The notes beneath the pieces were generated by a model. That model saw only the letters and a list, made by a program, of their open reading frames with translations, did no database searches and was not told the origin of the DNA. From Candidatus Saccharimonadota bacterium (GTDB taxonomy: Bacteria > Patescibacteriota > Saccharimonadia > Saccharimonadales > Saccharimonadaceae): DNA of 32,000 nucleotides. The translations under genes were made by a program, and so were the position numbers. Positions 1 to 32,000 of the stretch are shown piece by piece. The stretch is from contig CP060232.1 of assembly GCA_023898645.1 (NCBI GenBank), positions 630,001 through 662,000 on the forward strand, read 5' to 3'. Numbering within the stretch: the first letter of the stretch is position 1; every line of letters starts with the position of its first letter.

Positions 1-1
1 C

Positions 2-1732
2 ACACGACCGCTATTTCAAGTAAACCTGCGCGTACTTGTCAAAAGCCCCGATGCAAAACAACATATCATTGCACTCCGATCAGCACTTGACGGCTATAGT
101 GTTCTGCCATATCAGTCTATCAAGGCGAGGCTATCCCTACCGATTATTGATAAACTACGCCAGCGTAACGCGACAAATCGACTGCCATCACTCTTCCGCA
201 AGTCAGCAATGATCCTGGCTTCAACGGAGCTTGCAAGTCTTTACCACTTCCCATCGAGCCAAGTAAGTAAAACTGATAACCTCATTACGTCACTTAGTCG
301 TACGCTACCAGCACCCGTATCACTCAAATCTGGCAAAAAGTTATCAATTCTAATCGGTGATAACTACCATCATGAGACAATCACACCTATCGGTCTTACC
401 GAGGAAGAACGAGAACGGCACATGTATATCATTGGTGGTACGGGCAACGGTAAAACAACAATGCTGTTTTATGAGATATTGCAGGATATACGTGCAGGCA
501 ATGGCGTAGCAGTATTAGATCCCCACGGTGATCTTGCCGAGCGTATCTTGCGGTACATACCAGAGGAGCGTATCAATGACGTTATTTACCTCAACCCTGA
601 TGACCTAGCATATCCAATCGGTATGAATTTGCTTGAACTATCGCCCGATCTTGAAGGAGATGATCTTCTGCGAGAAAAAGACCTTATTACTGAGGCTACT
701 ATTTCAGTATTGCGTAAGATATTTTCCGAGGACGACAGTGGTGGCCATCGTATCGAGTACGTACTTCGTAACACCATACAAACGGCTCTAACGCTTGAAG
801 ATCCGACTCTATTTACCATCTTTGAGTTGCTCAATGATGCTAAATATCGTCGCAAGGTAGTAAAAACACTCGAAGATAAAAACCTGAAAGACTTTTGGAA
901 CAACGAGCTTGGCAAAGCTGGTGATATGCAGAAAGTTAAAATGGCCGCAGGTATTACCGCTAAAATTGGACGCTTCCTGTTCTCCGCATCTGCTCGCCGT
1001 ATGATTGAGCAACCAAAATCTACAATCAACTTTGAGGATATCCTAGCAGGTCGCAAGATACTGGTATGCAACTTCTCTAAGGGTCTTCTTGGAGAAGATA
1101 CCTCGGCACTATTTGGTACGACTGTTCTTGCGAAGCTACAAACTGCGTCCTTACGCCGCGCACGCATCGGACAAGGCGAACGCACTCCATACTATCTGTA
1201 TGTTGACGAGTTTCAGAACTTCGCTACAACGAGCTTCGTACAGATGCTATCGGAGGCGCGAAAGTATAAATTATTCCTCACTATGGCCGAACAATCTACC
1301 TCACAGCAAGATGAGCAACGCCTCGTAGATATAATTCTTGCTAACGTCGGTACAGTGGTATGTTTCCGCTCAGGTAGTCCGTCGGACGAGCGACTTGTCT
1401 TGCCGCTATTCATGCCGTTCATTCAGCAAGGCGAGATAGCCAACTTACCAGCTTATTCATACTATGTGCGCATCTCAGCCGTGAATGCTCAAGAACCGAT
1501 GTCAGGTGTAACAGTGGTCGTTAAAGAAACTGGAGATGAATCTATAGCTCGAAAAGTGATCGAGACATCACGTCAACTTTACGCAAAGAAAGTTGAACTA
1601 GAAGAAAAAGAACCTAATGAACCAAAACAAAAAGATACGGCTAAAATATCTCAAAAATCTACAAAACCGAAGAAGAAGCGAGCGAGCAAAAAGCCAGATG
1701 ACGAGCTATCCACGATGAAGTCGGTGACTTAG
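2..1732 (+). CDS. P-loop ATPase, TraD/VirD4-type (type IV secretion coupling-protein-like); 5' partial, runs off the window
   Basis: I translated frame 2 from nt 2 to the ATG at 209 and found no stop, so the ORF-track Met is internal. Walker A is GGTGNGKTT and a Walker B-like motif is YYLYVDEFQNF. ELASLYHFP is, from memory, a motif typical of this family. The C-terminal tail is Lys/Glu-rich. Confidence 0.7.
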   Translation, partial: TRPLFQVNLRVLVKSPDAKQHIIALRSALDGYSVLPYQSIKARLSLPIIDKLRQRNATNRLPSLFRKSAMILASTELASLYHFPSSQVSKTDNLITSLSRTLPAPVSLKSGKKLSILIGDNYHHETITPIGLTEEERERHMYIIGGTGNGKTTMLFYEILQDIRAGNGVAVLDPHGDLAERILRYIPEERINDVIYLNPDDLAYPIGMNLLELSPDLEGDDLLREKDLITEATISVLRKIFSEDDSGGHRIEYVLRNTIQTALTLEDPTLFTIFELLNDAKYRRKVVKTLEDKNLKDFWNNELGKAGDMQKVKMAAGITAKIGRFLFSASARRMIEQPKSTINFEDILAGRKILVCNFSKGLLGEDTSALFGTTVLAKLQTASLRRARIGQGERTPYYLYVDEFQNFATTSFVQMLSEARKYKLFLTMAEQSTSQQDEQRLVDIILANVGTVVCFRSGSPSDERLVLPLFMPFIQQGEIANLPAYSYYVRISAVNAQEPMSGVTVVVKETGDESIARKVIETSRQLYAKKVELEEKEPNEPKQKDTAKISQKSTKPKKKRASKKPDDELSTMKSVT

Positions 1733-1756
1733 ATATTACCAAATCAGATCAAGCTA

Positions 1757-1785
1757 TTGCTTATTTTATTATTTCGTGCTATAAT
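1757..1785 (+). promoter_or_regulatory. Sigma70-like promoter of the DGR target gene (TTGCTT-17 nt-TGcTATAAT)
   Basis: The -35 ttgctt is at 1757-1762 and the -10 tataat is at 1780-1785, with an exact 17-nt spacer and an upstream TG (extended -10). It would give a ~140-nt leader containing an 11-bp stem (1821-1831 / 1857-1867, one G.U pair). Confidence 0.55.
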
Positions 1786-1933
1786 AGTCATCGAACCTTA
1801 ACAGTTTAGCACTCCCTACTGAGAGCGGCGTTTTATATACAAATCTTGCATGTAATACGCCGTTCTCAATCGACAGTTGAGATCACCGCTGCAAGTCGCA
1901 TCGGAGAAGTCTACGGCAAGGAAGAGGGTCATC

Positions 1934-2647
1934 ATGACCACCATCGAGCAGTTGGCCGGTATCACCGCTCAGCACAACGAGATCGTCAAGCGTGTCGGCA
2001 ACGGCTCGCTCGACCCCGCCGCCGTCAAGCGGGCACTCCAGGACATCATCGAGGGCAAGCTGCCCACGCTGACCTGGAACCCGCCCACCTGGTGGCGTAC
2101 CCCCGAGCAGCAGCTCGAGCGTGCTCGCCAGCTCTGGCCGAACGCCGTTCTGCCCGAGCCGCCCAAGGAGTTCACGCCCCGGACGAAGTCCGAGGTGCTG
2201 CTGCTCCACGTGCCGGACATGTTCGACTCCCTCTGGGACAAGGTCGTCGCCCCCACGGACTACACCAAGTACCGGTGGGAGGGTGTCAAGTCTGACAAGC
2301 GGAACCTGCGTCTCTCGCCGAACAAGCGTGAGTACACGGAGCCCGTCTGGTTGGCTTTCGACCCCGAGCGCGGTAAGGGTGAGCGTCCCGACTCCTTCTG
2401 GGGTCAGGCCGACACCGCTGCCAGCGAGGTCTTCTCGGCGCTGATCCAGTTCCCTGAGTGGTCACTCGCGTGGTTCAACGGTGCTTCGGCTCCGAACCTC
2501 TCGGGCTACCAGCTCAAGTACGACGGGAACTGGTCGAACGTTCCGTCCCTCCACCGGTGGGACGTCGACCGCCAGCTGCGGCTGTGCGACCGCTGGGCTG
2601 CCCACCGGCTTGCCCACTGGTCGTCTCCGTCGGTCAGGGAGTGCTGA
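1934..2647 (+). CDS. DGR variable (target) protein, 237 aa, no recognisable N-terminal signal peptide or TM; the C-terminal ~37 codons are the VR
   Basis: The ATG at 1934 is preceded by ggaagaggg (SD-like). The ORF-track TTG at 1877 is less likely. The gene is strongly GC3-biased: 36 of its first 40 codons end in G/C. The VR occupies the 3' end, as in known DGR targets. The C-terminus reads NWSNVPSLHRWDVDRQLRLCDRWAAHRLAHWSSPSVREC. Confidence 0.85.
   Translation: MTTIEQLAGITAQHNEIVKRVGNGSLDPAAVKRALQDIIEGKLPTLTWNPPTWWRTPEQQLERARQLWPNAVLPEPPKEFTPRTKSEVLLLHVPDMFDSLWDKVVAPTDYTKYRWEGVKSDKRNLRLSPNKREYTEPVWLAFDPERGKGERPDSFWGQADTAASEVFSALIQFPEWSLAWFNGASAPNLSGYQLKYDGNWSNVPSLHRWDVDRQLRLCDRWAAHRLAHWSSPSVREC
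2529..2640 (+). repeat. DGR variable region (VR)
   Basis: Aligns without gaps to 3023-3134 at a constant offset of 494 nt. It differs from TR at 15 positions, and all 15 are adenines in TR. The invariant GC-rich 3' block tggtcgtctccgtcggtcaggga is IMH-like. Confidence 0.9.
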
Positions 2648-2651
2648 CACT

Positions 2652-2665
2652 GGAACCTTGGTTCC
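2652..2665 (+). other. Perfect palindrome ggaacc-tt-ggttcc 5 nt after the target stop codon (candidate DGR target-site hairpin/cruciform)
   Basis: Read directly from the sequence: ggaacc at 2652-2657 and ggttcc at 2660-2665. Confidence 0.5.
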
Positions 2666-2668
2666 TTG

Positions 2669-2731
2669 GTATCCGGAGGGGTTTGGTTTCTTGGATCTTG
2701 ATCCTTGAAAACTTTTTACCTCTCCGGATAC
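2669..2731 (+). other. 10-bp inverted repeat gtatccggag / ctccggatac enclosing ~43 nt, in the target 3' UTR
   Basis: The arms are at 2669-2678 and 2722-2731 and are perfectly complementary. Confidence 0.5.
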
Positions 2732-2765
2732 CTGCACTCACTTTTGAATTTGTCCCTTAACCGTT

Positions 2766-2797
2766 CCTCTGCTTTAGCAGAGGCGTTTTTAATTTTT
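2766..2797 (+). terminator. Rho-independent terminator of the target gene
   Basis: The stem cctctgc (2766-2772) pairs with gcagagg (2777-2783) around a ttta loop, followed by cgtttttaattttt. Confidence 0.7.
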
Positions 2798-3022
2798 GCT
2801 AAAATAGGAAGTGAATTGGTTACTGAACGTATGTTCACGGATATGCGTCACTGATTCCGTGTTTTGAAACTGACAGAATTACCTTATTTACGGATCAGGT
2901 AAGCGTGCAGGCAGAATATCGAGCACTCCGTGCAATCCGCTTGAGATATGTATCTCGTATAAAATACAGGGTTTGGATGCGTCTGGACCCGGTGGCACCG
3001 GATGGTGGATCGCGCTATACCG

Positions 3023-3134
3023 ACTGGTCGAACGTTCCGTACCTCAACCGGTGGGACGACGACCGCCAGCTGAAGCTGAACGACAACTGGGCTGACAACC
3101 GGAATGACAACTGGTCGTCTCCGTCGGTCAGGGA
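3023..3134 (+). repeat. DGR template region (TR)
   Basis: This is the A-rich counterpart of the VR, with 27 adenines. It has 7 AAY codons in the VR reading frame (3031, 3046, 3079, 3085, 3097, 3103, 3109), and 6 of them are changed in VR. The ORF-track ORF 2905..3144 merely reflects the frame inherited from VR. Confidence 0.9.
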
Positions 3135-3418
3135 CTGCTCGTGATGGATTTCAGCCAGCCTCCCAGCATGCGTCCAATTTCACTACAAGTGGAATCGAGC
3201 TGCTGGTAGGCCTGGTTAGAAACGCATTTACAGTCTTTACACAAATTGAGGAGCAAGCGGAGGCTATCGAGTCGTACGGATGCTTCGTTTATGTAAGCGG
3301 CCTTATCTGACGGTTTAGTACTACTAGCAGCCCGCAGTGATAGCCGCAGGAGTTCAAGTATTTCGCTCTGACACGTCGCGCCGAGACTGTAGCGCTCTGA
3401 TTTTGGAAATGCAATCAA
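3128..3418 (-). CDS. avd: Avd-like accessory variability determinant (four-helix-bundle protein), encoded antisense to TR and RT
   Basis: Contains FPKSERYSLG...LRAA (a four-helix-bundle / 23S-IVS-protein-like motif) and a C-terminal EIGRMLGGWLKS resembling BPP-1 bAvd ...EVGRILGSWIARV (from memory). The ORF-track start is a TTG at 3418. The Avd-like helix-1 sequence (VYHLYESFHEC) continues upstream with no ATG/GTG/TTG, so the true start is unresolved. The stop codon and last codons overlap the TR 3' end (3128-3134). Confidence 0.75.
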   Translation of the reverse strand: MIAFPKSERYSLGATCQSEILELLRLSLRAASSTKPSDKAAYINEASVRLDSLRLLLNLCKDCKCVSNQAYQQLDSTCSEIGRMLGGWLKSITSSP

Positions 3419-3461
3419 ACATTCATGAAAGGATTCGTATAGGTGGTAGACGCTACTGACA

Positions 3462-4562
<1,101 letters not shown>

Positions 4563-4588
4563 AAATACGACTCAGGTATAATAAGGAC

Positions 4589-4987
4589 ATGAATGTTTAT
4601 CTGGACATTGACGGTGTATTGCTAGCCAACGAGAGTAACGCGGCTAACTATGCAGATGAGTTTCTACAGGCTGTACTAGCAACATATCCCGATTCTACCT
4701 ATTGGCTGACTACACACAATTGGAGAGGCGAAAACAGGACTAAAGAAGTGCTCGCACCACACCTCAGACCGGAAACCGTGCCACTACTGGATAAAATTAA
4801 GCCGTCCGTCTGGAATGAAATGAAGACGGACGGAATAAACTTCTCTGAGAAGTTTATATGGCTCGATGATGACTTATGGCAGGATGAGCTAAAGGTACTT
4901 GAGCGACACAATGCCACCGATAACTTTATCTTAATAGACCTTCAGAAAAACCCAAACCAACTAAAAGATATAGCCGAGATTATTTAG
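4589..4987 (+). CDS. HAD-superfamily-like small protein (DxDGV motif)
   Basis: Begins MNVYLDIDGVLL (HAD motif I, DxD) and later has FIWLDDD (an acidic motif IV-like sequence). It starts 27 nt after the RT stop on the same strand. Confidence 0.45.
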   Translation: MNVYLDIDGVLLANESNAANYADEFLQAVLATYPDSTYWLTTHNWRGENRTKEVLAPHLRPETVPLLDKIKPSVWNEMKTDGINFSEKFIWLDDDLWQDELKVLERHNATDNFILIDLQKNPNQLKDIAEII

Positions 4988-5489
4988 TCTTTTTATGATC
5001 TTTTAGGTAGTCGCGCATTACCGCAAAGACCATGAGTCTCTTACGAGCACCAGCACCACGTGGTTTTACGATAATTGCATAGAGCGCTAAAACGCCTAAA
5101 GCTATAAGCACGCCTCCAATGTAGTAGTACCAATTTGACCAAAATAGGACTGCCGGTAACAGTGTGATAGGCAAAACACGAACTAAGATTACTCGCACTA
5201 ACGTGTCGTAATATTTCCTGAATCGCTTATACGCTGAGGGGCGAGCCGACTGGTGTATGCGCAGATAATCTGCGTAGTCTTTCACGGCTATTGTTTCCGT
5301 GTACTTCAGATGCTCGTAAACCGATTCTTGCTCAGTATTATCATACAATCCGTAGAAGCTATCTTTTGACCTAAAGAATGCATAGTGAAGTACAACAAGG
5401 ATCCAATCGATAGCCTGTGAAAAATGTAGGTACGCAAGACCAAACAAAACTCCGGCACTTAACGCTAGATATTCCATACTATCTATCAT
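4980..5489 (-). CDS. Hypothetical integral membrane protein
   Basis: Has several hydrophobic helices (ALSAGVLFGLAYL, LLPAVLFWSNWYYYIGGVLIALGVLALYAIIV). Its start abuts the stop of the upstream PLD-like gene, so the two are probably an operon. Confidence 0.55.
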   Translation of the reverse strand: MIDSMEYLALSAGVLFGLAYLHFSQAIDWILVVLHYAFFRSKDSFYGLYDNTEQESVYEHLKYTETIAVKDYADYLRIHQSARPSAYKRFRKYYDTLVRVILVRVLPITLLPAVLFWSNWYYYIGGVLIALGVLALYAIIVKPRGAGARKRLMVFAVMRDYLKDHKKTK

Positions 5490-5490
5490 A

Positions 5491-5937
5491 TCATTTATAC
5501 CATTTTTCCAGTTTTATGAAGCGTAGCATCTCTTGTACTGACGAAGCATCGTCTATGCGACGCATTAACTCACAGCTATCATTTTGAGATAGTATGTTCA
5601 AACTACCTTCGTAGAGGATATCATCGATGATAGCTAGTTTCCTGTGATGGCCGATCGTCATTAGGACAGTAACTCCCATACTCTGCATCATTTCGATAGC
5701 CTTGATCACTTGATCTTGATACTGCGGATCATGCTCCTCAATAGGTTTCGTATTCACGATAACCTCAACGCCGCGCTTTTTAAGTTTTGCAAAGACGACA
5801 AGCAAGGATATAGAACGACGCTGAGTAATGAACGGACTTTCTATAACTACACGATGTCTTGCACTCCGAAGGTCTTTGTAAAACCTGTCATAAAATGTAG
5901 ACTGATTGTAGAGTGAAGATGATGATAGCCTAAACAT
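5491..5937 (-). CDS. Phospholipase D-family (HKD motif) protein, Nuc-like nuclease/phosphodiesterase
   Basis: The HKD motif is GHHRKLAIIDD (HxKxxxxD). I moved the start to the ATG at 5937-5935, which is preceded by aggagg (5943-5948) with a 5-nt spacer. The longer ORF-track N-terminus reads through a hairpin-rich region and is probably not coding. Confidence 0.7.
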   Translation of the reverse strand: MFRLSSSSLYNQSTFYDRFYKDLRSARHRVVIESPFITQRRSISLLVVFAKLKKRGVEVIVNTKPIEEHDPQYQDQVIKAIEMMQSMGVTVLMTIGHHRKLAIIDDILYEGSLNILSQNDSCELMRRIDDASSVQEMLRFIKLEKWYK

Positions 5938-5998
5938 TTTTACCTCCTGAAATAGCGTTTTCGCTAACAGAGTAAAAAGTTCTATCTTCATCCATGTA

Positions 5999-6204
5999 CC
6001 CCTGCCAAGAAGAGAAGCCAGCCTAGTGCTGGCTCTTCTTCTTGGCAATCGAGCATGAGGATCGAACCTCAGTCGCGGCTGCTTTAGCAGGCGCAAGATT
6101 GAGATACGCGTACTGTCAAATCTTTGATTTGCACAGTACCTAGCGGATGTTCCTCGCTAGCATAGCGAGGACATCCAAGCGTCGGACTCATGCCCCTGCC
6201 AAGA
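5999..6204 (-). other. Highly structured intergenic element: four near-perfect hairpins plus a tRNA T-arm-like hairpin, bounded by 12-bp direct repeats. Candidate ncRNA or insertion remnant.
   Basis: The direct repeat cccctgccaaga is at 5999-6010 and 6193-6204. A second direct repeat caagattgaga is at 6094-6104 and 6200-6210. Hairpins lie at 6005-6045 (18 paired positions, 1 mismatch, 1 G.U), 6074-6094, 6110-6139 and 6145-6176. On the minus strand, 6056-6071 reads tgagg-ttcgat-cctca. The strand assignment is tentative. Confidence 0.4.
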
Positions 6205-6230
6205 TTGAGAATTTCACTATTACACTAAAA

Positions 6231-6264
6231 CATAAAAATACTCCGCGCCTGATGACGCGGAGTA
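6231..6264 (-). terminator. Rho-independent terminator of CDS 6300..6500
   Basis: On the minus strand the stem is tactccgcg / cgcggagta (9 bp, 6239-6264) with an 8-nt loop, followed by tttttatgtttt. Confidence 0.7.
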
Positions 6265-6299
6265 CTTCTATGTAAAGCACATGCGCGTCCGACGCGGAG

Positions 6300-6500
6300 T
6301 TATACCTGGTCGACTAATTGTCGAGAAACACGTGAGACAAGGCTTGGCATAGGAGGAAAGCATCCCCACTCTCGTGGCAACATGCCACCATTCGCAGCGC
6401 GTACCTCATCAGCCCTTTGACGCCAAACCGCATCAGTGCAAGCTTCCTGCACATAACGGCGAGCGTCAGAGCGGATAGTCAGGTCAATGTTGTTGCTCAT
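6300..6500 (-). CDS. Hypothetical protein (66 aa)
   Basis: I chose the ATG at 6500-6498 (MSNNIDL...), which is preceded by taaggaa. A terminator follows the gene. No family was recognised. Confidence 0.5.
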   Translation of the reverse strand: MSNNIDLTIRSDARRYVQEACTDAVWRQRADEVRAANGGMLPREWGCFPPMPSLVSRVSRQLVDQV

Positions 6501-6711
6501 CAAATTCCTTACTATTGTCGTGTCAGGCACATCCAACTACAAGGTTAGATATGTATATTATAACACATTACATAACTATTTGGAATAGGCCAATTCAAAA
6601 TTCGTAACAACAATATGCAAGAAAATTACAGCTAGATATTTAAATATAATGCCGTATATGTCAATAGTGTGCTAAAATTGACAAAGTATCAATAAAGATT
6701 GGACCTATAAA

Positions 6712-6792
6712 ATGGCTAAACAACGCAACAAGCACGGAGCTTCGCACAAGCGACGCATGAAAAAGAAGAAGCTGGCAGCTCTGAACAAGTAG
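6712..6792 (+). CDS. Candidate 26-aa highly basic peptide MAKQRNKHGASHKRRMKKKKLAALNK
   Basis: Too short for the ORF track. An extended -10-like tgctaaaat lies at 6669-6677, and a strong terminator starts 33 nt after the stop. There is no clear SD sequence. Confidence 0.3.
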   Translation: MAKQRNKHGASHKRRMKKKKLAALNK

Positions 6793-6824
6793 CCATAGAG
6801 CTCATCCATCAGAATAGCTATATA

Positions 6825-6858
6825 ATATCCCGACGATAATGTCGGGATATTTTATTTC
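6825..6858 (+). terminator. Rho-independent terminator
   Basis: A 10-bp stem atatcccgac (6825-6834) / gtcgggatat (6841-6850) with loop gataat, followed by tttatttc. Confidence 0.7.
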
Positions 6859-6865
6859 ATGCAAA

Positions 6866-7627
6866 TCAAGCAATCTCAGAATTTAAACGTAAGGACAGGG
6901 GAGGCGCGTTTGCTTTGTTTCGATGCGTATTTCGCCACGTACCAAACCTATAAGCAGCCACTCCTACTGCAAGTGCGCTACCATGCGATATCATATCAAT
7001 TTTACCGTCATCTCCACCCAAAAATACATAGGCACCAAACGTCATTATTGAAGCAAATGCCGCGGCACCAAGCTTCCATCGTCGACGTTTTGTTTCATCC
7101 TCGGCACTTACTGCACGATCAAGCAAAAACTTTGTCCCCCAAGCAGCCGCTATCGACGACGAGCCCACGTCCACAGTATTGCCAATGAGGCCAGTTTGAT
7201 CAATCAGCGCATCTGTTCCGCAACTAATCATCTGCGCACTAATGGCGGTGGCCGCCAGCTCGCGTAACGGCGTCGTTCGACGGGCAGCTTCGAGAGTAGC
7301 GAGAGTAAGCCCGGTCGCTCCGGCAAAATCTAGTTCCTTAATACCAATACCATCCGGTGTTCCAAACGCCGAAGGGATTGCCATTTCTAGTTGTTTTGTC
7401 AGCGGGTCGCTGGTGTGTACGGCTAAACTATCGCCATACACCAAATTTACAGCGACTAGTCCTAAAGCTGCGGCAACTGTTACTTTAGCATCCTTCAGAT
7501 AGTCGATCGCGCGACGATAAATTGTACGATTTTCTTGTGATTGGTCGTCAAGATTATCTGCTTCAGAGGTTGTAAAAACACCATCTTCAAAACTTGCCAT
7601 ATCAATGCATTTTACCATCATTCTCAA
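6866..7627 (-). CDS. Hypothetical protein, Ala/Gly-rich with hydrophobic segments
   Basis: Long ORF with no family recognised. The start is ambiguous: a TTG at 7627 or the ATGs a few codons downstream. Confidence 0.5.
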   Translation of the reverse strand: MRMMVKCIDMASFEDGVFTTSEADNLDDQSQENRTIYRRAIDYLKDAKVTVAAALGLVAVNLVYGDSLAVHTSDPLTKQLEMAIPSAFGTPDGIGIKELDFAGATGLTLATLEAARRTTPLRELAATAISAQMISCGTDALIDQTGLIGNTVDVGSSSIAAAWGTKFLLDRAVSAEDETKRRRWKLGAAAFASIMTFGAYVFLGGDDGKIDMISHGSALAVGVAAYRFGTWRNTHRNKANAPPLSLRLNSEIA

Positions 7628-7646
7628 TCTGCGCTAAAATAGATAG

Positions 7647-7919
7647 GTGAAGAACAACAAGAGTCTCAACTTTTTCAAAAACAAAAATGGCGAATGGACA
7701 ATTGCTCAATTTCCAAACTTTCCGATTATAGCGTGGCTGCTGCTGTATATCTCACTCTTTTTCATAGGTGACAGCAACTTGAAAAGTAGCGTCCATTCTC
7801 TTAGCAATGCATTTTTATTTACGTGGGCCTATCTAGAGATCGCAATGGGCGACAGTGGTTTTCGTCGACTACTCGGCGGCGTTGTGATACTTTCCGTAAT
7901 ATACGGCTACTTCAACTAG
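7647..7919 (+). CDS. Hypothetical small membrane protein
   Basis: GTG start and two or three hydrophobic helices (FPIIAWLLLYISLFFIG, LLGGVVILSVIYGYF). Confidence 0.45.
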   Translation: MKNNKSLNFFKNKNGEWTIAQFPNFPIIAWLLLYISLFFIGDSNLKSSVHSLSNAFLFTWAYLEIAMGDSGFRRLLGGVVILSVIYGYFN

Positions 7920-8569
7920 TCATCATTAGGTTCAAATCGGTCTTCATCCGTATGATTCGTTACCGGATGCTTAACAGTAGGGCTAACCGTCGACGATGGT
8001 GACGTAGCACTATTTCTGTTCAATATATTCGAGATAGTAGGCACTGCTGGTGCGACAGGAACTCTAGGCACCTTTGGCTTCGATATAACTTCAAAATCCT
8101 GATACGGCAGAGCATTGTAATATTCCACATACGCCACTACTCGGTACTTGCCCGGCTTATTAAATAGATGGCGCCACTCTTTAAACGTACCGGACATTGA
8201 TCCATTTGCCGGCACGGCTATCTGACGACCCTCCAAGGGACAATCGCTCAGAGCGACCGTATCGTGAATCCGTTTCCAGGTGCCACTTTCTAATTTAAAT
8301 ACTTCTAACGGCTCGGACGGACAGTTGTTGGTTACATAAATAGTACTATTGAAACCATTGTGTACAGTAAACGGCACGGTTTCACCTACTAAAAACTTAG
8401 AATAGGGAATTGATAATCGCACATCACCAACAGGAACGCTATGAGTGCCTATCTGACTGCCAAATTGATACAGCGCGAACAGTGCTCCTGCCAGCAGAAC
8501 CGCATAAACAATCGCCCACATAATGCGCCAACGTACCGGGCTATACGCATATAAAAGTTCACCTTTCAT
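7916..8569 (-). CDS. Hypothetical exported/anchored protein with an N-terminal TM helix and a beta-rich domain
   Basis: I set the start at the ATG 8569-8567, which overlaps the upstream stop as ATGA (translational coupling). The TM helix is WAIVYAVLLAGALFALY. It is the last gene of the flavin/heme operon. Confidence 0.55.
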   Translation of the reverse strand: MKGELLYAYSPVRWRIMWAIVYAVLLAGALFALYQFGSQIGTHSVPVGDVRLSIPYSKFLVGETVPFTVHNGFNSTIYVTNNCPSEPLEVFKLESGTWKRIHDTVALSDCPLEGRQIAVPANGSMSGTFKEWRHLFNKPGKYRVVAYVEYYNALPYQDFEVISKPKVPRVPVAPAVPTISNILNRNSATSPSSTVSPTVKHPVTNHTDEDRFEPNDD

Positions 8570-9282
8570 ATCGTTTTTGCTCTCCAAAGTCTATATAAGA
8601 TACTTACGGCGATTGCCGCACCCATACCAACCCAAAGTATGCGCAACAAACCGTCGGCTAAGTCTGTACCCAAATACAGCGCATGAACAAATACGAATAG
8701 TATAACTACATAGGAGAGTAGGTGTACCCACTTCCAAATAATCGGCTTTTTTTCTACCCAAAGTAACGAAGTGATTATTATGATCATAGTTAAATAAAAT
8801 GCCAAGGTACCCATAGCTACGTACAAGGAGCCTAAATGCAATCCAAACAACGTCACTACTTTGTAGTCCGATAGCCAAGGTATCAAAATCTGCCAAATAT
8901 TAAATGGTACGAAATGGTCGAAGAGTAGTCCGAACATATGAATAGATACGGATACTCCAAAAGCAATTCCTAACGCTCTATGCGAAGCCCATGCGGTCAG
9001 CGGTTCAAGAAATCGGTATGTATAACCCGTAACCTGACCAATTCCCGATAATATAAGGATAAGCAGAGCAACCGCTGCGACAATACCGCTGGCACGAATT
9101 ATGTACCACGGCCACGAACTCTTGGCTCGTTCCAGCATACGCTCAGCTAACGTTGGTCCAGGTATAGTCTGGACTTTGATACTATTGTCAGTACTAGCTG
9201 CAATTGCCGCAGGCTGGACGTCTGCAAACAATCCAAATAGCACTGCCAGAGCAAAAAATAACGCCAATATGGACTTACGCAT
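8566..9282 (-). CDS. Ferric-reductase-like (NOX/FRD-type) bis-heme transmembrane domain protein
   Basis: There are two His pairs on predicted TM helices. HRALGIAFGVSVSIH has 13 intervening residues and HLLSYVVILFVFVH has 12, which is the spacing of the NOX/FRE heme ligands. An N-terminal signal/TM segment is present. Confidence 0.7.
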   Translation of the reverse strand: MRKSILALFFALAVLFGLFADVQPAAIAASTDNSIKVQTIPGPTLAERMLERAKSSWPWYIIRASGIVAAVALLILILSGIGQVTGYTYRFLEPLTAWASHRALGIAFGVSVSIHMFGLLFDHFVPFNIWQILIPWLSDYKVVTLFGLHLGSLYVAMGTLAFYLTMIIIITSLLWVEKKPIIWKWVHLLSYVVILFVFVHALYLGTDLADGLLRILWVGMGAAIAVSILYRLWRAKTI

Positions 9283-10240
9283 GAGCCACCGCCTTTACGT
9301 TTTTATTCAACCTTAGACTTCGGCCGAATTTTACGTTTTTTCCATCATAAGTTTGTAGAAGCGCAGCCCTTACATTTCGTGACTTCAAAAAAGGCACTGC
9401 TTTTTCGCTACCCAAAATTACCGCGCATGATGCCAGTACGTCCGCATCTATGCCCTTATCGCAATAAACCGACGCCACCCGGACATCAGACATCGATGGC
9501 CGTTCCGTGCGCGGGTCAATGATATGATGCCAGTCTTTTGTGTCGGTACTAGTTCCGCGCCGTACGTTCGTATCAGAAGTCGCAACAGCAAACGTATCAA
9601 AATTAATCGGCTGGAATATAAAAGGACTGAGATTATCTAATGTGGAACTATCCGCGATACGCACCGTCCATGGCTTTCTATTCTCATCATGACCGCCCGC
9701 CACGATATCCCCACCTAATGAAAACCAAAAACCGACAACTTCGTCAGGCAAACATGCCGCGAGCTGATCCGCAAGATACCCCTTGCCGCAACCGCCCATG
9801 TCAATCGATGTGCCGTAAGGAATCTTCGCCCATTCATCGCCAACTTCAAAATTATCAACTGACACAACAAGTCTATTTGAATAATCGTCTTGGACATCAT
9901 TTTCATGCCCAGGCATAAATGATTTCGTGTAACCAGCGCGTTGCAGAGCAGGCAAGATAAACGGATTGTATAAGCCCCCTGTTACTTCAGTCATACTTTT
10001 TGCAGCCAGTAGCAGCTCACGAAATGCTGGGCTAATGTGACGCCTACGGCCACCAGTCCGATTAAACAAAGACAGTTCGCTTTCTGGAATAAAGCGGCTA
10101 AACTGACGCTCAAACCGAAACGCAATGCCCCAAAGAATCTCCAGCAGTTGCTCAGCTACTGCATCAGGCATATCCGAAACAATCATCAAAGTAACGTCAG
10201 AGCCTACAACCCGCTTCGTCTGAAAATGCTGCTTTAACAT
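9275..10240 (-). CDS. apbE: FAD:protein FMN transferase (ApbE family)
   Basis: Carries MGGCGKGYLADQLA and WHHIIDPRTERPS, which are ApbE signatures. I preferred the ATG at 10240-10238, which overlaps the upstream TAA; the ORF-track start is 10270. No obvious signal peptide. Confidence 0.75.
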   Translation of the reverse strand: MLKQHFQTKRVVGSDVTLMIVSDMPDAVAEQLLEILWGIAFRFERQFSRFIPESELSLFNRTGGRRRHISPAFRELLLAAKSMTEVTGGLYNPFILPALQRAGYTKSFMPGHENDVQDDYSNRLVVSVDNFEVGDEWAKIPYGTSIDMGGCGKGYLADQLAACLPDEVVGFWFSLGGDIVAGGHDENRKPWTVRIADSSTLDNLSPFIFQPINFDTFAVATSDTNVRRGTSTDTKDWHHIIDPRTERPSMSDVRVASVYCDKGIDADVLASCAVILGSEKAVPFLKSRNVRAALLQTYDGKNVKFGRSLRLNKNVKAVAHA

Positions 10241-11415
10241 GTAGTTACCCCGCTTGGTGTCGTCGTGCATATTGGCGTTGGCTGCGGCGCGGTTGCCGTC
10301 GGTGTAGTATTTACGACTGGCGTTGACTGTGTAGTTGGCGCCGAGGCTCCCTGAGTACTCGAGCCGGTCTGCGACACGGTACCAGTAGAACTATTCGCTT
10401 TGATTTGTGATTCAGCTGCCGCCACTTTTGCCAAAGCTTCGGATACTGCCTTCGATACTGGCAGGTGACTGTCCAATGCCGGTAGTTGATTTACTAGTTT
10501 ATCCAAATCTTGCTGCCTGCCGTTCGTTAGCGTACTACCTTCGGTGGTATTATTGTCGAGCAGCGAACTAGATGGCATACTTTTCAGCAAGTCGCTTGCC
10601 ATTACAACAACACTGCCCAAAGATAACCCAACAGCGCTCAAGGCATACATATTGTACGGCCAGCTACGAATTTGCCCCGTTTGTCGGCGAGAGCCCTGAC
10701 TAAACGCCTCGGTCATAATTTGACTTCGACTAACGTCCTTAGCGCGCAAAGTACTAATTGCGGCATTTATAAATGGAGGCGGCCCGCACAAAAAGAACGT
10801 TTTATCACCGTAATGATGACCAGTAACCTCGTCGAGCAACTCAGGAGTGATGCGGCCTGATTTAACCTCTTGTTTTTCGAACTTATCGACTGGACCATGA
10901 CCAATCACAAACACTACTTTAAGCCGTGGATTTTGATCCTGCATCTTAATTAACTCACTTCTAAAAGGCACGTCGTCTTGTGACGCACAGCTATAGACAA
11001 GTACTATGTCGCAGTCTGCATGAATGGTTGAAGCAAATCGTACCATACTCATAAATGGGGTGATTCCTATGCCACCCGCCAGCAAAACAACGTCTTTATC
11101 ACGTTCGGCATCGAAAACGAAACCACCAAATGGTCCACGTACTTTTACGATGTCGCCTTTTTTTACTTTCGACAATGCTGTCGTAAAACGACCGCGCGTT
11201 CGCATACTAAACTGCAAAGTTTCTTGCTGAGTAGGTGAGCTGACGATAGAAAAGCAACGAGCTGGAGTCGGTCTAAAGTTATGCGAAAAACTTATTGCCG
11301 CGTACTGCCCAGGCTGAAATGTAAAAGGAAATTTATCCTTACTTTTTAAGGACAATAACAGAGTAGAAGCAGTGATCTGCTCCGCGTCCTCTACGACATA
11401 CTTATGTATAAACAC
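10234..11415 (-). CDS. Ferredoxin-NADP reductase-like FAD/NAD(P)H oxidoreductase with a C-terminal TM anchor and a Ser/Thr/Pro-rich tail
   Basis: Motifs are RCFSIVSSP (the RxYS-type FAD motif), LLAGGIGITPFMSM (NAD(P)H binding) and FFLCGPPPF. A TM helix (ALSAVGLSLGSVVVMA) is followed by an STP-rich tail. GTG start. Confidence 0.75.
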   Translation of the reverse strand: MFIHKYVVEDAEQITASTLLLSLKSKDKFPFTFQPGQYAAISFSHNFRPTPARCFSIVSSPTQQETLQFSMRTRGRFTTALSKVKKGDIVKVRGPFGGFVFDAERDKDVVLLAGGIGITPFMSMVRFASTIHADCDIVLVYSCASQDDVPFRSELIKMQDQNPRLKVVFVIGHGPVDKFEKQEVKSGRITPELLDEVTGHHYGDKTFFLCGPPPFINAAISTLRAKDVSRSQIMTEAFSQGSRRQTGQIRSWPYNMYALSAVGLSLGSVVVMASDLLKSMPSSSLLDNNTTEGSTLTNGRQQDLDKLVNQLPALDSHLPVSKAVSEALAKVAAAESQIKANSSTGTVSQTGSSTQGASAPTTQSTPVVNTTPTATAPQPTPICTTTPSGVTTC

Positions 11416-11424
11416 GACATAATC

Positions 11425-11433
11425 ATTATAGCA
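11425..11433 (-). promoter_or_regulatory. Extended -10 element (TGcTATAAT on the minus strand) upstream of the oxidoreductase operon
   Basis: The + strand attatagca at 11425-11433 reads tgctataat on the minus strand. The GTG start is ~9 nt downstream, implying a leaderless or near-leaderless mRNA. Confidence 0.4.
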
Positions 11434-11484
11434 GTCAATTTGTCATGACGTGTTGTATACATACTAAAAACTTCCATCAAAATT

Positions 11485-11982
11485 TTATAAATATGGCTCT
11501 GCTGAATAATATTTTTCAACCCAAGTTCGCATAACGCCAATTCGGTGCCCCACTGCAGGGTCTTTCGGATCATTTATGATGTCTTGCGCGCGCAGACTAA
11601 GTTCATCGGAAGTATAATTTACTCTTCGTCGATTGTCGGCATAGATTTTACGTCTGTAGGCGGTAATGGCCCTGTAGTCATCGCCGTCAAAAGTAACAAG
11701 ATGAAAGCCAAGCGCACAACGACCCATTCTGTCTTCGAATGTCACATTCCTATGACCGCTATAGCCGTCTAGTCGGCCTTCGGCATCGGCATGAACGGGC
11801 CACTGTAGATCTAGTTGAATTCTTTCCCACATACTATTAAATTCACCGAGTCGTTCAGCTGCCTTCTCACGCATCTCAATCGCCATCTGTTCATAAGACA
11901 AATTACAATTACCATAGTCCAAAATAATTCCAGAATTATTGTGATCGGTCGTAGATATAATTTCGGTCGTACCGTAAGTCAT
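11485..11982 (-). CDS. Hypothetical protein (165 aa)
   Basis: Clean ORF with an ATG start. No family recognised. Confidence 0.5.
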   Translation of the reverse strand: MTYGTTEIISTTDHNNSGIILDYGNCNLSYEQMAIEMREKAAERLGEFNSMWERIQLDLQWPVHADAEGRLDGYSGHRNVTFEDRMGRCALGFHLVTFDGDDYRAITAYRRKIYADNRRRVNYTSDELSLRAQDIINDPKDPAVGHRIGVMRTWVEKYYSAEPYL

Positions 11983-12243
11983 AATATTCCCACAGTACCA
12001 CTTGTGCCTGTAACGTCAAAATAGTTATGCTCTCGATAGGGCAAATTTACTGAAATAGCGACCATTTACATTCATACAATGCATGTAGCAAGGTGTTTCG
12101 TCGTATGGACAATTTTATAAGTATTATCATTAATCTTGCCCAACTACATGTAAGTTGTACGAGCTTTGCCTGATGTGGTAGACTGTCAGCAACGCCGGCG
12201 TAAATCACGCTGACAATCGCACCTTTGGAGGGAGGTGAGTAAG

Positions 12244-12885
12244 GTGAGCAGCATCTTTGCATGGTTCAGTGCGAACTGGCCTGTGATTTTGAGTGTACTT
12301 GGTGGCGCCGGTGGCATCGCCGGTTTCGTCAAATCATTTCATATCGTCCGTGAATACGAACTTGCAATCGTGACCAAACCTCGTGGCGGCAGCGTCATAA
12401 GAGACAAGGAAACGGGGCAAGTCAAGGAATATACGGGCGTCCTGATCCGATTAGCTGGACTATACCGCGTCATTGTCGTCAACATGAAAGACCATGTGGA
12501 CCTTATCTTACTCGACGGTGTGATGCGCCCGACGGAAAGTGGTCATCGCGAAAAATGGCAGCTATCCGCGACAATCAAATGGCACATCGAAAAGGGCTAC
12601 GTCTATCAGGCGTCCGAGTGGCATCTCACGGACATCGGCGAATACGCGAGGGGTAAGATTCAGGATGCGATTCTGAATTATCTAGAAAACACCCCAGCCG
12701 CCGTAGAGCTAAATTCTGCTGGAGTTTTTACGGCCAGCCGGACAAAGGCCGTCCAGGAAGAGTTACTCACTCACGGCGTCGTATGGACCGAGCTGATGGT
12801 CAACAAAAACGCGTTGGCTGACTCCGAGATCCAGGGTCAAGCCATCCGCGAAATCGGCAATCCGTTACGCCCAGACACCGCCTAA
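12244..12885 (+). CDS. SPFH/band-7-like membrane-anchored protein (tentative)
   Basis: Has an N-terminal TM helix (WPVILSVLGGAGGIAGFV) followed by VREYELAIV..., which resembles the start of an SPFH domain. The GTG at 12244 lies 8 nt after ggagggagg (12227-12235). The ORF-track start at 12235 sits inside the SD sequence. Confidence 0.45.
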   Translation: MSSIFAWFSANWPVILSVLGGAGGIAGFVKSFHIVREYELAIVTKPRGGSVIRDKETGQVKEYTGVLIRLAGLYRVIVVNMKDHVDLILLDGVMRPTESGHREKWQLSATIKWHIEKGYVYQASEWHLTDIGEYARGKIQDAILNYLENTPAAVELNSAGVFTASRTKAVQEELLTHGVVWTELMVNKNALADSEIQGQAIREIGNPLRPDTA

Positions 12886-12895
12886 CCACTCTCAA

Positions 12896-12945
12896 ACCCG
12901 TCTTGTGCTTGCCTCACTGGCATGACAAGGCGGGTCTTTTCTTTT
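12896..12945 (+). terminator. Rho-independent terminator, possibly bidirectional
   Basis: An 11-bp stem acccgtcttgt (12896-12906) / acaaggcgggt (12925-12935) with one G.U pair, followed by cttttctttt. Confidence 0.6.
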
Positions 12946-12960
12946 CACGCACGCTTCTAT

Positions 12961-14655
12961 CTACGAGATTGGTTCAAATTCCTTTTCAGAGCCATCCGAT
13001 ACTGCGCCAACTTGGTCTATACCGGGAGCATCTACGTCTCTGTTTGTCTTGGTCGCAAGTGTAAAGCTAAACGTCGAACCATTGTTCAGGCGACTATCTA
13101 CGTTAATCTTTGCATCAAGCTTGTCGATAAGTTTAGCGACCACATACAACCCAAGCCCCGTACCGGTAGTTTCGCGTGTCCTATAATCTTCGCTACGATA
13201 GAATTTTTCAAAAATATGTTCTATGTCCGACTTGCTCATACCGATTCCGGTGTCGGTAACAAAAAACCGGATTCGACTATCCGACTCCATCTTTGCACCA
13301 AAGGTAACTGACCCATCCTTGGTATACTTTATGGCGTTAGTAATGAAGTTTTGCAATATTTCTTCCAGATACAATCGACTTGTTTCGATAGACGGCAGGT
13401 TGGTCTCGGCGTCCAGATTAAGCTGTAGTGATTTCATGTGTGCTTCGTTTTCATACCTACCGTAAAGGTCATGCAGCATCGTGTTAACATTTACCGATTC
13501 AACGAAGTCTCCCACTCCGCGCTCGGCGCGTGACAATGTCGAAAGATCGTTGATCATGTTAGCCAAGTACACGACCTGTGCGTGCGCAGCCTCGGCGGCA
13601 TCATGAATTTTAATTTCAGAAGCTTTACGTTCCTGCATAAGCATAAGATTACTCAAGCTGCCTTCGGCAATAGCAACCGGCGTGCGAAGCTCATGACTAG
13701 TAACACTTATAAACTCGTCTTTTTCTTCTTCTAGTGTTTTTTGTTTCGTAATGTCACGCAGTATCAAAACAACTCCGTACTCTTCTTCGTCATTAAAGGT
13801 TCCACGAATTCGAGACATCTGCACATTCAAATGCTTTATATCTTCACCTTTACCAGTAGACAGATCGTCTCGCGTACTTGACGTTTTAATCGTTCGCGCC
13901 AATTCCGTCACACCTACGGGATGACCGTTCATATCTGTAAGTTCCAAAATCTGATCGATATTACGCCCAATGAGAGATTCGTTAGTATCAAAAAACACCT
14001 GAGCGGCTGCATTTTGAGAGGTGACGCGACCGTAGCGATTAAGCGTCATAACTGCGTCGCTAATACTGTTTAGCAGTGTATTCAGGCGGTTCACCTGTAG
14101 CTGTTCTGAATGCTGTGACCTCTGTAAATCAACGGCCTTCTTGCGACTATGCGAAATGATATTAACAAATATATACGAAAGCAAAATCGTCATAAGAACG
14201 ACCATAACGGAGTTACCAGAATACACAAGAACATTCGGCTCAAGGTCGTTAGCAAACAACAATGAATACGCCGCACCCGTAAGCACAAGAGACAAGCTAC
14301 TCATAACAAACCCCGTCCAGCCAAAGTAAATAGACGCCCATAAAATCAAAATCGACCAAAGCACGGTATATGGACTAAAAATCTCAGAGAACCATAGCAG
14401 CAACACTGCCATAGTAAAGTGATACCAAACGATGGTAAGTAATTTAAAATGAGAAGATTTCGTACCCATGTATGTGAGTATGGGTGTCACGAGAAAGGCA
14501 GAAAGAAAAAAGAAGTTTCTTACAAGAGGGGTGTAGTGCTGAGGCACGCCATTACCAAATGCGAGTAAAAGCATTATAACCACCGCAATGATGATTAACA
14601 TGCCCGTTAGCGAAAGGGCCAGCCTCTTTGAGAGTACGCGAGTATCATCAATCAT
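12961..14655 (-). CDS. Sensor histidine kinase (multi-TM sensor, PAS, HisKA, HATPase_c)
   Basis: The H-box is SVTSHELRTPVAIAEG and the G-box is TGTGLGLYVVAKLI. The N-terminal region has about six hydrophobic helices. No adjacent response regulator. Confidence 0.85.
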   Translation of the reverse strand: MIDDTRVLSKRLALSLTGMLIIIAVVIMLLLAFGNGVPQHYTPLVRNFFFLSAFLVTPILTYMGTKSSHFKLLTIVWYHFTMAVLLLWFSEIFSPYTVLWSILILWASIYFGWTGFVMSSLSLVLTGAAYSLLFANDLEPNVLVYSGNSVMVVLMTILLSYIFVNIISHSRKKAVDLQRSQHSEQLQVNRLNTLLNSISDAVMTLNRYGRVTSQNAAAQVFFDTNESLIGRNIDQILELTDMNGHPVGVTELARTIKTSSTRDDLSTGKGEDIKHLNVQMSRIRGTFNDEEEYGVVLILRDITKQKTLEEEKDEFISVTSHELRTPVAIAEGSLSNLMLMQERKASEIKIHDAAEAAHAQVVYLANMINDLSTLSRAERGVGDFVESVNVNTMLHDLYGRYENEAHMKSLQLNLDAETNLPSIETSRLYLEEILQNFITNAIKYTKDGSVTFGAKMESDSRIRFFVTDTGIGMSKSDIEHIFEKFYRSEDYRTRETTGTGLGLYVVAKLIDKLDAKINVDSRLNNGSTFSFTLATKTNRDVDAPGIDQVGAVSDGSEKEFEPIS

Positions 14656-14737
14656 TACATAAGCATCTTAATATAAAACATAAGTTTTATCTAGATGAGA
14701 CCACTGTCAGGAGTATTTGCTATGTACTAACTTTTTT

Positions 14738-14766
14738 TTGTTAGAGTGTATTCTCTTTGCTATACT
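14738..14766 (+). promoter_or_regulatory. Sigma70-like promoter (TTGTTA-17 nt-TATACT)
   Basis: The -35 is at 14738-14743 and the -10 at 14761-14766. The ATG at 14776 is only 9 nt after the -10, so the mRNA would be leaderless. Confidence 0.5.
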
Positions 14767-14775
14767 AGCAACAAT

Positions 14776-15348
14776 ATGAAGTCACTTCATCTGAGCAGAC
14801 CATATTTGTTGTTGGCGATTGGCATACCGGGAGCAGGCAAAAGCGCCTTTTCTTCGAAGTTTGCAAAAACATTCAATACGCCGTTTATCGACTACGTCGA
14901 ACTTGCCGGCATCGTCAAAGACGAGGCGACATTTCACAAAGTCGCTAACTATACGCTAAAGCAATTATTTCTGACAAAACAGACAATCGTCCTAGACGGA
15001 CGAGGGGAAAAGGTAGCCGACAGGCGACAAATTATAGACATGGCGGTTAAGCACGGCTATATACCACTTTTCATCTGGGTCCAGACCGAGCCCGCGACAG
15101 CAGAACAGCGAGTCGCTCGTGGCAAAGGCGCAAAGATGACAGTCAAACAATTTGATGAAGGCATACTACAATTCCAGAACCCAGCAAAAGGCGAACCCGT
15201 ACTTGTCATAAGTGGCAGACACACGTACGCCTCTCAGGCGCGCGCGGTTCTCAAACGACTAGCCGGGGATCGACCCGTCGAAGAAACTCCAAGAATCGCC
15301 ACCCCTCCACCTCGACAGACGCCTGTACGCGGACGATTCATACGATAG
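14776..15348 (+). CDS. P-loop kinase/ATPase (AAA_33 / zeta-toxin-like fold)
   Basis: Walker A is GIPGAGKSAF. I moved the start to the ATG at 14776 because the ORF-track GTG at 14746 overlaps the promoter. The C-terminal tail is Pro/Arg-rich. Confidence 0.6.
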   Translation: MKSLHLSRPYLLLAIGIPGAGKSAFSSKFAKTFNTPFIDYVELAGIVKDEATFHKVANYTLKQLFLTKQTIVLDGRGEKVADRRQIIDMAVKHGYIPLFIWVQTEPATAEQRVARGKGAKMTVKQFDEGILQFQNPAKGEPVLVISGRHTYASQARAVLKRLAGDRPVEETPRIATPPPRQTPVRGRFIR

Positions 15349-15355
15349 GAATAAC

Positions 15356-16045
15356 ATGGCGACAATACATGACGAGGAATTCGGCGAGATCACTGTCCGC
15401 CGAAGTGTGCGCGCGCATTCTATTCGCATAAGCGTCGCTCCGGACGGCACGCTACGCGCATCCCTACCTCCGTATGCGCCACTATTTACGCTAAAACGGC
15501 TCGTCAAATCATCTCGCAGCAAGCTTCGCAAAATGTTAATACAACAGACGCCCACTTATAATTTGGCTAACGGCATGGAAGTTGGAAAAAGTCATAAACT
15601 CGTCGTAGGCAAGTCCATCCGCACAAGCGTACGGCGCACCGGCCAGTCTATCGTAGTTGCGCTAGCGCCAGGGGACAATTTGCATGATCCGTTAATCGAG
15701 CGAAAAGTACGAGACACTATAGCAGCAGCGCTGCGTGTCGAAGCTAAAAATTACCTTCCGCGCAGGTTGGCCTACTTAGCCGAAAAACTAGATTGCAACT
15801 ATGAGAAGGCTCGTTTTTCGCATGCCAGTAGCCGCTGGGGGAGTTGCAGCAGTAGCGGTACAATTAGCCTCAACATAGCGCTCATGAAACTACCGTTTGA
15901 ACTTATCGATTACGTTATCATTCATGAACTTTGTCATACCAAACAAATGAATCACTCACCAAAATTTTGGGCGCTTGTCGAAACGGCCGACCCCTCGTAT
16001 AAGCTTCACCGAAAAATGCTCAAATCTCACTCGCCGTCAGTATAG
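15356..16045 (+). CDS. M48-family metallopeptidase, YgjP/DUF45-like
   Basis: The HExxH motif occurs in YVIIHELCHTKQMNHSPKFW, the characteristic C-terminal motif of this family. Confidence 0.75.
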   Translation: MATIHDEEFGEITVRRSVRAHSIRISVAPDGTLRASLPPYAPLFTLKRLVKSSRSKLRKMLIQQTPTYNLANGMEVGKSHKLVVGKSIRTSVRRTGQSIVVALAPGDNLHDPLIERKVRDTIAAALRVEAKNYLPRRLAYLAEKLDCNYEKARFSHASSRWGSCSSSGTISLNIALMKLPFELIDYVIIHELCHTKQMNHSPKFWALVETADPSYKLHRKMLKSHSPSV

Positions 16046-16090
16046 ACTCGATGACCTTTGAAACCCCTATGAAAGCACGCTGTTCTTTGT

Positions 16091-17179
16091 TTATTTTCTA
16101 TAAACCTGTATAGGTCGGCCCTTCCAGGTGACCACGCCCAACTTATACTGGTACAAGCTGACGATGAGTAACGCGATTTCCTGAGCTATAGTGAATGGAA
16201 GTAGCAATGCGCCGACAAATCGATAACGCACCCATACTCGGCTTAAGTAATAGTAGGCGATTAAATATTGCAGTGCGACCAAAACCCCCGCCCATGGCTG
16301 CCACCATACAACTGCATACGGTATAAGCGTGACGCCAAGAAGCACGACCAGCCAAATAACCTGCAACCAAAACGCATCGCACTGCGGATAGAGCAGGCGG
16401 ATACTTGTCTCGACTTGCGATGACCATTTCTTTTCAAAACGTACGCCCAACCACGAGCTGCTCATTACCAACCGATACGCTTTTTCTGCCGCCAATTTAC
16501 GAGCAATTGTCGTCTCCATGAGCATAGATTTTTGAAGCGATGTATCATTCTGCAACTCATCTAACATCAATTTCCGCTCTATCAACCACGCGTTAGACAC
16601 AGCGCGCGGACGAGTCGGCGTAAATCGCACCATCGCCCAATAGTATCGCATTGTAGTAACGAGAGTGCTCGACTCCCAGCGATTATTTCTTAATGGCACA
16701 ACCGACACCATTTTTGCCTTATAAAACAATAGGTAGCTGACAAGACGCGCCACAGTGTGCCGCTCAATGAGCGTATCGACATCCATAAATAATATATATT
16801 TACCACTAGCTTCATCTGCCAACATAGCTTGGGCATAATTTTTGCCTAACCAGTCTTCCGGTAACGGCTTACCTTCGACAAAACGAACGCCGGCATGAGC
16901 AAAAGATTTTATAAGCATAGACGTGTCGTCGCGTGAGCCGTCGTCTAACACGATAACTTCAAGTTTTGGATAGTCACTAGCAACTACTCGCTCTAAACAC
17001 TGCGTCATAGCGTGCGTCTCGTCGCGCGCGGTTATACATATACTAACTGTTGGCAAGTCTTTTTGCACAGGCAGATCTACGGGCATAGTCAACCTTCGAA
17101 ACGCAACACGCAGTCTGATGAGAATGAATATATCGAGTGCGCCGACAACCCCAAGCAGAAACAGGTCAATCATTACCAC
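16091..17179 (-). CDS. Family 2 glycosyltransferase with C-terminal TM helices
   Basis: Contains VSICITARDE...VIVLDDGSRDDT and FMDVDT (DxD). The start could be the GTG at 17179 or the ATG at 17173. Confidence 0.75.
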   Translation of the reverse strand: MVMIDLFLLGVVGALDIFILIRLRVAFRRLTMPVDLPVQKDLPTVSICITARDETHAMTQCLERVVASDYPKLEVIVLDDGSRDDTSMLIKSFAHAGVRFVEGKPLPEDWLGKNYAQAMLADEASGKYILFMDVDTLIERHTVARLVSYLLFYKAKMVSVVPLRNNRWESSTLVTTMRYYWAMVRFTPTRPRAVSNAWLIERKLMLDELQNDTSLQKSMLMETTIARKLAAEKAYRLVMSSSWLGVRFEKKWSSQVETSIRLLYPQCDAFWLQVIWLVVLLGVTLIPYAVVWWQPWAGVLVALQYLIAYYYLSRVWVRYRFVGALLLPFTIAQEIALLIVSLYQYKLGVVTWKGRPIQVYRK

Positions 17180-17237
17180 TATACTAACATATCCTTATAC
17201 ATGTTGTCCGCCTCTGCCCGCACCCTTTCTCTGGTGC

Positions 17238-17266
17238 TTGACATTACGGCCGACTACACCTATACT
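17238..17266 (+). promoter_or_regulatory. Near-consensus sigma70 promoter (TTGACA-17 nt-TATACT) for secE-nusG
   Basis: The -35 is at 17238-17243 and the -10 at 17261-17266. A 7-bp hairpin (agcctgc-gacaa-gcaggct) lies in the leader. Confidence 0.6.
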
Positions 17267-17317
17267 TTGTATTGACAGCCTGCGACAAGCAGGCTATTTA
17301 AGTACAGAAAGAACAAC

Positions 17318-17707
17318 GTGGCAAATACGACCAAAAAGTCATCGAAAAGCAAAGTGAAAGACGACGCGAATGTCGTCCGTATCCGTGCGAACGCTTCAAG
17401 TAGCGATAAACCGTCTAAAGAAGCAAAGACTACCGTAAAGACTCCAGCGAAAAAGTCTAAAGTCGTCACAAAAGACAAAAAGGCAAGGAAACTTCACACG
17501 AAGTTCAAAGCTCCTCGCGTCTTACGTGCTATTGGCGGCTATTTCAAAGGTGCATGGGTTGAACTACGTCAAGTTCGCTGGCCAAACCGCCGCGCCACTT
17601 GGGGCCTCACATTGGCAGTTATAGCTTATAGCGCATTTTTCGTCGTCTTCGTACTACTACTAGACGCCGGATTCAAATATTTATTCGATTTAATTCTAAA
17701 GAAGTAA
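17318..17707 (+). CDS. secE: Preprotein translocase subunit SecE with a long Lys-rich N-terminal extension
   Basis: The C-terminal segment ELRQVRWPNRRATWGLTLAVIAYSAFFVVFVLLLD is SecE-like, and the gene lies immediately upstream of nusG. GTG start. Confidence 0.85.
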   Translation: MANTTKKSSKSKVKDDANVVRIRANASSSDKPSKEAKTTVKTPAKKSKVVTKDKKARKLHTKFKAPRVLRAIGGYFKGAWVELRQVRWPNRRATWGLTLAVIAYSAFFVVFVLLLDAGFKYLFDLILKK

Positions 17708-17721
17708 GATAAAGGAGCACT

Positions 17722-18264
17722 ATGTCAAACAGGTACGACAGCACCCGCAAATGGTACGCAATTCACACGTATAGCGGTTATGAAGAGAAGGTGGCTGACA
17801 GCATTCGTCAGCGTATCAATGCTGTTGACATGGCAGACAAAATTTTTGACGTAATGGTGCCCAAGGAAAAGCAGATCCAAATCAAAAACGGCAAACGAAA
17901 AGTTGTCGAAGCAAAGATTTTCCAAGGATATGTACTTGTTGAAATGAAATTAACAGACGAAACTTGGTACATCGTCCGCAACACTCCTGGCGTCACAGGT
18001 TTCGTAGGTAGTGGCACCGAGCCAACTCCGGTTTTTGATGCAGAAATTGCCAAAATCAAAAAACGCATGGGAGTTGAAGATCCAAAGCATCATATCGACT
18101 ACGCTGAAGGCGAAGTCGTCAGTATCACAGACGGACCGTTCAAAGGCTTCGATGGTGCAATCAGCGAAATTGACACACAAAAGGGCAAGATCAAGGTCAT
18201 GGTTAGCATGTTTGGTCGCGACACCCCTGTAGAGCTTGACGCACTCCAAGTCAAAAAAGTATAG
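17722..18264 (+). CDS. nusG: Transcription termination/antitermination factor NusG
   Basis: Contains KWYAIHTYSGYE, IFQGYVLVEM, RNTPGVTGFVG and a KOW segment GEVVSITDGPFKGFDGAISEID. Confidence 0.95.
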   Translation: MSNRYDSTRKWYAIHTYSGYEEKVADSIRQRINAVDMADKIFDVMVPKEKQIQIKNGKRKVVEAKIFQGYVLVEMKLTDETWYIVRNTPGVTGFVGSGTEPTPVFDAEIAKIKKRMGVEDPKHHIDYAEGEVVSITDGPFKGFDGAISEIDTQKGKIKVMVSMFGRDTPVELDALQVKKV

Positions 18265-18284
18265 AGACACTGTTACACTACAGA

Positions 18285-18311
18285 GAGTCCGGCCAGCCGG
18301 ACTCTTTTTTT
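18285..18311 (+). terminator. Rho-independent terminator after nusG
   Basis: The stem gagtccgg / ccggactc with loop ccag is followed by ttttttt. Confidence 0.85.
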
Positions 18312-18364
18312 GCAGTAATATGGTATAATAATCAAGTCTCAGTCAATCAACCTGGAGGACATCT

Positions 18365-18496
18365 ATGAAGCGCGCGCTCGGTGTAACGCTCGGCGTAACT
18401 ATCGGAGCTGCAGCATTCGTCGTCGTTGCTACATGGCACATCGTGGCCAATACGGGCAACGACATTGTTGACGACTCGGAACTATGGAGTAGGTGA
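18365..18496 (+). CDS. Candidate 43-aa single-TM peptide
   Basis: The ATG is preceded by ggagga. An extended -10 (tggtataat) lies at 18321-18329. The TM helix is LGVTLGVTIGAAAFVVVATW. Its stop overlaps the next ORF's GTG as GTGA. Confidence 0.45.
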   Translation: MKRALGVTLGVTIGAAAFVVVATWHIVANTGNDIVDDSELWSR

Positions 18497-18738
18497 CAAG
18501 AGTGTATTCAGTGCAAACCGCAACGGACACGGTTTCGTTTTCTACTACGACCAGGTCAACTCTCGACGGGGTGCCGGTCAAAGTCACAATCAGCATCACC
18601 GCCGATGACCAGCTAGAGCACTATTTCGACCGTCAATCGGTCGGAAGGCTCCCATCGGCAACAATTGAGACGCTCCGAATTCTCGGTGTCATCTACGATG
18701 GCAGCGAGCCGGAGGTCGAAGTGGACCGCAGCACTTAA
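18493..18738 (+). CDS. Hypothetical protein (81 aa)
   Basis: Translationally coupled to the upstream peptide and followed by a terminator. No family recognised. Confidence 0.45.
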   Translation: MTRVYSVQTATDTVSFSTTTRSTLDGVPVKVTISITADDQLEHYFDRQSVGRLPSATIETLRILGVIYDGSEPEVEVDRST

Positions 18739-18761
18739 GACGTAGGTCACACGACCACCCC

Positions 18762-18792
18762 ATGGGGCGGCTTATGTCGCCCCATTTTCATT
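18762..18792 (+). terminator. Rho-independent terminator
   Basis: An 8-bp stem atggggcg / cgccccat with an 8-nt loop, followed by tttcatt. Confidence 0.6.
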
Positions 18793-18825
18793 GGTAAGCA
18801 AAACCCAGCTATCACAAGCGTCATC

Positions 18826-18854
18826 TTGCTAAATATCGCTACATCTGTTATATT
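18826..18854 (+). promoter_or_regulatory. Sigma70-like promoter for rplK (TTGCTA-17 nt-TATATT)
   Basis: The -35 is at 18826-18831 and the -10 at 18849-18854. The leader contains an 8-bp stem actaaata / tatttagt. Confidence 0.5.
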
Positions 18855-18917
18855 CAGTAAGTTACGCACTAAATATTTACGCTTCAAAATAGTATTTAGT
18901 ACAAGGAAAATATCACT

Positions 18918-19343
18918 ATGGCCAAGAAAATTATTGGTAATCTAAAACTTCGCATCCCAGCTGGTCGCGCAACCGCAGGTCCTCCTGTTGGTAGCACGCT
19001 CGGTCAATGGGGCCTAAACATGATGGATTTCATCAATCCTTTTAATGACGCCACTAAAGGCGACATGGGTAAAGATGTTATCGTTCACATTCAGGTTTTC
19101 GAAGATCGCACATTCGCATGGAAGAGCCTCGGTCAGCCTGTAGACGACGCAATCCGCGCCGCTATCGGCATCCAAAAGGGTAGCGCCAAGCCGCATGCCG
19201 AAAAAGTCGGTAAGATTACTCGTGCACAGCTCGAAGAAATCGCCAAGGCAAAGATGGACCAGTTGAACGCAATCGACCTCGATGGCGCAGTCAAAACCAT
19301 CGCCGGAACCGCACGCAGCATGGGCGTCGAAATAGCCGACTAA
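18918..19343 (+). CDS. rplK: 50S ribosomal protein L11
   Basis: Begins MAKKIIGNLKLRIPAGRATAGPPVGSTLGQ... and has typical uL11 sequence over its full length. Confidence 0.95.
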   Translation: MAKKIIGNLKLRIPAGRATAGPPVGSTLGQWGLNMMDFINPFNDATKGDMGKDVIVHIQVFEDRTFAWKSLGQPVDDAIRAAIGIQKGSAKPHAEKVGKITRAQLEEIAKAKMDQLNAIDLDGAVKTIAGTARSMGVEIAD

Positions 19344-19371
19344 TATTGCAAAATTTGCAAATATAATGTAA

Positions 19372-19399
19372 AATACTCCTCAAATAAGAGGAGTATTTT
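19372..19399 (+). terminator. Hairpin after rplK (weak terminator) that sequesters the next gene's SD sequence
   Basis: A 10-bp stem aatactcctc / gaggagtatt with loop aaataa, followed only by ttc. The 3' arm contains the gaggag RBS of the GTG at 19401. Confidence 0.45.
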
Positions 19400-19400
19400 C

Positions 19401-19961
19401 GTGAGCATAGAAAACAACGACCACTTCAAACTCTGGGAATCGTCCTTTGACGCCCTCGAACTACCGGAAATGCCCAAAGATCCACTTGACGCAATCGTTG
19501 ACTACACAGCCGATCCAGTAGAATGCGCAAAAGAAATCCATAAATACTTGTATAAAAATCCGGAGGACGCACATTCATCGCTCATGCGACGCGGCCTTGC
19601 TAAATTAGCTTACAAATACTACGGACAATACCACGGGAAACAACTTGCAGTAGTGGCGGACGAAGCATTTGCTGTACCTGAAACCGACAAAACACATCGA
19701 AAGCGTGAAATACTTCAAACGTCACAATATTCAGGCACCATCTTTGCTCGTGGCAACATGGCGACTTTCCGAACAATTGACTTTCGTGATGGAGAAACAG
19801 GCGTTGAAAGCACCCTTATAACTTTATGCCTATCTGAGCCATATCTCATTAATGCAAATGGCGATATAAATACCGACCACGAGCTACCCGACTACCTGCT
19901 ACTCCCCATACAAAAAGTGCAGGAATACAAATTCAAACCAGACGAAATAGCAAATAGCTAG
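19401..19961 (+). CDS. Hypothetical protein (186 aa), paralogue A
   Basis: GTG start with a gaggag SD. The N-terminus MSIENNDHFKLWESS resembles that of the next ORF. Confidence 0.55.
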   Translation: MSIENNDHFKLWESSFDALELPEMPKDPLDAIVDYTADPVECAKEIHKYLYKNPEDAHSSLMRRGLAKLAYKYYGQYHGKQLAVVADEAFAVPETDKTHRKREILQTSQYSGTIFARGNMATFRTIDFRDGETGVESTLITLCLSEPYLINANGDINTDHELPDYLLLPIQKVQEYKFKPDEIANS

Positions 19962-20030
19962 ACTGGTTCAATAGGGCAGGTGCTTGCCTATAGTTGCAGC
20001 GAGGATTATCATAAAAAAAAGGAGTACGCT

Positions 20031-20510
20031 ATGTCAGAATCAGATTTCAGCCTATGGGAAAAGGAACAGTCAGCTGGAGACAAAGAACTAAAAGTCATTC
20101 AGCATACACTCGACTTAGCACAGGAGCTCCAACTAAACCTCGTCAATCAGCCGCCCGACTTCCGTAAAGACATGGGGATCGAGGCACTCAAACTGCTTAA
20201 CGGCCACCCGAACAATCTAAAACATCGCGACTTTGCGGTACATGTCCAGCACGCATACCTTCACTTGCGCCCAAAAGCACCCGAAGATCCAGCCCACACT
20301 CTACACTACGGAGAAATGCGACTCATAGGCAGAATCGGATATTACGTGCTCCAAGGGCTTTCAGACGCTGACTACATTCTATCCCTGCAGCTTTTCGACC
20401 CAAAACAACTGGAATGTCGTAACATAGAGGACAAAATATCTGCTCGTCTGCCCGAACCGTTGTCGCTTCCCGTAGCAGCATTCATCGATCCGCCCATTCT
20501 TATCAAGTAG
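20031..20510 (+). CDS. Hypothetical protein (159 aa), paralogue B
   Basis: I chose the ATG at 20031, which is preceded by aaggag. The N-terminus MSESDFSLWEKE is similar to that of paralogue A. Confidence 0.55.
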   Translation: MSESDFSLWEKEQSAGDKELKVIQHTLDLAQELQLNLVNQPPDFRKDMGIEALKLLNGHPNNLKHRDFAVHVQHAYLHLRPKAPEDPAHTLHYGEMRLIGRIGYYVLQGLSDADYILSLQLFDPKQLECRNIEDKISARLPEPLSLPVAAFIDPPILIK

Positions 20511-20552
20511 CACAGCCAACGGGCCCCGCGCATTTGGATGCACGAGCCGACT

Positions 20553-22211
20553 CTAGAAGTGATCGCGAATATGCGAGAAGCTATAATCCCACTTGGCGTT
20601 CGCCTTTTTGTGCGGATTAAAGATATGTAGCGGGTCGAAGATGTTTTTAGTGTCACGGAAAAGTTGCATTATTTCCTTGCCATACATCTGTTCCAACCAA
20701 GGGCCACGCACTAGTCCGTCATTATGTTCGCCGCTGAGTGACCCTTTATATTTCAGTACCAGCGTATTAACTTCCTTCATAGCAGGCAAAATCTTCTTGC
20801 GGTCTTTTGGATCCTCAAGTTTCATAAGTGGAATGATATGGAAGTTACCGTCGCCCATGTGCCCAGCGATAGTAGCGAACAACTTATATTTCTTTATAAT
20901 ACGGCGTATCTTAGGCAAAAACTCTGACAAATATTCAGGGTTTACAACCAAATCGTCAATAAATGGAGCCGTGTGCTTGTCGCGCACCTTGCTGCGAAGT
21001 AGCTGGAAGCTTCGGCGACGCATAATCCAAAACTTCTCACTCGAACCTTCCGTAGGGTCTTCTTCAAAACCATTGATTTCATATCGTGCCTTTAGGTGCG
21101 ACAAATCTTTGTGTAGTTGACGCACTTTATGTCGAACTTCTTCTTCAGTGTTGCCATTAAACTCGACCATGAGGATGAGCTTTGGTATACCGTGCAGAAG
21201 CTGCAGCCCATCAGGAATCAAACTAAGGAGCAGGTGAATGAATTTAACTGGACCGAGCATTTTCAGGAAACTCGGCATAAACTTTATACTAAGCCAAAGA
21301 GTTTGGTCATCAAAGCTCTCAAACGTAGCTGGTTTATGTTCGAGCACCTTTGGTATCAGTTCTCCCAACTCATCAATATCTTTCATAAATAACACCAGCA
21401 GGCCTGAGTGCTTTTGACGCGGAACCAACTGCAACGTCGCTTCAGTCACAAACCCAAGCGTACCTTGTGCGCCAATGATAGCTTGCGTTAGGTCAAACAC
21501 GCCAGTTTCTCGGTCCCATACATTCCACAAATTGTAGCCGGTTGAGTTTTTGCTCACGTTTGGTTTGGCTGCCTTGATCTTGTCGTAGTTTTTTTCGATC
21601 AGTTCGTAGAGATCTTTATAAACTTTACCCTCGAAATCTTTTTGCTTCATCTTGGCATCGAGTTCACTCTTATTAAGCGGCTTAACGACTCGCTCTACGC
21701 CGTCAGCAAACACAAACTTCATGTGTGGCACATACTTTTCTGTCTTGCCAAATTCCAGCGACTTTTCGCCACCAGAGTTGTTGTTGACCATACCGCCAAC
21801 CGAGCATAAATCACGGCTAGCAGGGTAGGAAGGCAGAAGAAAATCACCGGTCTTTTTGTCAAAATCGCGGAAGAAAATTCCAGGCTGAGTTGTTGCTTTG
21901 TCATGTTTTTGATCGATAAATTTGTTGAGATGCCTTTGAAAGTCAACGATGATCGATTCATTTATGGCAGCGCCAGACATGTCGGTACCGGCACTACGAG
22001 CCGTCAGCGACAGGTGAGGATCGTGTGCTTTGCGTTCCGCGACAATTTTGACCGCAGCTTCAACGTCTTTACTTGTTTTAGGAGCAATGACTAGTTTTGG
22101 TACAACCTCGAACATACTAGCGTCGTGCGAATATGCGTCGAGCGTGGCAGGGGCGTCATCGACATCACCCTTAAAGCCACTTTGAGCAAGTGCTTGTTTG
22201 ATTTCTTCCAT
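20553..22211 (-). CDS. FAD-linked oxidase (GlcD / FAD_binding_4 family)
   Basis: The length, the N-terminal FAD-binding region (LTARSAGTDMSGAAI) and the C-terminal GSLSGEHNDGLVR are typical of the FAD-linked oxidase family. A -10-like tatgat lies only ~7 nt upstream of the ATG. Confidence 0.75.
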   Translation of the reverse strand: MEEIKQALAQSGFKGDVDDAPATLDAYSHDASMFEVVPKLVIAPKTSKDVEAAVKIVAERKAHDPHLSLTARSAGTDMSGAAINESIIVDFQRHLNKFIDQKHDKATTQPGIFFRDFDKKTGDFLLPSYPASRDLCSVGGMVNNNSGGEKSLEFGKTEKYVPHMKFVFADGVERVVKPLNKSELDAKMKQKDFEGKVYKDLYELIEKNYDKIKAAKPNVSKNSTGYNLWNVWDRETGVFDLTQAIIGAQGTLGFVTEATLQLVPRQKHSGLLVLFMKDIDELGELIPKVLEHKPATFESFDDQTLWLSIKFMPSFLKMLGPVKFIHLLLSLIPDGLQLLHGIPKLILMVEFNGNTEEEVRHKVRQLHKDLSHLKARYEINGFEEDPTEGSSEKFWIMRRRSFQLLRSKVRDKHTAPFIDDLVVNPEYLSEFLPKIRRIIKKYKLFATIAGHMGDGNFHIIPLMKLEDPKDRKKILPAMKEVNTLVLKYKGSLSGEHNDGLVRGPWLEQMYGKEIMQLFRDTKNIFDPLHIFNPHKKANAKWDYSFSHIRDHF

Positions 22212-22256
22212 AAGTCAATCATAGCATAAGCGTCACAATCATAATGCCCAGATATG

Positions 22257-22278
22257 AAAAAACACCCCCGAAGGGGTG
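22257..22278 (-). terminator. Rho-independent terminator (unit A)
   Basis: On the minus strand: cacccc-ttcg-ggggtg followed by tttttt. Confidence 0.75.
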
Positions 22279-22298
22279 TGGAATAAGTGAAATTGGGC

Positions 22299-22337
22299 GG
22301 ATTCCCCGGCGTGCCGAAACGGCACACCGGGGAATCC
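22299..22337 (-). repeat. Long GC hairpin (unit A 3' UTR), 18-bp stem with one mismatch
   Basis: The sequence is ggattccccggcgtgccg-aaa-cggcacaccggggaatcc. Confidence 0.8.
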
Positions 22338-22378
22338 TATCCTGTCACGGCGGTCTTCGGTGGACGTTTCGTCCGGAT

Positions 22379-22606
22379 TTAATCGGCAGAGTCGAAGGCG
22401 ATGCCGTTCAAACTCAGACGCTCTGCTAGCTTCGAATTGAATCGAGGCTCCAGCAGGATATTCAGGATAACCATACGCGCAAGCTCGTCCTTCAGACGAA
22501 TGAAGTCACTCTCGGTCATGCTAGCGGGCTCTTCCTCAATGGTATCGAGGGCGGCACCGATTCTATCGATTGCGGCCGAAATTGGCGTACGTCGTTGGTC
22601 GGTCAT
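22379..22606 (-). CDS. Hypothetical small acidic protein (75 aa)
   Basis: The ATG is preceded by gaaaggacgg. The gene has its own promoter and terminator. No family recognised. Confidence 0.55.
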   Translation of the reverse strand: MTDQRRTPISAAIDRIGAALDTIEEEPASMTESDFIRLKDELARMVILNILLEPRFNSKLAERLSLNGIAFDSAD

Positions 22607-22708
22607 GAACCGTCCTTTCGTAGTATCTCCACATTTTCACTCATCTAAAAGTTCGTTCGCAGCCAGAACAGATAAAATATCTGATTCCGAACGACGAAAC
22701 TGCTAGCT

Positions 22709-22737
22709 ACTATAGCATAATCGCCAAGTCTGGTCAA
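22709..22737 (-). promoter_or_regulatory. Promoter, minus strand: TTGACC-17 nt-TGcTATAGT
   Basis: On the + strand, ggtcaa is at 22732-22737 and actata at 22709-22714, with an exact 17-nt spacer. Confidence 0.65.
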
Positions 22738-22744
22738 TCGGCAT

Positions 22745-22766
22745 AAAAAATCCGCCATAAGGCGGA
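22745..22766 (-). terminator. Rho-independent terminator (unit C)
   Basis: On the minus strand: tccgcc-ttat-ggcgga followed by tttttt. It lies 7 nt before the next -35. Confidence 0.75.
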
Positions 22767-22799
22767 AAAGTATGACAGTGGAAGCATAAAGCGGGTGGC

Positions 22800-22832
22800 G
22801 TCCCGGTGCGGTCTCATGACTCGCACCGGGAC
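22800..22832 (-). repeat. Long GC hairpin (unit C 3' UTR), 11-bp stem
   Basis: The stem is gtcccggtgcg / cgcaccgggac with an 11-nt loop. Confidence 0.8.
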
Positions 22833-22843
22833 ACCCAGCTAGC

Positions 22844-22993
22844 TCAGACGAAATCGTCGTCGCTGACGTAGGTGATGTCGTTGAGCTTGCTGACCCAGCT
22901 GAGGTCGTCAGAATCCAGAACGACAGCCTTCTTGATCGAGAACTTCGTACCCGGAAACAGTTCGAGCTGTTCCGGAGCGTCGCTATTGGGCAT
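22844..22993 (-). CDS. Candidate small acidic protein (49 aa): MPNSDAPEQLELFPGTKFSIKKAVVLDSDDLSWVSKLNDITYVSDDDFV
   Basis: Below the ORF-track cutoff. The ATG is preceded by gaaagggg. It lies between a consensus promoter and a terminator. The overlapping 141-aa track ORF (22645..23070) is low-complexity and spans the promoter and terminator. Confidence 0.5.
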   Translation of the reverse strand: MPNSDAPEQLELFPGTKFSIKKAVVLDSDDLSWVSKLNDITYVSDDDFV

Positions 22994-23095
22994 GATAGCC
23001 CCTTTCTGGTTGAGTTGCTTCCACTGTCAAATGTCGATTTCGCCCGACACTGACAATGAAATGATTTCACGTCCGTCTTTGACGAAACTGCCAGA

Positions 23096-23124
23096 ATTAT
23101 AGCATAAGTTCATTGAAAAGTCAA
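23096..23124 (-). promoter_or_regulatory. Consensus promoter, minus strand: TTGACT-17 nt-TGcTATAAT
   Basis: On the + strand, agtcaa is at 23119-23124 and attata at 23096-23101, followed by gca. The spacer is exactly 17 nt. Confidence 0.7.
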
Positions 23125-23140
23125 TTACATCAGGGTATTT

Positions 23141-23162
23141 AAAAACCACCCCGTAAGGTGGT
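23141..23162 (-). terminator. Rho-independent terminator (unit B, after the MFS gene)
   Basis: On the minus strand: accacc-ttacgg-ggtggt followed by ttttt. Confidence 0.7.
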
Positions 23163-23190
23163 TATAGACAAGTGAAAGCATGAGTTGAGC

Positions 23191-23225
23191 GGACAGTCCG
23201 GCGCGCAATGCACACCGGACTGTCC
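23191..23225 (-). repeat. Long GC hairpin (unit B 3' UTR), 11-bp stem
   Basis: The stem is ggacagtccgg / ccggactgtcc with a 13-nt loop. Confidence 0.8.
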
Positions 23226-23304
23226 TGTCGCAAAACACCCTAGGATGACTACGAATTGACTTCATTTCTTGACCGAAACAAGGAAGTGCCTTTGAGTATA
23301 GGCA

Positions 23305-24891
23305 TCAAACCATCGCCTCGACTTTCGCCATTTCGCCTGTCTTTCCATAATCTAGAGTGGTTTTGAACGGCGTTTCCCGGAGGAAAAGCAGTACAATGAA
23401 CGCCACTACAACAAGAGGTGTGATCCAGAGGAAAATTGGCGTCAACGCATCACTATACGACTCCAGGATGGCGCTTCGAACCGTGCTTGGCAACATTTTG
23501 ACGACCGCTGGAGTTAGCGAACCTTGTCCACCACTGCCAATTGACGCTCCGGGTAACCTTTCTGCAATTTGATCTTTCAAGTTTGTCACAAACAACGAAC
23601 CGATAAACGACGCGCCCAGTGCCGAACCGATTGTACGGAAATATATGTTCGTCGAATTTCCCGTACCAGACATCATGAGCGGCACTTCGTTACGCACGAT
23701 TGCCATCAGAGTCTGCATGGTCATACCCATGCCGGCTCCCATGACGCCAAGATACACACAGATGTGCCAAATCGCTGTCGTTGCCGTAAGGGTAGATAGC
23801 AGAACCAAACCAACACCCATGACTGCCATACCCGAAAGCGGCGCCCACTTATAACGCTTCGTGCGAGTGATGATGATATTGACTGTATTTGAGACTACTA
23901 GCATGCCACCCACTAGCGGCAGCATGTAAACACCCGACATCGTCGCACTAGTGCCCGTTGCCATCTGAAGATACGTTGGCAAATACGCCAACGTCCCCAT
24001 CATCACGACACCCAGCACAAGACCCGCTACCGTCACTAACGAAAAGTTACGGTTCTTGAACAAAAAAAGTGGCATGACAGGATCTTCTACCAGCCTGCGT
24101 TCAACAATAACGAACAGGATAGCACTTACAACTGCGCTAACAATCAACCAAATGATTGCCGGCGAGCCCCATGCGTACTTCGACCCGCCCCAGGTTGTCG
24201 CGAGAACTATTGAAGTCGACGCTAAACTCAGCAGGATGATCCCGTACGTATCGAATTTCGGCCGAACCTTTGGCACTGGCAGCTTTGGCACGAATGCCAC
24301 AATAGCGGCTAACGCGAGCGCGCCAACCGGCAGATTTAACCAAAATACCCATCGCCAGTTCGTCATAACACCAAAAATATGCGTGTCATGAACCGTAGAC
24401 AAAAAGCCTCCGATAAGCGGACCGACGACGAACGAAACGCCGAATGTCAGACCAAAAAGCGGCGTATACTTTCTCATTTTGTCTGGTGGAGCAATGTGGC
24501 TCATTACCGCCATAGCAAGTACCATCAGACTACCGCCACCGAGACCCTGGACGAACCGCCCAATAATCAGCAGCGTCATGTTCGTTGCTAGCGCACTCAT
24601 TGTTGACCCGACCAAAAACACCAGGACTGCAGTGATAAACATGCGCTTATGACCAAACAAGTCGCCTAGTTTTCCGCATATGGGCAGCACAACGGCCGAA
24701 GCCAACATATATGCCGTTATTACTAGCGACATACTCTCAACGCCATTCAAATCACCGACAATCGTCGGCAATGCGGCTCCAGCTACTGTTTGATCGAGCA
24801 CGCCAAGAAACATCCCGGCGATAAGACCAAACAAAACTGTGAGAATCGCCCGATGGCTCAAACCCACCGATACATCTTGAGAATTGCTCAT
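23305..24891 (-). CDS. MFS transporter, 14-TMS DHA2 (EmrB/QacA-like) drug:H+ antiporter family
   Basis: At 528 aa it has about 14 hydrophobic helices and the motif-A-like GKLGDLFGHKRMF. The SD sequence is agagagg. Confidence 0.8.
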   Translation of the reverse strand: MSNSQDVSVGLSHRAILTVLFGLIAGMFLGVLDQTVAGAALPTIVGDLNGVESMSLVITAYMLASAVVLPICGKLGDLFGHKRMFITAVLVFLVGSTMSALATNMTLLIIGRFVQGLGGGSLMVLAMAVMSHIAPPDKMRKYTPLFGLTFGVSFVVGPLIGGFLSTVHDTHIFGVMTNWRWVFWLNLPVGALALAAIVAFVPKLPVPKVRPKFDTYGIILLSLASTSIVLATTWGGSKYAWGSPAIIWLIVSAVVSAILFVIVERRLVEDPVMPLFLFKNRNFSLVTVAGLVLGVVMMGTLAYLPTYLQMATGTSATMSGVYMLPLVGGMLVVSNTVNIIITRTKRYKWAPLSGMAVMGVGLVLLSTLTATTAIWHICVYLGVMGAGMGMTMQTLMAIVRNEVPLMMSGTGNSTNIYFRTIGSALGASFIGSLFVTNLKDQIAERLPGASIGSGGQGSLTPAVVKMLPSTVRSAILESYSDALTPIFLWITPLVVVAFIVLLFLRETPFKTTLDYGKTGEMAKVEAMV

Positions 24892-24993
24892 TGTCGCAAC
24901 CTCTCTGCTTTGCTTTCACTTGTCAAAGGGCTTCATCGCCCCGACATATGAAAAAACCAATTTCCACACTCGCCGGGTGACGAAGATGGCATA

Positions 24994-25022
24994 ACTATAC
25001 TTTTTATTGCATTATAGGTCAA
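24994..25022 (-). promoter_or_regulatory. Promoter of the MFS unit, minus strand: TTGACC-17 nt-TATAGT
   Basis: On the + strand, ggtcaa is at 25017-25022 and actata at 24994-24999, with a 17-nt spacer. Confidence 0.6.
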
Positions 25023-25028
25023 TGAGTC

Positions 25029-25057
25029 TAGACATTTTACCTCTGTTTTGCTATGAT
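25029..25057 (+). promoter_or_regulatory. Promoter for rplA (TAGACA-17 nt-TGcTATGAT), divergent from the MFS promoter
   Basis: The -35 is at 25029-25034 and the -10 at 25052-25057 with an upstream TG. The leader contains a ggtag-caaaa-ctacc hairpin. Confidence 0.5.
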
Positions 25058-25125
25058 TAGTCCATACAAATCAATGTTGGGAGGTAGCAAAACTACCGCT
25101 TGCACCACAGAAAGGGTTTACACCT

Positions 25126-26136
25126 ATGGCTAAAAAAGCCGAACTATTAGAAAAGGCTGCCGAGCTCAAACTCGAAGTCACCGAAAAAAACACAATCGCC
25201 GAGATCGAAGCTGCCATCAATACAGTAGATGCTCCAGTGGTTGAAAAGGTCGAAGAAGTCGTAGCTGAAGAAGTAGTAGCCGACAAGCCAGCCGCAAAAG
25301 CCGGCAAGCGCAGTGAAAAAGCTCAAAAAGAAGTAGCTGAAAAGCTAGAAAAAGAAGCTCGCAAAGAATCTGGCGACACAACACCTCAGTCTGAAGACGC
25401 CGAAGCTCACGTTAAAAAGGGCAAAGCACCTATTATCCGCTCACGCCTCGAACGCCGTGGCAAAAATTACCGCAAGGTAGCTGAACTAGTTGAAAAGGGC
25501 AAAGTTTACAGTCTTCAGGACGCGCTAGAACTAGCAACCAAAACCAACCCAACCAAATTCGACGCTAGCGTTGAATTGCACGTACGCCTAGGCGTTGACC
25601 CTCGTCAGGCCGACCAAAACATTCGTGCGACTGTCAGCCTGCCACACGGTACCGGCAAGACCGTCCGTGTAGCAGTATTTGCACCTGAATCTGAACATGC
25701 CGCAGCCAAAAAAGCTGGCGCAGACGTCGTAGGTGACGACGACTTCCTAAAGCAACTAGAAAAGGAAGAACTTAACTTCGACATCCTCGTTTCAACTCCT
25801 CAGTACATGCCAAAACTTGGTAAGTACGCACGATTGCTTGGCCCACGCGGTCTTATGCCAAACCCTAAGAGTGGCACCGTGTCAGCAAACGTCGGCAAAG
25901 CCGTCGAAGAAGCAAAAGCCGGTCGTGTTGAATACCGCGTCGACAAGCAAGCTATTGTTCACATCGGCATCGGCAAGGTAAGCTTTGGTACTGAAAAGCT
26001 AGTACAAAACGCCACTGCCTTTGTAGACAGCCTGAAGTCTCAAAAACCAAGCAGCCTTAAGGGTAGCTACGTTAAATCAACCAGCGTTACTACAACTATG
26101 GGTCCTGGCATCAAGGTTGATGCTGGTATCAACTAG
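25126..26136 (+). CDS. rplA: 50S ribosomal protein L1 with a ~105-aa Lys/Glu/Ala-rich N-terminal extension
   Basis: The canonical uL1 core starts at about residue 110 ([34 protein letters not shown]..., [15 protein letters not shown]). The extension has no alternative internal start. Confidence 0.9.
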
Positions 26137-26148
26137 TTAATTGTAAAA

Positions 26149-26186
26149 CAATCAAAAATAGCCCGCTATAGGGCTATTTTTGATTG
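26149..26186. terminator. Strong bidirectional-type hairpin terminator after rplA
   Basis: A perfect 16-bp stem caatcaaaaatagccc / gggctatttttgattg with a 6-nt loop. The stem itself contains the U-run. Confidence 0.75.
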
Positions 26187-26210
26187 TAGAAATATGTTGT
26201 ATATACAACT

Positions 26211-26239
26211 TTGCCTAAGACTAAAATGCTAGGTAGAAT
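26211..26239 (+). promoter_or_regulatory. Promoter for thyX-dcd-tmk (TTGCCT-17 nt-TAGAAT)
   Basis: The -35 is at 26211-26216 and the -10 at 26234-26239. The SD sequence aaggaggg precedes the ATG at 26296. Confidence 0.5.
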
Positions 26240-26295
26240 AGTGGCAACGGGGTGAGCAAAAATAGACATATTTAGGAGTTTTTTAAGGAGGGAAT

Positions 26296-27366
26296 ATGGC
26301 ATTTGAAACAAAAGTTCTTGCTGATTCAATATCAGACAAGGGAATTCGTCTGACGACCGTCGAGGCGACATATCCTCGTTTGATTCACTCTGAACTCATG
26401 ACACACCGCGTGTTTAGCCGTAACTCGGCAAGTACGCGCGCAATCCCACTCGCAAATCACCTTGCAAACCTAATTAAAAATCCTTTTATACCTGAAAAGT
26501 TCGGCATCAATCAGCCAGGCATGCAATCGTATAAGAATCTTGAAGGCATGAAGCACGACCAAGCCGTAGAAGTATGGCTTGCAGGTCGTGACCGCGCCCT
26601 CACTACAACGCTCGAACTCATACTTGGCCGTGATGTTGCGGCTGACTTGCTCGACTACGATCCAACAAAGGAATTCGTGAATGGCACCACGCTGGAAGAA
26701 GAATTTCAAGAAATCAAGAATGTATTACCGAAAAGCACAGACGAAATTGATCTAAACGAAACGTCTCTACTCAATGTACACAAGCAGCTTGCCGGGCGAG
26801 GCCTAGAAGCTTACATGTGGCACACTGTCATCATTACTGCCACAGAATGGGACAACTTTTATGGTCTTCGTGTCCACCCAGACGCCCAGGGTGAAATAGC
26901 CACTTCAGCAAGGCTCACTCAGCAAGCAATCGAAGCATCAGAACCGCAACTTATCGGCCCAGGCGACTGGCATCTGCCATTAGTGGAAGATGATGAATTT
27001 ACAAATTATCACGATGGCATCAAAGCATCCGCTGCGCGATGTGCAGCTGTCAGCTACAATCGCCACCAAAAAAAGGATTTCGCATCAGAGGCAAAACGAT
27101 ACCAGCAACTTCGTAACGGTGGCCACATGTCTCCGCTCGAACATCAGGCGACGCCATTTAATTGGGCGGACTGGGAGATTGTAAAGACGCAGCAACAAGT
27201 CATTGATTCCATGGTAGCCATCAGCGGCCTTCGCTCATACCGAAGCGCGCACATGGCAAAGCATTCCGAAAACGTCCAATTCCTGGGTAATTTCCGAGGC
27301 TGGATTCAACACCGCAAGCAAGTGCCGTACGAACAAGATTTTTCACAAATTACCAATAAGGATTAA
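26296..27366 (+). CDS. thyX: ThyX-family (flavin-dependent thymidylate synthase-like) protein, atypically long with rearranged motif order
   Basis: The ThyX motif is THRVFSRNSASTR (xHRxxSxxxxSxR). LRVHPDAQGEI resembles the AQxEIR motif. GHMSPLEH lies near the C-terminus instead of the N-terminus. Confidence 0.7.
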   Translation: MAFETKVLADSISDKGIRLTTVEATYPRLIHSELMTHRVFSRNSASTRAIPLANHLANLIKNPFIPEKFGINQPGMQSYKNLEGMKHDQAVEVWLAGRDRALTTTLELILGRDVAADLLDYDPTKEFVNGTTLEEEFQEIKNVLPKSTDEIDLNETSLLNVHKQLAGRGLEAYMWHTVIITATEWDNFYGLRVHPDAQGEIATSARLTQQAIEASEPQLIGPGDWHLPLVEDDEFTNYHDGIKASAARCAAVSYNRHQKKDFASEAKRYQQLRNGGHMSPLEHQATPFNWADWEIVKTQQQVIDSMVAISGLRSYRSAHMAKHSENVQFLGNFRGWIQHRKQVPYEQDFSQITNKD

Positions 27367-27369
27367 CGA

Positions 27370-28269
27370 ATGCCAGAATACGATAAAATTGCCGGTTTTA
27401 ACGTAGAATACATACCTACGGAAGGCGACACTGACTTTAACCACACTCCCGTTCGCGTCATGAACGACCGAGTCATTGGCTACGGCACATTTAGCGACGT
27501 TGAACTCAAGGTAGCACTAGGGCTGGGTCACATCGTCTGCGATCCTGAACCACGCAAAATCAACGGATCTAGTATAGACGTGACCCTCGGACACTACTTT
27601 TATCATGCAGGAACCGCTCGACAGCTCGGCGGCATCTTTAATCCGTTCGACAAAGACGACGTCGATCGTTACTTTGGCGAAGCCAAAAAAGCCTTGCCAC
27701 TTGCTGAAGTGCGCAAGAAAATTGGCAAGGAAATTTTGCTACTCATCAAGGACGGTCGGCTCAGCCGCGAAGAGGGCAGCGCTCGTTACGACAGATTTGA
27801 AGGGCTTGATCAGCTCGATGGCATCCCCGAGGATCACCCGGTAGTCATCCTTCGTCCCGGCGAACGCATACTTGGCCACACTAATGAGTTTATCGGCATT
27901 AAACCGCCAGGAACCACCAGCATGCAATCGCGCAGCACAACCGGCCGCTTTGGCGTGGCTGCCTGCTTTTGTGCCGGCTGGGGAGACCCTGGCTACATAA
28001 ACCGCTGGACCATGGAAATCAACAATCTCAATGAAAACGAATATGTACCCATACCGGTTGGTTATCGCATAGCCCAAATCGTATTCTCTATGACCGGACC
28101 GGTCGACATCGAATATTCAAAAGCTACGGGTAAATACCAGGCAACTAGTTACGACGACCTGGCCGAGATCAAACGCCTGTGGACTCCTGAACAGATGCTC
28201 CCGCGCGCCTACAAGGACGAAATCGTATTGCCACCCGTACCCGAAGGTATAAATCCGAATTACCTATAG
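27370..28269 (+). CDS. dcd: dCTP deaminase / dUTPase-superfamily protein with a ~100-aa insertion
   Basis: INGSSIDVTLGHYFY matches Dcd INGATVDVRLGNKF (from memory). SRSTTGRFGV...GWGDPGYINRWTMEINN...IAQIVF matches GRSSLARLG...IDPGW...LE..N...I..L.F. Confidence 0.7.
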   Translation: MPEYDKIAGFNVEYIPTEGDTDFNHTPVRVMNDRVIGYGTFSDVELKVALGLGHIVCDPEPRKINGSSIDVTLGHYFYHAGTARQLGGIFNPFDKDDVDRYFGEAKKALPLAEVRKKIGKEILLLIKDGRLSREEGSARYDRFEGLDQLDGIPEDHPVVILRPGERILGHTNEFIGIKPPGTTSMQSRSTTGRFGVAACFCAGWGDPGYINRWTMEINNLNENEYVPIPVGYRIAQIVFSMTGPVDIEYSKATGKYQATSYDDLAEIKRLWTPEQMLPRAYKDEIVLPPVPEGINPNYL

Positions 28270-28272
28270 ACT

Positions 28273-28941
28273 ATGAAAGCTCCAGAAAAAGTTGGAAAAT
28301 ACGTCGTCATTGAAGGTCATGACGGCACGGGCAAAACGTCACAGGTAAATAAGGTGAGAAAGCTGCTCGCATCACAAGGCATTGCGTCCGTTGAACTTTC
28401 TGAGCCAGCCAAAGACCCTGCAGACGGAGAAACTGACGAGGTGTTGATTGCGGATGCTATCCGAACCATTCTGAAAAATGGCTCCCTGACACGTGACGCA
28501 ACCACAAACTTATTTCTTTTTAGCGCAGCCAGGCATGAGTTATGGCACCAAAAAGCAATTCCCGCTCTTAAACTAGGTAAATGGGTAGTAGCTGCGCGCA
28601 ATTACTATTCCACGCTCGCATATCAGGGATACGGAGAAGGGCTAGATCTTGAACTTATTCATAATATGACCGCTACCGCTACGGACAATCATTACATGAA
28701 CCCTGATATCGCCATCATACTCGACCTTGACGACGAGGAAGTACGACTCAAAAGAATTGAAGCTCGAGGCGAGCTTGAAAACCCCGACACTTTCGAGAGC
28801 AAAGGAGGTGACTTTCAACAGCGAGTTAAGGATGCCTATATAAATATAGCGAGTACTTATAAAATCCCAATCGTATCCGCTTCCGGAAGCATAACTGAAG
28901 TTACCGATGAAATCTGGAGCATCGTAGAGCCTCGAATATAG
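28273..28941 (+). CDS. tmk: dTMP (thymidylate) kinase
   Basis: The P-loop is VVIEGHDGTGKTSQ, with a DRY-like region AARNYYSTLAYQG. The length is typical for the family. Confidence 0.85.
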   Translation: MKAPEKVGKYVVIEGHDGTGKTSQVNKVRKLLASQGIASVELSEPAKDPADGETDEVLIADAIRTILKNGSLTRDATTNLFLFSAARHELWHQKAIPALKLGKWVVAARNYYSTLAYQGYGEGLDLELIHNMTATATDNHYMNPDIAIILDLDDEEVRLKRIEARGELENPDTFESKGGDFQQRVKDAYINIASTYKIPIVSASGSITEVTDEIWSIVEPRI

Positions 28942-28962
28942 GCTAGGATAAGCTTTGGATTC

Positions 28963-30039
28963 TTACGCAGCTACAAACGATCGTATTGATTCTGCGGACT
29001 GCTGAGCTTTTTTAAATACAGGGAAGACGATCCTTTTCACAACTTCCTTGCCGGCGGCTATACCTGTATGAGTCACGTGATCGACCATATTCTTATGTTC
29101 ACCGCCACGATCGCGCTTTACCGCGTCGTATACTGTCAAATACTGAAGCGGGTCAGGCAGCGGACCCTCGAATGTCTTGATGATATTTCGAAGCTCATTT
29201 AGCCTTTTCTGGTTGTCTTTCGTGAATGGGATGCCGAATTTAGTCCTGATGTCTGCTGGTAATTCGCCAATCGTTAGCAAACTCATTAATTCAGTAACTG
29301 GCATCAAGGCCAACTTAGCAAGAGGCCATGCGGCTTTCGGCACAGACTCTGGTCGCGGTGGAGTACGATCTAGCGCTAAATTAATTGCTCGCTCTGCACT
29401 AGGATTCATTTCTAATACGTTGTCGATCATGTATTTACGGTATTCCAAATTTGCCCCGTAGTCCGCCGGCACCATGTTCATAGGCATGCCGTAATAACTG
29501 AACCATGTCGCCGATTCAAGCTGTAGTTGTTCACGATCAGCGTCGGTAAAGCTTTCCAAGCTATACTGTTCGGCAAGATTTTGGACACCACGCCGGAACG
29601 TCTCATGAGCCCAGTAAAAGGCCTCTGGATCCAACGCGTTAAATTTACGGCCCATATAGTCCTTGCCGTTAATACGCTCGTGAAACTGTCGTACGCGATC
29701 GCCGGCAGCATAAGGATCGTCGGCATACACAACGGCCATAATAGGGTCCATCGACACGGCAACGCGGTTATACGGATTCTTCCAAAATTTCTCTGTATGT
29801 TCAACCGCCGCTCCAATTTGAGGATGCAGCAATTGCTCTATACCTATGCCGATTTGAGTACCATAGGCAACTTTGCCAAATTTACGTTTTACGATAGAGT
29901 CGCCGTCCAATGGGGCGCCGATAAGCTCCTCACCTCTGTCGTTAACGACTGGATCTCCATGGCGGTCCACAATCAGGAATTGTCGTTCTGATTCGCTTGC
30001 TTGTATACCGTACCTTGGATGTGCCATATGATTCTCCAA
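28963..30039 (-). CDS. Hypothetical protein, possibly an MpaB/DUF2236-family oxygenase
   Basis: RVRQFHERINGKDYMGRKFNALDPEAFYWAHETF resembles the conserved DUF2236 segment. The assignment is from memory only. Confidence 0.4.
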   Translation of the reverse strand: MENHMAHPRYGIQASESERQFLIVDRHGDPVVNDRGEELIGAPLDGDSIVKRKFGKVAYGTQIGIGIEQLLHPQIGAAVEHTEKFWKNPYNRVAVSMDPIMAVVYADDPYAAGDRVRQFHERINGKDYMGRKFNALDPEAFYWAHETFRRGVQNLAEQYSLESFTDADREQLQLESATWFSYYGMPMNMVPADYGANLEYRKYMIDNVLEMNPSAERAINLALDRTPPRPESVPKAAWPLAKLALMPVTELMSLLTIGELPADIRTKFGIPFTKDNQKRLNELRNIIKTFEGPLPDPLQYLTVYDAVKRDRGGEHKNMVDHVTHTGIAAGKEVVKRIVFPVFKKAQQSAESIRSFVAA

Positions 30040-30167
30040 TAATTTTCTATATTATCCTACCAGGTTAAATTATTTGCAAGCATAGAACTTAAAATAATCT
30101 CCCTTGCCATCCATTACTCTAGTTATATGCTTGTGTTTTAAGGCAAATAGCTTTAGCATAATAAGGT

Positions 30168-32000
30168 ATGACTGGTGGAAAAAACAGTCCCGTTGGGAAG
30201 GGTGTCCTGTATAAGGTTAGGCATGCCGTGCGACTGAATATTTCTGCCAAAATTCTCGTCTATTTTCTTTATATCGCGCTCGTACCCCTTATCTCTGTAA
30301 GCTATGTACTCGTAAACAACGCCCGAGATCAGCTACTTAACGACGCAACCGTCAAGCAGCAAGTAGTAGCCAACGACCTGTCTCGACGCGTCGATAACTA
30401 CCTGGCCAACGACATCAACATGCTAGCCTTTGAAGCCAGGCTGTCTTCCACACACACGCTCGACAACGACAGGTTAGACCAAAGTCTGTCTGCGCTGTTC
30501 AACCAAAACGCCAGCCTACAACAAGTATCGATCCAAACGGCAGACGGTCGTCAGCGAACATTTACTTCTCAGAGCTCAGGCTTAATAAAAGTAACAGACA
30601 GTAAGGTAGACCTAGTAAGCTCCGGCGCCCTGCAATTCATGGTGGGCAAGTCATATCTTATCTCTGTTGGTCGCGACGACAATAACAACCCGCAGATTGC
30701 TGTCGGTCTTCCGATTCTCAAAACATACGGCGAACCAAGCAACAGCTTGTTTGCGTCGCCCGTAGGCACTACTGATAATGTCGCCGGAGCAATCATCGGC
30801 TATTTCAATGTAAGCGATCTCTGGCAATCAGTAATCTCAACTACCGTTGGAAAGGGTGGTTACGCATACGTCGTCGATGGAAGCGGTAATTTAGTTACGC
30901 ATCCAGACAAGAAATTCCTTGATACTCACAAAGATTTAGCCGAGACCGAGGCGGTCCATCAGTTCATTAACGGTAACGGGCGTACTACTCAAACCGTCTC
31001 TGAAACCGGTAAAGATGTCATTAGCACACCGGGCGGAACCACGACCGGATGGGCGGTCATCGTGGAAGAACCCGTTGAAAGTATCTACTCCGGTATAGAT
31101 TCGTTCATCAAACTATCTGCCACGACCGGCGTCATAGCCACTATTCTTACGGTCCTTGTAGGCCTCTTCTTTAGTAGGCAGCTTATTCGCCCCCTAAGAG
31201 AATTGTCTCTCGGAGCCAAGCGGTTGGGGCGTGGAGACTTTGACCAAAAAATCGAGATCCACACCAAAGACGAATTACAAGAACTGGCAGAAACGTTTAA
31301 CGCTATGGGTCAGGGTATTAAAAAATTAATTGGTGACCTAAAGACAAACAACCTTAAGCTAAAAATTGAACAAATCAAGCTCAACAACATCATCAGCAGC
31401 GTGAACGATGGCATCGTGGCCGTCAACAGTGATGGAGAAATCATCTCTATCAATCCTCCTGCCGCCGCCTTTGTTAATAAAAGTCCGAAGTCGCTCGAAG
31501 GTACGCTTATGGACGAACAATTTAATTGGGAACACGACGGCAACCGATTTACACCCGACCTAAAAAATGGCGGCATCTACCGCTATTCTGATCTTGTACT
31601 CAACAACGGGGAATCTGTAGTTTACTTAGACGTAATGGTCGCCGTACTCGATCACCAGGAAAGCGACGTTGCAGCCATCATAACCATCCACGACCAAACG
31701 GCAAGCCGCGAACTCAGCTTCATGAAATTAGACTTCGTCGCCATTGCTGCGCACGAATTGCGAACGCCACTGACCGTCATCAGAGGATACCTTGATCTAC
31801 TTAATACCACGGCAGTTAACGAACTAACTATTTATAATCTCGAAAACCTTCACAAAGCTATGGATGGCGCCGACCAACTACGCCAACTAATTAACAAACT
31901 ACTAAATATCGCTCGTATCGAACGTGGTGATATGGAAATATTTATTGAGAAACTAAACCTGACAAAACTTGTGAAAGAAAACGTAGAACAGCATAAATCG
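30168..32000 (+). CDS. Sensor histidine kinase (TM - extracytoplasmic Cache-like domain - TM - HAMP - PAS - HisKA); 3' partial
   Basis: It is absent from the ORF track because it runs off the window. I translated 611 codons from the ATG at 30168 without meeting a stop. The HAMP domain is RPLRELSLGAKRLGRGDFDQKIEIHTKDELQELAETFNAMG and the H-box is AIAAHELRTPLTVIRGY. Confidence 0.85.
   Translation, partial: MTGGKNSPVGKGVLYKVRHAVRLNISAKILVYFLYIALVPLISVSYVLVNNARDQLLNDATVKQQVVANDLSRRVDNYLANDINMLAFEARLSSTHTLDNDRLDQSLSALFNQNASLQQVSIQTADGRQRTFTSQSSGLIKVTDSKVDLVSSGALQFMVGKSYLISVGRDDNNNPQIAVGLPILKTYGEPSNSLFASPVGTTDNVAGAIIGYFNVSDLWQSVISTTVGKGGYAYVVDGSGNLVTHPDKKFLDTHKDLAETEAVHQFINGNGRTTQTVSETGKDVISTPGGTTTGWAVIVEEPVESIYSGIDSFIKLSATTGVIATILTVLVGLFFSRQLIRPLRELSLGAKRLGRGDFDQKIEIHTKDELQELAETFNAMGQGIKKLIGDLKTNNLKLKIEQIKLNNIISSVNDGIVAVNSDGEIISINPPAAAFVNKSPKSLEGTLMDEQFNWEHDGNRFTPDLKNGGIYRYSDLVLNNGESVVYLDVMVAVLDHQESDVAAIITIHDQTASRELSFMKLDFVAIAAHELRTPLTVIRGYLDLLNTTAVNELTIYNLENLHKAMDGADQLRQLINKLLNIARIERGDMEIFIEKLNLTKLVKENVEQHKS

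Follow-up and report, generated by a model that had tools for sequence, protein, structure and literature searches.

Why does a single gene in a low-GC Saccharibacteria genome carry G or C at most of its silent positions while its neighbors keep the native composition? The question is raised by a 32,000-nucleotide stretch of a Candidatus Saccharimonadota genome (GCA_023898645.1, CP060232.1:630001-662000), hereafter the window, which holds an intact-looking DGR in which the GC-rich island is the coding sequence (CDS) of the variable protein. No prokaryotic system other than DGRs is known to hypermutate chosen proteins, and DGRs are particularly frequent in CPR epibionts, where their presumed role is host attachment. 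With a probability of roughly 0.55, we favor the reading that the island reflects an old, CDS-restricted compositional constraint of a native and mobile target family and is not a captured foreign gene. Selection, or some biased process, would keep the synonymous sites at G or C in situ, and the constraint would be decaying from GC to AT in all sampled close copies, most of all where no DGR lies in the flanks.

The DGR cassette and its conserved unit

The features of the locus, with their strand, are listed below.

209-1732, +: TraG/TrwB-like type IV secretion coupling ATPase (Pfam TrwB_AAD_bind and TraG-D_C; GC3 0.41)
1757-1786, +: promoter-like element read from the sequence (TTGCTT, 18 nt, TGcTATAAT, an extended -10)
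1793-1933, +: conserved, structured leader RNA 5' of the target, with a near-invariant GAACCTTAACAGTTTAGCAC block, a hairpin, CGCCGTTCTCAA, GAGAAGTCTACGGC and the RBS GGAAGAGGG
1934-2647, +: DGR target CDS (714 nt, 237 aa)
2529-2645, +: VR, encoding the C-terminal 39 residues of the target; its last ~30 nt form a TR-identical, IMH-like end
2654-2667, +: GGAACC-TT-GGTTCC hairpin, 7 nt after the stop codon
2766-2793, +: intrinsic-terminator-like hairpin CCTCTGC-TTTA-GCAGAGG with a T run
2975-3022, +: GC-rich 5' flank of TR (GC 0.67)
3023-3139, +: TR (117 nt, 27 adenines; non-A positions 78% G+C)
3128-3418, -: avd accessory gene (96 aa, GC 0.50; Pfam bAvd, E = 6.2e-15, above the curated cut-off)
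3462-4562, +: DGR reverse transcriptase (RT; 366 aa from the ATG at 3462; Pfam RVT_1, E = 4.7e-20; GC3 0.42-0.44)
3487-3562, +: (CT)38 dinucleotide tract within the 5' end of the RT ORF, encoding (LS)n

The TR and the VR differ by 15 mismatches, all 15 of which lie at TR adenines; a single further difference, C/G, is found at 3135, close to the 3' end. In a set of 16 homologous VRs, variation is seen in 26 of the 28 TR-A columns, with a mean entropy of 1.27 bits in TR-A columns against 0.21 bits in non-A columns; such VR diversity between genomes shows past DGR activity only. The RT translation contains LGNISSQ, which we take to be the DGR hallmark motif, and has 4039 relatives at E <= 1e-20. 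The avd gene is encoded on the other strand, where it runs towards TR, overlapping it by 12 nt, and away from the RT; this arrangement recurs in L007, L014, L020, L021, L026, L035/36, L053 and L057. Judged by sequence, the adenine-specific TR/VR pair, the adjacent RT and the Avd-type protein make the locus a DGR.

The RT may possibly be phase-variable through its CT tract. The number of CT units is 38 in the window, 23 in L007 and L021, 22 in L020, 16 in L026 and 12 in L014, with identical flanks. The ATG at 3462 is in frame with the RT only if n = 2 mod 3, and no ATG, GTG or TTG occurs between the tract and the conserved RT N-terminal motif. We know of no described phase-variable DGR.

Upstream, the ATPase gene is the ancestral neighbor of the target gene: its remnants accompany the target in L001 and L004, and a full T4SS cluster lies upstream in L003. 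The promoter region is AT-rich (GC 0.35 over 1740-1859), and the promoter-like element received no call in a consensus scan because its -35 is weak. Conservation between loci starts 7 nt past this element, at 1791-1793, in at least 10 loci. In an alignment of 21 loci, the leader hairpin (1820-1868) comprises 20 bp, 97.4% of whose cells are paired, and compensatory changes occur in 8 of the pairs; none of 500 shuffles does as well, and slid controls are 29-54% paired. In nearly every locus with a target, each such gene has one copy of the leader motif, and Rfam 15 gave no match at E <= 1 over 1600-3700 on both strands. The predicted leader RNA is new and common to the targets of this DGR lineage. 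Since GC-rich and GC-poor family members alike carry the AT-rich promoter and the conserved leader, the target gene and its native 5' region are an old unit.

The 3' end of the minimal conserved unit is the hairpin at 2654-2667, past which homology to the window ends at 2679 (L006) or 2689 (L013). It is placed like the post-VR hairpin or cruciform of studied DGRs, and by analogy with BPP-1 it may act in retrohoming. The target transcript probably ends at the hairpin at 2766-2793, and L001, L012 and L003 cease to be homologous at 2793-2806. The 5' flank of TR retains weak residual similarity to the target in alignment, and its translation (...APDGGSRYTDWSNVP) resembles that of the target (...APNLSGYQLKYDGNWSNVP). 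It has the look of a degenerate copy of the target segment just upstream of VR, which would point to an origin by duplication.

Composition of the island

The target CDS, whose ATG is preceded by GGAAGAGGG, has a GC content of 0.66 and a GC3 of 0.886 over its whole length. In the 29 other long ORFs of the 32 kb window, GC3 is 0.466 (sd 0.053, maximum 0.611), which places the target at z = +7.9; with this reference, uniqueness of the island genome-wide is an extrapolation. A3 is 0.008 against 0.259 in the other window ORFs (z = -5.4) and T3 is 0.105 against 0.276 (z = -3.2), depletions of ~30-fold and ~2.6-fold, respectively. Not one of the 85 two-fold codons ends in A or T (44/44 C where Y-ending, 0/44 T; 41/41 G where R-ending), and all six Ile codons are ATC. 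A-ending codons, only two of which occur, are the most strongly purged class. Four-fold sites are strand-asymmetric (A 0.02, T 0.20, C 0.50, G 0.29), and T-ending codons are nearly confined to GGT, CGT and GCT. Adenines are kept at codon positions 1 (0.19) and 2 (0.30) and in the leader. The amino acids lean to GC-rich codons (GARP 0.29 vs 0.17-0.26; FYMINK 0.18 vs 0.25-0.31), and the G+C excess is almost wholly synonymous, with its onset near the start codon and its end at the VR end.

Viewed in 30-nt windows, GC rises on the left from 0.43 at 1844 to 0.57 at 1874 and falls on the right from 0.63 at 2624 to 0.53 at 2654 and 0.37 at 2684, so that the island extends ~40 nt beyond the stop codon, through the GGAACCTTGGTTCC hairpin. 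GC is 0.667 over 2001-2600, and elsewhere in the 32 kb no 600-nt window exceeds 0.53. The 5' flank of TR and TR itself (GC 0.60, or 0.78 minus the 27 adenines) are GC-rich again, since TR, and probably the flank with it, was copied long ago from the target's 3' end. A preliminary description of the locus had placed the GC-rich block from about 1860 to the stop codon at 2647 and again over about 2975-3145, which these profiles bear out. Our recount also reproduces its 36 G- or C-ending codons among the first 40 of the target and 16 among the 40 RT codons that follow the CT tract, and its likening of the flanking genes to the RT agrees with a GC3 of 0.41-0.47 in the ATPase, HAD-like, PLD and RT genes. 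The cassette is indeed chimeric in composition, with a GC-rich target CDS and TR beside an RT, avd and neighboring genes of native composition. The description was likewise right to call the codon usage non-native, the target running opposite to the preference of the L11, L1 and NusG genes of the window, and to hold that avoidance of adenines in TR and VR is insufficient for a gene-wide GC3 bias.

An overlapping antisense or alternative-frame gene in the target was considered and rejected, as the stop positions of the codon-aligned antisense frame are not conserved. That frame is open only as a by-product of the avoidance of TTA, CTA and TCA.

Age, decay and possible causes of the bias

For the target family there are 371 matches and 264 clusters at 50% identity. 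A search built on a 12-sequence alignment of the family found 12 relatives among 185,579 species genomes, all from Saccharibacteria except one unlabeled MAG, and the sole named protein match is also from Saccharibacteria. The window is 95% identical to MAG UBA6572 across its first 6 kb, and the target transcription unit occurs in different genomic contexts in L001, L003, L004/5, L006 and the window. Many target homologs lie on contigs of ~1 kb, and assemblies tend to break around the gene. The target has no match in Pfam, and a profile search of PDB sequences returned nothing relevant. Its AF2 model (pLDDT 95.8) has no Foldseek neighbor in the PDB or BFVD at E <= 1e-3; the C-type-lectin fold of the Mtd/TvpA class was not recovered (TvpA 2y3c, E = 2.0, TM 0.16), in a Foldseek comparison that remote CLec variants can escape. 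The confidently predicted fold is therefore one without a known structural neighbor. A report of GC-rich DGR targets was not found in the literature, and a paper on the Patescibacteria T4SS makes no mention of DGRs.

That the bias is old is indicated by divergent carriers. The window gene and those of L052, L054 and L055 share 31-43% amino acid identity (35-38% to the window gene), and at conserved four-fold codons their third bases agree no more often than chance predicts (z = 0.5-1.4), yet their GC3 is 0.70-0.88 in hosts of 0.35-0.53. Among saturated members at large, GC3 ranges over 0.70-0.98 in hosts of 0.35-0.55, and almost all members are islands; the partial genes of L046 and L047 reach 0.96-0.98 in a background of 0.40. 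A single recent import cannot produce mutually saturated subfamilies that are all GC3-rich in low-GC hosts. The bias is also confined to the gene. Noncoding DNA at +41 to +240 has a GC of 0.41-0.45 in GC3-rich and GC3-poor members alike (Spearman rho -0.04), and GC3 shows no correlation with GC2 and a weak one with GC1 (rho 0.52). At seven loci, the GC3 of the RT (0.33-0.47) deviates from that of the host by no more than 0.07 (r = 0.70, p = 0.08), and the target always exceeds the RT by 0.3 or more. In L057, from a GC-rich host, RT and avd fall below host GC3, so the tracking of host composition by these genes is imperfect.

The bias is being lost at the tips of the family. Derived synonymous changes in the close clade run 38 from GC to AT and 5 from AT to GC, with the heaviest decay in copies that have no DGR nearby (L009 22:0, L024 14:4). 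DGR-adjacent tips change from GC to AT only (the window gene 3:0, L007 4:0, L019 4:0), and hence no direct evidence of restoration from AT to GC in place is seen; on internal branches, too few sites could be polarized. The seven DGR-adjacent copies with a measurable background all show a GC3 excess (0.25-0.41), against -0.04 to +0.58 in copies without a flanking DGR (one-sided Mann-Whitney p = 0.03, from samples that are not independent).

Our leading guess for the cause, a tentative one, is that the constraint is tied to the DGR itself. Because the RT miscopies adenine, the target's transcript would lose silent-site adenines through erosion or through selection, which would agree with A-ending codons being the class most affected; L016 and L017 are depleted in A3 only, and A3 drops towards VR in four divergent DGR-linked members (L035, L038, L054 and L055). 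An extra pressure against T-ending codons, itself unexplained, would also be required, as adenine mutagenesis of the sense RNA does not account for their complete purge from two-fold sites. Also against this cause, adenines persist at the first two codon positions and in the leader, A3 pooled over 28 members is near-uniform along the gene (0.08, 0.08, 0.07) with no gradient towards VR, and DGR-adjacent tips lose GC too. In L056, a target of another family behind the same leader, with a related RT and a degenerate DGR (VR-TR fusion), is only slightly enriched (GC3 0.53 vs 0.39-0.49). The other RT relatives checked for generality belonged to the same superfamily (L052, L054, L055), to a GC-rich host (L057) or to contigs that lack the target (L053, L058). 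Gains of G-to-A and C-to-T number 3:14 in DGR-linked and 25:40 in orphan tips, a suggestive difference that is not significant, between tips that are not independent. It appears unlikely that the DGR leaves a gene-wide footprint, the adenines at all silent sites, and secondarily A/T-ending codons, having been purged either because the target transcript is occasionally reverse-transcribed or because the effects of this are selected against. An island with a GC3 of 0.8-0.98 would then persist only while DGR-linked and decay once orphaned. We know of no mechanism by which DGR cDNA would extend beyond TR, here 117 nt.

The main rival to an adenine purge by the DGR, possible although we would bet against it, is a cassette-like allelic replacement in which the CDS is repeatedly overwritten through homologous recombination with alleles from GC-rich Saccharibacteria or an unsampled GC-rich mobile element and then decays in the low-GC recipient. 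With the near-invariant leader as 5' anchor and the VR end and hairpin as 3' anchor, the coincidence of the island with the CDS would be explained. The unit is mobile across contexts, and the four-gamete test is violated by 49% of the informative site pairs of the close clade, an incompatibility so uniformly high that a PHI-type test does not reach significance (p = 0.24). Between the window and L003, pS is 0.79-0.87 in the ATPase, HAD and PLD genes but 0.24 in the target, and between the window and L026 it is 0.81 in the ATPase, 0.37 in the RT, 0.40 in avd and 0.25 in the target, although low values in the target may merely reflect a restricted codon alphabet with fixed two-fold sites. The 38:5 loss of GC is near the 7:1 expected for decay to a GC3 of 0.46, the gene of L012, from a GC-richer Saccharibacterium, matches its genome (0.73 vs 0.71), and the GC-rich block of L046 begins at codon 9, inside the CDS. 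Against replacement, sampled Saccharibacteria backgrounds do not exceed a GC3 of ~0.71, whereas the gene has 0.88-0.98; A3 and T3 are similar in GC-rich backgrounds (L012 0.14/0.14, L015 0.17/0.20), whereas A3 is far below T3 in the gene; and each mutually saturated subfamily would require a GC-rich donor of its own. The need for TR to keep matching VR also speaks for a target that has long resided beside an RT and avd of native composition.

Regional GC-biased gene conversion, or a local mutational bias arising from very frequent recombination at a gene under diversifying selection, in analogy to the high-GC antigenic-variation loci of some pathogens, is improbable. It would fit the heavy recombination and homoplasy signal of the close clade, the GARP/FYMINK shift, the correlation of GC1 with GC3 and the near-symmetric loss of A3 and T3 in L046 (4 A and 1 T in 124 codons). 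The island is, however, box-shaped and limited to the CDS, with 36 of the 40 earliest codons already affected, while the co-conserved 3' UTR and downstream DNA stay at a GC of 0.41-0.45 and no GC excess is apparent in neutral noncoding positions of the exchanged unit. The four-fold sites are, in addition, strongly strand-asymmetric. Reported effects of bacterial gBGC amount to a few percent, against +0.4 in GC3 here.

The preliminary description had suggested that the CDS, and the TR copied from it, came from a high-GC actinobacterial host or its phage and that a native DGR took over the gene. In its favor, Actinobacteria are the hosts of cultivated Saccharibacteria, the target's codons look like those which a high-GC organism uses in a strongly expressed gene and are opposite to the native optimum, and the close clade decays towards host composition as an import would. 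The idea nevertheless fared poorly, and we regard it as quite improbable. All labeled homologs in this large family are from Saccharibacteria; protein searches of 5.8 billion and 1.84 billion sequences gave no actinobacterial, phage or plasmid homolog, and INPHARED phages, IMG/VR and PLSDB plasmids held none, although the locus scans used two peptide patterns only and the representative library carries no taxonomy, so that a very remote donor homolog is possible. The same native leader and AT-rich promoter precede GC-rich and GC-poor members, the boundaries coincide with the CDS in every lineage, and GC-richness persists across saturated divergence. The same description had set closest homologs that are all low-GC CPR proteins against its own proposal: the CPR taxonomy stands, and the low-GC part does not, the homologs being themselves GC islands.

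Native translational selection, in which a very highly expressed gene uses the organism's own optimal codons, is very improbable and was rejected by codon comparison: L11, L1 and NusG do prefer C over T at two-fold sites (0.65-0.80), and the bias is limited to the CDS, but their Lys, Glu and Gln codons are mostly A-ending (G fraction 0.31-0.48) and their four-fold sites hold G at 0.03-0.07 and A at 0.22-0.30, against 41/41 G at R-ending two-fold sites and four-fold G of 0.29-0.32 and A of 0.02 in the target. The window contains no tRNA genes. Scarcely credible, too, is a codon usage tuned to translation in a high-GC host, on the ground that the target lies beside a conjugation-type T4SS.

Significance and comparison with known systems

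Foreign origin, translational selection and regional bias were each tested and found wanting. A native constraint would mean that silent sites are held at G or C against both the mutational bias and the translational preference of the host, for which no textbook cause fits. An answer would uncover either a new constraint or secondary activity connected with DGR reverse transcription, or a concealed path by which Saccharibacteria exchange genes; were the gene-wide footprint true, DGR mutagenesis would shape whole genes over evolutionary time, beyond the VR. Composition-based detectors of horizontal transfer will misclassify this target family as foreign. The leader RNA, the possibly phase-variable RT and the target fold are directly testable in the now-cultivable Saccharibacteria.

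Like BPP-1 (mtd-avd-TR-brt) and CPR DGRs, the locus has adenine-specific TR/VR differences, a VR at the target C-terminus, a GC-rich identical 3' end followed by a hairpin, a bAvd-family protein and an RT with the (I/L)GxxxSQ motif. Unlike in those systems, avd has the reverse orientation, converging on TR and diverging from the RT; a family-conserved codon-level GC island, a structured leader RNA and a variable (CT)n tract in the RT are present; and the predicted target fold has no Foldseek similarity to Mtd/TvpA-type C-type-lectin folds (2y3c, E = 2). With SSR phase-variable genes it shares a long dinucleotide tract in the 5' end of an ORF, with a unit number that varies among near-identical relatives and toggles the frame, but here the affected gene is the DGR RT and on/off switching is a candidate only.

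Acquired genomic islands share its sharp compositional break, non-native codons, GC-to-AT decay and mobility between contexts. They differ in that the boundaries here fit one CDS and not a DNA segment, no donor homologs were found, the promoter, leader and 3' UTR are native and co-conserved, and the anomaly is common to saturated subfamilies in many hosts. The vlsE and vls cassettes of Borrelia are high-GC antigenic-variation loci in low-GC genomes, conserved across species. Diversification there proceeds by segmental gene conversion from silent cassettes, and the GC excess comes with a strong GC skew, in contrast to reverse transcription of a 117-nt TR and a whole-CDS synonymous effect with C > G in the present case; in both, a contingency locus for protein diversification is far richer in GC than its genome and has stayed so across species.

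The GC island and the DGR of the window

The target gene of the window, which encodes the variable protein of the DGR, lies in a real compositional island. The surrounding features are as follows.

1793-1933, conserved leader (141 nt) of the target gene
1934-2647, plus strand, target CDS
2529-2645, variable region (VR), in the target C-terminus
3023-3139, template repeat (TR)
3128-3418, minus strand, avd (bAvd match)
3462-4562, plus strand, reverse transcriptase (RT; RVT_1 match, LGNISSQ motif)

The GC content of the whole window is 0.469; the 600-nt segment 2001-2600 reaches 0.667, and all other segments of this size stay at or below 0.53. The G+C fraction at third codon positions (GC3) is 0.886 in the target CDS versus 0.466 ± 0.053, with a maximum of 0.611, in 29 other long ORFs (z = 7.9). 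The second-highest value (0.61) belongs to the plus-strand ORF 12235-12885, which has no Pfam match. The preliminary description had counted 36 of the first 40 target codons and 16 of 40 RT codons as ending in G or C, and a recount returned exactly these values. GC content turns up at about 1870, within the leader, and drops about 40 nt beyond the stop codon; the renewed GC-richness that had been described near the TR is also present, over 2975-3022 (0.67) and in the TR itself (0.60). 5' of the target ATG stands GGAAGAGGG, and target homologues begin with MTTIEQ or MATIEQ.

The bias sits at synonymous sites and is extreme. Two-fold codons end exclusively in C where a pyrimidine is required (44/44) and in G where a purine is required (41/41), and all six isoleucines are ATC. 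The only A-ending codons are GCA(34) and TCA(177), and GGT, CGT and GCT make up almost all of the 25 T-ending ones. Base fractions at four-fold sites are A 0.02, T 0.20, C 0.50 and G 0.29, versus a background of A 0.26, T 0.29, C 0.24 and G 0.21.

The DGR is likewise real. TR and VR differ at 15 positions, all of them TR adenines, and at one C/G position near the 3' end. Across 16 homologous VRs, 26 of the 28 columns aligned to TR adenines are variable, with an entropy of 1.27 bits at these columns versus 0.21 elsewhere. The GC-rich 5' flank of the TR retains faint similarity to the target sequence upstream of the VR, so that TR and flank would be GC-rich by descent from the target gene. The avd gene runs divergently from RT, across a gap of about 43 bp, and overlaps the TR 3' end by 12 nt on the opposite strand, which implies that RNA downstream of the TR is antisense to avd; the same arrangement occurs at L007 (MAG UBA6572) and at the related loci L014, L020, L021, L026, L035/36, L053 and L057 of other genomes.

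In the window and five near-identical relatives, the RT ORF contains a (CT)n tract near its start, with identical flanks.

Position and unit number of the (CT)n tract at the 5' end of RT
Window, 3487-3562, n = 38
L007, 7553-7598, n = 23
L021, 2308-2353, n = 23
L020, 6553-6596, n = 22
L026, 6402-6433, n = 16
L014, 1220-1243, n = 12

The ATG at 3462 is in frame with RT only if n = 2 mod 3, and one of the shifted frames meets a TAG immediately (CGA TAG). A search for another start ahead of the conserved RT N-terminal motif found none, leaving ATG 3462 as the only plausible one. Given this single start and the variation in tract length, RT is a candidate phase-variable DGR reverse transcriptase, and the tract looks like a slipped-strand on/off switch.

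The target family and its mobile transcription unit

A search of 5.8 billion proteins returned 371 target homologues, the best 120 of which are 79-94% identical; the one named protein among the hits is from Candidatus Saccharibacteria. HMMER, run exhaustively against 1.84 billion representatives, found 264 clusters, which shows the family to be large and diverse. All its members share the C-terminal end ...W(S/A)SP(S/V)VRE(C/L). Among 185,579 species, each represented by a single genome, 12 target loci were found, 11 labelled Saccharibacteria or Saccharimonadia and one from an unlabelled MAG. L007 is 95% identical to window positions 1-6044. Many close homologues from the protein search lie on contigs only about 1-2 kb long; the target gene seems to be a point where assemblies break, perhaps owing to VR heterogeneity, multiple contexts, or coverage and binning effects of the GC island.

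Conservation between loci begins at 1791-1793, 7 nt past TGcTATAAT, and the start of the leader coincides with the predicted transcription start. The leader precedes nearly every member, including those only 31-45% identical. In its 20-bp hairpin at 1820-1868, 97.4% of cells are paired and 8 pairs show compensatory changes, a result matched by none of 500 shuffles; the many G-U pairs imply an RNA on the plus strand. Several near-invariant blocks in the leader are single-stranded, and an Rfam search of the leader gave no match. A copy also occurs at L056 4642-4795, ahead of a target from a different protein family, and the leader seems to accompany targets of this DGR lineage. At L056 that target (4796-5743; GC3 0.53) passes straight into TR-type sequence (IMH*-like CAGGGACTGCTCG) followed by the normal post-TR sequence, which looks like a VR-TR fusion formed by recombinational deletion of the interval and avd.

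The unit is found in several settings.

Contexts of the target unit
ATPase-target-DGR-HAD-PLD: window, L007, L020
ATPase-target-TR-avd-RT part: L026
ATPase-HAD-PLD-target, without DGR: L003
ATPase remnants beside a Y1 transposase: L001
Between unrelated housekeeping genes: L004/L005, L006

The target gene belongs to an old, native, mobile unit. Between the window and L003, synonymous divergence (pS) is 0.79-0.87 in ATPase, HAD and PLD and 0.24 in the target; between the window and L026 it is 0.81 in ATPase, 0.37 in RT, 0.40 in avd and 0.25 in the target. The four-gamete test is failed by 49% of informative site pairs. The varied contexts, the discordant divergence and these failures make exchange of the target among Saccharibacteria likely, although the attainable pS is also held down by the limited range of codons in use.

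Orphan units, consisting of leader, CDS, hairpin and in some cases a terminator, stand in unrelated contexts at L001 8556-10869, L003 9929-10980, L004/L005 9366-10971 and L006 9859-10746, and no TR, avd or RT was found within 10 kb of them. Pseudogenised fragments of the upstream ATPase gene accompany some of them, and at L001 and L002 the unit is closely followed by a Y1 (IS200/IS605-type) transposase. The orphan VRs are diversified at TR-adenine positions despite the lack of a DGR within that distance. A tandem pair of paralogous targets, 57% and 31% identical to the window protein, occurs at L035 2385-4606 / L036 5001-7222; each target has its own leader motif and a GC3 of about 0.8, and the pair is followed by one TR, avd and RT.

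Extent, decay and origin of the codon bias

At almost every locus, first among 16 and then among 40 distinct ones, target GC3 lies above the local background. Close relatives have values of 0.76-0.88 over backgrounds of 0.41-0.58, and the partial genes of L046 and L047 reach 0.96-0.98 over 0.40. This most extreme member (L046 4813-5372; L047 holds the same gene at a contig end) has 124 codons ending in 68 C, 51 G, 4 A and 1 T, and its first eight codons (ATG AAT GCT GCA ACC GAC AGA CAT) are of ordinary composition, which places the compositional switch inside the CDS. A few members lie close to background (L011 0.51, L018 0.42, L045 0.47), and a neighbour-joining tree disperses the GC-poor members among the GC-rich ones. 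RT relatives (63-72% identical) lead to divergent members of the target superfamily, 35-38% identical to the window protein, with GC3 of 0.70-0.78 in hosts at 0.35-0.53. Third-base identity at conserved four-fold codons between divergent subfamilies equals chance expectation (z = 0.5-1.4), so GC-richness has survived complete synonymous turnover. Among proteins down to 45-70% identity, third bases are shared well above chance (z = 4-9), which indicates that the protein evolves fast relative to silent sites; its dN/dS is about 0.2-0.6.

The close clade (consensus GC3 0.89) is losing the bias. Its derived synonymous changes run 38 from GC to AT and 5 from AT to GC, near the ratio of about 7:1 expected for decay towards a GC3 of 0.46, with C-to-T (24) exceeding G-to-A (13). 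Decay is heaviest in copies without a flanking DGR (22:0 at L009, 14:4 at L024), and DGR-linked tips show losses only, in small numbers (3:0 to 6:0).

A more apt description of the island is a recoded coding region, free of A/T-ending codons, that typifies a family of DGR variable proteins specific to Saccharibacteria. A long-standing, CDS-limited constraint on synonymous sites of a native mobile unit, decaying in all sampled close copies and most heavily in those without a nearby DGR, is the reading we favour, with a probability of roughly 0.55. As its cause, a purge of adenines linked to the DGR is the leading but tentative guess. No base is depleted as strongly as A, and at L016 and L017 no other is depleted at all; four divergent, DGR-linked members show A at third positions declining towards the VR, a trend absent from pooled data. 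In each of the seven copies next to a DGR whose background could be measured, GC3 is higher than that background by 0.25-0.41; where no DGR is adjacent, the difference spans -0.04 to +0.58 (p = 0.03, for samples that are not independent). The link of the island to the DGR is suggestive only. Against the purge, T-ending codons are lost too, the leader and the non-synonymous sites keep their adenines, and we know of no mechanism by which cDNA would reach beyond the TR.

The main rival, in which alleles from GC-richer Saccharibacteria repeatedly replace the CDS, with the conserved leader and the VR end as anchors, is distinctly less probable. It would draw on the exchange described above. The bias stops with the CDS, which argues against an imported block of DNA and favours something acting in place on the coding region. 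GC at +41 to +240 past the stop is 0.41-0.45 in GC3-rich and GC3-poor members alike (rho = -0.04), and that of promoter and 5' leader is 0.35; across members GC2 is uncorrelated and GC1 weakly correlated with GC3. At each of seven loci, RT GC3 (0.33-0.47) lies within 0.07 of the host value (r = 0.70, p = 0.08) and trails that of the target by 0.3 or more. The same confinement argues against regional GC-biased gene conversion, which fits poorly and is improbable. Capture from Actinobacteria or their phages, which the preliminary description had raised as a speculation for target and TR, is a shade less probable still: the target codon usage is truly non-native, but the labelled loci are saccharibacterial, no homologues were found in INPHARED phages, IMG/VR or PLSDB, and such a donor is thus without homology support. 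Native translational optimisation, the least credible reading, is contradicted by the native genes of high expression in the window (L11, L1, NusG), whose preferences are opposite, with A preferred at purine-ending two-fold sites and G nearly shut out at four-fold sites (0.03-0.07).

The target protein beside known systems

The target protein is rich in tryptophan (14 of 237 residues), with no obvious signal peptide and no Pfam family. In Patescibacteria the T4SS shares homology with the conjugation machinery of monoderms; one study found its cluster to be essential for epibiotic growth, and no adhesin has yet been assigned to it (PMC12102498). The target often lies beside a coupling ATPase, and from this position we infer that its product is a candidate T4SS partner. 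An AF2 model of the protein (pLDDT 95.8, pTM 0.83) had no Foldseek neighbour at E <= 1e-3 in PDB or BFVD (TvpA, E = 2), and the modelled fold may lie outside the C-type-lectin and Ig classes known among DGR variable proteins.

Follow-up and report, generated by a model that had tools for sequence, protein, structure and literature searches.

Why should three adjacent, unrelated genes share one layout, in which each leader carries a segment complementary to its own trailer? In the window (the whole 32-kb stretch of DNA that was analyzed), this layout is found on the minus strand in an MFS gene (U1), a 49-aa ORF (U2) and a 75-aa ORF (U3); the scope is this one island of a 1.13-Mb genome. Each unit begins with a promoter and a 5'-terminal hairpin, followed by 5' box, Shine-Dalgarno sequence (SD) and CDS, and then by GC hairpin, 3' box and terminator (Table 1). 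All the elements of the scaffold described in the initial annotation were recovered, at the same positions or within a few bases. The leaders start as reported there, with aTCTTCGTC in U1 and AGTTTCGTC in both U2 and U3, and the three promoters stand, except that 25017, previously given as the first coordinate of the U1 promoter, is the end of the -35 hexamer. The 5' hairpins begin 1-3 nt from the inferred TSS, and the GC hairpins have z-scores of -7.5 to -8.7. Rfam gave no match at gathering thresholds in the window, and only weak ones, with E-values of at least 0.3, within 22200-25150.

Table 1. Features of the three units, by position in the window
Feature	Position	Strand	Details
U1 promoter	24994..25022	-	TTGACC, 17 nt, TATAGT; inferred TSS ~24987
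U1 5'-terminal hairpin	24931..24985	-	CUUCGUCACCCGG...UCGGGGCGAUGAAG; dG -25.5, z -5.7
U1 5' box	24911..24924	-	GACAAGUGAAAGCA; pairing with 3' box, covariation
U1 CDS	23305..24891	-	528-aa MFS (EmrB/QacA-type) transporter
U1 GC hairpin	23191..23225	-	16 bp; 2 G.U exist only in minus sense
U1 3' box	23167..23180	-	UGCUUUCACUUGUC; 14/14 with 24924-24911
U1 intrinsic terminator	23141..23162	-	ACCACCUUACGGGGUGGUUUUU; read directly, missed by terminator scanner
U2 promoter	23096..23124	-	TTGACT, 17 nt, TGcTATAAT; inferred TSS ~23089
U2 5'-terminal hairpin	23036..23088	-	dG -17.4, z -4.1
U2 5' box	23016..23029	-	UGACAGUGGAAGCA; 0/300 shuffles reach pairing score
U2 CDS	22844..22993	-	49-aa acidic protein, motif D-L-S-W-x3-L-N-D-I-T-Y conserved
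U2 GC hairpin	22793..22836	-	dG -35.6, z -7.5
U2 3' box	22773..22786	-	UGCUUCCACUGUCA; 14/14 with 23029-23016
U2 terminator	22745..22766	-	terminator scan (22766-22751)
U3 promoter	22709..22737	-	TTGACC, 17 nt, TGcTATAGT; inferred TSS ~22702
U3 5'-terminal hairpin	22650..22701	-	dG -17.6, z -3.3
U3 5' box	22635..22645	-	GAUGAGUGAAA; whole-transcript fold and pairing score
U3 CDS	22379..22606	-	75-aa protein; homologues in L011 (59 aa), L093 (83 aa)
U3 trailer element, 27 nt	22330..22356	-	AGACCGCCGUGACAGGAUAGGAUUCCC; runs into GC hairpin
U3 GC hairpin	22299..22337	-	dG -37.6, z -8.3
U3 3' box	22282..22292	-	UUUCACUUAUU; 11 bp incl. 2 G.U with 22645-22635
U3 terminator	22257..22279	-	terminator scan (22279-22262)

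In all three units, one box is placed after the promoter and before the SD, the other after the stop codon and before the terminator. The perfect 14/14 matches noted earlier for U1 and U2 were reproduced; for U3 the complementarity is real, but the 10 bp with one G.U given before became 11 bp with two G.U on recounting. The U1 and U2 pairs occupy equivalent positions in their units and are the sole perfect 14-mer inverted repeats no more than 4 kb apart in the 32-kb window, where by our own estimate about 0.5 would be expected by chance. When U2 and U3 are folded as complete transcripts, the minimum free energy (MFE) structures have the boxes paired, and cognate 5'/3' box pairs reach a mean score of 29.7, as against 22.0 for non-cognate pairs.

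Syntenic loci were found in about 11 related lineages, in which the MFS protein is 51-76% identical, and these provided further copies of the scaffold with covarying boxes. For the U1-type helix, 81% of the cells in nine sequences were paired, compared to 34-40% with the partner columns slid; both sides had changed at nine pairs, and covariation was 0.275 vs 0.150, with none of 500 shuffles as high. Among the U2 orthologues, one and the same pair appears as C-G, U-A and A-U. Boxes of unrelated sequence that are nevertheless complementary occur in U1 of L180 (10/11) and in U3 of L093 (9+4 bp) and L190 (7+5 bp), while the single operon that U2 and U3 form in L011 has its U2-type leader box paired to its U3-type trailer box over 12 bp plus one G.U. 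The proposal that complementarity itself is selected is borne out by the compensatory substitutions in the U1 and U2 helices, and maintenance of the helix by selection through compensatory change is, on these comparisons, well supported. Since the helix is missing (U1 of L185; U2 of L091 and L180) or interrupted by a 2x2 or 4x1 internal loop (L181, L186, L190, L182) in some orthologous units, it is not indispensable.

Other parts of the scaffold are also conserved. The spacer of the U1 promoter, CAATA(A/C)AAAGTATAGT, is kept in L011, L091, L093, L095 and L182, and the basal and middle stems of the U1 5' hairpin are 93% paired across nine lineages. At the place of the U1 GC hairpin, L011, L091, L093 and L095 have a hairpin of different sequence. 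The 27-nt trailer element of U3 is identical in L011, and its core AGAC..GUGACAGG is also present in L093 and, by reading, in L181, L186 and L190. Homologues of the U2 protein were read in L011, L091, L093, L180 and L181, and a switch of a Ser codon between AGC and TCG shows selection at the protein level.

The 5' box is conserved as YUUUGACA, more than pairing requires, which may point to a further partner, be it a protein or another fold. Its invariant TTTGACA could also be expected if a DNA-binding regulator used the boxes as operators, or if they were a dispersed repeat with no pairing function. Independent operators, however, would not change in step, boxes of unrelated sequence still match their partner (L180, and U3 of L093), and the motif has no other occurrence in the window. 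The covariation in relatives and the higher cognate scores largely refute this explanation, which we find barely credible.

A different DNA-level explanation, raised in the initial annotation, is that the boxes are inverted repeats serving inversion or cassette exchange, or relics of the terminal repeats of a transposable element. Each CDS is indeed flanked by inverted repeats, and the number and content of the small-ORF units in the island vary between lineages. Against this, all contigs, which come from about 12 lineages and many samples, agree in orientation; genes for a recombinase or transposase are absent from the 10 kb on either side; the repeat ends exactly at the box, while promoter and 5' hairpin, which lie outside it, are co-conserved; and the compensatory changes arose in situ, with G.U tolerated in the mRNA sense only. 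In the helix core, read on the sense strand, there are 11 G.U as against 4 A.C. The mRNA sense is also the more stable by 3-7 kcal/mol for all three GC hairpins (for U1, dG is -31.5 in the minus sense vs -24.5 in the plus sense). Because of the G.U excess, the sense-stronger hairpins and the absence of any inverted contig, an RNA helix within one mRNA is favored over a DNA recombination site, and we consider the latter highly improbable. An inverton was rejected on the same grounds of orientation and recombinase content. Integron cassettes are promoterless, carry at their 3' end an attC site with R''/L''-L'/R' cores (GTTRRRY), and lie adjacent to an integrase gene. Here the units have their own promoters and terminators, the repeats flank the CDS, no integrase was found, and the GTTRRRY core was not seen on reading, so an integron cassette was rejected as well.

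The mRNA of each unit probably folds end to end through the box helix. Of the three roles suggested earlier, 5'-3' end pairing of the mRNA fits best, given the G.U preference, the sense-stable hairpins and the MFE folds. Each unit, having its own promoter and terminator, would give rise to its own mRNA with predicted ends. The 5' box, which closely follows the 5'-terminal hairpin and precedes the SD by 0-17 nt, would pair, in the same RNA molecule, with the 3' box between GC hairpin and intrinsic terminator, so that a leader-trailer helix of 11-16 bp closes the mRNA. With 5' hairpin, closing helix and terminator side by side, neither end would have a free single-stranded tail, and the full-length transcript would likely be shielded from 5'-end-dependent and 3' exonucleolytic decay, as in the hbs mRNA of Bacillus subtilis. 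The small sequence differences between units may keep the pairing specific to the own transcript. We lean, with some reservation, towards this reading, in which the closing helix ties the 3' end to the protective 5' hairpin and so stabilizes the full-length mRNA; we infer its formation in vivo, its action in cis and its effect. In U1 the partners are 1.7 kb apart with translating ribosomes between them, an observation that counts against closure.

An additional effect on translation initiation is possible, since the helix abuts the SD. In the window units, it ends 5, 10 and 17 nt upstream of the SD, which is left unpaired; in U1, for example, 19 nt separate the end of the 5' box from the AUG, and about 5 nt separate it from the SD GAGAGG. 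Only in U2 of L181, L186 and L190 does the helix touch or overlap the edge of the SD.

The same pairing could in principle operate in trans, if GC hairpin, 3' box and terminator were released as a 3'-UTR-derived sRNA with the 3' box as seed for its own or sibling leaders. Two stable hairpins delimit the trailer, a module of about 90 nt, its element AGAC..GUGACAGG is better conserved than the CDS, and sequence reading shows just two differences between the U1 and U2 boxes, so that cross-pairing of 9+4 bp is possible. However, a promoter scan showed no internal promoter-like site upstream of the trailers, unit-specific matching of the boxes is what within-transcript pairing predicts, and kinetics favor the intramolecular reaction, which makes an sRNA quite improbable. 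Only a little less doubtful is an RNase III-type site for processing or decay, as in rRNA leader-trailer stems and in icaR of Staphylococcus aureus, where cleavage would remove the 5' hairpin and terminator or trigger degradation. The duplex is built from both UTRs, its neighbors are long irregular 5' hairpins and GC hairpins of 16-18 bp, and RNase III does cut the mRNA in the icaR precedent (PMC7821165). Typical substrates are longer than a helix of 11-16 bp that often contains internal loops, and the sequence does not separate such cleavage from simple stabilization.

End-to-end closure can be elaborated into a conformational switch, with two mutually exclusive leader folds. In modeled fold A the 5'-terminal hairpin is formed, leaving the 5' box available to the 3' box, while in fold B the 3' arm of the hairpin, which resembles a 3' box (UUUUCAUAUGUC at 24954-24943 in U1; UUUCAUUGUCA at 23061-23051 in U2), pairs with the 5' box and leaves the 5' end single-stranded. 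Protection of the 5' end would then depend on whether the 3' box arrives or is lost, so that the stability of a transcript would be coupled to its completion or 3' integrity, much as happens through 3' processing in hok- and aapA1-type mRNAs. Both folds are about 93% paired in the nine U1 leaders and near-isoenergetic in about half of the lineages, and covariation for fold B is 0.351 vs 0.216, with 0/500 shuffles as high, although structure B was derived by RNAalifold from the same alignment used to score it and three of the nine sequences are one clade, so independent events are few. For U2 of the window, the full transcript is predicted to adopt fold A plus the box helix, and without the 3' box fold B is the MFE and is present in all of 400 suboptimal structures; a 3' exonuclease that had removed the 3' box would stall at the GC hairpin just upstream. 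On the other hand, fold B is not predicted for U3, is inconsistent among U2 orthologues, and is disfavored by 5-13 kcal/mol in L091, L093 and L095. Fold B is supported in U1 and in U2 of the window, but not in general, and we regard the switch as possible but doubtful.

Equally tentative is the wider view of the scaffold as a modular device of four RNA elements (hairpin arms 1 and 2, 5' box and distant 3' box), attenuator-like across a whole gene. An intact 3' box would capture the 5' box and keep the protective hairpin, while truncated, prematurely terminated or 3'-trimmed transcripts would refold, expose their 5' end and be destroyed. If this is true, mRNAs would carry their own check of being full-length, with the boxes as unit-specific "addresses", and a reduced-genome episymbiont would have copied it onto unrelated genes; a real alternative leader fold would suggest a cellular way to favor intact transcripts.

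Returning to closure itself, the 5'-3' pairing of U1-U3 is probably a rarely documented form of bacterial gene control. Distinctive are the use of one design on three adjacent, unrelated genes, the divergence of paralogous leaders and trailers with each box matching only its own partner, and, in a clade of uncultured Saccharibacteria-like bacteria, support by compensatory evolution. Closure of the mRNA thereby becomes testable as a reusable, evolvable regulatory module, concrete sequences are at hand for compensatory-mutation work, and UTR architecture proves inferable in organisms without a transcriptome.

Among known systems, the leader-trailer stems of rRNA operons likewise have complementary flanks that bring the ends of a long functional RNA segment together. 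Those stems exceed the window helices in length, with about 20 bp or more, are substrates of RNase III and flank non-coding rRNA. The window helices are short (11-16 bp, some with internal loops) and surround protein-coding sequences; with no continuous helix of at least about 20 bp, an rRNA-type RNase III stem was rejected.

Long-distance 5'-3' interactions are also known in type I toxin mRNAs, namely the fbi-tac pairing of hok/sok and aapA1 of Helicobacter pylori (PMC6733600, PMC9841398). The shared traits are small ORFs (U2 and U3), compact mRNAs, a closing 5'-3' helix and, upstream of the 3' element, a stable hairpin at which 3' trimming could halt; metastable or alternative leader folds, known there, are predicted here for U1 and for U2 of the window but not in general. 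However, the toxins are small and hydrophobic, whereas the units here encode acidic, hydrophilic proteins of 49 and 75 aa and a 528-aa transporter. A hok/aapA1 mRNA is kept translationally inert by its helix, an effect with no sign of it in U1-U3, and a consensus scan for an antisense RNA promoter found no sigma-70-like site on the plus strand within U2 and U3.

A review names only three bacterial mRNAs in which the 3' UTR pairs with the own 5' UTR, RNAIII/hld, icaR and hbs, and calls the generality of the mechanism open (PMC7821165). The window units resemble S. aureus icaR and RNAIII/hld in this pairing, which there serves post-transcriptional control (PMC7821165). In icaR, the ribosome-binding site is masked by an anti-SD UCCCC motif in the 3' UTR, and the same motif gives rise to an RNase III site (PMC7821165); the window boxes lie clear of the SD, and an icaR-type anti-SD 3' UTR was rejected. 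The initial annotation knew of no described system with this architecture. That does not hold for single-gene helices (hbs, icaR, RNAIII, hok/aapA1); for a scaffold reused on tandem units, each with a pairing of its own, the literature searched yielded no description.

The closest counterpart is hbs of B. subtilis, where a 14-bp helix that joins the 5' UTR to the 3' UTR limits cleavage by RNase Y (Braun, Durand and Condon 2017, PMC5737220). Here, too, complementary segments are present in both UTRs of one unit, a long-range helix would join the UTRs of one mRNA with a highly structured leader, and a shield against endonuclease and 5'-exonuclease attack is proposed, in our case from sequence. 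In the window units, the pairing is under selection, as the covariation in relatives shows. Close relatives of B. subtilis reportedly do not conserve the hbs 3' UTR (PMC7821165). Unlike hbs, which is a single gene, the present locus has three tandem units with unit-specific boxes, covarying across about 11 lineages.

On the minus strand of 22100-25200, the sequence reads as three units in the same orientation, encoding an MFS transporter (U1), a 49-aa ORF (U2) and a 75-aa ORF (U3). The initial annotation had described this tandem layout with two 14-nt inverted repeats; the layout is confirmed, and a repeat search recovered the repeats exactly where they had been placed. Each of the three units has a near-consensus promoter (TTGACY-17 nt-TATART) and an intrinsic terminator as its 3' end. 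Taking the TSS as 7 nt past the -10 hexamer, a 52-55-nt 5' hairpin lies within 1-3 nt of the inferred TSS in each unit (dG -25.5, -17.4 and -17.6, z-scores -5.7, -4.1 and -3.3, for U1, U2 and U3). It is followed by a 3-6 nt linker, the leader segment that we call the 5' box, 5-17 nt, the SD and the CDS; beyond the CDS come a very stable GC hairpin (dG -31.5 to -37.6, z -7.5 to -8.7) and, after a gap of 6-12 nt, the complementary 3' box, 4-6 nt and the terminator. No relevant Rfam family was found for any unit element at gathering or E-value thresholds.

Coordinates of the three units, of an additional unit in related loci (U0), and of further features in the window
Feature	Position	Strand	Basis
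U1 promoter	25022-24994	-	promoter scan
U1 CDS, 528-aa MFS transporter	24891-23305	-	ORF reading
U1 5' box / 3' box	24911-24924 / 23167-23180		repeat search
U1 terminator	23162-23141	-	read directly from sequence
U2 promoter	23124-23096	-	promoter scan
U2 CDS, 49-aa ORF	22993-22844	-	ORF reading
U2 5' box / 3' box	23016-23029 / 22773-22786		repeat search
U2 terminator	22766-22751	-	terminator scanner
U3 promoter	22737-22709	-	promoter scan
U3 CDS, 75-aa ORF	22606-22379	-	ORF reading
U3 terminator	22279-22262	-	terminator scanner
U0, 79-81 aa	L181 5462-5880; L186 3452-3880; L190 3468-3880; L011 8934-		
T4SS coupling-protein-like ATPase	209-1732		
Reverse transcriptase, RVT_1	3462-4562		
HAD_SAK_2, weak match	4589-4987		
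PLD-family nuclease	5491-6096		

When the whole 32-kb window was scanned, the U1 and U2 box pairs were the sole perfect 14-mers within 4 kb; both lie at equivalent positions of their units, and by our own estimate ~0.5 such repeats would be expected by chance. The U3 boxes, GAUGAGUGAAA with UUUCACUUAUU, form 11 bp including two G.U. When the transcripts of U2 (345 nt) and U3 (447 nt) are folded in full, the MFE structures pair the boxes, and the box motif TGCTTYCACT has no further occurrence in the window.

Looking up the 49-aa and 75-aa proteins by exact match returned only contigs that were 100% identical, and so gave no comparative signal, and homologue searches with both small proteins gave self hits only. 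Homologues of the MFS protein led to syntenic loci from ~11 further lineages, and it was by reading these loci that the real homologues of both small proteins were recognised. The U1 helix was found in most of them.

MFS protein identity and U1 box helix in the syntenic loci of related lineages
Locus	MFS identity to window	U1 helix
L011	76%	15 positions, 1 G.U, 1 A.C
L091	64%	14 positions, 2 G.U, 1 mismatch
L092	64%	
L093	63%	15 bp, 1 G.U
L094	63%	
L095	56%	16/16
L180	51-53%	unrelated sequence, GAUAGAUGACA with UGUGAUCUAUC, 10/11
L181, L186, L190	51-53%	6 bp, AAxAA loop, then 6-11 bp
L182	51-53%	6 bp, 4x1 loop, then 9 bp
L185	51-53%	absent

The U1 and U2 box sets were analysed separately, since a joint MAFFT alignment misplaced a one-pair indel. 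When nine box pairs of the U1 type were aligned without gaps (A2), 81% of cells were paired, versus 34-40% when the partners were slid by 1-3 columns. Nine pairs were altered on both sides, and covariation was 0.275 versus 0.150 in shuffles, with none of 500 shuffles as high. The core of the U2 helix is invariant among six sequences (alignment A3), in which one pair occurs as C-G, U-A or A-U and the next changes from G-C to A-U; L091 and L180 are without U2 boxes. Complementarity in U3 is kept with different sequences in L093 (9+4 bp) and in L190 (7+5 bp). In L011, where U2 and U3 are fused as a single operon, a U2-type leader box pairs with a U3-type trailer box through 12 bp and one G.U, with at least three compensatory differences from the window U3 trailer. 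Cognate 5'/3' combinations had a mean score of 29.7 versus 22.0 for non-cognate ones, using an ungapped pairing score in place of RNAduplex, whose long duplexes between UTRs were spurious because structure within each strand is ignored. These comparisons strengthen the main claim of the initial annotation, that the pairing itself is under selection. The contrary outcomes it had foreseen, copies without complementarity or a simple dispersed repeat, were not borne out. We regard the pairing of 5' box and 3' box as well supported.

A 27-nt trailer element, AGACCGCCGTGACAGGATAGGATTCCC, is identical at 22330-22356 (-) and at L011 12801-12827, downstream of a CDS that has diverged (75 aa in the window versus 59 aa in L011), and its core, AGAC..GTGACAGG, recurs in L093, L181, L186 and L190. 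Within the U2 CDS, GCTCAACGACATCACCTAC at 22875-22893 (-) is nucleotide-identical in the window, L091 and L093, although the MFS proteins of the window and these two loci are only ~64% identical. Protein-level selection is shown by a Ser codon that switches between AGC and TCG close by, so that the extra nucleotide conservation would go beyond a protein-level explanation. L011 carries a tandem duplicate, 41 nt apart, of its U1 5' box region (9923-9978; CAAATGAAAGCTACTT), possibly offering two partners to one 3' box.

Inverted repeats flanking a CDS could also act as DNA. The helix cores, however, contain 11 G.U against 4 A.C, and in all three units the GC hairpin is 3-7 kcal/mol stabler as minus-sense than as plus-sense RNA, because its imperfections are G.U in the mRNA sense only. 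Co-conservation extends to the promoter and 5' hairpin, both of them outside the repeats; no inverted CDS was seen in any contig, and no recombinase within +/-10 kb. A MITE or terminal-inverted-repeat origin was rejected because the 5' module ceases to resemble the reverse-complemented 3' module exactly at the box. Taken together, these features argue for RNA, and the reading that we favour is a helix formed by the sense transcript. A terminator/antiterminator role of the 3' box was rejected on reading, because this box is not complementary to the stems of the terminators.

The units belong to an island that separates rplA from rplK, together with an FAD-linked oxidase and two unknown ORFs. 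The genes rplK (L11) and rplA (L1) are normally neighbours; here (18918-26136) they are ~5.8 kb apart, with the tandem units on the opposite strand, and the split is kept in all syntenic relatives, L181, L186, L190 and L093 among them. Across 115 kb of related DNA, a regular expression for the promoter and leader start matched 21 times, in every case inside the island and on the sense strand, and it matched nowhere else in the window. Unit content differs by lineage, with extra small-ORF units in L011, L180, L181, L182, L186 and L190. The MFS scaffold recurs in L095 beside different neighbours, so that the evolutionary module appears to be the whole transcription unit. One extra unit, U0, has a leader beginning GAAACGUCAA, a box-like GACAAUUGGAAGG that overlaps the SD, and a 3' UTR beginning with the anti-SD-like UUCUCCACC, before the GC hairpin instead of after it; its box pairing was weak and not significant by the ungapped pairing score. 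Pfam and PHROGs searches of ten small island proteins gave no domains. Among metagenome contigs, the pattern GCYCTTTGACAWNTGRAAGC had 81 matches, none of which proved related when read (they were recurring sequence families that look coding, and other unrelated contexts), and two pattern scans of viral contigs gave chance matches only. Apart from a small group of Saccharibacteria, the MFS protein has its closest relatives among Actinobacteria (Microbacteriaceae, Eggerthellaceae, Acidimicrobiia; ~40-52% identity), which suggests acquisition of the transporter from Actinobacteria, the phylum that includes known Saccharibacteria hosts.

Other features were noted in the window. The rplA gene has its own promoter (TAGACA-17 nt-TGcTATGAT; 25029-25125, +) and a leader, GGGAGGUAGCAAAACUACCGCUUGCACCACAGAAAGGG, almost unchanged in all relatives, which may be an L1 autoregulatory site, rplA being detached from rplK. 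Directly past rplA, a perfect 17-bp A/T-rich hairpin (ACAATCAAAAATAGCCC / GGGCTATTTTTGATTGT; 26148-26187, +) is probably a bidirectional terminator. The FAD-oxidase ATG (22211) is only ~7 nt past a TGcTATGAT -10 (22208-22226, -), suggesting a leaderless mRNA in the window; in L093 and L181 the gene has a longer leader with an SD instead. Genes for an ATPase, a reverse transcriptase and a nuclease at 209-6096, with the weak HAD_SAK_2 match among them, may mark a mobile or defence region.

The best explanation of function, as we infer it, is end-to-end closure of the mRNA: the box helix would act as the closing helix and bring the 5'-terminal hairpin and the terminator to lie beside it, and the full-length mRNA would thereby be stabilised. 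In the window units the SD stays free of the helix; in U2 of L181, L186 and L190 the helix abuts it. A minority hypothesis from structure prediction is a long-range switch that would tie protection of the 5' end to integrity of the 3' end, a logic like that of the hok and aapA1 mRNAs (PMC6733600). For nine U1 leaders, RNAalifold predicted a fold (B) with local pairing of the 5' box to the 5' hairpin's 3' arm, an arm that resembles the 3' box (UUUUCAUAUGUC in U1, UUUCAUUGUCA in U2). In U1 leaders this fold and the hairpin fold are each ~93% paired across lineages, the covariation of fold B exceeded all 500 shuffles, and fold B is near-isoenergetic with the fold that leaves the 5' box free (A) in about half of the lineages. 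The full window U2 transcript is predicted to form the hairpin and the box helix, and without the 3' box every structure within 3 kcal/mol adopts fold B. However, fold B was not seen for U3 and was inconsistent among U2 orthologues, and it is this mixed support across units that makes the switch the minority view beside end-to-end closure.

The nearest case on record is that of B. subtilis hbs, in which a 14-bp helix that joins the 5' UTR to the 3' UTR modulates how RNase Y cleaves a structured leader (PMC5737220). A review that describes the generality of 5'-3' UTR interactions as unknown, and the hbs 3' UTR as not conserved, lists no others than RNAIII/hld, icaR and hbs (PMC7821165). The three-unit scaffold is a variant of this already known regulation by cis 5'UTR-3'UTR pairing, with a putative function, and is unusual among such pairings in being reused as a module, in having complementarity specific to each unit and in its phylogenetic support.
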